64,000 nucleotides of DNA. It comes from Rhodospirillales bacterium. Lineage in GTDB: Bacteria > Pseudomonadota > Alphaproteobacteria > Rhodospirillales > JANQFP01. The position numbers and the translations under genes were made by a program. Positions 1-64,000 of this stretch are shown piece by piece; positions within the stretch are counted from its first letter, which is position 1, and every line of letters begins with the position of its first letter. The stretch is from contig JANQFP010000207.1 of NCBI GenBank assembly GCA_028277795.1, positions 83,804-147,803 of the forward strand. The letters run 5' to 3'. The notes under the pieces were generated by a model that worked only from the letters and a program-made list of their open reading frames with translations, did no database searches and was not told where the DNA came from.

Positions 1-1
1 G

Positions 2-367
2 GAGTACGAGGAGCAACTCAAGTCCCTCGGCGCCGGTCCCGGGCGGGCCCTGGGCATGCTGTTGTGGGACGGACGGTTCTCGCTTCTGACCGCGGTGCTC
101 GCCGGCTTCGGCCGGGCCAGCGCCGAGGTGGGGGCGGTGATGATCGTCGGCGGCAACATCGACCACGTGACGCGGGTGATGACCACCGCCATCGCGCTCG
201 AGGTCAGCAAGGGCGACCTGGCCCTGGCCCTCGGTCTCGGCCTCATCCTCATCGTGCTGTCCGTCAGCGTCAACGGCGCCGCCTTCCTGCTCAAGGAGGC
301 GGCCGAGCGCAGTCAGACCGGCGGGCCCCGGCAGGTCCCGCGCGGCGAAGACCCGGCGCTGCCGTGA
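2..367 (+). CDS. ABC transporter permease, C-terminal fragment (5' end outside window), tungstate/molybdate type
   Basis: Frame is open to the window edge. Hydrophobic permease-like C-terminus (AIALEVSKGDLALALGLGLILIVLSVSVNGAAFLL). Stop overlaps the GTG of the next gene (GTGA at 364-367). Sits in an operon with an ATPase and a TupA-like binding protein. Confidence 0.7.
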   Translation, partial: EYEEQLKSLGAGPGRALGMLLWDGRFSLLTAVLAGFGRASAEVGAVMIVGGNIDHVTRVMTTAIALEVSKGDLALALGLGLILIVLSVSVNGAAFLLKEAAERSQTGGPRQVPRGEDPALP

Positions 368-1137
368 CCGACGCCGTCAACGGGGCCTCCATCCTGCCCC
401 TGGACTTGGCCGGCGTCTCCTTCGCGGCCGGTGGCCGGCGCCTGATCAAGGACGTGACCTGCACCTTCGAGGCCGGTCCGCGCACCGCGGTGATCGGGCC
501 CAACGGGGCCGGCAAGAGCTTGCTGCTGCGCCTCTGCCACGGCCTGATCGCGCCGGCCGCCGGGCGCGTCGTCTGGCGTGGCGCCCGCGGCCGCGACCCG
601 GCCCCGTTCCAGGCCATGGTCTTCCAGCGCCCGGTCATGCTGCGCCGGTCGGTGACCGCCAACGTGGACGCCGCCCTGGCCCTGCGCGGCGTGCCGCGGC
701 CCGAGCGGCGGGCCCGCACGGCCGAAGTGCTGGAGCGCACCGGCCTCGCCCGCTTCGCCCACCAGCCGGCACGGGTGCTGTCCTTCGGCGAGCAGCAGAA
801 ACTGGCCCTGGCCCGGGCCTGGGCGCTCAGGCCCCAGGTGTTGTTCCTCGACGAGCCGACGGCCAGCCTGGACCCGGCCGCCACCCATGCGGTGGAGGAG
901 ATCATCGACGCCATCCGCGGCGCCGGCACCCGCATCCTCATGACCACCCACGATCTGGGGCAGGCCCGGCGCATGGCCGACGAGATCGTGTTCCTGCATC
1001 GCGGCCGGATGCTGGAGAAGGCGCCGGCCGCCGACTTCTTCGCCGGGCCGCGCAATGACCTGGCCCAAGCTTTCGTCCGAGGCGAACTCCTGTGGTGGCG
1101 CAAGCGGCCGTCCCGCGACCCGGCCACGGAGCCTTGA
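364..1137 (+). CDS. ABC transporter ATP-binding protein (tungstate-type importer ATPase)
   Basis: Walker A GPNGAGKS, signature-like SFGEQQK, Walker B VLFLDEP, H-loop TTHD. Start placed at GTG 364, because the upstream part of the 357-aa track ORF is an Arg/Gly-rich shadow of the permease gene. Confidence 0.8.
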   Translation: MTDAVNGASILPLDLAGVSFAAGGRRLIKDVTCTFEAGPRTAVIGPNGAGKSLLLRLCHGLIAPAAGRVVWRGARGRDPAPFQAMVFQRPVMLRRSVTANVDAALALRGVPRPERRARTAEVLERTGLARFAHQPARVLSFGEQQKLALARAWALRPQVLFLDEPTASLDPAATHAVEEIIDAIRGAGTRILMTTHDLGQARRMADEIVFLHRGRMLEKAPAADFFAGPRNDLAQAFVRGELLWWRKRPSRDPATEP

Positions 1138-1166
1138 GACATGCCGAATAGCAAAGAGGGCAACCC

Positions 1167-2033
1167 ATGAGAAACCGCAGACCGAACCCGCGTTCGTGGA
1201 GCACGCGGATCGTGACGGCCCTGCTTGGCCTGCTGGTGGCATTTGCGGTGCATGGAGAGGCGGCGGCGGAGGATCGGTTCATCGTCGTCGCCTCCACCAC
1301 GTCGACCGCCAACTCCGGCCTGTTCGACCACATCCTGCCCCTGTTCGAGAACAAGACCGGCATCCAGGTGCGGGTGGTCGCCGTCGGCACCGGCCAGGCC
1401 CTGCGGGTTGCCCGCAACGGCGATGCGGACGTGCTGCTGGTGCACCACCGGCCATCGGAGGAGGCGTTCGTCGCCGAGGGGTTCGGCGTCGCCCGTCACG
1501 ACGTCATGTACAACGACTTCGTGATCGTCGGCCCGGCGGCGGACCCGGCCGCCGTCCGCGGCCTGACCGACGCGGCGGCGGCGCTGGCCCGCATCGCCGG
1601 CGCCGCGGCGCCCTTCGCCTCGCGCGGCGACGACAGCGGCACCCACAAGGCGGAACGGGCCTTGTGGGCGGCCGCCGGCGTCGATCCGGGCGCCGCATCG
1701 GGGTCGTGGTACCGTGAGACCGGCTCCGGCATGGGTGCCACTCTCAACACGGCGGCGGCCATGGACGCCTACGCGCTGACCGACCGTGGCACGTGGCTGA
1801 GCTTCGGCAACCGGGGCCAACTGGTGGTCCTGGTCGAGGGCGACCGGCGCCTAGCCAACCCCTACGGCGTCATCCTGGTGGACCGGGCCCGGCACCCGCA
1901 CGTGAAGGCCGAGGACGGCCAGGCCTTCATCGACTGGCTCACCGGCCGCGAGGGCCAGGCCGCCATCGCCTCGTTCACCATCGGCGGTCAGCGGCTGTTC
2001 TTCCCGTCCGCCAAGTCGGTCGGGGGTAGTTGA
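1167..2033 (+). CDS. tupA: Periplasmic tungstate-binding protein (TupA-like)
   Basis: Signal-peptide-like N-terminus. VVASTTSTANSGLFDHILP matches the TTSTxxSGL anion-binding motif I associate with TupA-type binding proteins. SD agaggg lies upstream of the ATG. Confidence 0.75.
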   Translation: MRNRRPNPRSWSTRIVTALLGLLVAFAVHGEAAAEDRFIVVASTTSTANSGLFDHILPLFENKTGIQVRVVAVGTGQALRVARNGDADVLLVHHRPSEEAFVAEGFGVARHDVMYNDFVIVGPAADPAAVRGLTDAAAALARIAGAAAPFASRGDDSGTHKAERALWAAAGVDPGAASGSWYRETGSGMGATLNTAAAMDAYALTDRGTWLSFGNRGQLVVLVEGDRRLANPYGVILVDRARHPHVKAEDGQAFIDWLTGREGQAAIASFTIGGQRLFFPSAKSVGGS

Positions 2034-2052
2034 CGGGACGCGCCCGCTTTTT
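2031..2052 (+). terminator. Possible weak intrinsic terminator after tupA
   Basis: Short GC stem cggg-acgcg-cccg (2033-2045) followed by a T6 run (2047-2052), directly after the stop at 2033. Confidence 0.35.
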
Positions 2053-2176
2053 TGGTCGCCAAATCCTGTTCCTATGGTAATACCTTGCCCGGCGCGGCGG
2101 GCGCCGCGGAGGTCTGTCCGGTTGCCCGTCTCCGCCGCGCCGACAGCCCGCCCGCTGGCCACGAGGATGCCATCAC

Positions 2177-3493
2177 ATGAGAGTTTCGATTTTCGGTATG
2201 GGTTACGTCGGTGCGGTGTCCGGCGCGTGCCTGGCCGAGCTGGGTCACGAGATCATCGGCGTCGACGTCAACGCCGACAAGGTGGCGTCCATCAACCAGG
2301 GACAGACGCCGGTGGTCGAGGATGGCGTCCCGGAACGCATCCAGGCCGGCGTGGCGAGCGGTCGCATCCGGGCCACCACCGACGCCCGCGAGGCGGTGGA
2401 GAACTCGGACATGACGTTCATTTCCGTGGGCACGCCGAGCGACGCCAACGGGTCGGTCTCCTTGCAGGCCATAGACGCCGTGAGCGCCGAGATCGGGGTG
2501 GCGATCAGCGCCAAGGACACCGCCCATACGGTGGTGGTCCGTAGCACCGTCCCACCGGGAACGACGGAAGACCACATCGCCCCGGCCTTGTCCCGCCATT
2601 CGGGCCGCCAACTGGGCGGCGGCCTGGAGGTCGGCTTCAATCCCGAATTCTTGCGCGAGGGCGCCGCTGTGCGCGACTTCTTCAATCCCCCGTTCACGGT
2701 CGGCGGCAGCGTCGGCCCGGGCGGATACGACGCCATCGAGGCGGTCTACAAAGGCGTCGAGGCTCCCTTCGTGCGCACCTCGTGTCGGGTCGCCGAATCC
2801 ATCAAGTACCTGTCCAACTCCTTCCACGCGGTCAAGATCACCTTCGCCAACGAGCTGGGGACCCTGCTCAAGCACCTGGGCATGGACTCGCGGGAGGCCC
2901 TGGAGCTGTTCCGCCAGGACCGCGAACTCAACATATCGCCGGCCTACCTGCGCCCCGGCTTCGCCTTCGGCGGCTCGTGCCTGCCCAAGGAGCTGCGGGC
3001 GATCCAGGCCATGGCCCGCAAGATGGACCTCGACCTGCCCATGCTGGGCAACGTGATGGCCGCCAACGGCAGTCACATCGACCGCGCCTTCACGATGATC
3101 ACCCGCGGCGGCCGCCGCAAGGTGGCCCTGTTCGGCTTGGCCTTCAAGCCGGGGACCGACGACCTCAGGGAATCGCCGCTGGTCACCCTTGCCGAGCGCC
3201 TCATCGGCAAGGGCTACGAGCTCACGATCTATGACCGCAGCCTGGAGATCGGACGCTTGGTCGGGGCCAACCGCGACTTCATCGAGCGGGAGATCCCCCA
3301 TCTGGACCGCCTGCTCGCCAAAGAACCCGCTGCCGCCCTCGACGGCGCCGAGGTGATCGTCGTCGGTCACGCCCCGGCCGACGCGGTGGACGCCATCAAG
3401 GCCGCGGCGCGCGGGCGGACCATCGTCGACCTGGCCGGACTCGACGCGCTGAAGGACCTGCCGGAGACGGTCTACGAGGGCATCTGTTGGTGA
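2177..3493 (+). CDS. algD: GDP-mannose 6-dehydrogenase (AlgD family nucleotide-sugar dehydrogenase)
   Basis: N-terminus MRVSIFGMGYVGAVSGACLAELGHEIIGVDV. Internal NPEFLREG, GFAFGGSCLPKE (catalytic Cys) and FKPGTDDLRESP. C-terminal EGICW. All closely parallel Pseudomonas AlgD as I recall it. Confidence 0.8.
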   Translation: MRVSIFGMGYVGAVSGACLAELGHEIIGVDVNADKVASINQGQTPVVEDGVPERIQAGVASGRIRATTDAREAVENSDMTFISVGTPSDANGSVSLQAIDAVSAEIGVAISAKDTAHTVVVRSTVPPGTTEDHIAPALSRHSGRQLGGGLEVGFNPEFLREGAAVRDFFNPPFTVGGSVGPGGYDAIEAVYKGVEAPFVRTSCRVAESIKYLSNSFHAVKITFANELGTLLKHLGMDSREALELFRQDRELNISPAYLRPGFAFGGSCLPKELRAIQAMARKMDLDLPMLGNVMAANGSHIDRAFTMITRGGRRKVALFGLAFKPGTDDLRESPLVTLAERLIGKGYELTIYDRSLEIGRLVGANRDFIEREIPHLDRLLAKEPAAALDGAEVIVVGHAPADAVDAIKAAARGRTIVDLAGLDALKDLPETVYEGICW

Positions 3494-3519
3494 CGCCCCC
3501 GGGATCGTGACCGCCCGCC

Positions 3520-5451
3520 ATGTGCGGCATCTACGGCATCGTCTCGCTCCGCGCCGGTCACACCCCCGATCCGGCCCTGCTCGACGGCATGGCCGCCGTC
3601 ACCCACCACCGCGGACCCGACGACGAAGGCGCCTATTCGGATGCCAGCATCGCCATGGGCATGCGCCGGCTGTCCATCATCGACCTCAACACCGGCCACC
3701 AGCCCATCGCCAACGAGGACGAGACCCTGTGGGTCATCTGCAACGGCGAGGTCTACAACTTCCGGGAGCTGCGCGCCGACCTGGAGGGGCGCGGACACCG
3801 GTTCCGCACCGGCAGCGATTCGGAGGTCATCCTCCACCTGTACGAGGAGTACGGGGCCGACTGCGTCGATCACATGGAGGGCATGTTCGGGTTCGCCCTG
3901 TGGGACGCGCCGCGGCAGCGGATGGTCTTGGGACGCGACCGCCTGGGCATCAAGGTCCTCTACTACTGGCGCGATGCCGACCGCTTGATCTTCGCCTCCG
4001 AAGCCAAGGCCATTCTGACGGTGCCGGAGGTGGTCCGGACCATCGACCCGGTGGCGCTGGAGGAGTACCTGACCTTCGGCTACACGCCTTCGGACCGCTC
4101 CATCTTCGCCGGCATCGCCAAGCTGCCGCCCGCCTGCGTGATGGTCTGCGAGGGCGGCACCGTCGATGTCCGCACCTATTGGCAGACGCCGTCCGAAGCC
4201 GACGAGTCGTTGACCGAGGGCCAGTGGGCCGAGCAGGTGCTGGCCAAGATCGAGAGCGCGGTGGTGTCCCAGATGGTCAGCGACGTGCCGCTGGGCGCCT
4301 TCCTCAGCGGCGGCATCGATTCGAGCTGCATCGTGGCGCTGATGGCCCGCCACAGCACCCATCCGGTGCGCACCTATTCCATCGGCTTCGATACCGGCTC
4401 GGCCGGCGCCTTCTACAATGAGCTGCCGTACGCCCGCGAGGTCGCCGAGCTGTGCGAGACGGCACACAAGGAGATCCTGGTCCGGCCCGACGTCGCGCAG
4501 TTGCTGCCCAAGCTGCTGTGGCACATGGACGAGCCGGTGTCCGACAGTGCCTTCGTCACCACCTACCTGGTCTCCGAGTTCGCCCGCCAGGACGTCACCG
4601 TCATCCTGTCCGGCGTCGGCGGCGACGAGCTGTTCGGCGGCTACTTCCGGTACCTGGGCGAGCATTACGTGGAGCGCTATCACCGGCTACCGGGATGGCT
4701 GCGCCGCCGGCTGATCGCCCCGCTGCTGCGCCTGCTGCCGGCGGACCGCCATTCGCCGCTGGCCAACTGGGCGCGCTTGGCCCGGGGCTTCGCCGAGTCC
4801 AGCGACCTGCCCCTGGACGCCCGCTACCGCAGCTACATGGAGGTGTTCGGCCCCGAGTCCCTTGACCGGCTCCTCAAGGCCCGGCGGAGCGGTGACGCCG
4901 ATACACTGGACAAGGCCTTCGCCGTGGCCACCGAGGGGGACGGTCTCAACCGGCTGCTGCAGGTGGACCTGTTGACCCAGATGCCCAACGACCTGCTGAT
5001 GCTGACCGACAAGATGACCATGGCCGCCTCCATCGAATGCCGGGTGCCGCTGCTCAATCACGAGCTGGTCGAGCTGGGGGCGCGCATCCCGGCCGACCAC
5101 AGGATTCGCGGCCGCGACCTCAAGCACATCCTCAAGGCGGCCCTCAAGGGCGTCCTGCCGGACTCCATCCTGTACCGCAAGAAGCGGGGATTCGGGGCGC
5201 CCATGGGGGCGTGGCTGAAGGCGGAGCTGGCGCCGCTGATGGACCACATGCTGTCGCGCGAGTCCGTGGACCGGCGGGGCCTGTTCGAGTGGTCCGAGAT
5301 CGAGCGCACCATGGCCCTCCATAAGGCGCGCCGGGAGGACCACACCGACCACCTGCTGTCCCTGCTCAATCTGGAGATCTGGGCGCGGCTGTATCTGGAC
5401 GACCAGGCCCCGGACGATCTGGCCCGCGAGCTGGCGGGCGTGGCCCGCTGA
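3520..5451 (+). CDS. Asparagine synthase (glutamine-hydrolysing) family amidotransferase, EPS-locus paralog
   Basis: MCGI N-terminal nucleophile Cys, class II GATase domain, PP-loop SGGIDSS (AFLSGGIDSSCIVALM). Stop and next start overlap (TGATG at 5449-5453). Confidence 0.85.
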   Translation: MCGIYGIVSLRAGHTPDPALLDGMAAVTHHRGPDDEGAYSDASIAMGMRRLSIIDLNTGHQPIANEDETLWVICNGEVYNFRELRADLEGRGHRFRTGSDSEVILHLYEEYGADCVDHMEGMFGFALWDAPRQRMVLGRDRLGIKVLYYWRDADRLIFASEAKAILTVPEVVRTIDPVALEEYLTFGYTPSDRSIFAGIAKLPPACVMVCEGGTVDVRTYWQTPSEADESLTEGQWAEQVLAKIESAVVSQMVSDVPLGAFLSGGIDSSCIVALMARHSTHPVRTYSIGFDTGSAGAFYNELPYAREVAELCETAHKEILVRPDVAQLLPKLLWHMDEPVSDSAFVTTYLVSEFARQDVTVILSGVGGDELFGGYFRYLGEHYVERYHRLPGWLRRRLIAPLLRLLPADRHSPLANWARLARGFAESSDLPLDARYRSYMEVFGPESLDRLLKARRSGDADTLDKAFAVATEGDGLNRLLQVDLLTQMPNDLLMLTDKMTMAASIECRVPLLNHELVELGARIPADHRIRGRDLKHILKAALKGVLPDSILYRKKRGFGAPMGAWLKAELAPLMDHMLSRESVDRRGLFEWSEIERTMALHKARREDHTDHLLSLLNLEIWARLYLDDQAPDDLARELAGVAR

Positions 5452-6656
5452 TGCGCATCCTCTACGTCTGCCACCGCTTTCCGTTCCCGCCCATCCGCGG
5501 CGGCAAGATCCGCCCCTTCAACATGATCCGCCATCTGAGCGGCCGGCATGAGGTCACGGTGGCCTCCCTGGTACGCTCCGCCGAGGAGGCCGAGGCGGGC
5601 CGCGGTCTGGCCGACCATTGCCACCGCTACATCATGGAGCCCATCTCGTCGACGGCCGCGTGGGCGCGGATGATCGCCCGCCTGCCGACGGCGGTGCCGT
5701 CGTCCATGGGCTACTTCTACGCCCCGCGGCTCGCCGCCCGCGTCCGCGAGGCGTTGTCTGCGGAGGGGTTCGACCTCATCTTCGTCCACTGCTCGTCGGT
5801 GGCCCAGTACGTGGACGGCGTGGTCGGCATCCCGAAGATCCTCGATTTCGGCGACATGGACTCCCAGAAGTGGCTGGCCTACGCCAAGGTGCGCCGGCCG
5901 CCCCTGTCCATGGGATACTGGCTGGAGGGGACCAAGATGGAGCGGGCGGAGAAGATGCTGGCCCGCAAGTTCGACCTCTGCACCTGCACCACGAAGGCCG
6001 AATTGGCGACCCTGGACGGGTTCGGGGCCGCACGGCATACCGGCTGGTTCCCCAACGGGGTCGACACCGACACCTTCCGTCCCAGCGACGACCCCTACCG
6101 GCCGGACTCCCTGTGCTTCATCGGCCGCATGGACTACTACCCCAACCAGGAGGGCATGCTGGACTTCTGCGCCAACGTCTTGCCGCTGATCCGCGAGAAA
6201 CGCCCGGACGTGACCCTGACCATCGTCGGCGCCGATCCCTCCGAAGAGATCCGCGACCTGGGCAAGCTGCCCGGGGTCGCGGTGACGGGGACGGTGCCCG
6301 AGGTCCGGCCCTACGTCGTGGCCTCGGCGGTGAACGTGGCGCCCCTCAACATCGCCCGCGGCACCCAGAACAAGATCCTCGAGTCCATGGCCATGGGCGT
6401 GCCGGTGGTGGCCAGCGAGAAGGCGGCGGACGGCATCGACGCGATGGCCGGCGAGCACTTCCTGACGGCGACGACGCCGGCGCAATACGCCGAAACGATT
6501 ATCCGCCTGCTGGAGGATCCCGAAGAGCGCCAGCGTTACGCGGCGGCGGGACGGGCCCGTGTCATGGATCACCATAGCTGGGCCGCGTCCATGACCAAGA
6601 TGGAGGGCCTAATCGCCGAGTGCGTGGATCGGGCTAACCCACCTGGCGGCCGATGA
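5451..6656 (+). CDS. GT4-family glycosyltransferase of the PEP-CTERM/EpsH1-associated (stp1) type
   Basis: MRILYVCHRFPFPPIRGGKIRPFNMIRHL N-terminus is typical of the TIGRFAMs 'sugar transferase, PEP-CTERM/EpsH1 system associated' family (from memory). C-terminal GT-B E-x7-E region NKILESMAMGVPVVAS. Confidence 0.8.
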   Translation: MRILYVCHRFPFPPIRGGKIRPFNMIRHLSGRHEVTVASLVRSAEEAEAGRGLADHCHRYIMEPISSTAAWARMIARLPTAVPSSMGYFYAPRLAARVREALSAEGFDLIFVHCSSVAQYVDGVVGIPKILDFGDMDSQKWLAYAKVRRPPLSMGYWLEGTKMERAEKMLARKFDLCTCTTKAELATLDGFGAARHTGWFPNGVDTDTFRPSDDPYRPDSLCFIGRMDYYPNQEGMLDFCANVLPLIREKRPDVTLTIVGADPSEEIRDLGKLPGVAVTGTVPEVRPYVVASAVNVAPLNIARGTQNKILESMAMGVPVVASEKAADGIDAMAGEHFLTATTPAQYAETIIRLLEDPEERQRYAAAGRARVMDHHSWAASMTKMEGLIAECVDRANPPGGR

Positions 6657-7665
6657 TCGGCCCGATCAGGTTGGCCACCGGCAGCGGCAACCTTTTCCAG
6701 GCGGCGATCATCATACGGTATTTGGGGTTGTTGGGGTTGACGTCGGGCAGCGGCCGATCGCCCTTCATCTTGAACTCCAGGGCCACCGGACGGCCCTCGA
6801 AGCCCCAGTTCTTCTTGAACGAGTGCGGGCCGGTGCCCAGCTTGCTGCGGCCGAAATCGAAAACCGTGTAGCCCCGTTCGACCGCGCGGCGCATCAGCCG
6901 CCAGTACATGAAGTCGGCGGCGCCGAGGCGGCGGGCCTCGGGCTCGGCGCCCGTGTAGTAGGGCATGACCCGGTCCCGGAAATAGAAGTTGAGGACGCTG
7001 GTGAGCGGGCGGCCCCCTCGGCACACGGTCAGGGCGTCGCAGGCGTCTCCGAACTCCCGCTTGAGGGTGTCGAAATACCTGCGCGCGAACACGGGCGTGC
7101 CCAGATTGCGGACCCCCAACGCGAACAGCTCCCAGCAGCGGCCCATATCCTCGTCCACCTCGTCGGTCAGGTCCGACTTCAGGGCCTTGCGGACCACGGC
7201 GCGCTGCTTGCGCGGGATCTGCTTCAGGTTGGCATCCTCGTCGGCCTCGATGGGCCGGTCGAAGGACGCATACAAGCCCTCCTTGCGGCCCCAGTCGGCG
7301 TGGGGCCGGGCGGGGTCGCGGTATTCGATGTACTCGGCGTTCAGGCTTTCCAGCAGCTCCTCGGCCCGCCGGTCGAGCGCTGCGGCGGCCTGGTCGTCCA
7401 CGGCCGCCGGTCCGCCGCCGACACAGAAGGCGTTGGAGACCAGCCGGTTGCCGAACAGGCGACTTCTGACATGGACCAGAGGCAGGACCCCCCGGATTTC
7501 GCCGTCGCGCTCGGCGTACAGGAAGTGGGTTTGCTGGCCGAAGCTGTCCTCGATCACGCGGCTCCAGCCCGCCTTGTGGAAGAACGTGGCCTCGGGACAG
7601 GCGTCGACGAAGGCCTCCCAGCGGTCCCACGCCGCCGCATCCAGATCGTTGACGATGTCGGGCAT
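6634..7665 (-). CDS. FemAB-family protein, PEP-CTERM system-associated type
   Basis: Start trimmed to ATG 7665 (MPDIVNDLDAAAWDRW...). The remaining 5' part of the 603-aa track ORF is a shadow of the deacetylase gene. FemAB-like GNAT-fold features (GAADFMYWRLMRRAVERGYTVFDFGRS, FKKNWGF). Confidence 0.8.
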   Translation of the reverse strand: MPDIVNDLDAAAWDRWEAFVDACPEATFFHKAGWSRVIEDSFGQQTHFLYAERDGEIRGVLPLVHVRSRLFGNRLVSNAFCVGGGPAAVDDQAAAALDRRAEELLESLNAEYIEYRDPARPHADWGRKEGLYASFDRPIEADEDANLKQIPRKQRAVVRKALKSDLTDEVDEDMGRCWELFALGVRNLGTPVFARRYFDTLKREFGDACDALTVCRGGRPLTSVLNFYFRDRVMPYYTGAEPEARRLGAADFMYWRLMRRAVERGYTVFDFGRSKLGTGPHSFKKNWGFEGRPVALEFKMKGDRPLPDVNPNNPKYRMMIAAWKRLPLPVANLIGPIIGRQVG

Positions 7666-7682
7666 GGGCGCGAGTCCTGCGG

Positions 7683-8618
7683 TCAGGCCTCCCCGCCCGG
7701 CGAGAAGACGCGGTCCATGCGGTCCCACGCGAAGTCGCGGCACAGGTGCCGCAGGCGACCCGCCATCCGGTCCAGGTTGGTGTAGTGACGGAACCGGGTC
7801 TTGGCGGAGATCCCCGCCATGCGCGGCTGCCCGGGATCGATCTCCCACGGATGGAAGTAGAAGATGCAGGGGCGGCGGTCGGTGGTGTTGACCCTCTTCA
7901 TGGCCCAGCGCGACATCGTGTAGGGCAACAGCCGGAAATAGCCGCCGCCGCCGCACGGCAGATTGCGGCTGCCGAACCGCAGGGTGGTCACCGGATACTC
8001 CTCGATGCCGCCCGCCTGCCGCGGATAGAAGGCAAATCGGGGCGCCCGCGGCATGCCGTAGTAGTCGTGGACCACCGGGTAGATGCTGGAGCTGTAGGCG
8101 TATCCCTCTTCGGCCAGCACGTCGAAGGCCCACAGGTTGCCCTCGCCGATGGAGAAGGTGGCCGCCCGGTAGCCGCGCACCGGCACGCCGCCGGTGTCCT
8201 CCAGCAGCCCCTTGGTGCGCCTGATGTCGGCGCGGAACGCGTCCGCGGTCTGGCTGTCGGCGCGGATGTGGGCGTAGCCGTGGCTGGCCAGCTCGTGTCC
8301 GGCGTCGACGATGCGGCGGATGAGGGCCGGATGGCGTTCGGCCACCCAGCCCAGGGTGAAGAAGGTGGCGGTCACTCCGGACTCGGCGAACAGGGCGAGC
8401 ACGGCCTCGGTGTTGCGCTCGACCCGGCTCTCCTGGGACTCCCACGCATCGCGGTCCACCTTGTCGGCGAACGCCTGGACCTGGAAGTAGTCCTCCACGT
8501 CCACGGACATGGCATTGACCATCCGGCCGTCGCGCAGGACGGGCGCCGAGTCCTTGGTCCGAAACGCCTCGCCGCCGGCGGTTTCGGCGTCGACGACACG
8601 CGCCGCCAGGGGGCTCAT
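7683..8618 (-). CDS. Polysaccharide deacetylase (CE4), PEP-CTERM locus subfamily
   Basis: Start at ATG 8618 (MSPLAARV...) in an ATGA overlap with the upstream ATPase stop. NAMSVDVEDYFQV, ELASHGYAH and GGGYFRLLPY are CE4/NodB-type motifs. Confidence 0.85.
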   Translation of the reverse strand: MSPLAARVVDAETAGGEAFRTKDSAPVLRDGRMVNAMSVDVEDYFQVQAFADKVDRDAWESQESRVERNTEAVLALFAESGVTATFFTLGWVAERHPALIRRIVDAGHELASHGYAHIRADSQTADAFRADIRRTKGLLEDTGGVPVRGYRAATFSIGEGNLWAFDVLAEEGYAYSSSIYPVVHDYYGMPRAPRFAFYPRQAGGIEEYPVTTLRFGSRNLPCGGGGYFRLLPYTMSRWAMKRVNTTDRRPCIFYFHPWEIDPGQPRMAGISAKTRFRHYTNLDRMAGRLRHLCRDFAWDRMDRVFSPGGEA

Positions 8619-9658
8619 CCGTCGCCCTTCCGCTCCAAGTCGCCGCCCAGGGTCTTCAGGTAGTCGGAGAAGGTGACCAACGCCTGCCGGAAGGCATGAT
8701 CGTGGCGGCGCACACTGGCCTCGACGGACACCAGCCTTTGGCGCAGCTCGTTGAGCTCGGCGACAATGCGATCGTCGTGGATGGCAGTTGCCGCCGCTCC
8801 CGGACGGGCCTCGGCCTCCTCGGGCACGCTGTGGTCCAGGACCTGCTCGGTCTCCTGCTCCAGGTCCTGCGCCACCTGGGCCACGTCGGTCGCCGCGATG
8901 GCACTCCGTTCTTCCAGGGAGGCGAACAACAGCAGGCGTGAGCACAACACGTTGATGCGGCGAGGCACGCCGCCGGTCTGCTCGAAGATGGTGTGGAATG
9001 CGTCGTCGGCGAAACGGGGGTTGTTGTCCCAGCCCACGGCGCGCAGCCGGAACAGCACGTATTCGCGGGTCTCCTCCGCGTTCATCGGGCCCAAGTGGTA
9101 CGACGCGATGACCCGCTGGCGCAACTGGTCCAGCTCCTTGTGGGCCAGGGTGCGGCGGAACTGGGGCTGGCCCAGCAGGAAGCTCTGAAGCTGGGCTTGG
9201 CCGTCCAACTGGAAATTGGACAGCATGCGCAGCTCCTCGAGGGACTCGAACGACAGGTTCTGGGCCTCGTCGACCACCAGCAGGCAGCGCCGGCCCTCCG
9301 ACTGGTGGGCCGTCAGGAACCCCTCGATGCGCTCCAGAATCACGGCCTTGTCCGCCGACTCGTGGGGAATGCCAAACACCGAGGCGACCATGCGCAAGGT
9401 GTCGTCGGCGGCAAGCTGGGTGGTCACGATGTTGGCCGCGATGTACCGGGCGCTGTCGAGGGACGACAGCAGGTGGCCGACCAGGGTCGTCTTGCCGGCC
9501 CCAACGTCGCCGGTGATGACGATGAAGCCCTCGCCCTGGCTCAGGCCGTAGGTGAGGTACGCCTTGGCCCGCGAATGGACGCTGCTCTCGAAGAAGAATT
9601 GAGGATCGGGCGTGAGCTGAAAGGGCGCCGCCTGCAGCCCGAAATACTCGACGTACAT
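8615..9658 (-). CDS. AAA ATPase, XrtA/PEP-CTERM system-associated (ExeA/EpsE-like)
   Basis: MYVEYFGLQAAPFQLTPDP N-terminus, Walker A GDVGAGKTT, Walker B LLVVDEAQ. Confidence 0.85.
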   Translation of the reverse strand: MYVEYFGLQAAPFQLTPDPQFFFESSVHSRAKAYLTYGLSQGEGFIVITGDVGAGKTTLVGHLLSSLDSARYIAANIVTTQLAADDTLRMVASVFGIPHESADKAVILERIEGFLTAHQSEGRRCLLVVDEAQNLSFESLEELRMLSNFQLDGQAQLQSFLLGQPQFRRTLAHKELDQLRQRVIASYHLGPMNAEETREYVLFRLRAVGWDNNPRFADDAFHTIFEQTGGVPRRINVLCSRLLLFASLEERSAIAATDVAQVAQDLEQETEQVLDHSVPEEAEARPGAAATAIHDDRIVAELNELRQRLVSVEASVRRHDHAFRQALVTFSDYLKTLGGDLERKGDG

Positions 9659-9667
9659 GGAACGGCC

Positions 9668-11245
9668 CTAAAACGTCTTGTTCAGCCTGACCGAGATGAC
9701 GTTCTCGCGTTGCGCGGCCTCGTCACCGCCGGTCTCCTGGCGCAGGTGTCTGTAACTGACGGTACTCGTAAACGTATCACTGAACGAGTAGCCAAGGGTC
9801 GCCCCCAGATTGAGGGTCTTGTCGCTGGTTGCGCCGGCGCGGGACCGGATGGTCCTCGAGAAGCTCGCATCGACGGATGCGGTCAAGTTGGGTGACATGG
9901 TACGGCTGAGCGATCCGGAGACGTCGAAAACTCTCTCCTTGTCTCCCTGGGTGCCCAGGTCGCGCGCGGTGAAATCCGTCGATATCGAAAACGTGCTGCG
10001 GCCCCGCGTTCCGTTCAAGCCCAGTTCGAAGCGGTCGGTCCGCGACGTCGTGTCCACCAGGTCGGTGCCGGTGTTGTTGGGGTCCAAGGGCAATCCTGTG
10101 TTGGGATCGACGAGCTGGCCCTGGGGGTTCAGGATCGCGTTGTTCAGCGCGTTGCTCAGAGCCCGCTGCTGGGTCTCGATCTCGACCTCATACGATGCCT
10201 GCAGGGTCGTCCGCGGCGAAAACTCATGGGTGAAGTCGCCAGTGATGTTGTTGGAATCGAACCGCTGCCCGTACTGGACCGTCAATGTGGTTCGCGGGCC
10301 GGGACTGAGCCGCGGGCCGGCCTCCCAAAAGAACCCGCTGTTGTTGTCTTCGGCGACGTCGTCGAGGGCCTTGTCGCTGATATTGTCGTGTCCGCCGGTC
10401 ACCAGCAACGAGATGTGCCGGTTGACAAGATACTCGCCCGAGCCTTCCAGCAGATCCCGCCGGGAACGGAACTCGCCCCGCTCGGACTCGAAGGTCGTCG
10501 TGGCCTCTCCGGACCAGCGAAACACCGAGAAGCGGCGGCCACTCTCCAGACTCGAGATCAATTCGTGAGTCGTCGTGTTCCCCGGCGCGGTGCCGGCATC
10601 GCTCGCGCCCGTGCTCATGAATTTGACCTGACTGAACCGGTAGGTCAGGATCGAATCCGCCCAACCGTCGTTGCCATGCCGGAAGCTCGGCGCCAGGCTG
10701 TAGTTGACGATGCGCGTCTGGTTGTCGCCCGTGGTTGCGCGGTCGGTGGCGGCGACCGCCCCGGAGCGGGAGATCAGCTCCTCGCTGACCGAGGCCCGTC
10801 CTTCCACGAACACATACTCATCGATCAGGTCGACGCTGCCGATGCCCAGGGCGTTGTGACGCAGCCCGCTGAGCTTCGATTGATGGAGGAAAGTCTCGCG
10901 GGCGATGTCGTAGTTCAGGGACAACTGAGTCCGGCCGCCGGTCCCGTTGATGTCGATGCCGGCGGCCGTCGTGGTCATGAAGTCGGACTTCTTGTCTCCC
11001 GCGGCGGAGAGCACGTTGTCGGTGTATTGTTCTTCGAGGGTCACGCTCGGCACGATCAGCCACTCGCCCGCCGCCGAAGGGAAAGCGCCCGCCAAGAGGA
11101 CGGCCGCGGCGCCGGTCGCCGCCGCGCACCCCTGCCACCAGATGGACAGGGGACCTCCATGCGTGCGCCGTCGATTCCGTCGGACGGGCATTCGAGAAGG
11201 AGGCCTGCCTCGGGCAGGCGCAGTGTCGAGCATCGGGTGCATCAA
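9668..11245 (-). CDS. PEP-CTERM system-associated outer-membrane beta-barrel protein
   Basis: Signal-like segment AAAVLLAGAFPSAAG. Alternating beta-strand-like sequence rich in Y/T/S/G/N/D. Terminal Phe (...SVRLNKTF) is typical of OMPs. Position between the ATPase and the Wza-like exporter matches XrtA loci. The exact start is uncertain. Confidence 0.7.
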   Translation of the reverse strand: MMHPMLDTAPARGRPPSRMPVRRNRRRTHGGPLSIWWQGCAAATGAAAVLLAGAFPSAAGEWLIVPSVTLEEQYTDNVLSAAGDKKSDFMTTTAAGIDINGTGGRTQLSLNYDIARETFLHQSKLSGLRHNALGIGSVDLIDEYVFVEGRASVSEELISRSGAVAATDRATTGDNQTRIVNYSLAPSFRHGNDGWADSILTYRFSQVKFMSTGASDAGTAPGNTTTHELISSLESGRRFSVFRWSGEATTTFESERGEFRSRRDLLEGSGEYLVNRHISLLVTGGHDNISDKALDDVAEDNNSGFFWEAGPRLSPGPRTTLTVQYGQRFDSNNITGDFTHEFSPRTTLQASYEVEIETQQRALSNALNNAILNPQGQLVDPNTGLPLDPNNTGTDLVDTTSRTDRFELGLNGTRGRSTFSISTDFTARDLGTQGDKERVFDVSGSLSRTMSPNLTASVDASFSRTIRSRAGATSDKTLNLGATLGYSFSDTFTSTVSYRHLRQETGGDEAAQRENVISVRLNKTF

Positions 11246-11275
11246 GCGCCCTACGTGGTTCGGGACGGGCCGGAT

Positions 11276-11908
11276 CTAGAACCAGGCCTGCGGCACGATC
11301 AGCACATCCCCAGGCAGCACCGCCGCATTGGCCGAGACGTCGCCGTCCTTGAGCAGGTCGTCCAGACGGACACGGTACGTCTCCTTGTCGCCATTGGTCT
11401 TGCGGACGATGACGGCACGATTGCCCGCCGCGAATTCCGTCAGGCCGCCGACGGCGATCATCACGTCGAGCACGGTCATGTTCTCCCGATAGGGAATGGC
11501 CTGGGGCTCGGTGGCCTCGCCGACCACGCGAACCTGCTGGTCGAACGGCCCGACGAACTCGGTGACGATGACCGTGACGATCGGATTCTGAACATACTGC
11601 GCCAGGACCTTTTCGATGTCCCTGGCCAACTGCGTGGGGGTCTTGCCGGCCGCCTGCAGGTCTTCGATCAAGGGGACGGAAATGCGGCCGTCGGGGCGCA
11701 CGGGAACCGTCGTCGAAAGCTCCGGGTTCCGCCAGACGAATATGGTCAAGCTGTCGTTGGCGCCGACCAGATAGCTGGGTACGGTGGCCACCGGCCCCGG
11801 AGCCACTTCCGACGCATCCTGATAGAACGTGCAGGCGCCGAGCCCGAGGCCCACGAAGCCGGCCAACAAAACGCTCAAACCAAACCTACTAATCCCTTGG
11901 AAGCGCAC
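11276..11908 (-). CDS. Polysaccharide export protein (Wza/EpsA-like, PEP-CTERM type lipoprotein)
   Basis: GTG start with SD agaggggg. Lipobox-like LGLGAC. Poly_export-type core (YLVGANDSLTIFVWRNPELS...PDGRISVPLI) and SLBB-like C-terminus. Confidence 0.85.
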   Translation of the reverse strand: MRFQGISRFGLSVLLAGFVGLGLGACTFYQDASEVAPGPVATVPSYLVGANDSLTIFVWRNPELSTTVPVRPDGRISVPLIEDLQAAGKTPTQLARDIEKVLAQYVQNPIVTVIVTEFVGPFDQQVRVVGEATEPQAIPYRENMTVLDVMIAVGGLTEFAAGNRAVIVRKTNGDKETYRVRLDDLLKDGDVSANAAVLPGDVLIVPQAWF

Positions 11909-12388
11909 GATTCACCCCCTCTTACTGTTGTCCGCACAGTATCCTATACATGATCAGCCCACGCAATAGCGAGCTTCGCGGCGTCGATGAAAAACAATGG
12001 CAAAATAAATCGGCCTTTGACCCGGTCTTGATTTGCCTTGAATTGCCGACCGACGATGCCGTCTGCCGAACCCGGCGCCGGGGCGGAACGGCCGCTTTGC
12101 AAGGATGCGTGCGGGCCGACGGCGGTACCGCGCCCGCACGATGACGTGGGCCCGAAACAGTACACGGGGGAGGGGGTCGCCCCCCGACAATAAAACCAAT
12201 GACATGTCAAGGTTGCCCACGGTATTATGCGAATACGTGGAGTCCGGGTGTGCAGAGGTTGTCCCAAGCACACAGATGTCGAATCGATGGCCACGTTTCG
12301 TCGAGGGCCGGTCGGCCTTTCCGTGACTTGACGGAACTGGCGCGCGTGACTGCTCAATCGGAGCGCTGATCGATCGGGAAGGCACGTC

Positions 12389-14026
12389 ATGAACGAATTG
12401 CTCTCGCAGATCATGTCCTACGTTCCGGCCCTCTGGCGCCGGCGTTGGCTGATGTTGAGCATCACCTGGCTGGTCTGCTTGGTCGGATGGGCCATCGTGT
12501 CGGTGCTGCCTGACAAGTTCGAATCCCAGGCCCGCGTGTTCGTCGATACGGACAGCCTGCTGCAACCGCTCCTCGCCGGCATCGCCGTCGAGACCAACAC
12601 GGTTCGCCAGATCGACGTCATGCAGCGCACCCTGGTGAGCCGCCCCAACCTGGAGAAGGTGGCGCGCATGACCGATCTCGACCTGTCGGCCAAGAGTACG
12701 GCCGACACGGAGCGAATGATCAACGACCTGCGCGACAACCTGACCGTCCGCTCGGAAAGGAGCAACCTTTTCTCCATCGTCTTCGAGGACTCGGATCCCC
12801 AGATGGCGCAGAAGGTGGTCCAATCGCTGCTGACCATCTTCGTCGAGTCGAACTTGGGATCCAGCCGCAAGGAAATGGATGCGGCCCGCCAGTTCATCGA
12901 CGAACAGGTGCGCATCTACGAGGAGCAGATGGACCAGGCCGAGCAGCGCTTGGCCGCCTTCAAGCAGGCCAACATCGGCATGCTGCCGGGCGATACCACC
13001 TATTACGCCGCATTGAACAGGGAACGCGACGAACTGGCGGCTCTGCAGGCCGAAATGGCCGAGATCACGGCGAGGAAGGCCGAGCTGAGTCGGCAGTTGG
13101 CCGAAGTCCCCGAGTTCCTGGAAGTCGATACGAGCGCCCAGATGATGGGCGGCCCGCCCTCGGGCATCGCGATGCGGGTTCTGGAGCTGGAAACCCGGAT
13201 CGACGAGCTTCTGCTGCGCTATACGGACAAGCATCCGGACGTGGTGGCGGCCCGGGCCAGGCTCGAAGAGCTGCGCAAGTTGTATCAACAGGAAATGAGC
13301 GGCGGGCCAGGCCCCGGACCCGGCGGCGAACCGATGGAGGGCGGTGGTGCCACCGATCAGGTTCCCAACGAAGTCCATCAGAACATCAAGATGCAGATCG
13401 TGGAACAGGAGGCCAACATCGCCACATTGCGTACGCGCATCGGTCGGCGGTCCGAGGAAGTGGTGAAGCTGGAGGAAATGGCCAACCGGGTTCCCGAGGT
13501 GGAAGCGGAGTTGGCCCGCCTGACCCGCGATTACGGCGTGATCAAGAAGAACTACGAGGAACTGCTGGCCCGCAAGGAAGCGGCGATCATTTCCGAAAGC
13601 CGTGAAACCAAGGGCGAGAAGGTCCAGTTCCGGATCATCGAGCCGCCCCAGGTGCCAGTCATTCCGAGCGGCGTCAAACGCTCGGCCTATCTGTCCATCG
13701 TTCTGGTCGCCGGGGTCGCGGCGGGAATCGCCATCGGCTGGTTGATCGCCGGGGTTCAGACAACGTTCTTCAGTACCCTGCGCCTCGCCCAGATCACGGC
13801 CGTGCCCATCCTGGGCAGTGTCACGGCCGTTGCCGCCCCGGGCAAGCGGTCCTGGCGCAGCGTGAGATTGGCGGCATTCGCCGTGGCTTGCCTCGGACTG
13901 CTCGGGACCTACGGCAGCCTGATGACCCTGGAACGGAACGTCGGGCTCCCCAACATGGTACCGCAGGACGTCAAGGACAAACTGATCGAGAGCCTTCCCC
14001 CGCTGCTGTCCGAGCGACTGAAGTAG
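12389..14026 (+). CDS. Polysaccharide chain-length determinant (Wzz/PCP-type, PEP-CTERM locus subfamily)
   Basis: N-terminal TM helix (WLMLSITWLVCLVGWAIVSVL), long coiled-coil periplasmic region, C-terminal TM helices. Divergent from the exporter and upstream of the BY-kinase. Confidence 0.85.
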   Translation: MNELLSQIMSYVPALWRRRWLMLSITWLVCLVGWAIVSVLPDKFESQARVFVDTDSLLQPLLAGIAVETNTVRQIDVMQRTLVSRPNLEKVARMTDLDLSAKSTADTERMINDLRDNLTVRSERSNLFSIVFEDSDPQMAQKVVQSLLTIFVESNLGSSRKEMDAARQFIDEQVRIYEEQMDQAEQRLAAFKQANIGMLPGDTTYYAALNRERDELAALQAEMAEITARKAELSRQLAEVPEFLEVDTSAQMMGGPPSGIAMRVLELETRIDELLLRYTDKHPDVVAARARLEELRKLYQQEMSGGPGPGPGGEPMEGGGATDQVPNEVHQNIKMQIVEQEANIATLRTRIGRRSEEVVKLEEMANRVPEVEAELARLTRDYGVIKKNYEELLARKEAAIISESRETKGEKVQFRIIEPPQVPVIPSGVKRSAYLSIVLVAGVAAGIAIGWLIAGVQTTFFSTLRLAQITAVPILGSVTAVAAPGKRSWRSVRLAAFAVACLGLLGTYGSLMTLERNVGLPNMVPQDVKDKLIESLPPLLSERLK

Positions 14027-14086
14027 CGCTCGGATGGACAGGCAGGGCTCACCAGTCCCAATTTCAGGATCAGGCTGACGGACGCC

Positions 14087-15103
14087 ATGGATCTCATCGA
14101 GAAAGCCGTCAAGAAGTCGGAGCGGAGCAGCAAGGCGTCGTTGATCGAGCGCGCGGCCAAGAAACTCGGCACGGGGCCCGCGCCCGACGATGGGGTGTCC
14201 GAACCCGAGTCGGCGGAGGCAGTCGCTGCGCCTCCTGCACCGGACGTCGCGGAGCCGGCGGCCCCGCAGCCGGGCCCGCCTCCGCCAGCAGCGGGCCCCG
14301 CACCCACCGCACCCCCCGCGCCGGATCGTCACGGCCCGGCGTCTCGCCGGGTGGACATCGATCTCGACCGTTTGTTCACCTCGGGCATGGTGACGCCGAG
14401 AGGAGAGCGGACGCGGATCGCCGAGGAGTACCGCGTGATCAAGCGCCCGCTGCTGCTCAAGGCGGTGGCGGGAAGCCAGGAGGCCGTGGACAAGGGCAAC
14501 CTGATCATGGTCTCCAGTTCCATTCCGGGCGAGGGAAAGACCTTCACCGCCGTCAACCTGGCCATGAGCATGGCCAAGGAGCGGGATGTCTACGTGCTTC
14601 TCGTGGATGCCGACCTGAGCCGCCCGGCGGTGTTTCCCACCCTGGGCATCGAGGCGGACATGGGGTTCTCCGACTTGTTGGAGGACGCCTCACTCGACGT
14701 GGCTGACGTTCTGCTGCGCACCAACGTGGAGAACCTGTCCTTGATCGCCGCCGGCCGTCCCCATCCCATGGGTACGGAATTGTTGGCCAGCGAACGGGCC
14801 GGCCATGTGATCGGCGAGATCGCCCACCGGTACGCCAACCGCGTCATCATCCTCGACACGGCGCCGGTGCTGGCCAGCAGCGAGGGCGGCGCGCTCAGTC
14901 GCTTCGTTGGCCAGGTCGTGTTCGTGGTCGAGGCGGAGAAGACCAACGAAGCGGCGGTCAAAGGGGCCCTCGACGTGCTGGGGTCGTGCAAACACATCGG
15001 TCTGGTCCTGAACAAGGCGCGTACCCGCTTGGCGTCCGGCCTCTATGGCGGATACTACACGGCGTACTACGACGAGTCCTATTACGCCAACCGCAGGCGC
15101 TAG
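14087..15103 (+). CDS. Exopolysaccharide tyrosine autokinase (BY-kinase, PEP-CTERM locus type)
   Basis: Walker A SSIPGEGKTF, Walker A'-like VLLVDADL, Walker B IILDTAP. C-terminal Tyr cluster LYGGYYTAYYDESYYANRRR. Pro/Ala-rich N-terminal linker. Confidence 0.85.
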   Translation: MDLIEKAVKKSERSSKASLIERAAKKLGTGPAPDDGVSEPESAEAVAAPPAPDVAEPAAPQPGPPPPAAGPAPTAPPAPDRHGPASRRVDIDLDRLFTSGMVTPRGERTRIAEEYRVIKRPLLLKAVAGSQEAVDKGNLIMVSSSIPGEGKTFTAVNLAMSMAKERDVYVLLVDADLSRPAVFPTLGIEADMGFSDLLEDASLDVADVLLRTNVENLSLIAAGRPHPMGTELLASERAGHVIGEIAHRYANRVIILDTAPVLASSEGGALSRFVGQVVFVVEAEKTNEAAVKGALDVLGSCKHIGLVLNKARTRLASGLYGGYYTAYYDESYYANRRR

Positions 15104-15279
15104 ATCCGGGTGGATCGGAGGCGTCGCGCGCGCCCCGTCGGGGGGACCCGCGGACGGTCTCAGTGTTGGTTGCCGATTGGCGCGGGATCCCCAACCCGGC
15201 GGTCGAATCGCACTTTGTTCAACGAATCGATTGCTGGTAGGGTCAAGGGTCCGGGCGAGGTTTGCGGGACGGTGATCAA

Positions 15280-16881
15280 ATGATTCCCCAGGTCGAGAAT
15301 GACCGCCTCACGGCGCGCCCGTTGGGAGCCACCGCCGGACAGGGACAATGGCTGACCGCGGTCTCCGTTCTCGTCGTCGCAACGGCAGTGCTCCTGTTCC
15401 AGTTCCGCGACGCCCTCGTGGCCATGGTCGAGGTCTGGCACAACTCGTCGTCGTTCAATCATGGCTATGCCATCGTCCCCATCAGCGCCTACCTGATCTG
15501 GGAACGCAGGGCGGCCTTGGCGAAGCTGTCGCCGGCCCCCAGTTACTGGGGCTTGGCCGTGATCGGCGCCTTCGCGTGCGCCTGGTTGGTGGGGCGTTTT
15601 GCGGGCATCCTGATGGTCCAGCAATTCGCCATCGTGGGCATGATCCAGGGCCTGTTCCTGACGGTCCTCGGATGGCGCGTGGCGTGGGCGATGGCGTTCC
15701 CGCTGTTCTACCTCTTTTTCGCCGTTCCCTTCGGCTATTTCCTTGTCCCGCAGCTGCAGGACATCACGGCGGTGATCGTGGTCTGGGCCCTGCGGCTGAC
15801 CGGCATGCCGGTCTTCTCGGATGGCGTGATGATCAGCATTCCGTCTGGCAACTTCGAGGTGGCCGAGGCGTGCTCAGGACTGCGGTTTCTCATTGCGTCG
15901 ACCGCTTTGGGGTTCCTGTGCGCCAATCTGCTCTACAGGAGCTGGATCCGCCGCGCCGCGTTTCTCGTCCTGGCTCTGGCTATTCCCATCCTCGCCAATG
16001 GCATGCGCGCCTATGGCATCATCATGCTGGCTCACTACACGGACAGCGAATTCGCCACCGGTGTCGACCACATCATTTACGGATGGATATTTTTCGCCTT
16101 CGTCACCGTCATCCTGCTGGCGATCGGCATGACCTTCCGTGATCGGGGGCCTGCACAGGATAGCGCCGATGAGGGGTCGCCGGAGGCGCCGCCCGTGCGG
16201 TCCTCCGTCGGTCCACGGGCGGTCGTCCTCGCGGGTGTGGCATCGGTTCTGGTGGTTGCCGGGGCGCCGGGTTTCGCCGCCTATACCGAAAGCCGCCTTG
16301 CCACTTCGCCGATTCCGGCCGTGCCCGTTCCCTCGGTAGGCGGCACATGGATTCCGAAATCGGTGTCGACGGTGACGTGGCGGCCCGAGTTCCCCGGCGC
16401 CGATGCGGATGTGCTCTACCATTTCGTTTCCGGGCGTGCGCAGGTGGACCACTACATTGCGTTCTACAGCTATCAACGCGAAGGCGCCGAGGTCGTCCAG
16501 GCGCAGAACAGGTTTTCCGACGACGTGCGCTGGCGCCGGACCGGCTGGGGCAAAGCGCAGGCGACGGTTGACGGCGGCCCCCTGAACGTACGGTCCGTGC
16601 GCATGGTCACCTCGGGCGGAGGGCGAGTCGCTTGGTACTGGTACTGGGTCGACGGTGAGTTCACGGCCGATCCGCGGATGGCCAAGCTCCTCCAGTTGAG
16701 GGCGACGCTGCTGAACGGCATTCCCGCCGCGGCGGTCGTCGCCGTCTCGGCGGAATACCGGGAATCCCCCGACGAGGCGGTTGCCGCCCTCCGGGAATAC
16801 CTCGAAGATCTGGCGCCCATCGGCCCGGTGCTCAAGCGAGCGGCGACGACCCCGTCACCCGACGCCGGGCGCCACGGCTAG
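15280..16881 (+). CDS. xrtA: Exosortase A (XrtA) fused to an EpsI-family domain
   Basis: WHNSSSFNHGYAIVPISAYLIW, then polytopic TM helices. Catalytic-type motif EACSGLRF (Cys codon at 15871-15873) and ANGMRAYGII. The C-terminal ~200 aa soluble domain is EpsI-like. ATG 15280 is preferred over TTG 15262. Confidence 0.85.
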   Translation: MIPQVENDRLTARPLGATAGQGQWLTAVSVLVVATAVLLFQFRDALVAMVEVWHNSSSFNHGYAIVPISAYLIWERRAALAKLSPAPSYWGLAVIGAFACAWLVGRFAGILMVQQFAIVGMIQGLFLTVLGWRVAWAMAFPLFYLFFAVPFGYFLVPQLQDITAVIVVWALRLTGMPVFSDGVMISIPSGNFEVAEACSGLRFLIASTALGFLCANLLYRSWIRRAAFLVLALAIPILANGMRAYGIIMLAHYTDSEFATGVDHIIYGWIFFAFVTVILLAIGMTFRDRGPAQDSADEGSPEAPPVRSSVGPRAVVLAGVASVLVVAGAPGFAAYTESRLATSPIPAVPVPSVGGTWIPKSVSTVTWRPEFPGADADVLYHFVSGRAQVDHYIAFYSYQREGAEVVQAQNRFSDDVRWRRTGWGKAQATVDGGPLNVRSVRMVTSGGGRVAWYWYWVDGEFTADPRMAKLLQLRATLLNGIPAAAVVAVSAEYRESPDEAVAALREYLEDLAPIGPVLKRAATTPSPDAGRHG

Positions 16882-16909
16882 CAAACCTGATCCGGGGAAC
16901 ATCGGCAGC

Positions 16910-18862
16910 ATGTGCGGCATCGTCGGCGTCTTTCACGACACCCCCAAGCGCGCGGTGGACGAAGCGCTTCTCTCGCGCATGAACGATACCCAGTCTCATC
17001 GCGGACCGGATGACGACGGGATCTTCATCGCGCCGGGCATCGGCCTCGGCCATCGACGCCTTTCAATTCTCGACCTGTCCGGGGGACACCAGCCCCTGTT
17101 CAACGAGGATCACAGCGTGGTCGTCGTCTACAACGGCGAGATCTACAACTTCCAGGGTCTGGCACGTGAACTGGCCGAAAAGGGCCACACCTTCCGCACC
17201 CACTGCGACACCGAGGTGATCGTGCATGCGTGGGAGGAATGGGGCGAGGACTGCGTGACGCGCTTCCGTGGCATGTTCGCCTTCGCCCTCTGGGACGCCA
17301 ATACGGAGACCCTGTTCCTGGCCCGCGACCGGCTCGGCATCAAGCCCCTTTACTACGCGCCGCTGGCCGATGGCACGGTGGTGTTCGGCTCCGAGCTGAA
17401 GGCGCTGCTACCCTATCCGGACCTGCCGCGGGACATCGATCCCACCGCCGTTGAGGACTACTTTGCCTACGGCTACATCCCGGACCCGAAGTCGATCTAT
17501 CGCCACGTGATCAAGCTGGCGCCCGGCCACGTGGTGTCGTTCCGGCGCGGCCAAGCGGCCGCGGGCCCGCGCGCCTACTGGAACGTCACCTTCGCCGAGG
17601 GTCGGGTCGGCAGCGAGGCGGAGGTCGGCGAGGACCTGATCGCGCGCCTCCGGGAGGCCGTGGACGTGCGTCTCATTTCCGACGTCCCGCTCGGCGCTTT
17701 CCTCTCCGGCGGCGTCGACTCCAGTGCCGTGGTGGCCATGATGGCGGGCTTGGCGACGGAGCCGGTCGACACGTGCTCCATCGCCTTTTCGCACCAGGCG
17801 TATGACGAATCCGGCTACGCGGCACAGATCGCCGAACGGTACGAGACCAGCCATCGCGTCCAGCACGTCAATCCGGACTCCTACGATCTGATCGATCGGC
17901 TGGCCGGGTTCTACGACGAGCCCTTCGCCGACAGCTCGGCCATCCCGACATTCCGGGTCTGCGCCCTGGCCCGGCAGAAGGTGACCGTGGCCCTGTCCGG
18001 CGACGGCGGTGACGAGGTCTTTGCCGGCTATCGGCGCTACCGCTGGCACCACTACGAGCAGCGGGTTCGGGCGCTGTTGCCGCAGGCCCTGCGCGGGCCC
18101 CTGTTCGGCGTTCTGGGGAGCATCTATCCCAAGGCGGACTGGGCGCCGCGGGTCCTGCGCGCCAAGTCGACGCTGGAAGCATTGGCGCGCGACGCCGTCG
18201 ACGGCTACTTCCACAGCGTGTCGGTGTTGCCCGACGGGTTGCGTCGACTGCTCTACAGCGACGGATTTCGGCGCGATCTCCAGGGCTACCACGCCCGCGA
18301 GATCCTGCTGCGCCACATGACGGACGCGCCGACGGACCACCACCTGTCGCGCATCCAGTACGCCGACTTCAAGACCTACCTGCCGGGCGACATCCTGACC
18401 AAGGTGGACCGGGCCAGCATGGCCACCTCGCTGGAGGTGCGCGTGCCCATCCTGGACCACCATTTCCTCGAATGGGCCGGCACCCTGCCGCCCGACTGGA
18501 AGCTCCGCAACGGGGAGGGCAAGTACATCTTCAAGAAGGCCCTCGGATCGTATGTGCCGCAGAACATCCTCTACCGGCCGAAGATGGGGTTCGCCGTGCC
18601 CCTCATAAGCTGGTTCCGCGGACCGTTGCGGGATCGGGTCCGGCAAAGCGTCACCGGGTCGGCCCTGGCCGAGTCCGGGATATTCGACATGGGCTTCCTG
18701 ACGACCCTGGTCGATCAGCACCAGTCCGGCGCCCGCGATCACAGCGCCGTCCTGTGGGCGCTCGTGATGTTCGATTCCTTCCTGCGGCAGGTCCACGGCG
18801 TGGCCCCGGCCAATGGACAGCCGGGGCCGCAGCCGGCGATGGCGGTCGCCTCGTCCCGTTGA
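16910..18862 (+). CDS. Asparagine synthase family amidotransferase (exosortase A system-associated amidotransferase 1 type)
   Basis: Start trimmed to the ATG at 16910 (MCGIVGVF..., N-terminal Cys nucleophile). PP-loop SGGVDSS. Lies immediately downstream of xrtA, as in described XrtA loci. Confidence 0.85.
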   Translation: MCGIVGVFHDTPKRAVDEALLSRMNDTQSHRGPDDDGIFIAPGIGLGHRRLSILDLSGGHQPLFNEDHSVVVVYNGEIYNFQGLARELAEKGHTFRTHCDTEVIVHAWEEWGEDCVTRFRGMFAFALWDANTETLFLARDRLGIKPLYYAPLADGTVVFGSELKALLPYPDLPRDIDPTAVEDYFAYGYIPDPKSIYRHVIKLAPGHVVSFRRGQAAAGPRAYWNVTFAEGRVGSEAEVGEDLIARLREAVDVRLISDVPLGAFLSGGVDSSAVVAMMAGLATEPVDTCSIAFSHQAYDESGYAAQIAERYETSHRVQHVNPDSYDLIDRLAGFYDEPFADSSAIPTFRVCALARQKVTVALSGDGGDEVFAGYRRYRWHHYEQRVRALLPQALRGPLFGVLGSIYPKADWAPRVLRAKSTLEALARDAVDGYFHSVSVLPDGLRRLLYSDGFRRDLQGYHAREILLRHMTDAPTDHHLSRIQYADFKTYLPGDILTKVDRASMATSLEVRVPILDHHFLEWAGTLPPDWKLRNGEGKYIFKKALGSYVPQNILYRPKMGFAVPLISWFRGPLRDRVRQSVTGSALAESGIFDMGFLTTLVDQHQSGARDHSAVLWALVMFDSFLRQVHGVAPANGQPGPQPAMAVASSR

Positions 18863-19017
18863 CCTCCCATGGCGATGCCCGGCCCCCGACGCGGTGCGGG
18901 CGCAAGAGGAGCCCCGGGACGCGACGGCCCCGGGGCCCGATCTGATACCGACTCGCGAAGCGCCGTCGTTGCGCGCCGGCAAGCCCGCGCGGCGTTTGAG
19001 CGCCGCCGCCTTCGCAT

Positions 19018-19040
19018 GAAATGACCCGAAGGGGCATTTC
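19018..19040. terminator. Possible hairpin between convergent asnB-like and hsp20 genes
   Basis: 9-bp stem with one bulge (gaaatg(a)ccc / gggcatttc) and a gaag loop. No flanking U-tract on either strand, so support is weak. Confidence 0.25.
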
Positions 19041-19082
19041 GTAGGCGCGGCGGTATGACGCGACGATCTGCGGTTCGGCGGT

Positions 19083-19550
19083 TCAGGCCGCTTTCTTGCC
19101 CTCGATGACCTTGCGAGACTTGGCCGGACGGTCCGCGATGGGAATCGTGTGCGGCTTCATCGCTTCCGGCAGCTCGCGCTTGAGCTCGATGCTCAGCTCG
19201 CCGTCGTGCAGGGTGCCGCCAACGACGCGGATGTGGTCGGCCAACTCGAACTTGCGCTCGAACGCCCGCGCGGCGATGCCGCGGTACAGGACCTCGCCTT
19301 CGCCCTTGCCGTCATCCTTGTGCCCGGAAACGGTGAGGGTGTTGCGTTCGACGGTCACCGTCAGGTCGTCCTTGCCGAACCCGGCCACCGCCATGGTGAT
19401 CCGATATTCGTCGTCGTCCAGTTTCACGATGTTGTAGGGCGGGTAGGCGGCCGCCGTCTCGTCCCAACGCGCCACCGCGTCGAACAGACGGTCCATGGCG
19501 TCGAAGCCCACCGAAAACCGATACAACGGGGAAAGATCGATGGTACGCAT
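19083..19550 (-). CDS. Small heat-shock protein (Hsp20/alpha-crystallin family, IbpA/HspA-like)
   Basis: MRTIDLSPLYRFSVGFD...PPYNIVKLDDDEYRITMAVAGF...LTVSG...RAFERKFELAD...GELSIEL is classic IbpA-like sequence. Start at ATG 19550, 8 nt after the SD aggagg. An alternative ATG lies at 19556. Confidence 0.9.
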   Translation of the reverse strand: MRTIDLSPLYRFSVGFDAMDRLFDAVARWDETAAAYPPYNIVKLDDDEYRITMAVAGFGKDDLTVTVERNTLTVSGHKDDGKGEGEVLYRGIAARAFERKFELADHIRVVGGTLHDGELSIELKRELPEAMKPHTIPIADRPAKSRKVIEGKKAA

Positions 19551-19652
19551 GACCATATCCTCCTTTTCGAAGCAACATGGATCCGGAACGTCTCCCAACG
19601 GACCACATCCCGGGTCACTCGCTCGCCCGGAGCCGGATTTGGCCTCCGAGCT
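19551..19652 (-). promoter_or_regulatory. ROSE-like RNA thermometer in the hsp20 5' UTR
   Basis: The UTR is about 100 nt. The 3' hairpin CCAUGUUGCUUC-GAAAA-GGAGGAUAUGG (plus-strand 19553-19580) pairs a UUGCU anti-SD with the AGGAGG SD, leaving a bulged G, and includes the AUG region. This is the hallmark of ROSE elements upstream of alpha/gamma-proteobacterial hsp20 genes. Confidence 0.55.
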
Positions 19653-19658
19653 TTCCAT

Positions 19659-19687
19659 ATATTAGCAAATTTATCGTTATTTGTCAA
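19659..19687 (-). promoter_or_regulatory. Near-consensus sigma70-type promoter for hsp20
   Basis: On the minus strand: TTGACA (19687-19682), a 17-nt spacer, then TAATAT (19664-19659). It sits in an AT-rich patch of an otherwise GC-rich region. Confidence 0.55.
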
Positions 19688-19818
19688 TAGGATAGCATTC
19701 TGCGGCCGTCTCTGGGCCGGGTCTCGCCACCGCCCGGCGCAGAGTGCTTGACGGCGGCGGCGGACAGACCTCAAGGTTGCGGTTCGGGGTTGGGACCCGG
19801 CAAGCAGGGAGGGATGCC

Positions 19819-20115
19819 ATGCAAGTGACGCTGGTCCACGTGCAGGTCAAGCTGGACAGGGTCGACGACTTCATCGAGGCGAGCCGGCTCAACCATGAGG
19901 GCTCGGTGGGCGAACCCGGCAACCGCCGCTTCGACATCCTCCAGGACGCGGGGGATCCGGCCCGGTTCATCCTCTACGAGGCCTATGCCTCGACCGAGGA
20001 CGCGGCGGCCCACAAAGAGACCGCCCACTACCTGGCCTGGCGCGATACGGTGGCCGACATGATGGCCCAGCCGCGCCAAGGAGTGCCGTACCTGGGCCTG
20101 TTCCCCAAGGCCTAG
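19819..20115 (+). CDS. Antibiotic-biosynthesis-monooxygenase (ABM/YgiN-like) domain protein
   Basis: About 98 aa with a ferredoxin-like fold signature (MQVTLVHVQVKLDRVDDF...RFDILQD...FILYEAY...AAHKETAHY). ATG 19819 is preceded by gggaggga. Confidence 0.7.
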   Translation: MQVTLVHVQVKLDRVDDFIEASRLNHEGSVGEPGNRRFDILQDAGDPARFILYEAYASTEDAAAHKETAHYLAWRDTVADMMAQPRQGVPYLGLFPKA

Positions 20116-20118
20116 GCC

Positions 20119-21324
20119 ATGTCGGCTATCGCGCCCTTCGCCATCGCCCGGCTGCCGCGCATCGTCTTCGGCGACGGCACGGTGGCCGCGGTGCCCAAGG
20201 AGGCGCGGGCCTTCGGCACGCGGGCCCTGGTGGTCACCGGGGCGCGGTCGTTCCGCGGCACCGAGCACTGGACCGCCCTCCAGGAGGGACTGGAGCGCGA
20301 AGGCGTGTCGTGGGAGGCGATGGCTGTGGATGGCGAGCCGTCGCCCGAGCTGGTCGACGAAGCGGTGGCCGCCTTCAAGGACGGCGGCATCGAGGTGGTG
20401 ATCGGCATCGGCGGCGGCAGCGCGTTGGATGCCGCCAAGGCCGTCGCCGGCCTGCTGCCCCACGGCAACTCGGTGATGGACCACCTGGAGGGGGTCGGAC
20501 CCGAGCGGCCGTACGCGGCGCCGTCGGTGCCGTTGATCGCGGTGCCGACCACGGCGGGCACGGGCAGCGAGGCGACCAAGAACGCCGTCCTCAGCCGCCA
20601 CGGCGAGGCCGGCTTCAAGAAGTCGTTCCGCGACGAGCTGCTGGTCGCCCGCGTGGCCATCGTCGACCCGGCGCTGCTGGCCTCGTGTCCGGCCGAGGTG
20701 GTGGCGGCCAACGGCATGGACGCCTTCACCCAGCTCCTGGAGTCCTATGTCTCCATCAAGGCCAATCCCCTCACCGAGGCGCTGGCGTGGTCGGGGATGG
20801 AGGCTTTCCGGGAAGGCTTCTTCGCCGCCTGGGAGGGGTCCGGCCGCACCGACGATCCTGCCGCCGCCGGGCGCACCCAGGTCGCCTATGCCTCGATGCT
20901 GTCGGGCATCTGCCTCGCCCAGACCGGCCTCGGCTCGGTGCATGGCCTGGCTTCGCCGTTGGGCGCCTTCTTCCCCATCCCCCACGGCCTGGTCTGCGGC
21001 ACCCTGGTGGCCGAGGCCACGGAGGTGAACATCCGCGCCCTGACCGCGCGCGAGCCCGACAACCCGGCGCTGGCCAAGTACGCGCGCGTGGGCGAACTGC
21101 TGTCGGGCCTGAGCTTCGCCGACCGGGAGGAGGCCCTCGATCACCTGGTACGCATCCTGCGCGCCTGGACCGATCGGCTGGCCCTGCGGCGCCTCGGCGA
21201 GTACGGGGTTGCGGTCGGCGACCTGGACCGCATCGTCGCCGGTAGCCGCGGCTCCAGCATGAAGACCAACCCGCTGGTGCTGACCGACGGCGAGGTCGCG
21301 GAGGTGGTGGCCCGGCGCCTGTAG
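20119..21324 (+). CDS. Iron-containing (group III) alcohol dehydrogenase
   Basis: GIGGGSALDAAKA NAD-binding motif, PTTAGTGSE, and a His-rich metal site region (GSVHGLASPLG...PHG). Confidence 0.8.
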   Translation: MSAIAPFAIARLPRIVFGDGTVAAVPKEARAFGTRALVVTGARSFRGTEHWTALQEGLEREGVSWEAMAVDGEPSPELVDEAVAAFKDGGIEVVIGIGGGSALDAAKAVAGLLPHGNSVMDHLEGVGPERPYAAPSVPLIAVPTTAGTGSEATKNAVLSRHGEAGFKKSFRDELLVARVAIVDPALLASCPAEVVAANGMDAFTQLLESYVSIKANPLTEALAWSGMEAFREGFFAAWEGSGRTDDPAAAGRTQVAYASMLSGICLAQTGLGSVHGLASPLGAFFPIPHGLVCGTLVAEATEVNIRALTAREPDNPALAKYARVGELLSGLSFADREEALDHLVRILRAWTDRLALRRLGEYGVAVGDLDRIVAGSRGSSMKTNPLVLTDGEVAEVVARRL

Positions 21325-21336
21325 CCGGGGTCGGCG

Positions 21337-22269
21337 TCAACTGGACGCGACCTCGGTCTCCAGATACCAGGCATAGGCGCGGCGGAGACCCTCGTCCAGG
21401 CTCGTGCTGGCCTGCCAACCCATGCCATGGAGGCGGCTGCAGTCGAGGAGCTTGCGCGGCGTGCCGTCGGGCTTGGAGGTGTCGAACGCCAGAGTGCCGG
21501 TGAAATCCACCACCCGGGCCACGGCCTCGGCCAGCTCGCGGATGGTCAGCTCTTCGCCGGTGCCGATGTTGATCTGGACCGGACCCGAATAGACGCCCAT
21601 CAGGAACACCAGCGCATCGGCCAGATCGTCCACGTACAGGAACTCGCGCCTGGGCGTACCCGACCCCCAGATCTCCAGGCTCGGCTGACCCGTGACCTTG
21701 GCGTGGTGGGCCTTGGCGATGAGCGCTGGGATCACGTGGCTCGAAGTCAGGTCGAAGTTGTCGCGCGGGCCGTAGAGGTTGATGGGTTGGGCCGAGATGA
21801 AGTCGCAGCCGTATTGGCGGCGGTAGGCCTCGCACAGTTTGATGCCGGCGATCTTGGCCACCGCGTACCACTGGTTGGTCGGCTCCAGAGGGCCGGTGAG
21901 CAGGGCCTCCTCGGTCATCGGCTGAGGCGCGTGCTTGGGATAGATGCAGGCCGAGCCGAGAGCCAGCAGCTTCTCGACGCCTGTGGTCCAGGCCCCGTGG
22001 ATGACGTTGGCTTCGATGGCCAGGTTGTCGTAGAGGAACTCCGCCGGCCGGGTGTCGTTGGCCAGAATGCCGCCCACGGTGGCGGCGACCAGGAACACGG
22101 CGTCGGGCCGGGCCTCGGCCATCCACGCCTCCACCTCGGCCTGGCGGCGCAGATCCACCTCGGCGCGGGGAACGGTGAGCACCGTGCAGTCCTCGGCCGC
22201 CAAGCGCTCGACCAGGGCACTGCCCACCATCCCGCGGTGGCCGGCCACCCACACCCGCTTGCCGGCCAA
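21337..22269 (-). CDS. fcl: GDP-L-fucose synthase (GDP-4-keto-6-deoxymannose 3,5-epimerase/4-reductase)
   Basis: KRVWVAGHRGMVGSA..., SACIYP, NQWYAVAKIAG (YxxxK) and GSGTPRREFLYVDD match Fcl/WcaG. No ATG is available, so a TTG at 22269 is proposed (MAGKRVWVAGH...). The rest of the 567-aa track ORF is a shadow of gmd. Confidence 0.85.
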   Translation of the reverse strand: MAGKRVWVAGHRGMVGSALVERLAAEDCTVLTVPRAEVDLRRQAEVEAWMAEARPDAVFLVAATVGGILANDTRPAEFLYDNLAIEANVIHGAWTTGVEKLLALGSACIYPKHAPQPMTEEALLTGPLEPTNQWYAVAKIAGIKLCEAYRRQYGCDFISAQPINLYGPRDNFDLTSSHVIPALIAKAHHAKVTGQPSLEIWGSGTPRREFLYVDDLADALVFLMGVYSGPVQINIGTGEELTIRELAEAVARVVDFTGTLAFDTSKPDGTPRKLLDCSRLHGMGWQASTSLDEGLRRAYAWYLETEVASS

Positions 22270-22279
22270 GGAATAGGCC

Positions 22280-23359
22280 CTATCGGGCAAGGCGTTCGCT
22301 TTCCATGGGCGGCCTGTCCGCCGCCATGTCGCGGACGTCGGAGGCGACCATTTCGCGCACCATGTCGCGGAAGCTGGTGCGTGGGCGCCAGCCGAGCCGG
22401 TCGCGGGCCTTGGCGGCGTCGCCGCACAGCCGGTGGATCTCCGTCGGTCGGAAATAGCGGGGGTCGACCTCCACCAGCACCCGTCCCGTGTTGGCGTCGA
22501 TCCCCTTCTCGTCGACTCCGCTGCCGCGCCATTCGATGGGCCGGCCGACCTCGGCGAAGGCCAGTTCCACCAGCTCCCGCACCGAGTGGCTTTCCCCGGT
22601 CGCCAGCACGTAGTCGTCGGGCTCCGGCTGCTGGAGGATGAGGTGCATGCCTTCGGCGTAGTCGCGGGCGTGGCCCCAGTCGCGCTCGGCGTCCAGGTTG
22701 CCGAGGTAGAGCTTCTCGTCCAATCCGACGCTGATGGCGGCGGCGGCGCGGGTGACCTTGCGGGTGACGAAGGTCTCGCCGCGGGTCGGCCCCTCGTGAT
22801 TGAACAGGATGCCGTTGGAGGCGTGGAAGCCGTAGGCCTCGCGGTAGTTGACGGTGATCCAGTAGGCATAGAGCTTGGCCACGCCGTACGGGCTGCGCGG
22901 ACGGAACGGAGTTGCCTCGTTCTGCGGGGCCACCTCGGCGTTGCCGAACAGCTCCGAGGTGGACGCCTGGTAGAACTTGACGCTCTCACCCATGTCCAGG
23001 ATGCGGATGGCTTCGAGCAGCCGAAGGGTGCCCACCGCATCGGCGTTGGCCGTGTACTCCGGGGTCTCGAAGCTGACCTGCACGTGGCTCTGGGCGGCGA
23101 GGTTGTAGATCTCGTCGGGCCGGGTTTCCTGGATCAGGCGGATCAGGTTGGTGGCGTCGGTCATGTCTCCGTAATGGAGAATGAAGCGCACCCCCGGGCC
23201 GTGAGGGTCGGCGTAGAGGTGATCGACCCGTCCCGTGTTGAACGACGACGACCGCCGCTTGACCCCGTGGACCACGTAACCCTTGGCCAACAGGGCTTCG
23301 GCGAGGAAGGCGCCGTCCTGGCCGGTCACCCCGGTGATGAGCGCGGACTTCTCCGACAT
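22280..23359 (-). CDS. gmd: GDP-mannose 4,6-dehydratase
   Basis: [56 protein letters not shown] and [15 protein letters not shown] give a near-textbook Gmd sequence. Confidence 0.92.
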
Positions 23360-23465
23360 GCGAACGTGGCGGATGTGGTTGTGCGGACCGAGAGGGACGC
23401 CACTATAGACTGGCCGGGAACCCCACGGAAGCGTGTCGATCCGCGCCCCTGAGCGGGTGATCCGT

Positions 23466-23615
23466 TCAGAAGATGGTGTAGATCAGGGGCGCGACAGCCG
23501 ATCCTTCGGTCAACACCAGAAGGCCGCCGAACAGCAAGGCCACCGCGATGATCGGCAGGAGCCAGAACTTCTTGCGTGTGCGGATGAACAACCACAGTTC
23601 CGCGAGGAATTCCAA
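23466..23615 (-). CDS. DUF5989-family small membrane protein (49 aa, absent from the ORF track)
   Basis: My own translation from TTG 23615: (M)[48 protein letters not shown]. It matches the conserved pattern of DUF5989 micro-proteins as I remember them (...RKKFWLLPI...GGL.VLT.GSAVAPFIYTLF). An in-frame TAG lies 15 nt upstream and agga sits at about -11. Confidence 0.7.
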
Positions 23616-23920
23616 TGGCCGGGTCCTGGTCTAAGCGAATCGCGGGGCGTCGGGTCAGGCGGTCTGCGCTGGGGATGTCGAGCGTATAATACGGCAATCC
23701 GCCGGACTTTCTCCGTCGTTGGCGCCTCCGGGCAGTCGGTGCTTGACAAAAGTGTTCGTGGCGTGAACGCTGGCACTCGCGTGGACACGGCATGGTCGGG
23801 CGGCAGGCACGTCACCCGGAATGCGGTAGCGTGGGCCGCCGGGATCGACGGCTGGCGCGCGCGATGGGACGGCTGGTCATGGTGCCGTCCCCTGAGAGTT
23901 CCCTATTTGCTTTCCACGAT

Positions 23921-25165
23921 ATGACGGCCGGGCGCCAATTCCTACCCTACGGCCGCCAACTGGTCGAGGATGACGATGTGGCGGCCGTTGCGGCCGTCCT
24001 GCGCGGCGACTACTTGACGACGGGGCCGGCGGTGCGGAACTTCGAGGCCGCCCTGGCGGCGGCGACCGGTGCCGGTCACGCCGTCGCCTGTTCCAGTGGC
24101 ACCGCGGGACTGCATCTGGCCGCGATGGCCCTGGACATCGGCCCGGGCGATGGCGTGGTGGTCCCCGCGGTGACCTTCCTGGCAACAGCCAACGTGGTGC
24201 GCCACGTGGGTGCCGAGGTGATCTTCGCCGATGTCGATGCCGAAACCGGTTTGATGGGGCCGGCCGAACTGGCCGCCGCGATGGAGCGGGCGGGGGAGTT
24301 GGATATCAAGGCCGTCGTGCCCGTTCATCTGGCCGGCCAGTGTGCCGACCCGGAGGGGATCTGGATGATGGCGGTGGATCGGGGATTCCACGTGGTGGAC
24401 GACGCCTGCCACGCGCTCGGCACTCGCTATGGTGGCGCTGCCGTCCCGGTGGGCAGTTGCCGGCACGGTACCATGGCAACGTTCTCCTTTCATCCGGTCA
24501 AGACCATCACCATGGGGGAGGGCGGCGCGGTCACCACCAACGACCAGGCCATGGCCGAGCGCATGAGGCGATTGCGCAGCCACGGCATGGTGCGCGACGC
24601 GGCGATGTTCGAGAACACCGATTTGGCATTCGATGCCGGTGGGGCTGCCAATCCCTGGTACTACGAGATGCCGGAGGCTGGCCTCAATTACCGGGCCAGC
24701 GACATCCATTGCGCCCTCGGGCTGAGCCAGTTGCGCAAGTTGGACCGCTTCGTTGCCCGCCGCCGGGCGTTGGCGGACCGTTACGATGCGCTGCTGGCGC
24801 CCTTGGCCCCGGTGGTGCGTCCGCGTAAGCGGCCATCCGCATGTCGACCCGCATGGCACCTCTATGTGGTGCTTATCGATTTCGCGGCTGCGGGTACCAC
24901 CCGGGCGGAGGTCATGAATCGATTGCGCAACGACGGCATCGGGACCCAGGTCCATTACCTGCCGGTGCACCACCAACCGTATTACCGACGCCGTTACGGA
25001 CATCAGAACCTGCCCGGCTCTGAGGCCTACTATGAGCGCTGCCTCGCTCTGCCGCTGTTCCCGGGCATGGAGGACGGGGATGTGGATGGGGTCGTGAGCG
25101 CCCTCACCGAGATCTTGACCGGGAAACCCAGCGTCGGCGCTTCCACGCAACAGCGCGCCACTTAG
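23921..25165 (+). CDS. pseC: UDP-4-amino-4,6-dideoxy-N-acetyl-beta-L-altrosamine transaminase (DegT/DnrJ/EryC1 family, PseC-like)
   Basis: Start trimmed to ATG 23921 (MTAGRQFLPYGRQLVEDDDVAAVAAVLRGDYLTTGP...), a PseC-type N-terminus. PLP-Lys region FSFHPVKTIT. Co-located with pseB/G/I. Confidence 0.8.
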   Translation: MTAGRQFLPYGRQLVEDDDVAAVAAVLRGDYLTTGPAVRNFEAALAAATGAGHAVACSSGTAGLHLAAMALDIGPGDGVVVPAVTFLATANVVRHVGAEVIFADVDAETGLMGPAELAAAMERAGELDIKAVVPVHLAGQCADPEGIWMMAVDRGFHVVDDACHALGTRYGGAAVPVGSCRHGTMATFSFHPVKTITMGEGGAVTTNDQAMAERMRRLRSHGMVRDAAMFENTDLAFDAGGAANPWYYEMPEAGLNYRASDIHCALGLSQLRKLDRFVARRRALADRYDALLAPLAPVVRPRKRPSACRPAWHLYVVLIDFAAAGTTRAEVMNRLRNDGIGTQVHYLPVHHQPYYRRRYGHQNLPGSEAYYERCLALPLFPGMEDGDVDGVVSALTEILTGKPSVGASTQQRAT

Positions 25166-25180
25166 GGAAAACCGGGCATA

Positions 25181-26506
25181 GTGTCGCCCTTCAGGCCGGA
25201 ACCCGAGGCGGCGCCACGCGGCGGCCGCTATGCCCGCAGCGCGGCGTTGCTGCCACGGGCCGAACGGGTGATACCTCTCGGTTCCCAGACCTTTAGCAAG
25301 AGTCGAACCCAATACCCGGAAGGTGCCGCACCCCTATTCCTCGAACGCGGCCGTGGCGGTCGCGTGTGGGACGTCGACGGCAACGAATACGTGGATCTGG
25401 TGTGCGGTTTGCTCCCGGTGGTTCTCGGCTATTGCGATGCAGACGTAGACGCTGCGATAGGCGCGCAACTGCGGAACGGCATTACGTTCAGCTTGGCCAC
25501 CGAGTTGGAAATCGAGGTGGCTGAACGTCTGGTCGAGATCGTTCCATGCGCCGAGGCAGTGCGTTTCGGAAAGAACGGTACCGACGCGACGTCCGCTGCG
25601 GTTCGTCTGGCGCGGGCGTTCACCGGCCGCGACCACATCGCGGCGGCGGGCTATCACGGCTGGCAGGACTGGTACATCGGGGCCACGGCGCGCAAGAAGG
25701 GGGTGCCGGACGCGGTTGCCGGTCTCACCCACCTGTTTCCATACAATGATCTCCATGCGTTGGAGAGCTTGCTCTCCGCCCATCCCGGGGAGTTCGCCGC
25801 CGTGATCATGGAGCCAATGAACACGGAACAGCCGGCGGACGGGTATCTCCATGACGTTCGGGATATCACGCACCGGCACGGGGCGCTGCTGATCTTCGAC
25901 GAGATCATCACGGGTTTCCGGTACGCCCTTGGCGGGGCGCAGGAACACTTCGGAGTGGTGCCGGACTTGGCGGCGCTCGGCAAAGGTATGGCCAACGGCA
26001 TGCCGTTATCGGCCATCGTCGGGCGCGCCGACGTGATGGCGGAGATGGAGGAGGTCTTCTTTTCCGCCACCTTCGGCGGCGAGACGTTGTCATTGGCGGC
26101 GGCGGTTGCCACCATCGACAAGATGCGCCGAGAGCCGGTTATCGACACTTTGTGGGAAACGGGCACGGCCCTCACGCGCCGGGTTGAGGCGGCGATCGAA
26201 GCCCACGGGCTCGGCGAGGCGATCTCGCTCGCCGGGCTGCCACCCTGGCGGCTGTTCGTCTTCAATGGCGTCGGAGATGTGGATGGGGCTGTGATCAAGA
26301 CCTTCCTGATCCGGGAGATGCTGCGCGAAGGCGTGCTTGTCAACGTCAGCCACAACGTGTGTTACGCTCACACCGAGGGGGACGTCGAACACGTCGCGGG
26401 CGCCTACGATCGGGTTCTTCCCCGTTTGGCGGACGAACTCCAAACCCCCGGCTTGGCGGACCGCCTCGGCTGCCCGGCCATCCACCCGGTGTTCTCGGTG
26501 CGATAA
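25181..26506 (+). CDS. Class III aminotransferase (glutamate-1-semialdehyde 2,1-aminomutase-like)
   Basis: GTG start. RAERVIPLGSQTFSKS..., RFGKNGTDATSAAVRLAR, ALLIFDEIITGFR and LGKGMANGMPLSA (PLP Lys) are HemL-like motifs. It sits in a sugar locus, so it is probably not haem-related. Confidence 0.75.
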   Translation: MSPFRPEPEAAPRGGRYARSAALLPRAERVIPLGSQTFSKSRTQYPEGAAPLFLERGRGGRVWDVDGNEYVDLVCGLLPVVLGYCDADVDAAIGAQLRNGITFSLATELEIEVAERLVEIVPCAEAVRFGKNGTDATSAAVRLARAFTGRDHIAAAGYHGWQDWYIGATARKKGVPDAVAGLTHLFPYNDLHALESLLSAHPGEFAAVIMEPMNTEQPADGYLHDVRDITHRHGALLIFDEIITGFRYALGGAQEHFGVVPDLAALGKGMANGMPLSAIVGRADVMAEMEEVFFSATFGGETLSLAAAVATIDKMRREPVIDTLWETGTALTRRVEAAIEAHGLGEAISLAGLPPWRLFVFNGVGDVDGAVIKTFLIREMLREGVLVNVSHNVCYAHTEGDVEHVAGAYDRVLPRLADELQTPGLADRLGCPAIHPVFSVR

Positions 26507-26523
26507 GGCGTGGACGGCGCTTC

Positions 26524-28386
26524 ATGACCACGTCGCCCCCCGCCGTCAGCGACCCGCAGTTCACGGCGGCGATCGCCGAAGGCGGTTTGGCCCCGTGGCG
26601 CCAACCGACGGTGGTCCTGCTGTGGAACCTCGTTCGCGGCGAGCGGTGGCTGTTGGTGGGCTGGCTTGCTCTCAACGTGGGGGCGGGGCTCCTGGAAGGA
26701 ACCAGCATGGGCCTGCTGTATCTGGCCGTCGATACGTTGATCGGCGAGGGGGCGGCCAAGATCGCGGGATTCGCCGCCGGCCTTGGCGCCTTCTGGGAGG
26801 GCCTGGTGGCTGATCTCGGCCCGCACGGCCTATTCGTGGCGATCGTCTCGCTGGTCGCGTTTGCCCAGGTGCTGCAGAGCGCTACGAGCCTGGCCGGCAA
26901 TGCCACGGCGGCGCTGGTGCGTTGCCGTGCCCGCGGGGCTGTCCACAAACGGGTGTTCGCGCAGATTGTCGATCTCCCGTTTGCCGATGTCAGCCGTTTC
27001 AAAAGCGGCGAGCTGTGGAGCAAGGTCACCGTCAGCAAGTCCATCGATCAGTTGGTGGCCAGCGCCCACGCCGCGGTCCACACCGCGCTCATGGCCATCG
27101 CGTACGCGGCGTTCCTGCTGTGGTTGTCGTGGTGGATGACCCTCGCGGCCCTGGCGATGCTCGGACTGATGACCTGGGGCCTCAATCTGGTGATGCGGCG
27201 GATCAAGGCTCTTTCCGCGGCCAATCTTGAGAATACAGTGACCCTCAACGCCCAGACCCAGGACGTGCTGGGGGGGCTGCGGCTGGTCCGCAGCTTCGGT
27301 GCGGAGAACTGGGCCAAGGGGACCATCAACGGTCTCGTTGACCGCACAATGGATTTGGTACGGCGCGGTCTGGTCTGGCAGTCGGTCATCTCGCCCATGG
27401 TCGACACCGTGGCCATGGTGACGGTGGCAATGGGGCTGGTTGCCATGAGTCTGGTGTTGGGCGAGCGCATGGCCGACGTCATGCCGAGCCTATTGCTGCT
27501 GATGTTCGTTCTGGTGCGGCTGATGCCCCGTATCAGCCAGCTCAACAGCCTTCGCGGCACCCTTCACGGTCTCTGGCCTTCAATCCGCTTCACGGTCGAT
27601 TTCCTTGACCAGCCGGCGTCCACCAGGCACGGCAGCGGCCGCCAGCCCATCGGCCGGTTCAAGGGCCGGATCCAGTTCCGGAACGTCTCCAAGACCTACG
27701 TGCCCGGCGAGAGACCGGCAATCGTCGATCTCGATCTCACCATCGAACGCGGCCAGACGGTCGCCTTTGTCGGCCAGTCTGGGGCCGGGAAGTCAACCGT
27801 CATCGACCTTCTGCTCGGTCTTCGCGAACCGTCGGCGGGGGAGATCCTCATCGACGGCAAACCCTTGTCGGACATCGACAAGGACGCCTGGCGGCGACTG
27901 TTGGGCGTCGTCGACCAAGATCCCTTCCTGTTCCACACGACCATCCGCGACAACATCGCCTTCATTCGCGAGGACGCGTCCGACGCCGATGTCGTCGCCG
28001 CGGCCCGAGTGGCCCATGCCCACGAGTTCATCGAACGACTGGCGCAAGGCTACGACACCGTGGTGGGAGACCGGGGTTACCGCCTGTCGGGCGGCCAGCG
28101 CCAACGCATCGCCCTTGCCCGCGCATTGCTGCGCGACCCTGAAATCCTGATCCTCGACGAGGCCACCAGCGACCTCGACAGCCTGTCGGAGCATTTCATC
28201 CAGGACGCCCTGGAGGCCTTCGGCAGCCGGCGTACCGTCATCCTTGTCGCCCACAGGTTGTCGACGGTCCGCAAGGCCGACGTGATCTTCGTCCTCCACG
28301 AAGGCCGGCTCGTCGAGCGCGGCACCCACGATCAACTCACCGCGATGGATGGCGTCTATGCCAGTCTGTGGAACCTGCAGAGTTGA
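26524..28386 (+). CDS. ABC exporter, fused TMD-NBD half transporter (MsbA/type I exporter-like)
   Basis: Start trimmed to ATG 26524. About 300 aa with 6 predicted TM helices, then an NBD with Walker A GQSGAGKST, signature LSGGQRQR, Walker B ILILDEATS and H-loop VAHRL. Confidence 0.85.
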   Translation: MTTSPPAVSDPQFTAAIAEGGLAPWRQPTVVLLWNLVRGERWLLVGWLALNVGAGLLEGTSMGLLYLAVDTLIGEGAAKIAGFAAGLGAFWEGLVADLGPHGLFVAIVSLVAFAQVLQSATSLAGNATAALVRCRARGAVHKRVFAQIVDLPFADVSRFKSGELWSKVTVSKSIDQLVASAHAAVHTALMAIAYAAFLLWLSWWMTLAALAMLGLMTWGLNLVMRRIKALSAANLENTVTLNAQTQDVLGGLRLVRSFGAENWAKGTINGLVDRTMDLVRRGLVWQSVISPMVDTVAMVTVAMGLVAMSLVLGERMADVMPSLLLLMFVLVRLMPRISQLNSLRGTLHGLWPSIRFTVDFLDQPASTRHGSGRQPIGRFKGRIQFRNVSKTYVPGERPAIVDLDLTIERGQTVAFVGQSGAGKSTVIDLLLGLREPSAGEILIDGKPLSDIDKDAWRRLLGVVDQDPFLFHTTIRDNIAFIREDASDADVVAAARVAHAHEFIERLAQGYDTVVGDRGYRLSGGQRQRIALARALLRDPEILILDEATSDLDSLSEHFIQDALEAFGSRRTVILVAHRLSTVRKADVIFVLHEGRLVERGTHDQLTAMDGVYASLWNLQS

Positions 28387-28425
28387 GTCCGCGCACGCCG
28401 CTGCGGCGACGGAGGGGCTCCTGAG

Positions 28426-29406
28426 ATGCCGCTGAACGGCAAGTCGGTCCTGATCACCGGTGGCACTGGGTCTTTCGGCCGGCGGTTCATGGAACTGGTT
28501 CTGGCGCAACATCAGCCGAAGAAGCTGATCGTGTTCAGCCGCGACGAGCTGAAGCAGGACCACATGCGCCAAGCCTACGCGGCGGACGGAAACACGCCTG
28601 TCCGCTACTTCGTCGGCGACATCCGCGACAAGGAGCGGTTGCACCGTGCTTTCCATGACGTCGACGTGGTGATCCACGCGGCCGCGCTCAAGCAAGTGCC
28701 GGCGTGCGAGTACAACCCCTTCGAGGCGGTGCAGACCAACATCCTGGGAACCCGCAATGTCATCGACGCAGCCATCGACTGCGGCGTTAGAAGGGTCCTG
28801 GCGCTAAGCACGGACAAGGCTGTCAACCCGGTTAACCTCTACGGCGCCACCAAGTTGTGCGCCGAGAAGCTGGTGGTCCAGGGCAACTCCTATTCGAGCG
28901 TCGAGCGGACCCGCTTCAGCTGCGCCCGCTACGGCAACGTCGTCGGCAGCCGGGGCAGCGTCATCCCCCTGTTTCTCCGTCAGCGGATGAACGGTCGGGT
29001 GACCGTGACTGATCCGCGGATGACCCGGTTCTGGATCACCCTGGACCAGAGCGTGGCATTCATCATCCGGTGCCTGGACATGATGCAGGGCGGCGAGGTG
29101 TTCGTGCCCAGGATCCCGAGCATGGGCATCATGGACCTGATCGAAGCCGTGGCCCCGGACTGCGAGGTCGAAGCCATCGGCATTCGTCCGGGCGAGAAAA
29201 TCAACGAACTCCTGATTTCGCCGGATGAGGCACGGCATACATTCGATTTGGGCGACATGTACGTCATCTACCCGGCGTTCAAGGAATGGCACATGGACCT
29301 GCCGAAAGGGGCCCAGCCGTTGCCCGTCGATTTCGCCTACTCCAGCGACACCAACGACGACTGGCTGAGCCCGGCGCGTCTGCGCGAGCTCGTGGCCGAT
29401 CTTTGA
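28426..29406 (+). CDS. pseB: UDP-N-acetylglucosamine 4,6-dehydratase (inverting), PseB/FlaA1-like
   Basis: VLITGGTGSFG, FSRDELKQ, GDIRD, YGATKLCAEK (YxxxK), and a length of about 326 aa. The other pse genes are in the same locus. Confidence 0.8.
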   Translation: MPLNGKSVLITGGTGSFGRRFMELVLAQHQPKKLIVFSRDELKQDHMRQAYAADGNTPVRYFVGDIRDKERLHRAFHDVDVVIHAAALKQVPACEYNPFEAVQTNILGTRNVIDAAIDCGVRRVLALSTDKAVNPVNLYGATKLCAEKLVVQGNSYSSVERTRFSCARYGNVVGSRGSVIPLFLRQRMNGRVTVTDPRMTRFWITLDQSVAFIIRCLDMMQGGEVFVPRIPSMGIMDLIEAVAPDCEVEAIGIRPGEKINELLISPDEARHTFDLGDMYVIYPAFKEWHMDLPKGAQPLPVDFAYSSDTNDDWLSPARLRELVADL

Positions 29407-29527
29407 GCAGTGACTCGCGTTCTAGCAGGAAATCCGTAACCCATTGAAACCGCACGGTTGAAATGCGTTTCGTCGCCAGCATTGACTGGACTTGGGCCGA
29501 TCCGTGTGGTCCTATGGTGCGCACTTT

Positions 29528-29547
29528 TTAGTTCGTCTCAGAACTAA
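29528..29547. promoter_or_regulatory. Perfect 7-6-7 inverted repeat upstream of the first radical SAM gene
   Basis: TTAGTTC-gtctca-GAACTAA, 16 nt upstream of the ATG at 29563, in a relatively AT-rich 156-bp gap. It could be an operator or an mRNA hairpin. Confidence 0.4.
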
Positions 29548-29562
29548 TCGCAGGAAGAAGCC

Positions 29563-31095
29563 ATGCCCTTGCGGAAAGTGATGCTGATCCACCCGGCGCC
29601 CATCTCCCAGATGCCGTCGGGCATCGGGTATTTGGCCGCGATCCTGGAGATGCGCGGAATCGAGGTTTCGATTCTGGTCAACAGCTTCCGCGCCCACATG
29701 AGCAACGAGGTCATCGCCGAGCGGGTCGAACGTGAGCGTCCGGACATTGTCGGCCTCAGCTTCGTCACCTGGAACCTGCTGGAAATCTACGACCTCATCG
29801 GCCGCCTCAAGGCGTTAGGGGTCACGGTCGTATGCGGCGGCGTGCACCCGACCGTTCGGCCGCGCGAATGCCTGGATGCCGGCGCCGACATCATCGTCCG
29901 CAACGAAGGGGAACATACGCTTGGCGAGTTGATCGACGTGTTAGCTGGAACGGAGGACCGGACCCTCGCCGAAGTGCCGGGCCTCGCCTACATGCAGGAC
30001 GGTGTCTATCAAGAGACCCCTGCGCGCCCCCGCATCAATGCCCTCGACGAGCTGCCGTTCCCCGCCCGCCACTTGTTCGATATCGATCAGTTCCGCGTTC
30101 CCGGCGGTGGGCCCAAGGGGTTCGAGCGCCTGTTCGCCGGGCGTGGTTGTCCGGCTCGATGCACGTTCTGCGACCGCTCAGTGTTCGGTTTCAAGTTCCG
30201 CATACGGAGCCCGGAACACTTGGTCGACGAAATCGAGCAGGTGCAGCGGGACTACGGCATCACGAACTTCAACTTCGGCGACGACACGTTGACGGTCAAA
30301 CGCGATTTCATGGCCGGGTTCTGCGAAGAACTGCGGCGGCGCGACATCCAGATCACCTGGAACGCGGCGACCCGCATGGACCGGGTCGACCAGGACCTGC
30401 TGCATCTGATGAAGAAGGCTGGCTGTTTCCAGGTGACCTACGGCCCGGAGAGCGGCGACCCCGAGACCCTCGAGCGGGTCAACAAGGGCATAAACCTCGA
30501 TCACATCTACCGCAGCGTCGAGATGAGCGCCGAGGCCGATCTCCGAGTGTATCTCAACTTCATGACCGGGTTCCCGTGGGAGACACCGAAACACGTGGAC
30601 CGAACCCTCAAGGTCATGAAGGATCTGGCTGAGGACACGTACTTGTTCCAGGTCTATGGCGCGGTCGTTCCCTATCCCAACACACCCATGTACGACGACT
30701 ATCACGAGGAGTACGGGTTTACCGACTGGTGGCTGCGGCCGGAGCACCAGAATGTGGGGATGGTCATCTACCAGAACGTCCCCGATCCGTACCGCTACAG
30801 CGTCTACTACCAGCGCAACCTGTTCGACGACACTTACATCTACAACGAAACCTTTTTCCGCTACACCTCGGAATTCAAAAAGAAAGTCAAAGAGTTGGCT
30901 TTCTTCGTGGGGCGGCATACCTTGGCCGCCCAGTACCGGTCGCGGGCCCGCCAACGGGCCATGTACGTCCTCGGACGGCTGTCGCGGGTGCTGTATGAGA
31001 TGAACCCGACTCTGGAGATGGCATTGGCTTCGGCCCTGAATCCCGGCAACCGGGTCCACGACTACCGCCAGCTTGGGTACTTCAGGCCGCGGTGA
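29563..31095 (+). CDS. B12-binding-domain radical SAM enzyme (class B, methyltransferase-like) 1
   Basis: N-terminal cobalamin-binding Rossmann-like segment (PDIVGLSFVTWN...VVCGGVHPT...DIIVRNEGEHTL). CxxxCxxC motif CPARCTFC (30148-30171). About 510 aa. Confidence 0.8.
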   Translation: MPLRKVMLIHPAPISQMPSGIGYLAAILEMRGIEVSILVNSFRAHMSNEVIAERVERERPDIVGLSFVTWNLLEIYDLIGRLKALGVTVVCGGVHPTVRPRECLDAGADIIVRNEGEHTLGELIDVLAGTEDRTLAEVPGLAYMQDGVYQETPARPRINALDELPFPARHLFDIDQFRVPGGGPKGFERLFAGRGCPARCTFCDRSVFGFKFRIRSPEHLVDEIEQVQRDYGITNFNFGDDTLTVKRDFMAGFCEELRRRDIQITWNAATRMDRVDQDLLHLMKKAGCFQVTYGPESGDPETLERVNKGINLDHIYRSVEMSAEADLRVYLNFMTGFPWETPKHVDRTLKVMKDLAEDTYLFQVYGAVVPYPNTPMYDDYHEEYGFTDWWLRPEHQNVGMVIYQNVPDPYRYSVYYQRNLFDDTYIYNETFFRYTSEFKKKVKELAFFVGRHTLAAQYRSRARQRAMYVLGRLSRVLYEMNPTLEMALASALNPGNRVHDYRQLGYFRPR

Positions 31096-31185
31096 CCTGT
31101 GCGGCGCCGCGCCACGGCAGACCGCCCACCAATCGCGAATATCCACTAGTTGGCGAACGAAGAACGGTGCAAGAGCGGCGTCCGG

Positions 31186-32697
31186 GTGCTGTTCAATTCT
31201 TACGAATTCCTGTTTTTGTTTCTGCCTTTCACGGCGGCAGGCTTTTTCGTCGTCTCGCGTCTGTCGAATACGGCAGGTGCGGCGTGGCTGGGGATGGCCT
31301 CGCTCGTCTTCTATGCCTGGTGGGACCTCCCCAACGTCGCGATCCTGGTCGCCTCGATCATATTCAACTTCCTCGTCGGATCTCGGCTGGCGAGACACTA
31401 TGGCGACTGGCCGATCCGTCGGATCCATCTTCTCCTGGGACTTGGCGTCGCGGGGGATCTCGCGCTCCTGGCCTATTTCAAGTATCTCGGGTTCCTCGTG
31501 GAGTCCTTCGCCACCATAACCGGGGTGAGGGCGGACTTCGCTGCCGTCGCGTTGCCCATCGGCATCTCGTTCTTCACGTTCACCCAGATTGCCTTCCTCG
31601 TGGACGCCGCGCGTGGGCAGGCCAAGGAATACTCGTTCGTCCACTATACGCTGTTCGTCAGCTTCTTTCCCCATCTGGTTGCCGGCCCAATCCTGCATCA
31701 CAGGGAGATGATGCCCCAGTTCGCCAAGGCCGCGACCTACCGGCCCCGCCTGGCGAGCCTAGCCGTTGGCGCCGGCATCTTCGTCCTGGGCCTCGCCAAG
31801 AAGGTCCTGCTCGCCGACAACATTGCGCCCGTCGCCGACAGCGTTTTCCTGCATGCCGCCACCACCCAACTGACCATCGCCGAGGCTTGGGTCGGCAGCC
31901 TGGCGTATACCTTGCAGATCTATTTCGATTTCTCCGGCTACTCCGACATGGCCATCGGATTGGCGCGGATGATCGGCATCCGCATGCCGCTGAACTTCAA
32001 TTCCCCGTACAAGGCCACCTCGATCATCGAGTTCTGGCGGCGCTGGCACATGACGCTGTCCCGTTTCCTGCGGGACTACCTGTACATCCCCCTTGGCGGC
32101 AACCGCAGTGGGTCGGTCCGGCGCTACGTCAACTTGATGGTGACCATGCTGCTGGGGGGCCTTTGGCACGGGGCGGGCTGGGCGTTCGTGTTCTGGGGCG
32201 CCCTGCACGGGGCCTACCTGGTGGTCAACCATTTCTGGCGCCGGATGAACGTCACCCTGCCGGTGTGGCCATCGGCGGCGCTGACGTTCCTGGCGGTCAA
32301 TGTGGCGTGGGTGTTCTTCCGTGCCGAGGACATGGACACGGCCGTCTCCATCCTCCGCTCCATGAGCGGCCTCAACGGCCTCGACCTGCCGCCCCGGTTC
32401 GCCGCCGGCCTCGACGGCGTGCCGCTGTTGCGGTTCACGGGTTTGTTTCACAATCAGGTCGTCGATCCCCTGCCCGCCATGGCGTGGGTGGCGGCGCTCC
32501 TCCTCGTCTCCTGGCTTGCACCGAACTCCCAGCAGATCTTCGGCCGCTACTGCCTGGCGCCGAGCGGCGAGGCGGCCGCCTGGAGCCGATGGCGCGTGCG
32601 ACCGGGCCTGGTCACGGGCGTGGTCGCCGGCATCGTGCTCGCGGTCTGCCTGACGGTTCTGCATGGCCCTTCCCCGTATCTCTATTTCCAGTTCTAG
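31186..32697 (+). CDS. MBOAT-family membrane O-acyltransferase (AlgI/DltB/PatA-like)
   Basis: VLFNSYEFLFLFLPF N-terminus. FSGYSDMAIG, YKATSIIEFWRRWHMTLSRFLRDYLYIPLGGNR with the catalytic His, and LLGGLWHGA. GTG 31186 is preferred over TTG 31150. Confidence 0.85.
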   Translation: MLFNSYEFLFLFLPFTAAGFFVVSRLSNTAGAAWLGMASLVFYAWWDLPNVAILVASIIFNFLVGSRLARHYGDWPIRRIHLLLGLGVAGDLALLAYFKYLGFLVESFATITGVRADFAAVALPIGISFFTFTQIAFLVDAARGQAKEYSFVHYTLFVSFFPHLVAGPILHHREMMPQFAKAATYRPRLASLAVGAGIFVLGLAKKVLLADNIAPVADSVFLHAATTQLTIAEAWVGSLAYTLQIYFDFSGYSDMAIGLARMIGIRMPLNFNSPYKATSIIEFWRRWHMTLSRFLRDYLYIPLGGNRSGSVRRYVNLMVTMLLGGLWHGAGWAFVFWGALHGAYLVVNHFWRRMNVTLPVWPSAALTFLAVNVAWVFFRAEDMDTAVSILRSMSGLNGLDLPPRFAAGLDGVPLLRFTGLFHNQVVDPLPAMAWVAALLLVSWLAPNSQQIFGRYCLAPSGEAAAWSRWRVRPGLVTGVVAGIVLAVCLTVLHGPSPYLYFQF

Positions 32698-32704
32698 GCC
32701 GCTG

Positions 32705-33841
32705 GTGACGGGGTCGCGGCGGTTCCTGACCGGGTTTGCCGGGGCCTGTCTTTTTGTCCTGTCGGCCGTCGCGGCCGTCAACTTCTCCGTCGATGTGGGC
32801 CGAATCTACCCGCCAGCCCATGGGGAACTGGACCAGTTCGCCACGGCCTACGTCACCCGGCTGCTCGGCAGCGAGCGCCGCCTCGTGGCCCCCGTGTTCG
32901 AGCGGGCGATCAAGCTGAAGCTCGCCGACATGTCGTCTGCGTCGTGTTTGGTGGTCGGCTCCAGTCATGAAATGCAGATATCGGTCGCGACCCTGCCGCG
33001 GTTAAAGGATTGGTGTCCGTCGTTAGCCAACGTCGCCGTGTCGGGAGGCAGCCTAGAGGATTTGATCGCGATGATGGGCAAGGCCTTGGCGAAACCCGGG
33101 GTGACGACGGTGATCCTGGGACTTGCACCGTGGTCGTTCCGCTACGGCGCGGACGAGCGGTGGGCGTTGCATCGCGACGCCTATGTAGAGGCCCGCGCGC
33201 GTCTCGGCCTCCCCATGCGGGCCGACGACGACTGGGGGGCACTGGCGAAGGTCGCGAACCTGGTCAGCGCTACCTACTTCCTGCGTAACTGGGAAGTCCT
33301 GCGCGGCACCCACAATCGCGCCGCGCCCGGTGAAGTCGTCGAGGCCCCGGCGGGAGCGGCGAACGCGCCGAATCAGGCCGCGACGTTCGACCACGACGGG
33401 GCCTATCGGTATCCACAGCGGTTTCTTGACCGGGGGTCACGGCCCGCTGGGAGGGTCGGCGACGGCAGTTACCGGATCGCCGAGCCCTTCATCGACAAGA
33501 CTGCCGCTGCGGATTTCGAGCTAGCCGTCTCGTCTTTGCAGCGTCACGACGTCGCGGTCGTGTTTCTGTTGATGCCCTACCACCCGAAGGTGCTGACCTG
33601 TTCGAACGAGACCGTATGCCAAGCGTTCAGAACCGTCGAGTCGTACGTCCGGCACCTGGCCGGCCGTCGCGGCATCAACGTGATCGGCAGTTACGACCCG
33701 TCGGCCTTCGGTCTCCAGGCCCGGGATTTCATCGACGACATGCACCTGGAACGATCGGCGATCCGCCATGTCGCGCCGCTCCCCCAAGGTTCGCCGGCCG
33801 GATCGCCGTCGCCCGGCGCCGGCGCTGTCATCTCGAGATGA
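32705..33841 (+). CDS. SGNH-like partner of the MBOAT (AlgJ/AlgX/DltD-type O-acyl transfer protein)
   Basis: N-terminal TM anchor (FAGACLFVLSAVAAVNF). SGNH-like blocks LVVGSSH, VSGGSLED and DDMHL. Lies immediately downstream of the MBOAT. The start is uncertain (GTG 32705 or upstream). Confidence 0.6.
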   Translation: MTGSRRFLTGFAGACLFVLSAVAAVNFSVDVGRIYPPAHGELDQFATAYVTRLLGSERRLVAPVFERAIKLKLADMSSASCLVVGSSHEMQISVATLPRLKDWCPSLANVAVSGGSLEDLIAMMGKALAKPGVTTVILGLAPWSFRYGADERWALHRDAYVEARARLGLPMRADDDWGALAKVANLVSATYFLRNWEVLRGTHNRAAPGEVVEAPAGAANAPNQAATFDHDGAYRYPQRFLDRGSRPAGRVGDGSYRIAEPFIDKTAAADFELAVSSLQRHDVAVVFLLMPYHPKVLTCSNETVCQAFRTVESYVRHLAGRRGINVIGSYDPSAFGLQARDFIDDMHLERSAIRHVAPLPQGSPAGSPSPGAGAVISR

Positions 33842-34012
33842 CAAGGCGGACCCGGTCGATTAGGGTGCTATTTCGAATGCACATCATTAGCAAGAAGCCC
33901 CTTCGAGCCTTGCGACCCTCTGAACTCTGCGGTTCCGTATGGTCGGATATCCAGCGGGAGCAAAAGTGGATGACGACCGTCGGGCCGCGATCGACATGAG
34001 GGTGAGCCTGCC

Positions 34013-35518
34013 ATGAAGCTTCTTCTTGTCTTTATGAACAACGAGTACCGGCCGTTCGTTCCGCCGACCCTGGTGAGCTTGGAGGGATACATCGAAGCCC
34101 ATGGCCACGAGGTCGAGGTGTTCGATACGTCGTTCCATGCCGAGATCCTCAATCTCGGGAATCTGGAGAGGAACATCGAGGCAGGCTTCGTTTTCGGCGT
34201 CGACTACTCGGGCGTCGGGGTCGAGATCAAACACGACTCGTTGCGGGACAAGTTCAAGCAGGCGATCGGCGATTTCCGTCCCGACCTCATCGGTTTTGGC
34301 GTCTACGGCACCACGATCGAGAAAGCGGACGAGTTGGCACGGTCGGCGAAGGAGGAGTTCCCGGGAATTCCGATCATTTACGGTGGGCCGGAGGTGGCGG
34401 TCGCCCCTGTGACGATTCTGCAGAAGGGCTGGGTAGACCTGATCTGTATCGGCGAAGGCGAGAAAGCGTTATTGGATGTCTGCAATCGCATCGATGCTGG
34501 GGAGTCCGATTTCTCCGGCATCCACAACATCTGGTTCTTGAACGACGGCGATATCCATCGATCGCGCTTGGGAGCGTTCATCGATCTCAACGACCTGCCG
34601 CCGCCGGATTGGAGCAGCTACGCCCCATACCATCATTACGGACCGATCGAGGGGAACGTCTATCGTCTGGCGATGGTCGAGTTTTCGCGAGGGTGTCCCT
34701 ACTCATGCACTTACTGTGAAAGCACGACCGTAAAGAACATGTACGCGAAGGATGGAATCACGAAATACAATCGCCGCAAGTCTCCCGAGAAATTCGTCAG
34801 TGATTGCGAGTTCCTTGTGAATGAATACGACGTTGAGTTCTTTTACTTCACGGATGGCACGTTCCTGACCATGCCGACGCCGGTTCTGGAGGAACTGGCG
34901 CACCTGTTCGCGAGCAGGGTCAACCGGCCCTTCCTCTGCCTGACCTCGCCCACCTCGGTCACCGAGGACCGGGCAAGGCTGCTCAAGAAAATGGGGTGTT
35001 ATCAGGCCAATATGGGTATCGAAGCCGGCGATCAGGATTACCGAAAGGACGTCCTGGGACGTCCCGGGGTCGGTGACGACGCGATCGTCCGGGCGTTCCA
35101 TGCCATGCAGAATCAGGGAATCCGTACCAGCGCCTACAACATGATCGGCATGCCCTGGCAGGACAGGAAGGACGTCTTCAAAACCATCGAGCTAACCAGG
35201 AAATGCGCGCCGACACGGACGAATTTGTCCATCTTTATGCCGTTCGAGGGAACCATTCTGACGGATAGGCTGAAGGAGGAAGGGTATATTTCTGCGGATA
35301 CCGTCCTTGGTGACGAATCCTCGTGCACAGTGGACGTGCCAGGCGACATGAGCACGGAGGAGATCCTGGGCCTCTACCGGACCTTCCAACTGTACTGCAA
35401 GGTTCCTAGAGAGCTTTTCCCGTTGCTCGAGGCGTGTGAGGCGGACAACGACACGTCGCGGTTCGTGATCAGCAAGCTGCGGCAGATCTACCTCGAGGAC
35501 CGGGGGCCCACCATTTGA
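34013..35518 (+). CDS. B12-binding-domain radical SAM enzyme (class B) 2
   Basis: N-terminal B12-like segment (PDLIGFGVYGTT...IIYGGPEV...DLICIGEGEKAL). CxxxCxxC motif CPYSCTYC (34694-34717). GC content looks lower than in neighbouring genes. Confidence 0.8.
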   Translation: MKLLLVFMNNEYRPFVPPTLVSLEGYIEAHGHEVEVFDTSFHAEILNLGNLERNIEAGFVFGVDYSGVGVEIKHDSLRDKFKQAIGDFRPDLIGFGVYGTTIEKADELARSAKEEFPGIPIIYGGPEVAVAPVTILQKGWVDLICIGEGEKALLDVCNRIDAGESDFSGIHNIWFLNDGDIHRSRLGAFIDLNDLPPPDWSSYAPYHHYGPIEGNVYRLAMVEFSRGCPYSCTYCESTTVKNMYAKDGITKYNRRKSPEKFVSDCEFLVNEYDVEFFYFTDGTFLTMPTPVLEELAHLFASRVNRPFLCLTSPTSVTEDRARLLKKMGCYQANMGIEAGDQDYRKDVLGRPGVGDDAIVRAFHAMQNQGIRTSAYNMIGMPWQDRKDVFKTIELTRKCAPTRTNLSIFMPFEGTILTDRLKEEGYISADTVLGDESSCTVDVPGDMSTEEILGLYRTFQLYCKVPRELFPLLEACEADNDTSRFVISKLRQIYLEDRGPTI

Positions 35519-35634
35519 GAACGACGGTCCGTCGCACCTGTTCGGCACCCGGACAACCGCGGTCGAGATACATCCGGTCGGTTCTGCTTTCCTGACGATC
35601 CTGGGCTTCCGGGCCCCGCTGCCATCGCGTTCCC

Positions 35635-36438
35635 GTGGTCGCACTTCAAGATAGACTGGTCGATACCTTCGCCGAGACATGGCGCGACTGCGGCGTGAGC
35701 GATGGTGATGTCCTGCTCGTGCACAGCAGCCTGCGGCGGACAATTAGGTCCGGTCGCCGAGTATGGAAGGGCGTGACCCCGACGACCATCGTCGAATCTT
35801 TGCTGGGCGCCGTCGGCGCCGACGGGACGCTTCTCCTTCCCCTGTTCAATTTCGGTTTCGCCGATGGCGCCGAGTTCGACATCCGTCACACGCCGTCGGA
35901 AATGGGCGCCCTGACTGAGGCCGGGCGTCTCTATCCCGGCGCTGTCAGGACCGGTCATCCGATCTACTCGTTCGCCGCGATCGGCGCCCAGGCGCCGCGG
36001 TTCGCGAAAGTGGTCAACTTCAGCGGTTACGGACCGGATTCGCCATTCGCCCTGTTGCGGGAACTGGGCGGAAAGATCGCTGTCCTCGACCTCCCGGAGG
36101 CCGGCAGCATGACCTTCTATCACCACGCCGAAGAGATGCACGCCGTTCCCTACCGGTACCACAAGACCTTCCGCGGTCCCTATACGACTTGGGATGGCGA
36201 AACCTCGGTGCGGGAATTCGGGCTGTTCGTGAGGGACCTGGAAGACGGTGTCGAGGCCCATCTGGACCCTATGGGGGAACTGGCGTGGCGGCACGGCCTG
36301 TATTCCGGCCACCGGGCGGGCACCGGCAGCGGCCTGCGCGTCGCATCGGCGCGGGCGCTGTACGACTTGGCGTCCTGGGTCATCACCTCGGGGGTCGCCG
36401 AGGGGACCCTCTACCGGAAACGGGAATCGGCGCGCTGA
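35635..36438 (+). CDS. AAC(3)-family (aminoglycoside 3-N-acetyltransferase fold) N-acyltransferase
   Basis: GVSDGDVLLVHSSLRR..., GTLLLPLFNF, TPSEMGALTE and HPIYSFAAIG are typical of the AAC(3)/YokD family. GTG start. Confidence 0.75.
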   Translation: MVALQDRLVDTFAETWRDCGVSDGDVLLVHSSLRRTIRSGRRVWKGVTPTTIVESLLGAVGADGTLLLPLFNFGFADGAEFDIRHTPSEMGALTEAGRLYPGAVRTGHPIYSFAAIGAQAPRFAKVVNFSGYGPDSPFALLRELGGKIAVLDLPEAGSMTFYHHAEEMHAVPYRYHKTFRGPYTTWDGETSVREFGLFVRDLEDGVEAHLDPMGELAWRHGLYSGHRAGTGSGLRVASARALYDLASWVITSGVAEGTLYRKRESAR

Positions 36439-37742
36439 TGGACTCGACCGACGACACGCGCGCGCTCGGCGAGACCATGTTCGGACGGGTGCGCGACCTG
36501 TTTCCCTACTGTCGCAGCATCACCGGCGACGGCGTGCGTCAGACGCTCCGGTACCTGCGCGACATCGTGCCCGAGATGGTCATTCACGAAGTTCCGTCAG
36601 GCACGGAGGCGTTCGATTGGACGGTCCCGGACGAATGGAACATCCGCGATGCCTATGTGGAGGACGAGACCGGCGAACGGGTCGTCGATTTCCGGGAAAG
36701 CAACCTGCATGTGGTCGGCTATTCGGAGCCGGTCGACCGGTGGCTCGATCTCGAGGACCTCGACCCGCACCTCTATTCCCTTCCGGAGTTTCCCGACGCC
36801 ATCCCGTACGTGACGTCCTATTACCGGCGCCATTGGGGATTCTGCCTCACCCACTCCAGGCGGCAGCAACTGGCGCCTGGGAGGTACCACGCGGTGATCG
36901 ACAGTACGCTGAAGCCCGGTCACCTGACCTACGGCGAAATCGTCATACCGGGAGACTCGGAGCAAGAGGTTTTGGTTTCTACCAACATCTGCCACCCTTC
37001 GCTCGCCAACAACGAGCTGTCAGGGCCGGCGGTCGCTACCTCACTTGCCGAGTGGCTGCGTGGGTTGCCGCGGCGGCGTTATACGCACCGTTTCCTATTC
37101 ATCCCGGAGACCATAGGATCCATCGTCCATCTGAGCCGCAACCTGGAGGTGATGCAGAGGACCACCGTCGCCGGATTCACCCTGACCTGTGTTGGCGACG
37201 ACCGTGCCTACTCGCTCAAGCGGTCGCGGCGCGGCGACACTCTGGCCGATCGGGTGGCCAAGCACGTACTGAACCAGCATGCGCCCGGCCACGTCGAATA
37301 CGCGTTCTCTGACTACGGTTTCGCCGACGAACGCCAATACTGCAGCCCGGGTGTCGATCTGCCCGTGGTGTCCCTGATGCGGTCGCGGCTCGCCGGCTAT
37401 CCCGAGTACCATACCTCGCGTGACAACCTGTCTTTCGTATCGCCGGGCGGGCTCCTGGGTGGGTTCCACGTGGCCAGGACGTGCCTTGAGATTCTCGACG
37501 GCAACTACGTTTACCGCACGGCGACTCTGTGCGACCCCCAGCTCGGCCGGCGAGGCCTCTACCCCAACCTCAGCACCCGCACCAGCCCCGAGCACACCCG
37601 GGTGATGATGGGAATCATCGCCTACGCGGACGGGAGCCGAGACATGGTGGAGATCGCCGACCTGATCGGCGCGGACGCCGCCGAATGCATCGCCATCGCC
37701 GAGCGGCTGCATCGGGCCCAGGTCATGGACCGGATGACCTGA
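36438..37742 (+). CDS. DUF4910/DUF2172 aminopeptidase-like (M28-fold) protein, copy 1
   Basis: MFGRVRDLFPYCRSITGDGVRQTLRYL...EVPSGTEAFDWTVPDEWNI...SLANNELSGPAV...RFLFIPETIGS. This is the COG4310-type 'aminopeptidase-like domain' protein. Start ATG shares 1 nt with the upstream stop. Confidence 0.7.
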   Translation: MDSTDDTRALGETMFGRVRDLFPYCRSITGDGVRQTLRYLRDIVPEMVIHEVPSGTEAFDWTVPDEWNIRDAYVEDETGERVVDFRESNLHVVGYSEPVDRWLDLEDLDPHLYSLPEFPDAIPYVTSYYRRHWGFCLTHSRRQQLAPGRYHAVIDSTLKPGHLTYGEIVIPGDSEQEVLVSTNICHPSLANNELSGPAVATSLAEWLRGLPRRRYTHRFLFIPETIGSIVHLSRNLEVMQRTTVAGFTLTCVGDDRAYSLKRSRRGDTLADRVAKHVLNQHAPGHVEYAFSDYGFADERQYCSPGVDLPVVSLMRSRLAGYPEYHTSRDNLSFVSPGGLLGGFHVARTCLEILDGNYVYRTATLCDPQLGRRGLYPNLSTRTSPEHTRVMMGIIAYADGSRDMVEIADLIGADAAECIAIAERLHRAQVMDRMT

Positions 37743-39136
37743 TGGCGATGTCGGCGATGCGGATCCTGGTCATCAGCCCGACGGCGGTGCCGGGCCACGA
37801 ACAGCGGAACCTTCAGCTCGTCCGCGAGTTGATCGACCGCGGCCATGATGTTGTCCATGCCGGTCCGACAGACGGACTCGAACGCCATGGGTTCACCCAA
37901 ATCCCATTTTCTCCGGACTTTGCCGACCGTCCCGAGGCCCGGGCGTGCAACACGCGGCTGTTTGCTACCTGGGAGGAACTGGCGAAGCTCGTGATCTGGT
38001 CCGACGTGGTCGTGATGGGTACGGCCAAAGGATATCGGACGGTGATGGACTACGCCCGGAAAAACGACCGCATTCTTATCCAAAATGACGATACCGGCGG
38101 CATTGATCAATTTACCTACAATGCCGATCTGGTGTGTGCGCGAAGTACCTGGGGACGCGACGTCCTGGTCGCCCTGGGATCCTTCGCTCCCGAAGACATC
38201 CACGTCACGGGATGCGTGCAGTTCGACCGGGCGGTGGCGCCGCCCCGCCTATCCCGTGACGGGTTCTGCCGCAAGTACGGGTGCGACCCGGACAAGCCCG
38301 TGGCCGTTTTCATGTCAACCGATCCCGGCGGACATTTTGACCACTATAAGAATTATTACAAAAAAGTATGCAGGATAGTGAATGATTGTTGTGAAATAAA
38401 ATTACTCATTAAACCTCATCCTCGGGAGTATGGTAGAAACAAACAACACTTCCATTATGAAAACACGACGATTCCAACTTGGGAACAACTTGCTCCCGGT
38501 ATTCCGGCATGCGAGTCGGAAGACGCCTACGAGTGCTTTCACCACGGAGATGTCTTTATAACAAGAGCGTCGTCTTCCGTGATCGAGCTGGCGATGTTTG
38601 GCAAGCCGGCGCTGGTTGTCGATGCGCCCGAGTTCTGGTTGCGTCCGGGCGAGGACTACGACTATTTCAAGAAAAACTTCCCGGGGCCGCGATTCTCCCC
38701 GCCGGGTCGAAAGAGTTGGCTGCCCATGGGCGTTATGACCGATTTGATTGATGAAATATCGGATGAAAACATTCGGAAAAGAACTAGAGAAATTCACTAT
38801 AGGCTATTGCGGATGTACGGTTGGACACCCTTCGAGTTCATAGGGTCCGAGTGCACATTGGAGGAGTTGCCCGATATCCTCGACAGCAAGAAGTATGAGT
38901 TCACCGATTCTCGGATCTTCAACGACTATGTCGAACGGTACTGCCATCATAGCGACGGCAAGGCGTACCAGCGTGTGGCCGACGTCGTCTCCGGGGTGGC
39001 GCAACACCCGGCGCTGCGTGAGAGGCTCGAACGATGCCGGGCTGGCCGCAGGCGGCAACAGGTCAAGCACTTGGTCACCGCGACCGTCCAGCGGGCCCGC
39101 CGTGCCACCCGGGGCATCCGCCAGTTGATGGCCTGA
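37742..39136 (+). CDS. Uncharacterised GT-B-like transferase (TagF/KpsS-like features)
   Basis: MRILVISPT... Rossmann-like N-terminal domain. C-terminal domain has LLIKPHP and GDVFITRASSSVIELAMFGKPALVV, reminiscent of CDP-glycerol glycerophosphotransferase and capsule KpsS-type enzymes. Contains two strongly AT-rich internal patches. Confidence 0.5.
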   Translation: MAMSAMRILVISPTAVPGHEQRNLQLVRELIDRGHDVVHAGPTDGLERHGFTQIPFSPDFADRPEARACNTRLFATWEELAKLVIWSDVVVMGTAKGYRTVMDYARKNDRILIQNDDTGGIDQFTYNADLVCARSTWGRDVLVALGSFAPEDIHVTGCVQFDRAVAPPRLSRDGFCRKYGCDPDKPVAVFMSTDPGGHFDHYKNYYKKVCRIVNDCCEIKLLIKPHPREYGRNKQHFHYENTTIPTWEQLAPGIPACESEDAYECFHHGDVFITRASSSVIELAMFGKPALVVDAPEFWLRPGEDYDYFKKNFPGPRFSPPGRKSWLPMGVMTDLIDEISDENIRKRTREIHYRLLRMYGWTPFEFIGSECTLEELPDILDSKKYEFTDSRIFNDYVERYCHHSDGKAYQRVADVVSGVAQHPALRERLERCRAGRRRQQVKHLVTATVQRARRATRGIRQLMA

Positions 39137-39170
39137 GGGCGGGGCGGAGCCTCTTGACGGCATCGGATCA

Positions 39171-40205
39171 GTGAAGGTGCGCAAGTTCCTGGTTATCGGT
39201 TGTGGGTCCATCGGCACCCGGCATATCGTCAACTTGCTGGCCCTCGGTGCCGGCGAGATCGTGGCCTACGACATCCGCCCGGATCGCCGGGACGCCGTCC
39301 GGGCCAATCACGGCATCGCCGTGGTCGACACGCTTGAAGAGGGCTGGGCCGCCAATCCGGATGTTGCCGTCATCGCGTCCGATTCCAACACCCACGTGGA
39401 GCTGGCCCTCCAGGCATTGCGCCGAGGATGCCACCTGTTCATCGAAAAGCCGCTGTCGCACAGCCTCGACGGCGTCGACCGGCTGGTCCGCACGGCGGCC
39501 GAGGCCCAGCGCGTCGTTCTCGTAGGCTGCAACCTTCGTTTCAACCCCGGCCTGATCCACGTCAAGGCGCTGATCGGCGCCGGTGCCGTGGGTCGCGTCG
39601 CCGCCGCCCGTGCGGAGACGGGACAATACCTTCCCGATTGGCATCCCGAGCAGGACTACCGGACCGAGTACAGCGCGAGTCGGGAGAGAGGGGGCGGCGT
39701 GTTGCTCGATTCCGCCACCCACGAAATTGACTACCTGCGCTGGATGCTGGGCGATGTCGTGCGGGTGTCGTGTTTCCACGGCCATCTCAGCCATCTCAGG
39801 ACCGATACCGAAGATACGGCGGCGATTCTGCTCAGGTTCGCCTCCGGGGCCATCGGCGAGGTGCACGTCGACTACGTTCAACGGGTGTTTAGTCGGTCAC
39901 TGCACGTGATCGGTGATGAAGGGACCATCCGCTGGGACCATGACGCCAGCGAAGTGCGGTGGTACACGGCGGCGACACAACGGTGGCAACGCTTCGAAAA
40001 CCCGCCGGGTTGGCAACGGAACCAAAGCTTCGTGGACGAGATGGCGCATTTCGTCCGTTGCATAGCCGGCGAAGAACAGCCGGCCCAGGACTTGGTGGCG
40101 GCGGCGGACCTCCTCGCTATTGCCCTCGCCGCCCGGGAGGGCGGTGACTCGGCCGGTATCGAAACCCATTGGCAGCGTGACAGAAGGCGAGCGAGCGGTG
40201 GCTGA
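39171..40205 (+). CDS. Gfo/Idh/MocA-family NAD(P)-dependent oxidoreductase 1
   Basis: FLVIGCGSIGTRH Rossmann motif, LFIEKPL (the EKP motif) and the C-terminal GFO_IDH_MocA_C-like domain. Confidence 0.8.
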   Translation: MKVRKFLVIGCGSIGTRHIVNLLALGAGEIVAYDIRPDRRDAVRANHGIAVVDTLEEGWAANPDVAVIASDSNTHVELALQALRRGCHLFIEKPLSHSLDGVDRLVRTAAEAQRVVLVGCNLRFNPGLIHVKALIGAGAVGRVAAARAETGQYLPDWHPEQDYRTEYSASRERGGGVLLDSATHEIDYLRWMLGDVVRVSCFHGHLSHLRTDTEDTAAILLRFASGAIGEVHVDYVQRVFSRSLHVIGDEGTIRWDHDASEVRWYTAATQRWQRFENPPGWQRNQSFVDEMAHFVRCIAGEEQPAQDLVAAADLLAIALAAREGGDSAGIETHWQRDRRRASGG

Positions 40206-41289
40206 CAGGGTGCGATTGGGGTCGCGGCCTTGCGGTGACGGCGAGCCCTGCTGGATCGTCTTCGAAATCGGGGCCACCCACGACGGGGTGGACACGGCCC
40301 GCCGCCTTATCGACCACGCAGCGGAAGCCGGTGCCGATGCCGTCAAGTTCCAGATGATCGACCCGGACCGGCTCGTTGCCCGCCGGGAGATGACCTATAC
40401 CTACACGGTCCTCGCCGACCGCGAGACCGGGGCGACAGACACGGTGACCGAGCGCCAGTACGATATCCTGGCCCGCCGCGCCCTCGCTGCCGACGAGTGG
40501 GCCGTGCTCAAGCGCCATGCCGACGCTCTCGGCCTGGCGTTCTTTCTCACCGTCTTCTGGGACGACGAGATCGAGTTGGCGCGCGAACTCGGGTGTCAGT
40601 CCCTCAAGATCGCGTCCGGCGACGTGAACACGCTGCCGTTCATTCGGCGCGCCGCCCGCTCGGGGCTGTGCATCCAGCTCGACACCGGCAACGCCAGCCT
40701 GGGCGAGATCGAGGCCGCCGTCGACGTCATTCGGTCGGAGGGTAACAAGGACATCATCATCCACCAGTGTCCATCCGGATATCCGGCCCGCCTGGACGGG
40801 ATCAATCTCAGGGTCGTTCGGACCCTCAAGCAGATGTTCCACTGTCCGGCGGCCTTCTCCGATCACAGCCCGGGCTGGGACATGGACGTGGCGGCGGTCG
40901 CACTGGGCGCGAACCTGGTGGAAAAGACGGTGACTCTGGACCGGACGACGCGCAGCGTCGAGCACATCATGTCTCTGGAGCCGCCCGAGATGAAGCAGTT
41001 CGTGCGGCTGATCCGCTCGGTTGAAACAGCCTTGGGCGCGCCACGCCGTATCCTTAAACCGGAGGAAAGGGAGAGCCGTCTCCAGTTCCGGCGGAGTGCA
41101 TACTTGGCCGAGCCGGCCCGGCGCGACCAGAAAGTGAGCGACGTCGCGGTGATCTTCCGCCGCCCCGGGGACGGCATCGGCGGCGATGTCTATGAGACCC
41201 TGGTAGACCACAGGTTCCGCGAGGACCTGTCCGCCGGGCACCGGCTGTCCCTCGCCGACCTGCGTGATCCTGAGGGGGACACGACCTAA
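40198..41289 (+). CDS. Divergent NeuB/SpsE-family sugar-phosphoenolpyruvate condensing synthase (second paralog)
   Basis: TIM-barrel NeuB-like core (CWIVFEIGATHDGVDTARRLIDHAAEAGADAVKFQ, SLKIASGDV, FSDHSPG) plus a C-terminal SAF-like domain. The canonical NHNG motif is replaced by THDG. GTG 40198 overlaps the upstream stop. Confidence 0.7.
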   Translation: MADRVRLGSRPCGDGEPCWIVFEIGATHDGVDTARRLIDHAAEAGADAVKFQMIDPDRLVARREMTYTYTVLADRETGATDTVTERQYDILARRALAADEWAVLKRHADALGLAFFLTVFWDDEIELARELGCQSLKIASGDVNTLPFIRRAARSGLCIQLDTGNASLGEIEAAVDVIRSEGNKDIIIHQCPSGYPARLDGINLRVVRTLKQMFHCPAAFSDHSPGWDMDVAAVALGANLVEKTVTLDRTTRSVEHIMSLEPPEMKQFVRLIRSVETALGAPRRILKPEERESRLQFRRSAYLAEPARRDQKVSDVAVIFRRPGDGIGGDVYETLVDHRFREDLSAGHRLSLADLRDPEGDTT

Positions 41290-41972
41290 TGAGGCGGTGG
41301 GCGGTCATTCCGGCCCGCGGTGGCTCGAAGCGTCTGCCCGGCAAGAACATCCTTCTGGTTCAGGGCCGCCCGATGATGGCTTCGACGATCGAGGCAGCGT
41401 ATGGCACTGACTTGTTCGAGCGTGTCATCGTATCAACCGAGGATCCCGAGATCGCCAAGGTCGCGGCCCGCTGCGGGGCCGAGGTGAGCCAGCGGCCCGA
41501 AGCGCTGGCCACCGATACGGCGTCAACGGTCGACGTGATGATCGACTTGCTGGACCGTGAGCCCGGTGGCGCGGACTGCGACATCCTGTGCACGCTTCTG
41601 GCCACCGCGCTGCTGAGGGGCGTCGAGGACATCCGCGGCGTGGTCGAACTGATCGAGCCCGGACAGTGCAACTTCTCCCTGGCGGTGACGACGTATTGGT
41701 TCCCTCCCTACCAGGCCTTGTGGCGCGACGCCGCGGGGGTGTTGACCCCCATGTGGCCGGAGTTGATCGACGCCCGGACCCAGGAGTTCGCCCACCTGCG
41801 GGTGGACAACGGCAGCACCTACGCGGCGTGGATCCCGGCGTTTCGGGAGGAGCGGACCTACTACGGCCGCGGCCTGAGGGGTTACGAGATGCCGCGGCTG
41901 AGGTCGGTGGACATCGACCTGCCGGAAGACCTGAGGCTTGCTGAAATCCTCATGGACGCCGAGACGCTGTGA
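41289..41972 (+). CDS. pseF: Acylneuraminate/pseudaminate cytidylyltransferase (CMP-nonulosonate synthetase)
   Basis: WAVIPARGGSKRLPGKNI N-terminus of the NeuA/PseF family. It is the only cytidylyltransferase in the window. TAATG overlap with the upstream gene. Confidence 0.7.
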   Translation: MRRWAVIPARGGSKRLPGKNILLVQGRPMMASTIEAAYGTDLFERVIVSTEDPEIAKVAARCGAEVSQRPEALATDTASTVDVMIDLLDREPGGADCDILCTLLATALLRGVEDIRGVVELIEPGQCNFSLAVTTYWFPPYQALWRDAAGVLTPMWPELIDARTQEFAHLRVDNGSTYAAWIPAFREERTYYGRGLRGYEMPRLRSVDIDLPEDLRLAEILMDAETL

Positions 41973-43009
41973 AGATTCTGGTGGTCGGCTGCGGCTCCAT
42001 CGGCCAACGCTACGCCCGATTGACAGCGGCGCGGGCAGAGTGCGCGGTGGTCGATGTCGATCCGGCAAGGGCTAATGCTTGCGCCGACGAGGCCAACGTC
42101 CGGGCCTGGACCGATCTTGCCTCCGCCCTCGCATGGTGTCCTGATGGAGTGGTGGTGGCGACGCCCCCGGCGAGCCACCTTGCGGTGGCAGGACAGGCTA
42201 TCGCCGCAGGCGCGAGCGTCCTCGTCGAGAAGCCCGTCTCGAGTACCGTCGACGGGGTTGCCGACTTGTGTGACCAGGCCCAGTCGCGCGGGCGGCAGGT
42301 CTACGGCGTCTGCAATATGCGATTCCACCCCGGTGTGGCGACGCTGCGCAATCGTTTATCCGATGTCGGAAGGCCCCTGTTTGCGCGGGCTTGGTTCGGC
42401 AGTTTCCTGCCCGACATGCGTCCCGGCGTGGACCATCGGAAATTGGAGTGCGCGCAAGCGGGGTACGGCGGTGTCATCCTGGACAACGTCCACGAATTCG
42501 ATTACCTGACTTGGCTTTTCGGGCCGGTGGTTGAGGTCCGTGCCGCCGCCGAAAGGATCGGTGACCTGGGCATCGAGTCCACGGACACCGCGTGGATTTG
42601 GGTCCGCCATGCCTCGGGCGTCCATTCCGAAATCCATCTTGATTACCTGCAGCGTCGCAAGCGGCGCGGCTGTGAGGTCGTCGGCACCAATGGCACACTG
42701 GTGTGGGGGAGCGAGGGCAAGCGGCCCGAGCGATGCGTGGTGCGGCTCTACCGGGCCGGCAGCGAGGACACGCATACGGTGTTTGCCACCGATGCGGTCG
42801 ATGCGGACCAGCCGTTCGCCGAGATGATGGACGGCTTCCTTGACGGCATCGGCGGTTCGCATGTGTCTCTGGCCTCTGGTCTCGATGGTGCGCATGTCCT
42901 GCGTGCGGCTCTCGCCGCCTGCGAGGCCGCGGAGACGGGTCGTTCCGTGGTGCTGGCCACCGCCGTGGATGGGCCAATGCCCGGGCCGAGCCGGTGGGCG
43001 TCCGGGTGA
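41969..43009 (+). CDS. Gfo/Idh/MocA-family NAD(P)-dependent oxidoreductase 2
   Basis: MKILVVGCGSIGQRY, VLVEKPV. Paralogous in layout to 39171-40205. GTGA overlap with the upstream stop. Confidence 0.8.
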   Translation: MKILVVGCGSIGQRYARLTAARAECAVVDVDPARANACADEANVRAWTDLASALAWCPDGVVVATPPASHLAVAGQAIAAGASVLVEKPVSSTVDGVADLCDQAQSRGRQVYGVCNMRFHPGVATLRNRLSDVGRPLFARAWFGSFLPDMRPGVDHRKLECAQAGYGGVILDNVHEFDYLTWLFGPVVEVRAAAERIGDLGIESTDTAWIWVRHASGVHSEIHLDYLQRRKRRGCEVVGTNGTLVWGSEGKRPERCVVRLYRAGSEDTHTVFATDAVDADQPFAEMMDGFLDGIGGSHVSLASGLDGAHVLRAALAACEAAETGRSVVLATAVDGPMPGPSRWASG

Positions 43010-43013
43010 GCCC

Positions 43014-44021
43014 GTGCGGGCCTTCTTTCGCGCAGACGCCTCGCCGGAGCTTGGCGGCGGCCATATCATGCGGTGCTTGGCGTTGGCTGATGGCTTGGCC
43101 GTGCGAGGATGGCAGTGTACGTTCGGCTGCAATGCGACGGCCGCGGATGTCGCGCCGGGCTTGGCACGGCACCTCGTCGGCATTGCCGACGATAGCGGGC
43201 ACCCTCCTCTTCACAACGGTGATCTGCAGTGGGACCTAGCAGTCGTCGACCACTACGGCCTTGATGGCGCGTACGAGAGCTGCCTGCGTGCCCACTGCGA
43301 ACGGATCATGGTGATCGATGACCTCCACAACAGGTCCCATGATTGTGATGTTTTGCTCGACCAAACTCCGGGCCGTCAGATCGCGGACTACCAACCCTTG
43401 GTCCCCGGCCATTGCCGGCTTTTGTTGGGATCGGCGTATGCCTTGCTGCGGCCGGAATTCGCGATCGCACGGACGGCGGCGTCGGATGCGAGGGGGGAAG
43501 CTCGCGGCGTACGGCGCATATTCGTCGCTTTCGGGGCGACCGACCCGTTCAACCTGACGCGCAAAGCGTTGGAGGGAATAGCTTTGTCCGGCGTTGACGC
43601 AGATGTCGATGTGGTCCTTGGGCAGGCGGCGCCGCACCTGGATGACGTACGCGAGCGGGCCGAGCGGCTGCCGGTGAGAGCAACGGTTCACGTAGCCCCC
43701 AACAACTTCGTCTCCCTCATGGCCACGGCCGATATCGCCTTCGGGGCGCCGGGCAGCATGTCTTGGGAGCGCTGTTGCCTTGGAATTCCCTCGGTGGTCG
43801 TTGCCTTCGCCGCCAACCAAGTCGAGATCGCCGGCGCGTTGGAGCGGGTCGGTGCAGCGATCCATCTCGGCTGGCACGAAGCAGTAGGGTCGCGCCAGTT
43901 CGCCGAGGTCCTGGTGGGGCTGGCCGGCGACACTAAGACCTTGATCCGTATGGCGACGGCTGCGGTCAAAGTGTCCGACGGGCGGGGCGTCCAACGGGTC
44001 GTGGAGGTACTTGCCCCATGA
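43014..44021 (+). CDS. pseG: UDP-2,4-diacetamido-2,4,6-trideoxy-beta-L-altropyranose hydrolase
   Basis: FRADASPELGGGHIMRCLALADGL is the characteristic PseG N-terminus. GT28-like C-terminal domain. GTG 43014 chosen as start. Confidence 0.8.
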   Translation: MRAFFRADASPELGGGHIMRCLALADGLAVRGWQCTFGCNATAADVAPGLARHLVGIADDSGHPPLHNGDLQWDLAVVDHYGLDGAYESCLRAHCERIMVIDDLHNRSHDCDVLLDQTPGRQIADYQPLVPGHCRLLLGSAYALLRPEFAIARTAASDARGEARGVRRIFVAFGATDPFNLTRKALEGIALSGVDADVDVVLGQAAPHLDDVRERAERLPVRATVHVAPNNFVSLMATADIAFGAPGSMSWERCCLGIPSVVVAFAANQVEIAGALERVGAAIHLGWHEAVGSRQFAEVLVGLAGDTKTLIRMATAAVKVSDGRGVQRVVEVLAP

Positions 44022-45253
44022 CCTCAGTGCCGGAATGGTGGCGCAAACCGCGCCGGGTTGCAGTCGTCATCGACAACCCGAGCTGGATCCTGCAATTTGG
44101 CCGTCGGCTTGTCGCGGAGGCCAACGCTGGCGGCGACCGGGCGGTGTTGTGCCGCGAACACCGGGAAATTCCAAATGGCGAGGTCGCGTTCTACCTCGGT
44201 TGCATCCATATGTCGCCGCCGGACGTTCTCGCCCGCAACCGGCGCAACTTGGTTGTCCACGAGAGCGACCTTCCCAAAGGACGGGGGTTCTCCCCGCTCA
44301 CATGGCAAGTCCTCGAAGGCATCAACCAAGTGCCAGTCTGTTTGTTGGAGGCAGAACAGGAGGCCGACTCCGGACCGGTTGTCTATCGCGAGCAGCTGAA
44401 CTTCGCCGGCCACGAGCTCGTCGATGAGATGCGCGAGATACTTGGAGAGATGACGCTTCGCCTGTGCCATCGCTTTCTCGACGAGCTGTCCCCGCCGCTC
44501 GGCAAGCCGCAAGATGGCCAACACACATGGTTCTCCCGCCGCCGTCCTCCCGACAGCCGGTTGGATCCCGACCTTACCATCGCCGAGCAGTTCAATCTCC
44601 TGCGGGTCGTGGACAATGTCCGCTATCCAGCGTTCTTCGAACACCGTGGCCACCTATACAGGTTGCTGATCGAAAAGATGCTTGGCGACCCCGCCGAATG
44701 GTCGATTGATTTCGATCCTGACGAGACGGCGTCAGAAGCCGTCAAGTCGAACGCCGTTTTCGACCCCACCGGACCTACCTTGATCGCCCACGACGGGGGT
44801 GTAGTCATGCTGCGACCGGCAGTCGAACGTGATGGGGTGCACCTCCTCGCATGGCAGCACTACGACTTGACACGACAGCATTTCCGCCAGCCAACCAAAC
44901 CGACGGAGTCCGAACATTGGCGGTGGTTTCGGCGCTGCCTGCTCGACCCCAACCGGCACCTGAATATCATCCTCTATAACTGGCAACGCGCCGGGGCGCT
45001 GCGTCTCGATCGCATCGACGTCAACACTTTGGAGGTCTCGATCCACGTGGCGCCGCACTTCTACCGGCGTGGCATCGCCACCGCGGCACTCAACCTGGCT
45101 CGCGAACTGTGGGCCGACGACATCTTGAAGGCGGAGGTGTTGCCGGCCAATGCCGCCTCCCACGCGTTGTTCTGGAAATGCGGTTATTTGCCACAAACGA
45201 ACAAGATCTATCTCAACATCCCGGACCGCCTTCGCGAGGTCAGCCATGGTTGA
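44018..45253 (+). CDS. Fusion protein: formyltransferase-fold N-domain plus GNAT N-acetyltransferase C-domain (PseH-like)
   Basis: N-domain has HESDLPKGRGFSPL (compare the Fmt HxSLLPxxRG motif). C-domain has a GNAT signature (VAPHFYRRGIATAALNLA..., ANAASHALFWKCGY). ATGA overlap with pseG. Confidence 0.7.
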   Translation: MTSVPEWWRKPRRVAVVIDNPSWILQFGRRLVAEANAGGDRAVLCREHREIPNGEVAFYLGCIHMSPPDVLARNRRNLVVHESDLPKGRGFSPLTWQVLEGINQVPVCLLEAEQEADSGPVVYREQLNFAGHELVDEMREILGEMTLRLCHRFLDELSPPLGKPQDGQHTWFSRRRPPDSRLDPDLTIAEQFNLLRVVDNVRYPAFFEHRGHLYRLLIEKMLGDPAEWSIDFDPDETASEAVKSNAVFDPTGPTLIAHDGGVVMLRPAVERDGVHLLAWQHYDLTRQHFRQPTKPTESEHWRWFRRCLLDPNRHLNIILYNWQRAGALRLDRIDVNTLEVSIHVAPHFYRRGIATAALNLARELWADDILKAEVLPANAASHALFWKCGYLPQTNKIYLNIPDRLREVSHG

Positions 45254-45968
45254 CGGGGTGACGCAGAGAGGCGCCGGAGCCTCCGGGCGCACCTACGTCA
45301 TCGCAACGATCAAGCCTTGGAACGTGGAGGCCTTTCACGCTTTTACGCCGAAGATGCCGGGGCGTTGGATCCTTGTCGATCGCCCTGAGGACCTTTGCCT
45401 GGAGACCATCCAAGCGCATCAGCCGCGGTACGTTTTCTTCCCGCACTGGTCGTGGAAAGTCGCCGAGGAAATTCTGGCGGCGGCTGAGTGCGTTTGCTTC
45501 CACATGACCGATCTACCCTTCGGTCGCGGCGGAAGTCCGCTACAGAACCTCATCGTGCGGGGCCACACCGAAACCATGCTCACGGCCTTACGCATGGTGA
45601 CGGCACTCGATGCCGGGCCGGTCTACCTCAAGCGTCCGCTCGGCCTGGCGGGGCGTGCACAAGACATCTACGAACGCGCGGCCCGACTGTCCTACGACAT
45701 GATTCAGGAAATGATCACCACCGAGCCCGAGCCGACGCCGCAAAGCGGTGAACCGACCGTCTTTTCCCGGCGCGCACCGGATCAGAGCGCCATGCCCACA
45801 GTGGGGGGGTTGCCCCGGCTCTACGACCACATCCGAATGTTGGATGCGGAGACCTACCCGCGCGCGTTCCTCGATCATGGTGACTTCCGTCTGGAATTTG
45901 GCAGCCCGACGTTGGGCGAAGACGGAGTCCTCAGAGCCATGGTCGAGATCCGGTCCAATTCCGACTGA
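45246..45968 (+). CDS. Formyltransferase-fold protein (FlmC/WbqC-like, stand-alone)
   Basis: About 240 aa. FHMTDLPFGRGGSPLQNLI corresponds to the Fmt-type HxxxLPxxRG loop. 8-nt overlap with the upstream gene. Confidence 0.65.
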   Translation: MVDGVTQRGAGASGRTYVIATIKPWNVEAFHAFTPKMPGRWILVDRPEDLCLETIQAHQPRYVFFPHWSWKVAEEILAAAECVCFHMTDLPFGRGGSPLQNLIVRGHTETMLTALRMVTALDAGPVYLKRPLGLAGRAQDIYERAARLSYDMIQEMITTEPEPTPQSGEPTVFSRRAPDQSAMPTVGGLPRLYDHIRMLDAETYPRAFLDHGDFRLEFGSPTLGEDGVLRAMVEIRSNSD

Positions 45969-45972
45969 CGAG

Positions 45973-46674
45973 ATGATGATGGCGCGAAGGGTCCTAGTGG
46001 TCGCCGCCCACCCCGATGACGAAGTCCTGGGCTGCGGCGGGACCCTGGCCCGGCACGTTGCCAGCGGTGCGGTGGTTCAGGCCATCTTCCTTGCCGATGG
46101 GGTCGGCGCACGCGGGGGGGACGTCGCCGCGGCTATGGCCACACGCCGCGAGGCCGCGCACGCCGCGGCGGACATCCTCGGCACCCTGCCCCCGATGTTT
46201 CTCGGATTTCCCGACAACCGTATGGATGGAACGCCGCTTCTCGATGTCATCCAACGGGTCGAAGAGGTTGCCGCGGCGTTCGGGCCTGACGTGGTCTACA
46301 CGCACCATGGCGGCGACTTGAATGTCGATCATCGGATTGCCCTCCAGGCCACCGTGACGGCGTTTCGTCCGCTGCCCGGTGGCGGCGTGCGTGCGATCTA
46401 CACCTTCGAGGTGCCATCGAGCACCGAGTGGGGGACGCGCGATACCGACCGCGCGTTCGATCCGGTGCGTTTTGTCGACATCCGTGACGTGCTGTCGGTC
46501 AAGATCCGCGCCTTGGCGTGCTATGGGGACGAGGTGCGGCCGTTTCCCCACCCGCGTTCCCCGAGAGGCGTGGAGGCGCTGGCCACGGTGCGCGGCACGG
46601 TCGTGTGTCTGGAGGCAGCCGAGGCGTTCGGCGTCGTACGCCAAGTGGTGCCGTGGAACGCCGGCGATGAGTGA
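45973..46674 (+). CDS. PIG-L/LmbE-family N-acetyl-sugar deacetylase
   Basis: VLVVAAHPDDEVLGCGGTLA (AHPDDE motif) and HGGDLNVDH (HxxH zinc site). Confidence 0.85.
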   Translation: MMMARRVLVVAAHPDDEVLGCGGTLARHVASGAVVQAIFLADGVGARGGDVAAAMATRREAAHAAADILGTLPPMFLGFPDNRMDGTPLLDVIQRVEEVAAAFGPDVVYTHHGGDLNVDHRIALQATVTAFRPLPGGGVRAIYTFEVPSSTEWGTRDTDRAFDPVRFVDIRDVLSVKIRALACYGDEVRPFPHPRSPRGVEALATVRGTVVCLEAAEAFGVVRQVVPWNAGDE

Positions 46675-47722
46675 TCGCACCATGACCATCGGCGACCAGC
46701 CAATCGGCGCGGGCGCATCTCCGTTCGTGGTCGCCGAGCTTTCGGGCAACCACAACGGCGACCTCGGGCGCGCCCTGGCCCTCATGGAGGCGGCCAAGGA
46801 GGCCGGGGCCGACGCGGTCAAGCTGCAGACCTATACCCCGGACACCATGACCATAGATTGCGACCGGCCCGAGTTCCGCGTCACCGGCGGCCTATGGGAC
46901 GGATACACGCTCTATGACCTCTACCGGTGGGCTCACACGCCATGGGATTGGCATGAACCGCTGTTCGCCAAGGGCCACGACCTCGGCATCACCGTGTTCA
47001 GCACGCCGTTCGACGCCAGCGCGGTGGACTTCCTGGAGCAATTCGATCCGCCCGCCTACAAGATCGCGTCGTTCGAGAACACAGACTTAGCGCTGGTCAC
47101 GCGGGTCGTCGCCACCGGGCGCCCCGTGATTGTCTCCACCGGCATGGCGAGCTTGCGCGAGCTTGACGATCTGGTGCAGACGGCGCGCCAAGCGGGGTGC
47201 CGGGACCTGGCGTTGCTCCACTGCGTCAGCGCCTACCCGGCGCGGTCCGAGGAAGCCAACTTGCGGACCATACCCCATCTGGCCGAGGCGTTTCAGGCGG
47301 TGGTCGGCCTATCGGACCACACGCCCGGTACCGCCGTGGCGGTGGTGGCCATCGCCCTCGGCGCCGCCGTCGTGGAGAAGCACCTGACCCTCAATCGTGC
47401 CGATGGTGGGCCGGACGCCGCCTTTTCCCTGGAGCCCGACGAGCTGGCCGCCCTAGTCGCCGGTTGCCGGGACGCTCACGCCGCCTTAGGGAAGGTTAGC
47501 TATGAGAGAACAAGAAGCGAGGAGGGGAGTGTGATCTTCCGCAGGTCGGTGTTCGCGGTCGCAGACATCGCCAAGGGCGAGCCTTTCACCGAACGCAACT
47601 TGCGCGCCATACGCCCCGGCCACGGGCTCGCGCCACGGCACCTCGCGGACGTCATCGGCCGCCATGCCACCCGACCGGTCGCGCGGGGCGAGCCCTTGCG
47701 TTGGGATGCGGTCGGCGAGTAG
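46667..47722 (+). CDS. pseI: Pseudaminic acid synthase
   Basis: PFVVAELSGNHNGDLGRALALMEAAKEAGADAVKLQTY, YKIASFE, LHCVSAYP, LSDHTPG, and a C-terminal SAF domain. Canonical PseI-like sequence. Confidence 0.85.
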   Translation: MSDRTMTIGDQPIGAGASPFVVAELSGNHNGDLGRALALMEAAKEAGADAVKLQTYTPDTMTIDCDRPEFRVTGGLWDGYTLYDLYRWAHTPWDWHEPLFAKGHDLGITVFSTPFDASAVDFLEQFDPPAYKIASFENTDLALVTRVVATGRPVIVSTGMASLRELDDLVQTARQAGCRDLALLHCVSAYPARSEEANLRTIPHLAEAFQAVVGLSDHTPGTAVAVVAIALGAAVVEKHLTLNRADGGPDAAFSLEPDELAALVAGCRDAHAALGKVSYERTRSEEGSVIFRRSVFAVADIAKGEPFTERNLRAIRPGHGLAPRHLADVIGRHATRPVARGEPLRWDAVGE

Positions 47723-47745
47723 CGGCGGCAGCTGCGGAGGAGGAC

Positions 47746-48945
47746 ATGACCGAGCCACCGTTACGGACCTGCACACGGTGCGTCATGCCGGAAACGGCTG
47801 AATCGCTGGCGTTCGACGATGACGGCGTCTGTTCGGTTTGTCATCAAATCGACCACAAGCAAACGGCGATCGACTGGGCCGAGCGCGAGCGAGATATGGA
47901 CGCGCTGTTGGAAGAGCACCGCGGGCGCCACGACTACGACTGCATCGTGCCGTTCTCGGGCGGCAAGGACTCCACATTCACCCTCTGGTACCTGGTCCGC
48001 GAGAAGGGGCTCAAACCCTTGGTCGCGCGGTTCGATCACGGGTTCTTCCGGCCGCGGGTGAATGAAAACGCCCAACGGACGTTCCGTAAACTGGGCGTGG
48101 ACGTGCACCAGTTCACACCCAATAAGGAAGTGGTGCGCAAGCTCATGTTCGAGTCCCTGCGTCGCCGGGGCGACTTCTGCTGGCACTGCCACACGGGCAT
48201 CTTCTCGTATCCCATGTGGGTGGCGTTGGAGAAAGGTGTGCCGCTCCTGTTTTGGGGCGAGCCGGGCGCCGAGTATTCGTCGTTCTACGGGTACGACGAA
48301 GAGGAGCTGGCCGACGAGAAGCGGTTCAACCGCAAGATCAATCTCGGCATCAACGCCGAGGACATGCTGGGCATGCTCGACAACAGCGTGTCTGACTATC
48401 GGGTGACGGCGCGCGACCTGAAGCCGTTCACGTTCCCGCCGACGGCAGAGCTTCGGCGGCGCAATGTTCGTTCGGTGTTCCTCGGCGCTTACGTTCCTTG
48501 GGACGTGAAGAAGCAGGTTGAGATCATCAAACGGGAGTTGGGATGGCAGGGCGACGAGGTCGAAGGCGTCCCCCCAGCGTACGACTACGAAAAGATCGAG
48601 TGTTTCATGCAGGGCGTACGCGACTACATCAAGTTCCTGAAGCGGGGATTTGGGCGCACCACCCACCTATGCGCCATCGACATCCGCAACGGCCGGCTCA
48701 CGCGCGACGAGGCCATTCGCCTTGTGCAAACCTATGACGGCCGGCGGCCCGCTGCCCTCGATGTGTTCTTAGGATATCTGGGGATCTCCGAGCACGAGTT
48801 CATGCAGCTGATGGCGCCACACGTGGTGGCGCCGCACCGCATGCCGTCGGTCGACGAAATCCCGCGAGTCAATGCCGCGCCGTGGGACTTCGACCAGTGG
48901 CCGCGGATGGATGGGAATTCCAGGTGTGGCCCGAAGGTTCGGTAG
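47746..48945 (+). CDS. N-acetyl sugar amidotransferase (PP-loop, WbuX/PseA/LfnA family)
   Basis: CTRCVMPET...DDDGVCSVC zinc-ribbon N-terminus and PP-loop VPFSGGKDST. SD ggaggagga lies before ATG 47746. Confidence 0.8.
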   Translation: MTEPPLRTCTRCVMPETAESLAFDDDGVCSVCHQIDHKQTAIDWAERERDMDALLEEHRGRHDYDCIVPFSGGKDSTFTLWYLVREKGLKPLVARFDHGFFRPRVNENAQRTFRKLGVDVHQFTPNKEVVRKLMFESLRRRGDFCWHCHTGIFSYPMWVALEKGVPLLFWGEPGAEYSSFYGYDEEELADEKRFNRKINLGINAEDMLGMLDNSVSDYRVTARDLKPFTFPPTAELRRRNVRSVFLGAYVPWDVKKQVEIIKRELGWQGDEVEGVPPAYDYEKIECFMQGVRDYIKFLKRGFGRTTHLCAIDIRNGRLTRDEAIRLVQTYDGRRPAALDVFLGYLGISEHEFMQLMAPHVVAPHRMPSVDEIPRVNAAPWDFDQWPRMDGNSRCGPKVR

Positions 48946-48958
48946 CGCCTGAGGCGTT

Positions 48959-49588
48959 GTGCGTGTCATTGTCGTCGACTACGGCGCCGGGAACGTCGAA
49001 TCGGTCCGCCGGGCCGTCTGGCTGGCCGGCTTCGATCCGGAGATCTCGTCGGCGCCGGAGGAGGTGTTGGCCGCCGACCGGATCATCCTTCCGGGCGTCG
49101 GGGCGGCGGGGCGAGCCGTCGCGGCGCTCCGTGCCCGGGGGCTCGACGAGGCGCTCGACGAAGCGGTGTGCCGGCGCGGCCGTCCTATGTTGGGGATCTG
49201 CCTCGGCATGCAATTGCTGGCCGAGACGTTGTACGAGTTCGGGTGCCATCGGGGGCTGGGGTGGATCCCGGGATCCGTGGTCCCGATGCGTGACGTGATC
49301 GGGGATGGGCTCCGTGTCCCGCACATGGGATGGAACAGCGTCACCGCCACCGATACCGGTGCGATGTTCTTCCCCGGCAGCCGCGAGCCCGGCCATTTCT
49401 ATTTCGCCCACTCCTACGCCCTCGACGTCCGGCCGGAGGACCCGATAGCGGCCGCGACCGTGATATATGGCAGGACGATGGTGGCGGCTGTCCGGTGGAA
49501 CGCTGTGTTCGCCACCCAGTTCCACCCGGAAAAGAGCCAGGACAGCGGCGAAAGGCTTTTGGGGGCGTTTTTCGACTGGGCGCCATGA
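48959..49588 (+). CDS. Glutamine amidotransferase, HisH paralog (WbuY-like)
   Basis: VIVVDYGAGNV, GICLGMQLL (catalytic Cys), HMGWN, FYFAHSY, QFHPEKS. Confidence 0.85.
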   Translation: MRVIVVDYGAGNVESVRRAVWLAGFDPEISSAPEEVLAADRIILPGVGAAGRAVAALRARGLDEALDEAVCRRGRPMLGICLGMQLLAETLYEFGCHRGLGWIPGSVVPMRDVIGDGLRVPHMGWNSVTATDTGAMFFPGSREPGHFYFAHSYALDVRPEDPIAAATVIYGRTMVAAVRWNAVFATQFHPEKSQDSGERLLGAFFDWAP

Positions 49589-49589
49589 C

Positions 49590-50342
49590 GTGCTCACGCA
49601 GCGCCTGATCCCCGGCCTCCTCCTGCGAGGCGGGCGCTTGGCGAAGGGAGAGCGGTTCGCGTCGTACCAGGACGCCGGCCTGCCCCATACCACCGCCCGC
49701 GCCTACATCGCACAGGGCGCCGACGAGATCCTGCTGCTTGACGTGGACGCATCGCGGGTGGGGCGCGGGCCCGATCTGGATGCCGTTCGGGCGGTGGCGG
49801 CCGAGTGCCAGGTGCCTCTGACCGTCGGCGGCGGCATACGCACGGTGGCGGACGGGCACGCCTGCATGGCTGCGGGCGCCGACAAGTTGTGCGTGACCAT
49901 GACGGCCCTGGACCGGTCGGACCTGATCACGGAGCTGGCGGAGATTTTTGGCAGTCAGGCAGTCGTTCTCGGGATCGACGTGCTGACCGACGATGGTGCG
50001 CGCCGGCTCTACGACCATCGAAATGGCGACATGGTCGGCCGGGATCCCCTAGCGTGGGCGCGTGACGGTATTGCACGGGGGGCCGGCGAGATCCGTCTGA
50101 TGGCCGTCGACCGCGAAGGCACGCGTCGCGGCATGGATCTTGACCTGCTCGAAGCGGTCCGCCACGCTGTCCAGGTGCCGATCGTTCTCGAAGGAGGGGC
50201 CGGAACACTGGAGCACCTGGATGCCGCGTTCGCGGCCGGCGCCGATGGCGTCGCCGTCGGCACCATGCTGGTGTTCTCCGACAACAACCTAGTGAAGATC
50301 AAACGCTACCTGGCCGACCGCGGCCGCAACGTGCGGGCGTGA
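49590..50342 (+). CDS. Cyclase/ammonia-channel subunit, HisF paralog (WbuZ-like)
   Basis: RLIPGLLLRGGRLAKG, DEILLLDVDAS, LTVGGGIRT, and GADGVAVGTMLVF at the C-terminus. GTG 49590 lies 2 nt after the hisH-like stop. Confidence 0.8.
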   Translation: MLTQRLIPGLLLRGGRLAKGERFASYQDAGLPHTTARAYIAQGADEILLLDVDASRVGRGPDLDAVRAVAAECQVPLTVGGGIRTVADGHACMAAGADKLCVTMTALDRSDLITELAEIFGSQAVVLGIDVLTDDGARRLYDHRNGDMVGRDPLAWARDGIARGAGEIRLMAVDREGTRRGMDLDLLEAVRHAVQVPIVLEGGAGTLEHLDAAFAAGADGVAVGTMLVFSDNNLVKIKRYLADRGRNVRA

Positions 50343-50399
50343 GGGGGCATCATCCTGCTGGCCAAGCCCATCCTGACCGACCGACTTGTCCTACGCGCG

Positions 50400-50912
50400 T
50401 TGACGGCGGCGGACGCCTATGGCCCCTATGCCGGTTGGATGGGCGATGACGAGGTGATCCGCTTCCTTGAGGTGCGATTCCGGCCGCGGGACGCGGATGC
50501 GCTCGCCGCCTATATCACGCGCATGAACGACAGCGCCGACAATCTGTTCCTCGGCCTATTCCTTAAGTCCGACGGTCGCCACGTGGGCAACATCAAGCTC
50601 GGGCCGATCCATCCCATCCACAAACGCGCCGACATCGGCACCGTCATCGGCGAGCGTAGCCAGTGGGGACATGGATTGGCGGCGGAGGCCATTGCGGCCG
50701 TAACGCGCCATGCCTTCGAAAGGCTGGGGCTGCACCGCGTCGCGGCTGGATGCTACGCCTCCAATGTGGGCTCGCTTTCGGCCTATCGAAAAGCGGGGTT
50801 CAGCCTCGAGGGCACACTCGTGGGCCATTGGCTGACCGACGGTGGCTGGGAAGACGAAATTCTGCTCGGCCGCGTCAATCCCAAAGGGCGGGAGAGGACC
50901 GGTGATCGCTGA
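50400..50912 (+). CDS. GNAT-family N-acetyltransferase (RimJ/RimL-like)
   Basis: GNAT core (WGHGLAAEAIAAVTRHAFERLGLHRVAAGCYASNVGSLSAYRKAGF). The track start is TTG 50400, but the conserved N-terminal strand (ILTDRLVLRAL) is encoded upstream, in frame, with no ATG/GTG/TTG available (see findings). Confidence 0.7.
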   Translation: MTAADAYGPYAGWMGDDEVIRFLEVRFRPRDADALAAYITRMNDSADNLFLGLFLKSDGRHVGNIKLGPIHPIHKRADIGTVIGERSQWGHGLAAEAIAAVTRHAFERLGLHRVAAGCYASNVGSLSAYRKAGFSLEGTLVGHWLTDGGWEDEILLGRVNPKGRERTGDR

Positions 50913-51990
50913 GTCTTTGACACCGCGGCGGTTCGACCACGTGACCGACGTTGTTCTCATCGGCGGCGGCGACCTCCTGCTCTTCGTTGCTCAATTGGCG
51001 ATGCACATGGGTTGGACGGTCCGTGTCGTGGTCGCGCCCCGTCACGCCGCAACCGTCCTGCCACTCGCCGGCCAGACGCTGACGAAGGCCCTCGACGACT
51101 TAGGCATGCCGGTCTTCGAAACGGCAGACATCAACCGCTGGGCCGGCATTGCCGAAGCGGTCCCCCGGCCCGGATCCAGCCTCGCACTCTGTTTCGGCCC
51201 AGCCTGGATCTTCTCGCAGGAAGTCTGCGCTTGGTTCAACGCCGGCATGATCAACTACAACGGCATTCCCATCCCGCGTTATCTCGGCGGGGCCCACTAC
51301 ACGTGGCAGATCCTCAACGGGGATCGGACGGGCGGGTGCGTTCTTCAGGAAATCACGGAGCGGCTCGACCGTGGTCCGATCCTCCGGTCTCACGCCTTCC
51401 TGCATCCGCCGGGTGTCCGAATCCCGCGCGACTATTACCGATCCAATTACGACGAAGGCCGCCTTTTCATGAAGACCGCATTGGCTGACATGCGCACCGG
51501 CGTTCCCTTCCCGCCCCAGCCGTTCCATGCCCTGGAGGCGGATCGTCTCTACTTCCCGCGGCTGATTACTGTCGAGCATGGGTACATCGACTGGTCCTGG
51601 ACTGCCGAGGAGATCGAACGGTTCTGCTGCGCCTTCGACGATCCCTATCCGGGCGCCGCGACATTCGTGGAGGGTACCCTCGTCCGGCTCGCGGGCGTAA
51701 GGCGCCCCGACGAACGAGAGGCGGGCGAGCCCCAGCATCCATACTGCAGCGGGCTCGTCATCAGGCGCGTGGGCGATCAGGCATGGGTGGCCGCGGGTAA
51801 CGGCACGCTCGTGCTGGGCACGGTCAGGCGGGAAGACGGCAGCGACGGCATGACGCTCGTCAAGGAAGGCCGTCGGCTTTATACGCCTCGGGTGCAACTG
51901 GATCACGCGCTTGCGTTTCGGCCCCGGCTGAGCGGCCGTGGCGTGGAGCGGCCATCCCACGAAGCGGCCAGTGCTCTTCGCGGTGGATGA
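50902..51990 (+). CDS. Formyltransferase-fold protein (Fmt-like, with C-terminal domain)
   Basis: Rossmann-like N-terminus (VVLIGGGDLL). NYNGIPIPRYLGGAHYTWQI corresponds to the Fmt HxSLLPxxRG region in degenerate form. Fmt_C-like C-terminus. GTG 50902 follows SD ggagagga. Confidence 0.6.
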   Translation: MIAESLTPRRFDHVTDVVLIGGGDLLLFVAQLAMHMGWTVRVVVAPRHAATVLPLAGQTLTKALDDLGMPVFETADINRWAGIAEAVPRPGSSLALCFGPAWIFSQEVCAWFNAGMINYNGIPIPRYLGGAHYTWQILNGDRTGGCVLQEITERLDRGPILRSHAFLHPPGVRIPRDYYRSNYDEGRLFMKTALADMRTGVPFPPQPFHALEADRLYFPRLITVEHGYIDWSWTAEEIERFCCAFDDPYPGAATFVEGTLVRLAGVRRPDEREAGEPQHPYCSGLVIRRVGDQAWVAAGNGTLVLGTVRREDGSDGMTLVKEGRRLYTPRVQLDHALAFRPRLSGRGVERPSHEAASALRGG

Positions 51991-53302
51991 CCTCCTTGCC
52001 AGGGTACGGCGTCTCTTCCCGTTCGCCTACTCGGTTGCTGGGGCGGGCAACGACGCGGCCGTTCCCGTGTTGCAGTCGGAACTCCCGTCGTTCACGGTCG
52101 ATGAATATCCGGCGGGAAGCGAGCTCAACGGATGGGTGATTAGTCCACCATGGACCGTCGACAAGGCGACCATCCACAAGAACGGAGCGCTGATCTACGA
52201 CGGCCTCGTTTCACCGCTCGGGGTTATCACGCAATCGGAGTCGTTTTCGGGAACGGTCACCCTGGACACTTTGAAGCGCCACCTGTTCTACGCCGAGCAC
52301 GCCCCCCACGCGGTCGTCTATCACTGCCAGCAGCTTTACCGCACCGGCGAGCGCAGTTGGGGGTTTTGCGTACCCCAACGCCTGTTCGAGGCGCTGACCC
52401 CGGGGGATTACCAGGTCGAGCTGGTCACCCGGCGGTCCGCCGGCACCATGAAGGTTCTGGATGCCCTGCTGCCGGGCGCCAGCACCCAAACCATCGTCTT
52501 CAATGCGCACAACTGCCACCCGTTCCAGGCGAACGACGATATCTCCGGGGTGGCTGTGGGAATCGAGGTGATGCGGCGCTTGGCCGAGCGGCCGGACCGG
52601 CGGCTGACCTACCGCCTGGTCGTGGCACCGGAACTGATCGGCACTACATTCTGGTTGCACGGCCTCGGAGCCGAGGCCCGTGATCTTGCCGGCGCGATTC
52701 TTCTCAAGGCCGTCGGCAATGCGGCCGATCTTCGCCTGCAGGCGAGTTTCACCGGCACCAGCCGGCTCGACAACGCGGCCCACCACGCGTTCCGGCATCG
52801 GTATGGCACCTACGACAGCGGGTCGTTCCGCACCGTGTACGGAAACGACGAAACGGTCTTCGAGGCGCCCGGCTACGAGATCCCGACGGTGTCGCTCACC
52901 CGCTATCCGTTTCCCACCTATCACACCGATCGCGACACGCCGAACACCCTGAGCGAGGAACGCCTGCAAGATACCGTCGCAGCCACGTTGGATATCTGCA
53001 CGGCCCTGGAGTGCGACGTGGCCTACCGGCGCCGGTTCGAGGGCTTGGTCTGCCTGTCCCACCCCCGGTACGACCTGTATCAGCCGGTGTGGGAGGCGAG
53101 CCTCAGGGACGGCCCGGGACGGGACGCCGATCGCCGATGGAACCGCCTGATGACCGAGTTGCCCCGTCTGCTCGACGGTCGCACGCCGTTACTCGATATC
53201 GCCGATCGCGTCGGGCTACCGGCGGGCGATGTCGCGGCCTACGTCGCCCGATGGGTCGACAAGGGGCTGGCCGAACCGGTCGGCGGACCTGTTGTCGACT
53301 GA
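51971..53302 (+). CDS. DUF4910/DUF2172 aminopeptidase-like (M28-fold) protein, copy 2
   Basis: LLARVRRLFPFAYSVAGAGND...EYPAGSELNGWVISPPWTV...QANDDISGVAV...RLVVAPELIGT parallels copy 1 at 36438-37742. The start is ambiguous (GTG at 51938, 51971 or 51983). Confidence 0.65.
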   Translation: MLFAVDDLLARVRRLFPFAYSVAGAGNDAAVPVLQSELPSFTVDEYPAGSELNGWVISPPWTVDKATIHKNGALIYDGLVSPLGVITQSESFSGTVTLDTLKRHLFYAEHAPHAVVYHCQQLYRTGERSWGFCVPQRLFEALTPGDYQVELVTRRSAGTMKVLDALLPGASTQTIVFNAHNCHPFQANDDISGVAVGIEVMRRLAERPDRRLTYRLVVAPELIGTTFWLHGLGAEARDLAGAILLKAVGNAADLRLQASFTGTSRLDNAAHHAFRHRYGTYDSGSFRTVYGNDETVFEAPGYEIPTVSLTRYPFPTYHTDRDTPNTLSEERLQDTVAATLDICTALECDVAYRRRFEGLVCLSHPRYDLYQPVWEASLRDGPGRDADRRWNRLMTELPRLLDGRTPLLDIADRVGLPAGDVAAYVARWVDKGLAEPVGGPVVD

Positions 53303-54547
53303 GTCTCCGTCCGCCAGCCGCGCCTTTGTTTCGGCCAGGATGCGTGTGCACACCCGCCCGTCGACAGGGCCGACATACCTCTCCCTGAACGATTTGAGGG
53401 CGTCACCATCGGCTCGGTAGTCGTCCAGCGACCGACTACCGAAGTCCCGGATGAAACTCTCCGCGGAAACGCTCCACACCAGGCCGGGATGGTTCCCGTA
53501 ACTGTTGACGTAGTCCTCGTACATCTCCAGCTCCGGCCAGTGGGGATAAGCCTTCTCGGGAATGAGCGCCGTCACGTAAGGCGTTCCCGCCGCTGCCGCT
53601 TCTATGACGCAGTGGGATGGGTAGACGCAGACGGCGAGGTCGACGGCCTGCATTGCGGTGAGTAGCGGCAAGGGGTACTCGCTGTCTAGCGCAAGGACCG
53701 CGTCGGCGACGGACATCTCGTCACGGCTGAACCGCATGCCGCCGACCCTGTTCTTCACCCGCCGCGGCAGCAGCAGGAGTTGGGCCTTGTTGGAATCGCA
53801 GAAGGCGCGCAGGGTTTCGAGGACCCGCCGCTCGCCTGCCGGTTCGTGGAGGGCCTCGCGAATCGCCGCCAGGGACCGGCCACGGACCGCAGCCCGAACC
53901 GCGCGCTCGGCGGGGCTACCGACGCACCACACATGGCGGTACCAGGGCGTGACCATCTCGTAGTTGTCTGAATGGAATCGGTAGGAATCGGGTATGTACC
54001 CGATGACCGGATGGTCCGGGTCCAGCCCGCAGGTGCGCAACGTCGTTGCGCGATCGGAGAGTTTCAGGGAATCGGAGCGGACGAAGCCGACGAAGCACGA
54101 CCGCTCTGCGAGATGCTCCGGCGACGCGACTTGGCGGCGAATCGCCTCGTCAAACTGATGGCTGGCGGGCCAGAATATCAGGTCGGCATCGTCGAATCGG
54201 GATGCAGTTAGCTGGCTGTGACGGGCGTCGTACACGACACACCACAGAGGCAGACCATTGACATGATCCTCACCCACCGCCAGGCACCGACCCACCAGGG
54301 AGAAGACGGCATCGAAGCTCGCCAAGCGCCTCGCCATAGCCTCTCCCGACTCACAGGTGATGTACTGGCATCGGCCTCGGATGCGGTCTGGAACCGTGTC
54401 CAGAGTCGGGCCGGGCTTGTGAGGGTCGACGATGTTCTCAAGAACCACTGTCACGGCCAATTCGGAGTCCTCGATCGCAGCCTCGATGACCGGGCCGACG
54501 GTTCGGTACCATGAGGCGCGTTTGACGAGGATTGCGACGTGCCGCAT
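53216..54547 (-). CDS. Uncharacterised GT-B-like transferase (no family recognised)
   Basis: 443-aa ORF with normal amino-acid composition and two Rossmann-like halves. The C-terminal half (AVDLAVCVYPSHCVIEAAAAGTPYVTAL) resembles the donor-binding domain of GT-B enzymes. Its 3' end overlaps the convergent DUF4910 gene by 87 nt. Confidence 0.5.
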   Translation of the reverse strand: MRHVAILVKRASWYRTVGPVIEAAIEDSELAVTVVLENIVDPHKPGPTLDTVPDRIRGRCQYITCESGEAMARRLASFDAVFSLVGRCLAVGEDHVNGLPLWCVVYDARHSQLTASRFDDADLIFWPASHQFDEAIRRQVASPEHLAERSCFVGFVRSDSLKLSDRATTLRTCGLDPDHPVIGYIPDSYRFHSDNYEMVTPWYRHVWCVGSPAERAVRAAVRGRSLAAIREALHEPAGERRVLETLRAFCDSNKAQLLLLPRRVKNRVGGMRFSRDEMSVADAVLALDSEYPLPLLTAMQAVDLAVCVYPSHCVIEAAAAGTPYVTALIPEKAYPHWPELEMYEDYVNSYGNHPGLVWSVSAESFIRDFGSRSLDDYRADGDALKSFRERYVGPVDGRVCTRILAETKARLADGDSVDNRSADRFGQPLVDPSGDVGRDIARR

Positions 54548-54744
54548 AAGACAAGTGTTCCAGTGGTGAAAAACGCCCTATTGCGAAAGTATTGGATTCT
54601 TACTGCGAACCATGGGCCCGTCAAGAGAGCCTAGTAAGAGAGACAAGATAAAGCGATATTCGCGTTATTGATGCAACACAATTGGCACCAATTGCTGGGC
54701 GTTCGGCCGATTGGCGCAGACCCTTACTTCGCTCTCATTCGATC

Positions 54745-55695
54745 ATGAAAATCGGTGCACTCACACATCCTCGATACCGGGTTTTTCGACTCGTGCGAAG
54801 ACATCTAGCCAGGTTTCTGTTGTTATTTACGAGTAACCCAAAAATATTTCAGGTTATTGGGGACAGCTATTTTTTTGACGACGACCTAGTGGGGGCAATG
54901 CTCTTCTACAGAAAGGGGTATGATCAAGAAAATACTCTATATTTATACAACTCAATTTATCGTTGCCACTATGAATTACGGCATGAGATCCCCCCTATAT
55001 TCGTCAATTCCATAGAGAAGGCCGCAAGTACTTATATCGAAAACACGCTTGCCCGAGGCCTCGGCTTGCCCATGTTCAATGTCAGCAATGGGAGGTTGTG
55101 GCCGGACCGGGAGATCGATCCGCATAGGATGACAACATTGGTGTCGGAACATGGCGTCGGCAAGCAGCACATGTTCCCCTCGGATCATAACCTCCGGATG
55201 ATCGAAGCACACCTAGATAGCATGATCCTGCATGTCCGCGATCCCCGACAGGCGTTGCTGTCTTGGGTCCATCAGGTTGAGGAACCTTCGCTCGTTGAGC
55301 GCTACATCGAGTCCAATCTGACCAGCAGGGAGTATTATGATCTTGATTTGCGGGATAAAATCAATTGGCAGCTTACGCACCAGTTTCCCTCGGTCGTTCG
55401 ATGGTTGGGCGAATGGATAGACGTCATTGAGAAGAAGAAGATAAAAACAAGAATTCTCGTAACAACGTTCGAACAGATGAAAAGTGACGAACAAAGGTTC
55501 TTTGAAAATATCTTAGAATTTTATGATATCCCGCGGGAAAGATTCATAGAGCGTCCCTTGGAGTTGACTCGTGCCTTTGGCTATAGAAAAGGAACTGTTG
55601 ACGAATGGCGTCAAGTCTTCAGTTCTGATCAGAAAGAAAAAATCAACACCATGCTCCCAGAAGACGTCATGCGGTATTTCGGATGGAGCTATTGA
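54745..55695 (+). CDS. Sulfotransferase-domain protein (PAPS-dependent type)
   Basis: 5'-PSB-like SIEKAASTYIEN, 3'-PB-like HVRDPRQALLSW, and C-terminal YRKGTVDEWRQVFSSDQKEKI (compare RKGxxGDWKxxF). ATG 54745 is preferred over TTG 54682. The gene is markedly AT-rich relative to its surroundings. Confidence 0.7.
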   Translation: MKIGALTHPRYRVFRLVRRHLARFLLLFTSNPKIFQVIGDSYFFDDDLVGAMLFYRKGYDQENTLYLYNSIYRCHYELRHEIPPIFVNSIEKAASTYIENTLARGLGLPMFNVSNGRLWPDREIDPHRMTTLVSEHGVGKQHMFPSDHNLRMIEAHLDSMILHVRDPRQALLSWVHQVEEPSLVERYIESNLTSREYYDLDLRDKINWQLTHQFPSVVRWLGEWIDVIEKKKIKTRILVTTFEQMKSDEQRFFENILEFYDIPRERFIERPLELTRAFGYRKGTVDEWRQVFSSDQKEKINTMLPEDVMRYFGWSY

Positions 55696-55711
55696 ACCGT
55701 CAACGGTTTTT
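55695..55711 (+). terminator. Possible intrinsic terminator after the sulfotransferase
   Basis: aaccg-tcaa-cggtt stem-loop running into a T-run (55707-55711) and overlapping the stop codon. The stem is short. Confidence 0.35.
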
Positions 55712-55825
55712 GGCTATGCGCCGGCCGGTCGGGCCCCACCCTGAGCATGGCAAATTCCATAGCGTGGACGGGAACGGCCGTCGTCCACGGCAGTCTCGGT
55801 TCAGGCAACGTACCCAACCATCGCG

Positions 55826-56872
55826 GTGAACCCCGAAAAGGTCCTTGTCGTCGGCGGTGCTGGCTTCATCGGCACCAACTTCTCCCTGTCCGCCTTGGCG
55901 CGCGGGTGCCGGGTGGTCGTGTTCGACAACCTGTCCCGCACCGGCGCTAGGGACAACCTTCGGCAACTGGAAGAAGCCGGAGGCGAACGGTTGCAGAGCC
56001 TATTAGGAGACGTTGCCGATCAGGCGGCAGTGGATGCATTGTTCGATCGCCACGGCGACGCTGAGGTGATTGTTCATTTGGCCGGCCAGGTAGCGGTAAC
56101 CACATCTGTGGCGGAGCCGCGTGCCGACTTCGAGGCCAATCTGATCGGCACGTTCAACCTGCTTGAGGCCATGCGCTACCGGCAGAGCCCGGCCGCCCTT
56201 TTGTATGCCTCGACGAACAAGGTGTACGGGGAGCTCAAGGGCGCCGCCGTGGAAACGGGCGACGACGGTTGGCGGTTCCGCGATCACGCTCATGGCATCG
56301 ACGAAACCCAGCCGCTGGACTTCCTGTCGCCCTATGGCTGCTCCAAGGGCGCCGCCGATCAATATGTGCTGGACTATGCCCGCATCTACGGGTTGCGGAC
56401 CGTGGCGCTGCGACAGAGTTGCGTCTACGGACCCTATCAATTCGGCATTGAGGACCAGGGGTGGGTTGCTTGGTTTGTCATCGCTGCCCTGCTCAGCCTG
56501 CCCATCACCCTCTACGGAGACGGCAAACAAGTGCGGGATGTGCTGTATGTGGACGACCTCATCGACCTCTATTGGTCCGTGGTCAAGCACGCCGACCGCG
56601 CCGCAGGGCAAGCCTACAACGTCGGTGGCGGGATCCACCGCATGTCCCTGCTCCAACTGATCGCGATTCTCGAGGGGCTGCTCGACCGGAAGATCCCGGT
56701 CGGTTTCGCCGACCCCCGTCCGGGAGACCAGAAGGTGTTCTTCTGCGACACGGGCAAGGCCCGACGTGACCTGGGCTGGGAGGCCCGGGTGACGGCAGCC
56801 GACGGCGTTGCGCGGCTGCTAGCCTGGGCCCGCGAAAACAAAGATCGGATCGCTGCGGTCGTCTCCCGTTGA
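55826..56872 (+). CDS. NAD-dependent sugar epimerase/dehydratase (extended SDR, CDP-paratose 2-epimerase/UDP-Glc 4-epimerase-like)
   Basis: VLVVGGAGFIGTNF, STNKVYG, SPYGCSKGAADQY (YxxxK). GTG start. Confidence 0.8.
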   Translation: MNPEKVLVVGGAGFIGTNFSLSALARGCRVVVFDNLSRTGARDNLRQLEEAGGERLQSLLGDVADQAAVDALFDRHGDAEVIVHLAGQVAVTTSVAEPRADFEANLIGTFNLLEAMRYRQSPAALLYASTNKVYGELKGAAVETGDDGWRFRDHAHGIDETQPLDFLSPYGCSKGAADQYVLDYARIYGLRTVALRQSCVYGPYQFGIEDQGWVAWFVIAALLSLPITLYGDGKQVRDVLYVDDLIDLYWSVVKHADRAAGQAYNVGGGIHRMSLLQLIAILEGLLDRKIPVGFADPRPGDQKVFFCDTGKARRDLGWEARVTAADGVARLLAWARENKDRIAAVVSR

Positions 56873-57915
56873 TCGCCGTCCATGCCATCGCCGACACGGG
56901 GACCGACTGGTACCCCAAGAACGCAATGGAGACGTTCCGGCGGCACTCCCGCCTCAGCTTCGTCGATACCCCCGCAGCGGCCGATCTGATCTGGATCTTC
57001 TCCTACTACCTTCCCCTGGACGCCATTGCCGCCCGTCCCTGGACCGCCCGGTTTACCGGTTCGGGTGCCATCCGCCGCCGCCGCGGGCTGACCGGCGCGC
57101 CGATTATCGGAACCGTCCATCACCTGGTTCCGAAAAAGGAGAGTGACTTCCTGCCCCGCATCCGTCGGCTCGATGCCGTCTGCGACGCCATCCATTTCTT
57201 CTCGCGGATTAACGTCGAGGAATGCCGCCGCTATTTCTCGACGCCGATCCTCCTGCTTCCCTATTGGATCGACCTGAACCGGTTTCGCCGGCAGGGCCCG
57301 GATGCGCGCGCGGCGGTACGTTCCCGCTGGGGCATTCCCGGTGACCGCGTGGTCCTGGGCAGCTTCCAACGCGACACCGAGGCCGACATGGTGACGCCGA
57401 AGCTGGAGAAGGGGCCCGACGTGTTCTGTGATGTGGTCGAGCGCCTTGACCCGGCCAAGGTATTCGTACTGCTGGCTGGCGAGCGGCGCCACTACGTCGA
57501 GCGCCGGCTCGCCGCGGCCAGGGTGCCGTTTCGCAATGTCGGCAAGGTGCCTCACGGCGAGATCGCCGGTCTTTATGGATGCCTCGACTTCTATCTGGTG
57601 ACCTCCCGTTACGAGGGTGGGCCGCAGGCCATCCTCGAATGCATGGCCACTGGCACCCCCATCTATTCGACCCCGGTCGGTATCGCGGACGAACTCGAAT
57701 CCGAGGTCATCTGCGCCGATACGGACCGCTTCGTGGCGGCGCTGAGCAGGCCTTATCCGCCGGTCCTGGACGCCCATGCGGAGCGAGTCCGGGCGTTCGA
57801 CGCGGGGGCCGTGGTCAACGCGTTCGAGCGTGCGTTCCGCCAACTCGTCGAAGGACACAGGGCCTCGTCCGGCGACCTGTGCCGCGCCGCGCCGGGGCTC
57901 ACCTGGGCCCAATGA
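56869..57915 (+). CDS. GT4-family glycosyltransferase
   Basis: C-terminal GT-B donor domain with YEGGPQAILECMATGTPIYSTPVG (E-x7-E). TTG start overlaps the upstream stop and is uncertain. Confidence 0.7.
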   Translation: MIAVHAIADTGTDWYPKNAMETFRRHSRLSFVDTPAAADLIWIFSYYLPLDAIAARPWTARFTGSGAIRRRRGLTGAPIIGTVHHLVPKKESDFLPRIRRLDAVCDAIHFFSRINVEECRRYFSTPILLLPYWIDLNRFRRQGPDARAAVRSRWGIPGDRVVLGSFQRDTEADMVTPKLEKGPDVFCDVVERLDPAKVFVLLAGERRHYVERRLAAARVPFRNVGKVPHGEIAGLYGCLDFYLVTSRYEGGPQAILECMATGTPIYSTPVGIADELESEVICADTDRFVAALSRPYPPVLDAHAERVRAFDAGAVVNAFERAFRQLVEGHRASSGDLCRAAPGLTWAQ

Positions 57916-57973
57916 GCGCGGGGACACCGCACGCGGCGGTGCGCCGATCCCTGTCCCCTTCAGGAGCTCGACC

Positions 57974-58960
57974 ATGAGGATCTGCATCCCCATAGAGGCG
58001 TCCACGCCCGCGGGTGCATTCCAGTTCCTCGCCGGTTTCGAGGCGTACCTTCACCAGGCGGGCTGGACGGTCACCCGTGATCTGGGCGACGGTTACGACA
58101 TCCTGTTCGCCAATTCATGGCATGTGGTGCGCGCGCAAGTGTTGGAGGGGCTGCGCAGGAACCCCTTGGCCCGTGTCATCCATCGCATCGACGGCGTCGC
58201 GGCGGACTACGGCCGACAAGACGGTTCCGATGCCCACCAGACCCGCGTTAACCGCCTCGCCGACGTCACCATCTTCCAGAGCCATTACGGTCGGCATGCT
58301 GCCCGCGAACGATACCGGGTGATCGCCCACGACGGCCCGGTCATCCACAATCCCGTGGACGTGGAGCGGTTTTTGCCCGACGGTCCGTCCCATCCAATGC
58401 CCGATTGGCCCACCGGCGCCAAGGTGGTATGCGTGACCTGGAGCACCAATCCCATGAAAGGCGCAGCGGAGGTATACGCGACGGCTCGACAAAACCCGGA
58501 CACCCTGTTCGTCCTCTGCGGCCGCTATCCCGACGCGCCCGAAATGCCGAATGTCCACCCCATGGGCGTGCTCGACCGAGAGCACTTGGCGGCGGCCCTG
58601 CGGACCTGCGATCTCTTGCTCACCTACTCCCGCAACGAGGCCTGTCCCAACCATGTCCTTGAGGGTTTGGCCAGCGGACTGCCGGTGCTCTACGTCGATT
58701 CCGGGGCCAGCGCCGAGCTGGTCGGCGATGCCGGGCTCCCCGTCACCGTGGACGATTTCGGGGACGGCCTGGCGCGAATCATTTCCGATCGGGGCGCGTG
58801 GGCAGGGCGTGCGCGAGCCCGCGCGCTTGACCGTTTCGCGCCCGACGTGGTGTTTCCCCGTTACGAGACGGAGATGACGGCGGCCGTCGCCCGTCCGCCG
58901 GGGCGTCGGGCGCTGCTCTCCTGGGCCGAAGTCGTCAGCTTCGCTCGCCGGGGGTGCTGA
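57974..58960 (+). CDS. GT4-family glycosyltransferase
   Basis: Start trimmed to ATG 57974 (MRICIPIE...). NEACPNHVLEGLASGLPVLY gives the E-x7-E motif. Confidence 0.7.
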   Translation: MRICIPIEASTPAGAFQFLAGFEAYLHQAGWTVTRDLGDGYDILFANSWHVVRAQVLEGLRRNPLARVIHRIDGVAADYGRQDGSDAHQTRVNRLADVTIFQSHYGRHAARERYRVIAHDGPVIHNPVDVERFLPDGPSHPMPDWPTGAKVVCVTWSTNPMKGAAEVYATARQNPDTLFVLCGRYPDAPEMPNVHPMGVLDREHLAAALRTCDLLLTYSRNEACPNHVLEGLASGLPVLYVDSGASAELVGDAGLPVTVDDFGDGLARIISDRGAWAGRARARALDRFAPDVVFPRYETEMTAAVARPPGRRALLSWAEVVSFARRGC

Positions 58961-58974
58961 TCGGAGACGTGGTC

Positions 58975-59958
58975 ATGTCCGATCCCTTGGTGACCATCGG
59001 GATCCTTAGCTACAACCGCCTGCACTACCTGCGCGCACTGATCGCATCGGCGCGTGACTGCATCCGCTATGGTCCGCTGCAATGGATCGTCGTCGATAAC
59101 GTATCCGCGGAGCCCGGCCTGCGTGAATATCTCGAGGGGCTCGATTTCGTTGATGCCCTGCTGTTTCAGGAATCGACCCACGTCGAGGCCATGAATCTGA
59201 TCGTCGAGCGGGCGCGGGGCGACTACCTGCTGCTGCTGCCCGAGGACGTGCAGTTCATCGTGCGCGGCGACTGGCTGCGGGATTTCGTCGATGTGCTGGA
59301 CCGCCATCGCCACATCGGCGGCATCGTGTTCGATGTCCAGCGCACGGCGACCATAGCACGGCAATTCCCGCGCCTGTGGCCGATCCCTTTCCCCGGGCGA
59401 CGGCGTCCCGCCGTCTACACCAGCACCCGCGGGCGCGCTTTCCTTGGCTACGGCACCACCAAGCCCGGCATCATTGGTGCCGGCATCGTCAGTTTCGCCC
59501 GCAAGGAGACGTGGACCACGCTGGGGCCATGGCGGACCACCGAAGCGCAGACCGTGCGCGATTCCAGCGCCGGGGGCGAGGCCGAAATGCTGGAGCGCTA
59601 CCGGCGCATGGGCCTGAAATGGGAGCGGGTGTTGGCGCGCACGCCGGTGGCCGCCAACGTGGTCACCGATCCGCGCGGCACCAAGGCCCGGGTTCGCCGC
59701 GGCCGGCGGTATGGCGCCTATTGGGCGCCGCCCGCCGGCGACGTCTACTACCAGATCTACGATCAGGACGAGGCGGACCGCCTCGCCGAGGGCTGCGGTG
59801 CCGCGGCGCCCGGTTTCGAGGACTTCGTCCGTCCCCTGGGGTTCGAGCTTCCGATGGACGAACACGGCAACCTGTTGAAGATGCCGTTCGAACGGGAGGA
59901 CGATCCGTTCGAATGGGTCAGCCCTGCCGACGCCGCGGCGGCAGGGCGAACGGGATGA
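58975..59958 (+). CDS. GT2-family glycosyltransferase
   Basis: VTIGILSYNRLHYLRALIAS, VVDNVS and LLLPEDVQF (DxD-like). GT-A fold N-terminus. Confidence 0.7.
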   Translation: MSDPLVTIGILSYNRLHYLRALIASARDCIRYGPLQWIVVDNVSAEPGLREYLEGLDFVDALLFQESTHVEAMNLIVERARGDYLLLLPEDVQFIVRGDWLRDFVDVLDRHRHIGGIVFDVQRTATIARQFPRLWPIPFPGRRRPAVYTSTRGRAFLGYGTTKPGIIGAGIVSFARKETWTTLGPWRTTEAQTVRDSSAGGEAEMLERYRRMGLKWERVLARTPVAANVVTDPRGTKARVRRGRRYGAYWAPPAGDVYYQIYDQDEADRLAEGCGAAAPGFEDFVRPLGFELPMDEHGNLLKMPFEREDDPFEWVSPADAAAAGRTG

Positions 59959-61091
59959 GGCTGTGCTTGTTCTTCACCCTGGACGCCTCCCTCGGGACGT
60001 GGGAGACGGGTGGCATGCTGGAGCGGGAGGTGGCGCTCTACCGCCGGCTGCATGCCCGCGGCGTGGAAGTGGACTTCATCACCTACGGCGGCTACGCCGA
60101 CGGGGCCTATGCCGATCGCCTTTCGGGCATCCGGGTGCACGGCAATCGCTGGCGGCTCCCCCGCCCTCTATACTCCCGGCTGATCGGCCCGCTGCACGGC
60201 ACGGCCCTCCGTGCCGCCACGGTGATCAAGAGCAATCAGGTACGCGGAGGCGACGTCGCCCTGGCGGCCGCGCGCCGTTTCGGCAAACCGTTCGTGGCGC
60301 GCTGCGGCTACCTGCCCGCCGAGTTCGCGGCAGAGGCCTTCGGGCATGGTTCTCGGCAGGAGAACAAGGCGCGGGGTTTGGAAAGGCATGTCTTCACAGG
60401 CGCCGATCGGGTGGTGGTGACCACGGAAGAGATGCGAGATCGGGTGATCGCCGACCATCGGGTCGATGGGGCGCGGGTGCGGGTCATCCCCAATTACGTG
60501 GACACGGATGCGTTTCAGCCCGGCACCCCGGGTGACCCCCGGCGCGTCTGCTTTGTCGGGCGCCTCGTCGAACAGAAGAACCTGTTCGCGTTGCTGGAGG
60601 CCGCGCGCGGCCTCGGTGTGGAGTTGACGATGGCAGGTGACGGGCACCTCCGCGCAGGGTTGGCCGATAAAGCGCGACGCACCGGCGTCGCGGCGACCTT
60701 TCTCGGCACCGTGCCCCACGGCCGGTTGCCCGCCCTGCTCAACGAATCGGCGATCTTCGTCCTGCCGTCCCGCTACGAGGGTCACCCCAAGACGTTGCTG
60801 GAAGCGATGGCCTGCGGCCGTGCCGTGATCGGCACGGACGTGCCGGGGACTCGCGAGATCATCAGCGATGGTGTGAACGGTCTCTTGTGCAGACCCGAGC
60901 CCGGCGCCCTACGCGAGGCCATGGCAACGCTATTGCGCGATCCAGCCCTGCGGGCGCGCCTCGGCGCCGAGGCGCGGCGCACCGCAGAGCGGGATTTCGC
61001 CTTGGATGCGGTGGTCGAGAAAGAGCAAGCGCTGCTCGCGGAACTGGCGGGACCGACGCCAGACGACCTCGGCGAAGGCGGCCGGTTTTGA
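59955..61091 (+). CDS. GT4-family glycosyltransferase
   Basis: Start at ATG 59955 (ATGA overlap). FVGRLVEQKN and SRYEGHPKTLLEAMACGRAVIGTDVPGTREII (E-x7-E). Confidence 0.8.
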   Translation: MRLCLFFTLDASLGTWETGGMLEREVALYRRLHARGVEVDFITYGGYADGAYADRLSGIRVHGNRWRLPRPLYSRLIGPLHGTALRAATVIKSNQVRGGDVALAAARRFGKPFVARCGYLPAEFAAEAFGHGSRQENKARGLERHVFTGADRVVVTTEEMRDRVIADHRVDGARVRVIPNYVDTDAFQPGTPGDPRRVCFVGRLVEQKNLFALLEAARGLGVELTMAGDGHLRAGLADKARRTGVAATFLGTVPHGRLPALLNESAIFVLPSRYEGHPKTLLEAMACGRAVIGTDVPGTREIISDGVNGLLCRPEPGALREAMATLLRDPALRARLGAEARRTAERDFALDAVVEKEQALLAELAGPTPDDLGEGGRF

Positions 61092-61121
61092 GGTCCCGGT
61101 AGCGGGTCGCGCGGATCGCGG

Positions 61122-62903
61122 ATGGACGTCTTAGGCATCTCCCTGGGCCACGACACCAACTTCGCCCTGGTGTCGGACGGCCGCCTGGTCGCGTCCGTCG
61201 AGGCCGAGCGCTTCTTCCGTCGGAAGCGCTACAAGCTGCACTGCCAGACCCTCGAACCAGGCCGGCAGCCGTCTGGCTTCCAGTACGTCGACGTGACCGA
61301 GCTGGAAGCTTTCCTCGAAGCCGTCGGCGAGGCCTGGGGTCGCCGCTTCGACCATATCGCCGTGCAGAACCAGGGTCGGACGGCGGAGTTCGAGAACCTT
61401 GCCGTCCTTCTCGACCGCCTCGGCTTTCGTTACGGGGCCATTCACGCCGTCGACCACCACTTGGCCCACGCAGCGCTCGGATTCTACACATCGCCGTATC
61501 GGGATGCTCTGGTGTTCAGCTACGACGGCTTCGGCAACGACGGCAACACGGTGATGTTCCACGCCACTGGCGACGGCGGCGTCCGTTACCTGCACCGGGG
61601 CGACATCCGTTTCGGCCAGAGCTACAACAATCTGGGCTACATCGCCGGCGTCCAGCCGGAGGTGTGCGGCACCAGCGCCGGCAAGACCATGGGCCTCGCC
61701 GCCTACGGTACCGCGCGCGGCGACTGGATGGCCTGCGCCCGGCGGTACGTCCGCGAGTACCGCAAGATCCTGCCCGCGGCGGCCAATGGCATCCGTCCGT
61801 TCGGTGCCGGGCACCGAATCAACGCGGTAGCCTTGGCGGAAATTGCGGACCTCGGCCGCTACGTGACGTACGAGCGGGACGAGCCCGGCCCGGCGACCTT
61901 GGGCGGCCGCCTGCGCCAGGCCTTGCGGGCGGCGCCGCTCCGTCCCGTCCTGCGTCTGCCGGGTGTGGATGACCGCGATGCCCAGGACCTGACGGCGACC
62001 GTCCAGGCAGCCTGGACCGCCGAGGCGCTGGCCTGCTTGGAGGGATTCGCCCAGGTGAGCAGGAACCTATGCGTGGTCGGCGGCTGTGCCCTTAACGGCG
62101 TCACCAACCACGCCATCGAGACCAGCGGCCTTTTCGAGCGCATCCACTTCATACCCAATCCCACCGACTGTGGCCTCGCGGGCGGCGCCGCGTTGCAGGT
62201 TGCTCACCGGGAAGGCAGCGCCGCCTTCGGCGGGTGCGACGCCTTCTTCTCGCCCTACCTCGGAATGGAGCCGTTCGACAGCGACCGCCTGCCCGAGTTG
62301 CGCCGCGCCTATCCCCATCGCAAACTGGAACCACCGCTGGTCCCCGGCGTGCTTGCCCGTCTGCTATGGGAGAACCGCCTGATCGGCGTCATCCGCGGCC
62401 GTTACGAGGTCGGCCCCCGCGCCCTCGGCAACCGCTCGATCCTGTGCAATCCCTTCGACCCGGATATGCGCGACGTATTAAATGCCAAGGTCAAGCACCG
62501 CGAGTGGTACCGCCCCTTCGCCCCGGTCGCCACGGCGGAGGATGCCGGCCGCTTCTTCACCAACGTGGCCGACATCCCGTACATGTCGGTGATCTGCCAC
62601 ACGCGGCCCGAATGGCGCGAGCGGCTGCCGTCGGTGACGCACGTGGACGGTAGCGCCCGCCTGCAGACGGTGCGCCGCGACCAAAACCCGTTCCTCCACG
62701 ACATCTTGAAGGCGTTCGAATCGCTGTCCGGCGCGCCGGTTCTGCTCAACACGTCGTTCAACCCGCGCGGCGAGCCGATCCTGAACTATCTCGCCGTGGG
62801 CCTGGAGATGTTGGAGTCCACCGACCTGGATTTCGTCCTCATCGACGAGACGCTGTTTTGCCGAACGGGACGGCCGGATCTTCTGTCTTTCGGAGGGGCG
62901 TGA
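61122..62903 (+). CDS. Carbamoyltransferase (NodU/CmcH/TobZ family)
   Basis: VLGISLGHDTNFALV, HHLAHAA, and the C-terminal YrdC/Kae1-like carbamoyl-AMP domain motifs (GPRALGNRSIL, VTHVDGSARLQTV, LLNTSFN). Confidence 0.85.
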   Translation: MDVLGISLGHDTNFALVSDGRLVASVEAERFFRRKRYKLHCQTLEPGRQPSGFQYVDVTELEAFLEAVGEAWGRRFDHIAVQNQGRTAEFENLAVLLDRLGFRYGAIHAVDHHLAHAALGFYTSPYRDALVFSYDGFGNDGNTVMFHATGDGGVRYLHRGDIRFGQSYNNLGYIAGVQPEVCGTSAGKTMGLAAYGTARGDWMACARRYVREYRKILPAAANGIRPFGAGHRINAVALAEIADLGRYVTYERDEPGPATLGGRLRQALRAAPLRPVLRLPGVDDRDAQDLTATVQAAWTAEALACLEGFAQVSRNLCVVGGCALNGVTNHAIETSGLFERIHFIPNPTDCGLAGGAALQVAHREGSAAFGGCDAFFSPYLGMEPFDSDRLPELRRAYPHRKLEPPLVPGVLARLLWENRLIGVIRGRYEVGPRALGNRSILCNPFDPDMRDVLNAKVKHREWYRPFAPVATAEDAGRFFTNVADIPYMSVICHTRPEWRERLPSVTHVDGSARLQTVRRDQNPFLHDILKAFESLSGAPVLLNTSFNPRGEPILNYLAVGLEMLESTDLDFVLIDETLFCRTGRPDLLSFGGA

Positions 62904-63996
62904 CAAGGCCACGCACCGTGCCGGCCTCGGCCACCGAGCGGATCAAGTCCGCCAGGCGCTTGGCGATCTCCCTGATCCCCGTATCGCTGTAATGGACGAC
63001 GTCCGAATAGGCTTGGCCGGTGCGATCGTCGAGCAATCCGCTCCAGTCCACCGACGCGGCGCCGAAGGTCGCGAATGCGTCGTGCCGGTCGGCATAGCGC
63101 TCACGGGCTGCTTCGTAAAAGGCCCGGTATTGGGCGGTATGGGACGGATCCGGCAGGTAAGCGCGTTCCTGTTCAGTCGGGGTGCGTTTCGTGATCAGAA
63201 TCGGCTGCAGGATGCTGACGAAAGGGACGCCCTCGACCGCGGCAATGGCACTGATCCGCAAATCATTGGCGACCAGGCGGTCTGCATAGGCGCGGAGCTG
63301 AGCGAGTGTTCGTTCGCCGGGCGCCGGAACGGCGTCTTCCACGACGGCGAGGGACGACCCCTCCTTGCGTCGGCGGCGCCACCGTACGGCTTCCGAGGCG
63401 GCGAAGCGGGCCAAAATGGGAATACTGGCGGCCCGCAGGGATTGGACGATCAGGCTGGCGATTAGGCGCGCCGGTGGGCGGCCATTCAGCCAGCGCATCT
63501 GACGGATGGCGTCCTCGTTCCAGGAGATCAGGTTGAGGACGTTGACTGGCGAGTAGCCGGCATCGGACCAGGTCCTGCTCGGCGCGTCGAGCCGGGCCAG
63601 CACCGCATCCGTATAGCCATGAAAGGCGATCACCAGGTCGTGCGGGTAGTGGGAGAACTCGGTGGCGTAGGCGGCGAACTCGTTGATCGATCGATAGGCA
63701 TGGACGCCCAGGTTGACCACCTCGTAGCGCCGGCCGACGTCGTTGCCGAGCAGACGTTCGGTGACCGCGGTAATGGTGCCGTCGTTGGCAATGCCGGTTC
63801 CGCTCTCGGTGTGCAGGCTGGCTAGGCCGGCGAGATAGGAACCGCCGAGGACGAAGACCCGGAACACGTCCGCATCCTTGCGGCCCAAGTCCACCGGCCG
63901 GTCCGGATCGTTCTGGAGAATGCCGAAGCGATCGGTGTAGAGGCCGGCCCGTGACCCAGCGGATGTCTTGATGTTGGAGCGGCGGTCGAGAAACAC
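62839..63996 (-). CDS. SGNH/GDSL-like hydrolase or acyltransferase (5' end probably beyond the window)
   Basis: Block I-like VFVLGGSY, block V-like DVVHYSD. The frame stays open to the window edge, so the N-terminus is probably missing. The 3' end overlaps the convergent carbamoyltransferase by 65 nt. Confidence 0.55.
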   Translation of the reverse strand: MFLDRRSNIKTSAGSRAGLYTDRFGILQNDPDRPVDLGRKDADVFRVFVLGGSYLAGLASLHTESGTGIANDGTITAVTERLLGNDVGRRYEVVNLGVHAYRSINEFAAYATEFSHYPHDLVIAFHGYTDAVLARLDAPSRTWSDAGYSPVNVLNLISWNEDAIRQMRWLNGRPPARLIASLIVQSLRAASIPILARFAASEAVRWRRRRKEGSSLAVVEDAVPAPGERTLAQLRAYADRLVANDLRISAIAAVEGVPFVSILQPILITKRTPTEQERAYLPDPSHTAQYRAFYEAARERYADRHDAFATFGAASVDWSGLLDDRTGQAYSDVVHYSDTGIREIAKRLADLIRSVAEAGTVRGLVTPLRKTEDPAVPFGKTASRR

Positions 63997-64000
63997 CCGC

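What the first reader, a model, noticed from the sequence alone, without database searches (positions are those of the whole stretch)
29563..39136. Orphan tailoring cassette inside the pseudaminic-acid operon: twin cobalamin-type radical SAM enzymes, MBOAT/SGNH pair, AAC(3)-fold acyltransferase, aminopeptidase-like protein and a TagF/KpsS-like transferase
Seven co-directional genes lie between pseB (28426-29406) and the remaining pse genes (from 41289). None of them belongs to the canonical PseB-C-H-G-I-F route. Two ~500-aa proteins each combine an N-terminal B12-binding segment with a CxxxCxxC cluster (CPARCTFC at 30148-30171, CPYSCTYC at 34694-34717). This is the class B radical SAM architecture used to methylate unactivated carbons in aminoglycosides, fosfomycin and hopanoids. 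I am not aware of a characterised nonulosonic-acid or XrtA exopolysaccharide pathway that uses such enzymes. The cassette also includes an AAC(3)-fold N-acyltransferase translationally coupled to an M28-like DUF4910 protein. Together this looks like an undescribed route for C-methylated or unusually N-acylated amino-sugar decoration.
Basis: partly seen in the sequence, partly recalled or inferred. Interest (0 to 1): 0.8.

Follow-up and report, generated by a model that had tools for sequence, protein, structure and literature searches.

The report
Radical-SAM tailoring island in pseudaminic-acid locus
A 9.6-kb stretch inside a bacterial gene cluster for a sialic-acid-like surface sugar carries two vitamin-B12-dependent radical enzymes whose close relatives sit in the same kind of sugar cluster in many phyla, a link I found in no paper and which points to an unknown chemical decoration of these sugars.

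Summary
Seven co-directional, intact genes lie at 29563-39136, and both CxxxCxxC motifs are at the stated coordinates. The domain calls are right, except that the 'SGNH' call is only indirect and the 'TagF/KpsS' call is below threshold.

It is not one conserved cassette. It is a mosaic of four modules inside a pseudaminic-acid (Pse) type nonulosonic-acid (NulO) locus, next to a complete XrtA exopolysaccharide system.
- **Already NulO-linked.** The DUF4910 protein belongs to the CA_C2195/Cj1295 family, which is needed for an N-acyl variant of Pse in Campylobacter. The GT-B protein resembles Tannerella Pse/Leg transferases and always follows a CMP-sugar synthetase gene.
- **Accessory.** MBOAT plus a DUF1574-like partner is a common O-acylation pair.
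- **New.** Both B12-radical SAM proteims fall far below the cut-off of every curated family. Their close relatives sit in NulO loci across several phyla: 6 of 11 loci for rSAM1 and 4 of 5 contexts for rSAM2. Distant relatives almost never do (1 of 68).

No paper I could search links B12-radical SAM enzymes to NulO synthesis. The most likely function is C-methylation of a NulO intermediate or of its N-acyl group; this is inferred, not shown. New variant of a known kind; interest about 0.62.

The parts
29563..31095 (+). rSAM1: class B (B12-binding plus radical SAM) enzyme, 510 aa, CPARCTFC cluster motif at 30148-30171
   Evidence: Pfam PF02310 and PF04055. Best NCBIfam hits are ApyD 190 bits against a cut-off of 750 and BchE 189 against 481. 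718 homologues at E<1e-20, the best non-self at 56% identity. Close relatives sit next to PseB/PseC/PseG/NeuB.
31150..32697 (+). MBOAT membrane O-acyltransferase. The start is uncertain: TTG 31150, GTG 31186 or ATG 31294
   Evidence: PF03062 E=1e-34. DltB equivalog 172 bits against a cut-off of 375, so it is not DltB itself.
32663..33841 (+). Membrane-anchored partner of MBOAT, DUF1574-like, with GSS and DxxH motifs (SGNH-type)
   Evidence: No direct family hit. 26% identity, E=1e-23, to an MBOAT-adjacent PF07611 protein in L078, with VVGSSH and DDMH conserved. The single-sequence AF2 model was unusable.
34013..35518 (+). rSAM2: class B radical SAM enzyme, 501 aa, CPYSCTYC at 34694-34717. GC is 0.570 against 0.653 for the window
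   Evidence: Pfam. All NCBIfam hits are below cut-off. A tight clade at 50-63% identity. Four of the five contexts examined contain NeuB; the fifth has other NulO-type genes. In L079 and L080 the gene lies directly after Aminotran_3 and CTP_transf_3.
35635..36438 (+). AAC(3)-fold N-acyltransferase, not a resistance-type AAC(3)
   Evidence: PF02522 E=8e-30. Every AAC(3) NCBIfam model is far below cut-off, at best 85 bits against 270. PDB hits include FrbF (3SMA).
36438..37742 (+). DUF4910/DUF2172/HTH_47 metallopeptidase-like protein of the CA_C2195/Cj1295 family. Its start overlaps the AAC(3) stop
   Evidence: Full-length match to PDB 3K9T, E=1.5e-106. Family literature: PMC4000134 and PMC3068675.
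37742..39136 (+). GT-B fold protein with an invariant KPHP motif. Putative CMP-ulosonate transferase (TagF/BFO_1060-like). GC 0.570
   Evidence: Sub-threshold Glyphos_transf, BFO_1060 and TIGR04396 hits. Eight homologues by word search, 59 representative clusters at E<=1e-30. It follows CTP_transf_3 in three of three contexts. AF2 pLDDT 78.9; PDB neighbours are UDP-GlcNAc 2-epimerases and TagF.
23747..29406 (+). Upstream context: PseC, class III aminotransferase (AT3, 25181-26506), ABC exporter, PseB
   Evidence: NCBIfam: PseC 487 bits against a cut-off of 423, PseB 476 against 408, PRK06209-type aminotransferase, HepA/MsbA-like ABC.
39171..43009 (+). Conserved module: Gfo/Idh/MocA oxidoreductase, divergent NeuB-like synthase, PseF-like cytidylyltransferase, second Gfo/Idh/MocA oxidoreductase
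   Evidence: The same module is present in L001 at 48-57% identity, with the oxidoreductase and NeuB fused. NeuBx is 31% identical to the true PseI.
42840..53302 (+). Downstream Pse and tailoring genes: PseG, formyltransferase-GNAT fusion, formyltransferase-like, PIG-L deacetylase, PseI, WbuX/HisH/WbuZ acetamidino system, GNAT, formyltransferase, second DUF4910 paralogue (51932-53302)

Best explanation
The stretch is a mosaic tailoring island inside a Pse-type nonulosonic-acid (NulO) biosynthesis locus. That locus feeds an XrtA-associated surface polysaccharide.

Shown:
- The core pathway genes are present: PseB, PseC, PseG, PseI and a PseF-like cytidylyltransferase.
- The island consists of four modules with separate evolutionary histories.
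- Both B12-radical SAM proteins belong to uncharacterised clades whose close members are embedded in NulO loci in several phyla.

Inferred mechanism:
1. rSAM1 usually sits beside PseB, PseC or PseG. It most likely acts early, on the nucleotide-linked 6-deoxy-hexosamine intermediate.
2. rSAM2 usually sits beside the CMP-NulO synthetase and a class III aminotransferase. It most likely acts late, on the free or CMP-activated NulO.
3. Both most likely use SAM and methylcobalamin to add a methyl group to an unactivated carbon, either of the sugar backbone or of an N-acyl group.
4. The translationally coupled AAC(3)-fold acyltransferase and DUF4910 protein exchange an N-acyl group, as proposed for Cj1295 in Campylobacter.
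5. The GT-B protein transfers the CMP-activated product to the glycan.
6. MBOAT and its DUF1574-like partner O-acylate the exported polymer.
For: Gene map and core Pse genes above curated cut-offs. Full XrtA suite at 3.5-18.9 kb.

rSAM1:
- The closest locus, L001 (56% identity), reads PseC-ABC-PseB-rSAM1-SPASM-GT7-GFO::NeuB-CTP-GFO-AT3-PseG.
- Relatives from Verrucomicrobia, Syntrophaceae, Desulfonema magnum, Desulfarculia and Pelagibacteraceae (37-41% identity) also sit in Pse/NulO loci.
- A NeuB-family gene lies within 10 kb in 6 of 11 loci with at least 36% identity. The figures are 1 of 25 at 30-36% and 0 of 12 below 30%.

rSAM2:
- All five contexts examined for relatives at 53-62% identity are NulO-type, and four of them contain NeuB. 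In L079 and L080 the order is Aminotran_3, CTP_transf_3, rSAM2.
- None of 31 distant relatives shows this.

Gene fusions in related loci tie the partners to CMP-sugar chemistry: CTP_transf_3::Aminotran_3 and CTP_transf_3::rSAM-SPASM.

The best full-length solved relative of rSAM1 is QCMT (9CCB), a Csp3-methyltransferase. TokK, CysS and TsrM also match. A 2026 review calls C-methyltransferases by far the most represented group of B12-radical SAM enzymes.

Other modules:
- DUF4910 matches CA_C2195 (3K9T) at E=1.5e-106. Cj1295, of the same family, is required for di-O-methylglyceroyl-Pse.
- GT7 has an invariant KPHP motif and follows CTP_transf_3 in three of three contexts.
- TagB-like Pse/Leg transferases are genetically proven in Tannerella.
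Against: - No biochemical data exist for any of the seven proteins.
- Class B radical SAM enzymes also catalyse non-methylating reactions (BchE, HpnJ, OxsB). The top NCBIfam hits of rSAM1 are ApyD and BchE, and the top PDB profile hit is the dehydratase AprD4, over the radical SAM core only.
- The early/late assignment rests on gene adjacency in about 10 loci.
- 5 of 11 close rSAM1 loci show no NeuB within 10 kb.
- One Zn ligand of CA_C2195 (Asp195) is Asn in the window protein.
- GT7's fold matches UDP-GlcNAc 2-epimerases as well as it matches TagF. Distant relatives hit both Glyphos_transf and Epimerase_2.
- That Cj1295 belongs to the DUF4910 family is taken from the papers. It was not tested by sequence here.
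Confidence: 0.6

Rival explanations
1. The two B12-radical SAM enzymes act on the NulO pathway but do not methylate. Possible reactions are radical dehydration or deoxygenation (AprD4-like), carbon-skeleton rearrangement or ring contraction (OxsB/HpnJ-like), oxidative cyclisation (BchE-like), or epimerisation.
For: The best NCBIfam scores for rSAM1 are ApyD, BchE and HpnJ. The best PDB profile hit is AprD4 at E=1e-39, with OxsB at E=1e-30. SPASM radical SAM and MbnB-like oxidative enzymes recur in the related loci, which shows rich non-methyl radical or oxidative chemistry there.
Against: All those hits are far below family cut-offs. The AprD4 match covers only the radical SAM core. AprD4 is annotated as a diol dehydratase, and from memory it works without cobalamin, whereas both window proteins have a clear PF02310 domain. 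Methylases dominate the class. The best full-length solved relative is the methylase QCMT.
Confidence: 0.22
2. The radical SAM genes are passengers. They modify something other than the NulO, such as another sugar or lipid of the exopolysaccharide, or a peptide (a RiPP or a PEP-CTERM protein), and sit in the locus only because it is a recombination hot spot.
For: The top NCBIfam hit for rSAM1 is a RiPP enzyme (ApyD). rSAM2 and GT7 have GC 0.570 against 0.653, which suggests recent acquisition. L003 holds a 47%-identical rSAM1 relative with sulfotransferase, methyltransferase and transketolase genes and no NeuB within the 13.5 kb held. 5 of 11 close rSAM1 loci lack NeuB within 10 kb.
Against: The NulO association recurs across unrelated phyla and without XrtA genes. 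It disappears in distant relatives. No precursor-peptide context was seen. In L079 and L080, rSAM2 sits between the CMP-sugar synthetase gene and the acetamidino genes.
Confidence: 0.12
3. The GT-B protein (37742-39136) is not a glycosyltransferase. It is a nucleotide-sugar hydrolase or 2-epimerase (functionally NeuC/LegG/PseG-like) that supplies the substrate for the adjacent divergent NeuB-like synthase.
For: The top Foldseek hits are UDP-GlcNAc 2-epimerases. Distant family members hit Pfam Epimerase_2. The gene order GT7-GFO-NeuBx-CTP resembles neuC-neuB-neuA.
Against: GT7 itself has no Epimerase_2 or Glyco_tran_28 hit even at E<=10. Its weak hits go to Glyphos_transf, BFO_1060 and TIGR04396. 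One homologue carries a KpsC/KpsS domain. In three of three other contexts GT7 follows the cytidylyltransferase gene rather than preceding the synthase gene. Distant relatives score higher on Glyphos_transf than on Epimerase_2.
Confidence: 0.3

Closest known systems
Cobalamin-dependent (class B) radical SAM C-methyltransferases: GenK, Fom3, TokK, CysS, QCMT
   Same: N-terminal B12-binding Rossmann domain followed by a CxxxCxxC radical SAM core. QCMT (9CCB), TokK and CysS are among the best solved relatives. From established knowledge of gentamicin biosynthesis, GenK methylates C6' of an amino sugar alongside an oxidoreductase (GenQ) and class III-type aminotransferases (GenB). The pairing here is similar: rSAM with Gfo/Idh/MocA oxidoreductases and a class III aminotransferase.
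   Different: There is no membership in any curated family; all scores are 2.5- to 30-fold below cut-off. The genomic context is NulO biosynthesis, for which I found no described B12-radical SAM enzyme. Substrate and reaction are unknown.
Cj1295 / CA_C2195 (DUF4910-DUF2172-HTH_47) with the neighbouring N-acetyltransferase Cj1296/7 in the Campylobacter jejuni flagellin glycosylation locus
   Same: Same three-domain architecture and length (434 aa). Full-length match to CA_C2195 at E=1.5e-106. It lies next to an N-acyltransferase gene and close to pseB and pseC. Cj1295 is genetically required for the 5-N-(2,3-di-O-methylglyceroyl) form of Pse.
   Different: The acyl group here is unknown, and no acyl carrier protein gene is nearby. 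The Asp195 Zn ligand is replaced by Asn. That Cj1296/7 has the AAC(3) fold is from memory and was not tested. The window also carries a second, divergent paralogue.
Tannerella forsythia Tanf_01245 / BFO_1060 Pse and Leg-derivative transferases (TagB/TagF-like GT-B)
   Same: About 450 aa, GT-B/TagB-like, HP motif, encoded at the edge of the CMP-NulO biosynthesis genes.
   Different: Only 45 bits against the BFO_1060 model, whose cut-off is 200. It forms a small separate family of 59 representative clusters at E<=1e-30. Activity is untested, and an epimerase or hydrolase role is not excluded.
MBOAT plus SGNH-type partner O-acylation pairs (AlgI/AlgJ/AlgX, DltB/DltD, PatA/PatB)
   Same: An MBOAT gene followed by a gene for a membrane-anchored protein with GSS and DxxH motifs. 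The same MBOAT-DUF1574 pair occurs in related locus L078.
   Different: The partner hits no curated family directly. The DltB equivalog cut-off is not met (172 bits against 375). The acyl group and acceptor are unknown.
FrbF (FR-900098 pathway): AAC(3)-fold N-acetyltransferase acting on a CMP-linked amine
   Same: AAC(3) fold. FrbF (3SMA) is among the PDB hits at E=7e-12. From established knowledge, it shows that this fold can acylate a CMP-conjugated metabolite rather than an aminoglycoside.
   Different: Low similarity, and no phosphonate genes in the annotated part of the window.

Membership tests
Class B (cobalamin-binding) radical SAM enzymes | N-terminal B12-binding domain (PF02310) followed by a radical SAM core (PF04055) | tested here: met
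   Both proteins score above the Pfam cut-offs: 80.7 and 57.6 bits against 32.1; 91.8 and 72.4 bits against 29.5.
Class B (cobalamin-binding) radical SAM enzymes | CxxxCxxC motif that binds the [4Fe-4S] cluster | tested here: met
   CPARCTFC at 30148-30171 and CPYSCTYC at 34694-34717. The cysteines are invariant in both family alignments.
Class B (cobalamin-binding) radical SAM enzymes | Actual cobalamin binding and methyl transfer | not testable with these tools
   Needs reconstituted protein, UV-vis or EPR spectroscopy, and product analysis.
Any characterised B12-radical SAM equivalog (BchE, ApyD, HpnJ, HpnR, PhpK, AprD4, BzaD, QCMT, KedN5, TsrM-type and others) | Score at or above the curated NCBIfam cut-off | tested here: not met
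   Best for rSAM1: 190.6 bits against 750 (ApyD) and 189.2 against 481 (BchE). Best for rSAM2: 98.7 against 481.
Canonical pseudaminic acid pathway (PseB-C-H-G-I-F) | PseB, PseC, PseG and PseI equivalogs present in the locus | tested here: met
   PseB 476 bits against 408, PseC 487 against 423, PseG 251 against 154, PseI 488 against 340.
Canonical pseudaminic acid pathway (PseB-C-H-G-I-F) | PseF and PseH equivalogs | tested here: not met
   The cytidylyltransferase scores 171.8 bits against the 205.7 cut-off. GNAT proteins give only weak PseH hits, 31.6 against 93.1. Divergent counterparts are probably used.
Canonical pseudaminic acid pathway (PseB-C-H-G-I-F) | Any of the seven island genes is one of the six canonical enzymes | tested here: not met
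   No island protein matches a Pse equivalog.
CA_C2195/Cj1295 family (DUF4910-DUF2172-HTH_47) | Three-domain architecture with full-length similarity to CA_C2195 | tested here: met
   Pfam 335, 129 and 78 bits. 3K9T E=1.5e-106 over residues 10-430.
CA_C2195/Cj1295 family (DUF4910-DUF2172-HTH_47) | His189/Asp195/His324 metal site | tested here: inconclusive
   Both His residues are conserved. Asp195 aligns with Asn, and a Glu follows it.
CA_C2195/Cj1295 family (DUF4910-DUF2172-HTH_47) | Direct sequence similarity to Cj1295 itself | not tested
   No Campylobacter sequence was available. The link rests on PMC3068675, which places a Clostridium acetobutylicum flagellar-locus homologue in the Cj1295 family, and on PMC4000134.
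AAC(3) aminoglycoside N-acetyltransferases | Antibiotic_NAT fold (PF02522) | tested here: met
   104.6 bits against a cut-off of 25.
AAC(3) aminoglycoside N-acetyltransferases | Membership in a resistance-enzyme equivalog | tested here: not met
   Best score 84.8 bits against 270. It should not be read as a resistance gene.
MBOAT | PF03062 above cut-off | tested here: met
   120.7 bits against 27.
SGNH/DUF1574-type partner of MBOAT | Direct profile match | tested here: not met
   No Pfam or NCBIfam hit even at E<=10.
SGNH/DUF1574-type partner of MBOAT | Similarity to a bona fide member, with the Ser (GSS) and Asp-x-x-His motifs | tested here: met
   BLASTP E=1e-23 to the PF07611 protein of L078. 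VVGSSH aligns with VLGSSR, and DDMH with DGMH. That DUF1574 belongs to the SGNH clan is from memory.
TagF/TagB glycerophosphotransferases (PF04464) and BFO_1060 NulO transferases | Profile score above cut-off | tested here: not met
   PF04464 19-20 bits against 22.1. BFO_1060 45 against 200. TIGR04396 18 against 125.
TagF/TagB glycerophosphotransferases (PF04464) and BFO_1060 NulO transferases | GT-B fold with a conserved His-Pro motif | tested here: met
   AF2 pLDDT 78.9, pTM 0.81. TagF is among the top PDB matches at E about 5e-10. K224-P-H-P227 is invariant in the family.

The most novel reading that the evidence does not exclude
The NulO-associated B12-radical SAM enzymes C-methylate the terminal carbon of the sugar. 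The target would be C6 of the 6-deoxy-hexosamine precursor, which becomes C9 of the NulO. This would extend the backbone to ten or more carbons.

That would give a genetic basis for the CMP-activated 'higher-carbon' (C10) ulosonic acids detected by mass spectrometry in Magnetospirillum gryphiswaldense. Their free-sugar formulae form a CH2 ladder, C15H25N3O8, C16H27N3O8 and C17H29N3O8, and their genes are unknown.

The accompanying Gfo/Idh/MocA oxidoreductases and class III aminotransferase would then add a third amino group, following the logic of GenK, GenQ and GenB in gentamicin biosynthesis. The divergent NeuB-like synthase and cytidylyltransferase would handle the enlarged substrate.
Probability: 0.15. 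Interest if true: 0.85.

Novelty: new variant of a known kind. Interest (0 to 1): 0.62.

Why it matters
Nonulosonic acids cap flagella, capsules, S-layers and exopolysaccharides. Their chemical variants influence immune recognition, phage binding and surface charge. The known tailoring reactions are N-acylation, acetamidino formation, and O-acetyl or O-methyl addition.

If cobalamin-dependent radical SAM enzymes act on these sugars, that adds carbon-carbon bond formation, or other radical chemistry, to the set. The association is seen in Verrucomicrobia, Desulfobacterota, Pelagibacteraceae and other lineages.

It would also give concrete candidate genes for unexplained NulO masses seen in environmental surveys, including the reported C10 ulosonic acids. 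It would add a new substrate class for B12-radical SAM enzymology. Finally, the small GT-B family that always follows a CMP-sugar synthetase gene is a candidate for the scarce class of Pse/Leg transferases.

Tried and rejected
- **Characterised rSAM family unrelated to sugars.** Rejected: every NCBIfam equivalog is far below its cut-off.
- **One conserved seven-gene block.** Rejected: L001 shares the surrounding core but has only rSAM1 and GT7. No fetched locus has all seven genes.
- **AAC(3) as an antibiotic-resistance gene.** Rejected: it is below all AAC(3) cut-offs and translationally coupled to DUF4910.
- **Phosphonate P-methylation (PhpK-like).** No PEP mutase or phosphonate family appeared among the genes annotated.
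- **Metagenome scan with the rSAM2 clade alignment.** It returned only relatives at 31% identity or less. It was useless for synteny, so I used it as a negative control.
- **Single-sequence AlphaFold model of the MBOAT partner.** pLDDT was 36.8, so it could not be used for a fold search.
- **Exact-sequence cluster look-up.** It gave no names or accessions, so the source organism stays unidentified. The look-up of the 100% rSAM1 protein returned only a 2.9-kb Logan contig.
- **Promoter and terminator scan of 28-41.5 kb.** Nothing above the shuffled expectation.
- **GTDB scan with the rSAM1 motif.** It returned no Magnetospirillum locus, so the C10 link is not supported for rSAM1.
- **Foldseek on the GT7 model.** It could not separate TagF-like transferases from UDP-GlcNAc 2-epimerase-like enzymes.

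Full report
**1. Observation**

The window is 65% GC. The motifs CPARCTFC (30148-30171) and CPYSCTYC (34694-34717) are exactly where stated.

Pfam confirms most domain calls:
- B12-binding plus Radical_SAM in both ~500-aa proteins.
- MBOAT.
- The AAC(3) fold (Antibiotic_NAT).
- DUF4910, DUF2172 and HTH_47 in one protein.

The AAC(3) stop overlaps the DUF4910 start (TGATG). The DUF4910 stop overlaps the first ATG of the last gene. AAC(3)-DUF4910-GT7 is therefore a tightly coupled trio.

- The two radical SAM proteins share only 25% identity.
- The 'SGNH' gene has no direct family hit.
- The 'TagF/KpsS' call is below threshold.
- Two further genes lie before 41289: a Gfo/Idh/MocA oxidoreductase and a second NeuB-like synthase (39171-41289).

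**2. Context**

A complete XrtA/PEP-CTERM exopolysaccharide system lies upstream at 3.5-18.9 kb. The + strand then reads, in order:
- PseC, a class III aminotransferase (AT3), an ABC exporter and PseB.
- The seven island genes.
- Gfo/Idh/MocA oxidoreductase, divergent NeuB-like synthase, PseF-like cytidylyltransferase, second Gfo/Idh/MocA oxidoreductase.
- PseG, a formyltransferase-GNAT fusion, a formyltransferase-like protein and a PIG-L deacetylase.
- A true PseI and the WbuX/HisH/WbuZ acetamidino system.
- GNAT, a formyltransferase and a second DUF4910 paralogue.
- Glycosyltransferases and a carbamoyltransferase.

PseB, PseC, PseG and PseI exceed their curated cut-offs. The island therefore sits inside a heavily tailored Pse-type NulO locus.

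**3. The island is a mosaic, not one cassette**

The closest related locus is L001, a metagenome contig whose rSAM1 relative is 56% identical. It has the same core: PseC-ABC-PseB-rSAM1-(SPASM radical SAM)-GT7-GFO::NeuB-CTP-GFO-AT3-PseG. It lacks MBOAT, its partner, rSAM2, AAC(3) and DUF4910. No fetched locus contains all seven genes. rSAM2 and GT7 have GC 0.570 against 0.653 for the window, which suggests separate acquisition.

**4. The radical SAM proteins**

Neither belongs to a characterised family. The best NCBIfam scores are 190 bits against a cut-off of 750 (ApyD) and 189 against 481 (BchE) for rSAM1, and 99 against 481 for rSAM2. The solved relatives are AprD4 (core only), QCMT (9CCB), OxsB, TsrM, TokK and CysS.

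rSAM1 has 718 homologues at E<1e-20. Its close relatives sit in Pse/NulO loci in:
- a Verrucomicrobia MAG;
- a Syntrophaceae MAG;
- Desulfonema magnum;
- a Desulfarculia MAG;
- a Pelagibacteraceae SAG;
- an unclassified MAG.

They usually lie beside PseG, PseB or PseC. The Syntrophaceae locus L012 reads PseB-PseC-AKR-[CTP_transf_3::Aminotran_3]-PseG-rSAM1-?-methyltransferase-SPASM-GNAT-WbqC-PseI-second B12-rSAM.

As a control, I counted loci of at least 10 kb with a NeuB-family gene within 10 kb:

| rSAM1 relatives | loci with NeuB |
|---|---|
| at least 36% identity | 6 of 11 |
| 30-36% identity | 1 of 25 |
| below 30% identity | 0 of 12 |
| distant rSAM2 relatives | 0 of 31 |

rSAM2 belongs to a tight clade at 50-63% identity. 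All five contexts examined are NulO-type, and four contain NeuB. In L079 and L080 the order is DegT-MbnB-SDR-NeuB-acyl/formyltransferase-Aminotran_3-CTP_transf_3-rSAM2-WbuX-like-HisH-HisF.

Fusions tie these partners to CMP-sugar chemistry: CTP_transf_3::Aminotran_3 and CTP_transf_3::rSAM-SPASM.

**5. The other modules**

- *DUF4910.* It matches the solved CA_C2195 (3K9T) over its full length at E=1.5e-106. The structure paper proposed a role in modified-sugar biosynthesis, and its neighbourhood includes NeuB and a nucleotidyltransferase. The Cj1295 paper places a C. acetobutylicum flagellar-locus homologue in the same family. It also shows that Cj1295 is required for 5-N-(2,3-di-O-methylglyceroyl)-Pse. 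Cj1296/7, next to it, is annotated as an N-acetyltransferase. The AAC(3)/DUF4910 pair is thus a known kind of NulO N-acyl remodelling module. Its chemistry is unsolved.
- *AAC(3)-fold protein.* It is far below all resistance-enzyme cut-offs. FrbF, which acts on a CMP-linked amine, is among its PDB relatives.
- *GT7.* It forms a small family: 8 homologues by word search and 59 representative clusters at E<=1e-30. It has an invariant KPHP motif. It follows a CTP_transf_3 gene in three of three contexts. The model has a GT-B fold, with pLDDT 78.9. Its PDB neighbours are UDP-GlcNAc 2-epimerases and TagF. Distant relatives hit Glyphos_transf more strongly than Epimerase_2. Genetically proven Pse/Leg transferases of Tannerella are TagB-like with an HP motif. 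A CMP-ulosonate transferase is the best reading. A hydrolase or epimerase role is not excluded.
- *MBOAT partner.* It aligns at E=1e-23 to an MBOAT-adjacent DUF1574 protein, with the GSS and DxxH motifs conserved.

**6. Mechanism**

*Shown:* the architecture, the family placement and the genomic association.

*Inferred:*
- rSAM1 acts early, on a UDP-linked 6-deoxy-hexosamine.
- rSAM2 acts late, on the free or CMP-linked NulO.
- Both most likely act as cobalamin-dependent C-methyltransferases.
- AAC(3)/DUF4910 exchange an N-acyl group.
- GT7 transfers the product.
- MBOAT and its partner O-acylate the polymer.

The methylation call rests on two things. Methylases dominate this enzyme class, and the best full-length solved relative is a methylase. 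It is not tested.

**7. Literature and novelty**

Full-text searches gave nothing relevant for 'radical SAM' with 'nonulosonic', with 'pseudaminic acid' plus 'B12', or with 'pseudaminic' alone. A 2026 review of B12-radical SAM enzymes does not contain the words nonulosonic, sialic, sugar or polysaccharide.

Two mass-spectrometry studies report CMP-activated 'C10' ulosonic acids in Magnetospirillum gryphiswaldense, with no genes assigned. The published m/z values correspond to C15H25N3O8, C16H27N3O8 and C17H29N3O8, a CH2 ladder. C-methylation of the terminal carbon by a B12-radical SAM enzyme would explain such sugars. No link to this window is shown, however. The genome scan with the rSAM1 motif found no Magnetospirillum locus. 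I keep this only as the most novel reading not excluded.

**8. Verdict**

The island is a new variant of a known kind of system. It is a Pse-type NulO locus whose tailoring set includes two uncharacterised, NulO-associated B12-radical SAM clades, together with modules that are already known or ordinary.

Noticed in passing
window 51932-53302 (with 50343-51990): A second DUF4910/DUF2172 paralogue, with a Peptidase_M28 hit and no HTH_47. It is 27% identical to the first and lies directly after a GNAT and a formyltransferase. The locus therefore carries two 'acyltransferase plus DUF4910' units.
   Followed up: partly
window 39171-43009; L001 12011-14125: A second, divergent NeuB-like synthase. 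It is 31% identical to the true PseI and below both the NeuB and PseI cut-offs. It is flanked by two Gfo/Idh/MocA oxidoreductases and a PseF-like cytidylyltransferase. The module is conserved in L001, where the oxidoreductase and the synthase are fused. It may make a second kind of ulosonic acid.
   Followed up: partly
L012 6777-8861; L078 3430-5142; the context of P0139 (no DNA held): Gene fusions in related loci: CMP-sugar synthetase (CTP_transf_3) fused to a class III aminotransferase, and CTP_transf_3 fused to a SPASM radical SAM enzyme. They suggest these enzymes work on, or hand over, CMP-activated sugars.
   Followed up: partly
L005, L078, L079, L080, L161, L162: SPASM-type radical SAM proteins and MbnB/TglH/ChrH-family proteins recur in NulO loci of uncultivated bacteria, alongside the B12-radical SAM genes. 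None is present in the window.
   Followed up: no
window 25181-26506: A class III aminotransferase (PRK06209, glutamate-1-semialdehyde-aminomutase-like) lies between PseC and the ABC exporter. Homologues accompany the rSAM1 and rSAM2 relatives in most related NulO loci (77% identity in L001). Its role in NulO synthesis is unknown.
   Followed up: partly
window 53216-56000: GC drops to 0.537 at 54001-56000. A 453-aa minus-strand ORF (53216-54577) has no Pfam or NCBIfam hit.
   Followed up: no
window 3511-18862: A complete XrtA/PEP-CTERM suite: two amidotransferases, a stp1 glycosyltransferase, a FemAB-like protein, an ATPase, an outer-membrane protein, an export protein, a chain-length determinant, a tyrosine kinase, and exosortase A with an EpsI domain.
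   Followed up: yes
L029, L035, L044, L047 and others: Distant relatives of rSAM1 (at most about 33% identity) occur as arrays of 3-6 B12-radical SAM paralogues in Omnitrophota, Deltaproteobacteria, archaeal and unclassified MAGs. No NulO genes lie within 10 kb.
   Followed up: no
window 61092-62903: A carbamoyltransferase at the distal end of the locus. The same family lies near an rSAM2 relative in another NulO locus (the context of P0139).
   Followed up: no

Follow-up and report, generated by a model that had tools for sequence, protein, structure and literature searches.

Organisation of the Locus

The window, a 64-kb stretch of DNA (64,000 nucleotides) from a Rhodospirillales bacterium, carries between positions 39171 and 43009 a block of four genes whose coordinates, strand, and Pfam families agree with those given in a preliminary description:

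39171..40205, + strand: Gfo1, a Gfo/Idh/MocA NAD(P) oxidoreductase (Pfam match; GCGSIG and EKP motifs)
40198..41289, + strand: NeuBL, a divergent NeuB-family synthase with a TIM barrel and a C-terminal SAF-like domain (Pfam NeuB)
41289..41972, + strand: PseF-like CMP-ulosonic-acid cytidylyltransferase (Pfam CTP_transf_3)
41969..43009, + strand: Gfo2, a Gfo/Idh/MocA oxidoreductase (Pfam match)

The overlapping stop and start codons described earlier are present, with overlaps of 8 nt (Gfo1/NeuBL), 1 nt (NeuBL/cytidylyltransferase), and 4 nt (cytidylyltransferase/Gfo2). An independent public assembly contains an identical NeuBL and matching Gfo-NeuBL-CTPt-Gfo calls of 342, 363, 227, and 346 aa. 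Gfo1 and Gfo2 share 33% identity and are therefore, as their sequences indicate, distant paralogues, in keeping with the paralogy previously claimed. Related genes lie on both sides of the block:

23747..25165, + strand: PseC, UDP-4-amino-4,6-dideoxy-L-AltNAc transaminase (TIGR03588, 487.2 bits, above the 423.5 cut-off)
25166..26506, + strand: AT3, a class-III (GSA-aminomutase-like) PLP aminotransferase (Pfam Aminotran_3)
28387..29406, + strand: PseB, inverting UDP-GlcNAc 4,6-dehydratase (TIGR03589, 475.9 bits, above 407.75)
43014..44021, + strand: PseG, UDP-sugar hydrolase (TIGR03590, 251.4 bits, above 153.55)
44018..46674, + strand: N-acyl tailoring block (formyltransferase-like plus GNAT protein, Formyl_trans_C_2 protein, PIG-L deacetylase)
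46667..47722, + strand: canonical PseI, NeuB plus SAF (PseI equivalog, 489.4 bits, above 340.25)
47746..50342, + strand: WbuX/HisH/HisF-type acetamidino-forming amidotransferase trio (WbuX 347 bits, above 203.2; HisH and WbuZ-like matches)

The true start of PseC probably lies downstream of 23747, and PseG begins with GTG 4 nt past the Gfo2 stop. Judged by the curated equivalog cut-offs that PseB, PseC, PseG, and PseI all pass, the cluster makes pseudaminic acid (Pse). Its PseI had rightly been called canonical, carrying the AELSGNHNGD motif and retaining all reference active-site residues. No PseH equivalog was found in the Pse cluster, the PseH model scores of 20.8 and 32 bits lying well below the cut-off of 93.1. 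The tailoring block has syntenic counterparts in L091, L010, and L005, and the amidotransferase trio recurs in nine other NeuBL loci.

A Divergent NeuB Subfamily

NeuBL, with the FEIGATHDG motif at 40261-40287 where it had been reported, scores 217.5 bits against Pfam NeuB (PF03102), 242.7 bits against the NeuB/LegI equivalog (TIGR03569), and 200.6 bits against the PseI equivalog (TIGR03586), reaching neither the 399.65 nor the 340.25 cut-off of the latter two; it is 31-32% identical to the PseI of the window. In a neighbor-joining tree of 103 NeuB-family sequences, it falls in a monophyletic long-branch clade, and its subfamily comprises at least 120 homologue clusters at 59-68% identity. The possibility, raised previously, of an ordinary LegI/NeuB orthologue thus finds no support in scores or phylogeny. 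Sequence comparison places NeuBL in a large, widely conserved, uncharacterised NeuB subfamily, as neither an ordinary PseI, LegI, or NeuB nor a decayed copy. Some sources name its relatives 'N,N'-diacetyllegionaminate synthase'. An AF2 model (pLDDT 91.9) gave C. jejuni PseI (8H2C) as the top Foldseek match, with a TM score of 0.73-0.79, and contains an extra or longer beta-hairpin at residues 66-86.

The active site carries a distinctive signature, N29T, E134D, S154D, H236T, and D247E in the N. meningitidis NeuB numbering used throughout (T27, D142, D162, T244, and E255 in NeuBL itself), together with loss of the PseI-typical F112 and W74, while the equivalents of E25, K53, Q55, T110, K129, S132, S213, H215, E234, and R314 are kept. 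S154 is the serine that we take to contact the PEP phosphate in the NmNeuB structure. H215 and H236 are the metal-binding (Mn) histidines of NmNeuB (PMC11339185), E25, E134, and E234 are catalytic (PMC8208679), and R314 positions the N-acetyl group (PMC6795526).

The signature substitutions are invariant across the large NeuBL family. Threonine or serine at 236 with glutamate at 247 occurs in all 22 loci ORFs at least 50% identical to NeuBL and in four deeper relatives, whereas H236 and D247 are kept in all other NeuB-family sequences covering both positions (76 loci ORFs and 5 references), and no loss of H236 was found outside the subfamily among the NeuB-family sequences examined. D154/E247 was present in 53 of 144 informative best 50%-identity representatives from a 1.84-billion-protein library, none of the 53 having histidine at 236. 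The preliminary description had considered that the paralogue might lack metal- and PEP-binding residues and be inactive; one metal histidine and the presumed phosphate serine are indeed replaced, but with these replacements invariant across so large a family, a change of catalysis is a better reading than decay.

Gene Neighbourhoods and Fusions

Across loci, NeuBL is repeatedly found inserted between pseC and pseF, giving the order pseB-pseC-NeuBL-CTPt-...-pseG-...-pseI. One orthologue is carried by Thalassospira aquimaris (FZY0004). PseC lies directly upstream in 11 loci, a cytidylyltransferase is the next recognisable gene in 16/23, and, of the 16 loci with sufficient flank, 13 contain a PseI-type gene. 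In single fused proteins, NeuBL is joined to CTP_transf_3 (P0161), to an aldo/keto reductase (P0140), and to a Gfo1-type enzyme (P0135, both halves of which show 57% identity to their counterparts in the window). Some NeuBL clusters, such as L003, have neither amidotransferase nor Gfo/AT3, and no single tailoring step therefore explains the presence of NeuBL.

The complete Gfo-NeuBL-CTPt-Gfo order, for which a survey of genomes had been suggested, was not found in about 25 other NeuBL loci examined and is specific to the source genome among the loci seen. By sequence, Gfo1 falls in a large orthologous group of its own, with at least 120 clusters of homologues at 54-63% identity, and members of this group occur in pseB-pseC-Gfo-CTPt-AT3 clusters without NeuBL. 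In other NeuBL loci a Gfo gene comes after the cytidylyltransferase, and sequence comparison identifies Gfo2 as its orthologue, with identities of 45-55% in L091, L094, L095, and L008 and of 35-36% in L010 and L006; a class-III aminotransferase accompanies the Gfo2 orthologue in all six clusters. L095 has two Gfo paralogues, as in the window, and each Gfo type also occurs singly with AT3 and cytidylyltransferase.

AT3, a gene absent from the preliminary description, scores 392.5 bits against NCBIfam PRK06209 (cut-off 486, not reached) and has homologues at 62-77% identity; 54 of 119 close homologues are CTP_transf_3-AT3 fusions. It carries an LGK motif, which we take to match the PLP-lysine motif of GSA aminomutases, and a PDB relative is 6HBS, deposited as aminopentol aminotransferase and presumably FumI, acting on a CH3-CH(NH2)- group. 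On this comparative evidence, AT3 is the displaced partner of a Gfo/cytidylyltransferase module found with or without NeuBL, and both oxidoreductases belong to this module, separate from NeuBL. A view of oxidoreductase, NeuBL, transferase, and oxidoreductase as one functional unit built on NeuBL is thus not supported, since both Gfo types travel with cytidylyltransferase and AT3 in Pse clusters devoid of NeuBL, and transferase and AT3 are very often fused.

The window cytidylyltransferase scores 171.8 bits over the full PseF equivalog model (cut-off 205.7, not reached), and tblastn with it revealed no second copy in the 64-kb window, in agreement with its description as the only one. Its top PDB match is 6IFD, the A. 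caviae CMP-Pse synthetase PseF (PMC13656337).

Proposed Roles and Alternatives

Taken together, the four-gene block may be the centre of a variant Pse operon, in which the PseF-like cytidylyltransferase would have acquired two independent accessory modules around it, NeuBL as second synthase and Gfo/AT3 for amination of a CMP-Pse-type sugar; to this explanation as a whole we give even chances. From the gene identities, subfamily, active-site signature, synteny, and fusions observed, we infer the following substrates and products. NeuBL would be a second condensing synthase. Retention of the SAF-domain arginine (equivalent to R314) makes it probable that it still binds a 2-acylamino aldose, and retention of K53, K129, and T110 that it still binds the PEP carboxylate. 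The pocket for metal, phosphate, and distal sugar appears rebuilt (H236T, S154D, D247E, N29T, loss of F112 and W74, extra beta-hairpin), from which a PseB/PseC/PseG product substituted differently from that of PseI would follow as substrate, at best guess a sugar with a non-acetylated, cationic C4 nitrogen, as a free amine or an amidine; dependence on the divalent metal may be reduced or absent. The adjoining cytidylyltransferase would then activate the product with CMP. The second ulosonic acid or modified substrate sharing one CMP activation that had been suggested earlier keeps its synthase part, NeuBL being conserved, accompanied by PseI, and linked to the cytidylyltransferase by adjacency and one fusion, a linkage that fits either a second ulosonic-acid synthase or a modified-aldose synthase feeding a common activating step; the oxidoreductases are not part of the NeuBL unit. 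The need for a second synthase is weakened by the promiscuity of C. jejuni PseI for N-acyl variants (PMC13576459).

In the second module (Gfo2, Gfo1, and AT3 at 25166-26506), a Gfo enzyme would turn a secondary hydroxyl of the CMP-linked nonulosonate into a ketone, which AT3 would then convert to an amine, yielding a triamino Pse-type sugar; oxidation and transamination of a CMP-sugar are predicted from the 54/119 fusions. Candidate positions are C8 or C4, on the CMP-sugar or free sugar, C8 being most likely because a methyl ketone would result, the outcome proposed for ElaA acting on CMP-legionaminic acid. The second Gfo may act at another position or reduce the ketone to an epimer. Through this set the activated sugar probably gains a further amino group; an 8-amino manno-nonulosonic acid is found in the Tenacibaculum maritimum O-antigen (PMC3210612).

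Several other readings of NeuBL were weighed. A redundant PseI isozyme, making Pse5Ac7Ac from 2,4-diacetamido-2,4,6-trideoxy-L-altrose perhaps with other regulation or kinetics, would share an operon and upstream enzymes with PseI, as observed, and would suit the top structural match to C. jejuni PseI as well as locus L012, where the partner NeuB homologue has E134->Y and H30->F and NeuBL may be the working synthase. We nevertheless consider it unlikely, as at least 53 clusters at 50% identity share, without exception, five or six changes in the active site, one of them at a metal ligand, canonical PseI is kept beside NeuBL in 13/16 well-covered loci, the two proteins of the window are only 31-32% identical, and plain redundancy is rarely kept so widely. 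H236T and S154D, falling on the metal and presumed phosphate sites, could mean that NeuBL no longer uses PEP and catalyses another Pse-pathway reaction with the fused or adjacent oxidoreductases (P0135, P0140), such as a pyruvate-dependent or reversible aldol reaction, a reaction with an iminium rather than aldehyde electrophile, or CMP-sugar binding. This departure from PEP chemistry seems rather doubtful, given the ten retained active-site equivalents, the cytidylyltransferase fusion and adjacency expected of a 2-ulosonic acid product, and oxidoreductase links explained by a separate module. Very improbable is a LegI or NeuB synthase giving Leg or Neu5Ac besides Pse by known routes; the slightly higher NeuB/LegI than PseI score, the label of relatives, and a PtmE-like CBS-nucleotidyltransferase nearby in L001 point that way, but the score is far below the curated cut-off, the clade is separate with a non-canonical active site, the window ORFs scanned include neither a NeuC/LegG-type Epimerase_2 nor a PtmE-type gene, and NeuBL is inserted between pseC and pseF of Pse operons.

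For the second module, Gfo1 and Gfo2 could instead form an oxidase/reductase pair epimerising one CMP-Pse carbinol to give 8-epi- or 4-epi-Pse, not an amino sugar, a possibility to which we attach limited weight. ElaABC offers a precedent, with cytidylyltransferase, Gfo oxidase, and reductase, ElaA and ElaC being proposed to act on C8 of CMP-Leg (PMC13656337), and two Gfo paralogues occur both here and in L095; against this, either Gfo type can accompany AT3 and transferase without the other, about half of close AT3 homologues are transferase fusions, and the window itself encodes AT3.

Comparison with Known Systems

With NeuB/LegI (N. meningitidis NeuB, 1XUU), NeuBL shares the family assignment, PEP-carboxylate residues, and SAF arginine, but it falls short of the TIGR03569 cut-off, lacks one of the two Mn-binding histidines (PMC11339185), and has no NeuC/LegG partner among the window ORFs scanned. 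It equals PseI (C. jejuni, 8H2C; TIGR03586) in fold, two-domain layout, and operon context, with E25, K53, Q55, K129, H215, E234, and R314 equivalents in common. The differences from PseI are the identity of about 27-32%, the sub-threshold score, the five signature substitutions, the missing W74 and F112, the longer hairpin, and its being encoded in addition to a true PseI.

WbpB/WbpE and GnnA/GnnB (on UDP-sugars) and KdnB/KdnA (Kdo8N) are oxidoreductase and aminotransferase pairs that convert a sugar OH to NH2, NAD(P) oxidation to a ketone or aldehyde preceding PLP transamination, a logic the window would share; the WbpB structure 3O9Z is among the Gfo2 PDB matches. Their aminotransferases are DegT-type or octulosonate-acting, whereas that of the window is GSA-aminomutase-like and linked to CMP activation. 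For ElaA-ElaB-ElaC of Acinetobacter baumannii KL49 and Vibrio vulnificus, C8 epimerisation of CMP-Leg5,7Ac2 has been proposed, with ElaA, a Gfo/Idh/MocA enzyme, as C8 oxidase on the basis of genetics, structure, and docking rather than assay (PMC13656337). Both systems place a cytidylyltransferase beside a Gfo/Idh/MocA enzyme, in Ela the proposed oxidase of a CMP-nonulosonate carbinol, and 3EZY is the nearest solved structure for ElaA and Gfo1, ElaA being otherwise likened by description. The window differs in belonging to the Pse rather than the Leg pathway and in having, as its second enzyme, an often transferase-fused class-III aminotransferase where Ela has an SDR reductase. The Legionella pneumophila serogroup 6/12 O-antigen cluster is annotated with PseG, a class-III aminotransferase ('glutamate-1-semialdehyde aminomutase'), acylneuraminate cytidylyltransferase, HisF/HisH, aldo/keto reductase, DegT, CapD, and NeuB (PMC3694923). 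Although its oxidoreductase is an aldo/keto reductase and the annotation assigns no function, this cluster places, by annotation, an AT3, transferase, and oxidoreductase module like that of the window in a cultured pathogen.

Organization of the Locus

The window carries a polysaccharide locus with a GC content of about 66%, in which nearly all genes lie on the + strand and a set of pseudaminic acid (Pse) genes can be recognized by curated models.

Features of the Pse cluster, with scores and cut-offs of the matching models
23747-25165, PseC, 487 bits (cut-off 423.5)
25166-26506, + strand, AT3, class-III (GSA-aminomutase-like) PLP aminotransferase
28387-29406, PseB, 476 bits (cut-off 407.75)
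39171-40205, + strand, Gfo1, Gfo/Idh/MocA oxidoreductase (Pfam)
40198-41289, + strand, NeuBL, divergent NeuB-family protein (PF03102, 217.5 bits against a cut-off of 22.1, residues 37-281)
41289-41972, + strand, CTPt, PseF-like cytidylyltransferase (CTP_transf_3), sole copy in the 64 kb
41969-43009, + strand, Gfo2, Gfo/Idh/MocA oxidoreductase (Pfam)
43014-44021, PseG, 251 bits (cut-off 153.55)
46667-47722, PseI, canonical, 489.4 bits (TIGR03586, cut-off 340.25)

The four open reading frames from Gfo1 to Gfo2 and the motif FEIGATHDG (40261-40287), as given in the preliminary description, were confirmed by the sequence, by Pfam and by a second, independent public assembly, in which the NeuBL protein is identical and all four genes are called in the same way. 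Its account of a single cytidylyltransferase and of overlapping NeuBL borders also holds, with overlaps of 8, 1 and 4 nt at Gfo1/NeuBL, NeuBL/CTPt and CTPt/Gfo2, respectively. CTPt aligns with the PseF model TIGR03584 across the full length of the model at 171.8 bits, under the cut-off of 205.7, and its closest solved relative is 6IFD, described as the A. caviae CMP-Pse synthetase PseF (PMC13656337). A PseH equivalog was not found in the cluster, which has only GNAT and formyltransferase-like proteins, and neither Epimerase_2 (NeuC/LegG) nor CBS-NTP_transferase (PtmE-type) matched any of the window ORFs scanned.

Upstream of these genes (8615-18862) lies an exosortase-type exopolysaccharide system with Poly_export/SLBB, a Wzz/GNVR chain-length protein, a ParA-like ATPase, an EpsH exosortase fused to DUF3485 and two asparagine-synthase homologs, from which it follows that the Pse-type sugar probably ends up in exopolysaccharide or capsule and not on flagellin. 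The glycan may be exported or flipped by a half-size ABC exporter of HepA/MsbA type (about 26500-28386), which also occurs in the NeuBL clusters L001, L003, L010, L091 and L096. An MBOAT/DltB-like membrane O-acyltransferase, which scores 172 bits against DltB (under the cut-off), precedes a 392-aa protein without family match at 31150-33841; the two may act together to O-acetylate or D-alanylate the polysaccharide. The gene immediately upstream of Gfo1 (37739-39136) has weak matches to Glyphos_transf and to the glycosyltransferase domain of the BFO_1060 family, whose name comes from a locus tag of Tannerella forsythia, and is a candidate CMP-nonulosonate transferase or polymerase. The segment 54001-56000 has a GC fraction of 0.537, against about 0.65 in neighboring sequence, and may be intergenic or recently acquired; it is flanked by a 453-aa minus-strand protein without family match and by an epimerase/dehydratase gene. 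Finally, the gene for an AAC(3)-like N-acetyltransferase precedes one for an aminopeptidase-like DUF4910/DUF2172 protein that contains a wHTH (35635-37742), a second DUF4910 protein lies downstream (51932-53302), and a ‘putative aminopeptidase’ is also listed for the L. pneumophila Sg6/12 cluster (PMC3694923).

The NeuBL Subfamily

NeuBL scored 200.6 bits against the PseI equivalog TIGR03586 and 242.7 bits against the NeuB/LegI equivalog TIGR03569, under the respective cut-offs of 340.25 and 399.65, and shares 31-32% identity with the PseI of the window and at most about 30% with any NeuB-family protein of solved structure. In a neighbor-joining tree of 103 NeuB-family sequences, NeuBL and its relatives formed a single long-branch clade, and the co-located canonical genes grouped with C. 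jejuni PseI. The scores under both cut-offs and the separate clade bear out the earlier view of NeuBL as a divergent protein rather than an ordinary PseI, LegI or NeuB. A search of 5.8 billion proteins retrieved at least 120 clusters of relatives at 59-68% identity, named only as ‘N-acetylneuraminate synthase family protein’ or by automatic SpsE/LegI labels. Among metagenome relatives, identity drops abruptly from 51-62% to 47% or less, and the closest named carriers in a genome scan were Thalassospira and Pelagibius (57-58%).

Alignment with N. meningitidis NeuB (NmNeuB, whose numbering is used unless stated otherwise), C. jejuni PseI, B. subtilis SpsE and Leptospira NeuB revealed that E25, K53, Q55, T110, K129, S132, S213, H215, E234 and R314 are kept across the family. 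Altered in every family member aligned are N29T, E134D, S154D, H236T (rarely S) and D247E, position 236 being occupied across the family by T, S, P, N or V and never by H; F112, conserved elsewhere, and W74, typical of PseI, are absent. All other covering sequences, namely 76 ORFs from the loci compared and five references (the four above and the PseI of the window), retain H236 and D247. Among the best 150 representatives from a 1.84-billion-protein library, 144 were informative, and 53 of these combine D154 with E247, none of the 53 having His236. In NeuBL's own numbering, H215 is kept as H223 and H236 is replaced by T244, and the catalytic E23 and E242 are kept, with D142 in place of E134. 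According to the NmNeuB structure paper, S154 reportedly touches the PEP phosphate.

The histidines H215 and H236 coordinate the metal in NmNeuB (PMC11339185), and E25, E134 and E234 have been proposed to act in catalysis by NeuB; Asp, a conservative change, replaces E134 in 29% of environmental NeuB sequences and also in archaeal and eukaryotic synthases (PMC8208679). R314 from the SAF/antifreeze-like domain enters the active site of the partner subunit, where it holds the sugar's N-acetyl group in position (PMC6795526). The Pfam SAF model did not reach E ≤ 0.001 with NeuBL and did so with some homologs; the profile alignment of NeuBL to 1XUU/8H2C reaches the C-terminus and places an Arg in the R314 column. 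The AF2 model (pLDDT 91.9), which superposes best on C. jejuni PseI, has a TIM barrel, a folded C-terminal domain and an extra β-hairpin at residues 66-86.

H248 was considered as a compensating metal ligand and rejected, His being common at this position in canonical members too. Loss of metal- or PEP-binding residues, which the preliminary description had equated with inactivity, is real as regards the one metal ligand; it amounts to conserved re-engineering and not to decay. A decaying or inactive NeuBL was ruled out by the presence of the unusual residues family-wide at 50-68% identity, with the other catalytic residues intact. Taken together, the searches and alignments show that the NeuBL subfamily is a large, environmentally widespread fourth NeuB group with a rebuilt catalytic site, found beside a normal PseI.

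Genomic Context of NeuBL

Across about 25 independent loci, the recurrent gene order is pseB-pseC-NeuBL-CTPt-[Gfo-AT3 and/or HisH-HisF-WbuX]-pseG-[acyl/formyl transferases, PIG-L]-pseI. PseC lies directly upstream of NeuBL in 11 loci, CTPt is the next recognizable gene after NeuBL in 16 of 23, and the gene order of the closest relative, L091 (68% identity), follows that of the window almost throughout the stretch between NeuBL and PseI. Of the 16 NeuBL loci with sufficient flank, 13 also have a PseI-type gene; two of the three exceptions end within the cluster, and the third (L012, 13778-15088) has a partner NeuB homolog of 38% identity with Tyr at E134 and Phe at H30, which may be inactive or another variant.

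Since Pse operons usually run pseB-pseC-pseF-pseG-pseH-pseI, NeuBL appears to be an insertion between pseC and pseF, and its tight coupling to CTPt is thus largely due to position. A direct pathway link between the two is nevertheless supported by P0161, a 564-aa protein that joins a CTP_transf_3 cytidylyltransferase to NeuBL and SAF. Two further proteins are read as pathway-level fusions: P0135 (704 aa), composed of a Gfo1-type oxidoreductase and NeuBL, both halves of which share 57% identity with their counterparts in the window, and P0140 (632 aa), NeuBL with an aldo/keto reductase, from a low-GC organism. Given the 8-nt Gfo1/NeuBL overlap in the window, another possible origin of P0135 is a frameshift that merged two gene calls.

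An obligatory link of NeuBL to the acetamidino trio was ruled out, the trio occurring in nine other NeuBL loci and not in L003, L010 or L095, as was one to B12 radical-SAM genes, found in the window and L091 only. The window has two B12-binding radical-SAM proteins inside the Pse cluster (29563-31095 and 34013-35518), with best matches of BchE/ApyD/HpnJ/PhpK type, all far under the cut-offs, and a 695-aa B12/radical-SAM gene lies just upstream of NeuBL in L091. Deep-branching NeuBL-like genes in L025, L026 and L027 (35-42% identity) have the same active-site signature and are followed by an APH-type kinase instead of CTPt, with WbuX/HisF genes nearby.

The Oxidoreductase-Aminotransferase Module

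Gfo1 and Gfo2 both match PF01408, PF22725 and PF02894 and contain GCGSIG and EKP motifs, with an identity to each other of only 33%. The Gfo that comes after CTPt and before AT3 in L091, L094, L095 and L008 is an ortholog of Gfo2 (45-55%). In the window, AT3 instead adjoins pseC, 15 kb upstream of Gfo2; it carries an LGK motif, which presumably corresponds to the PLP-lysine motif of GSA aminomutases. The Gfo1 orthologous group comprises at least 120 clusters (54-63% identity) from several phyla, and three Gfo1-type contexts, all without NeuBL, read pseB-pseC-Gfo-CTPt-AT3-pseG-...-pseI.

In two of these three, CTPt and AT3 form one protein of about 688 aa, and among the 119 closest AT3 homologs (62-77% identity) 54 are CTPt-AT3 fusions of about 680 aa.

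Examples of CTPt-AT3 single proteins
L098, 9077-11140
L100, 9020-11086
Proteins P0415-P0523

This fusion appears to be undescribed. The NeuBL-free contexts and the fusions indicate that Gfo, CTPt and AT3 constitute a widespread Pse accessory module independent of NeuBL. The bracketing of NeuBL and CTPt by two oxidoreductases, which the preliminary description had singled out as an arrangement, does not recur as a unit in any other of the roughly 25 NeuBL loci; only pieces do, as NeuBL-CTPt-Gfo-AT3, as NeuBL-Gfo (L095) and as the one Gfo1-NeuBL fusion. The presence of both Gfo types is an unusual feature of the window, and L095 has two Gfo genes too.

Proposed Functions and Alternatives

From the protein identities, the active-site signature, synteny and the fusions, we infer substrates and steps for NeuBL and for the module of Gfo1, Gfo2 and AT3 around CTPt. 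The residues for the PEP carboxylate and the 2-acylamino group being kept, NeuBL would be a further condensing synthase, one that uses a variant of what PseG makes; with moderate confidence, we consider it a second synthase of different aldose specificity whose product would be CMP-activated. Departure from PEP condensation, to be weighed between the lost metal ligand and these retained residues, is unlikely, and redundancy with the co-located PseI, set beside the family-wide substitutions, is more improbable still. Least credible by far is a LegI/NeuB function: an ordinary LegI/NeuB ortholog, the sense of some automatic labels, was ruled out because NeuBL stays under the curated HMM cut-offs and branches apart in the tree, and because no NeuC/PtmE was found in the ORFs scanned.

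A more specific proposal, offered only tentatively, is that C4 of the substrate would carry a cationic nitrogen, either a free amine or an amidine, and that the enzyme would depend less on metal. It is favored by the position of NeuBL directly after pseC, by the loss of PseI-conserved aromatics, by the acidic residues gained or lengthened and by the lost metal ligand. Against it stand the presence of NeuBL in clusters without amidotransferase or Gfo/AT3 (L003) and the tolerance of C. jejuni PseI for several N-acyl variants (PMC13576459).

For the accessory module, by analogy with ElaA, a Gfo would oxidize a secondary alcohol of a CMP-linked nonulosonate, and AT3 would transaminate the resulting ketone to an amine. 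The CTPt-AT3 fusion suggests that the substrate is a CMP-sugar or that the step is immediately coupled to activation. Oxidation at C8 would yield a methyl ketone, with C4 as the alternative position. Methyl ketones are handled by GSA-like class-III transaminases, and a solved relative of AT3, 6HBS, bears the name ‘aminopentol aminotransferase’; we take it to be FumI, acting on a CH3-CH(NH2)- group. As to C4, YjhC is among the PDB matches of Gfo1, and YjhC and RgNanOx (PMC7535918), both of the Gfo/Idh/MocA family, have C4 of sialic acid as their site of action. ElaA, which belongs to the same family and adjoins the CMP-Leg synthetase ElaB, was proposed to oxidize the C8-OH of CMP-Leg5,7Ac2 before re-reduction by an SDR (PMC13656337); its likeness to Gfo1 consists in the common family, the common nearest structure 3EZY and the analogous place beside a cytidylyltransferase. 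Epimerization by the Gfo pair, for which this oxidation and re-reduction offers a parallel, is a doubtful alternative to amination, the recurrent association being with AT3.

A wider and rather improbable joint reading would make NeuBL a metal-independent or mechanistically new branch of NeuB/KDO8PS/DAHPS producing an undescribed CMP-ulosonic acid. The two-histidine metal site would be lost, and an ammonium, amidinium or iminium group of the sugar would take over the role of the metal. Chain extension of a sugar is a reaction that cobalamin radical-SAM C-methylases could perform, and NeuBL, Gfo/AT3 and the two cobalamin radical-SAM proteins of the cluster, which also encodes the MBOAT, would form a possible route to triamino and/or chain-extended (C10) ulosonic acids, of the kind detected in Magnetospirillum gryphiswaldense.

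Significance and Comparison with Known Systems

Flagella, capsules and exopolysaccharides carry nonulosonic acids, among them pseudaminic and legionaminic acid, which influence recognition by the immune system, attack by phages and the charge of the surface; the enzymes of these sugars are used for vaccine antigens and glycoconjugates. Annotation and pathway prediction now sort every NeuB homolog into PseI, LegI or NeuB; with a NeuBL group of rebuilt site beside PseI, many Pse clusters may make products outside current schemes. Thalassospira aquimaris FZY0004, a cultured carrier of NeuBL, Gfo and AT3 whose locus lies at about 365.4-386.5 kb of NZ_JARSBO010000001.1, makes experiments feasible.

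All kinds of gene in the window are already known. In the literature searched, no description was found of a NeuB subfamily without the second metal histidine kept beside PseI, of the frequently fused module of Gfo, CTPt and class-III aminotransferase, or of the two combined. A large-scale NeuB phylogeny of 2021 noted, for environmental sequences, E134D and a lack of SAF, and never mentions H236 (PMC8208679), and a Legionella paper of 2013 lists, without comment, an AT3-transferase-aldo/keto-reductase arrangement for L. pneumophila Sg6/12 (PMC3694923). The fish pathogen Tenacibaculum maritimum is known to contain 8-amino-3,5,7,8,9-pentadeoxy-manno-nonulosonic acid, with genes unassigned (PMC3210612), and in Magnetospirillum gryphiswaldense MS revealed C10 ulosonic acids that are CMP-activated and bear an additional amine and an O-acetyl, likewise with genes unassigned (bioRxiv 10.64898/2026.04.20.719630). 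The Gfo, CTPt and AT3 module is a testable genetic candidate for amino-substituted nonulosonic acids, including the 8-amino sugar of T. maritimum, and is also of relevance to the unexplained CMP-ulosonic acids found in Magnetospirillum.
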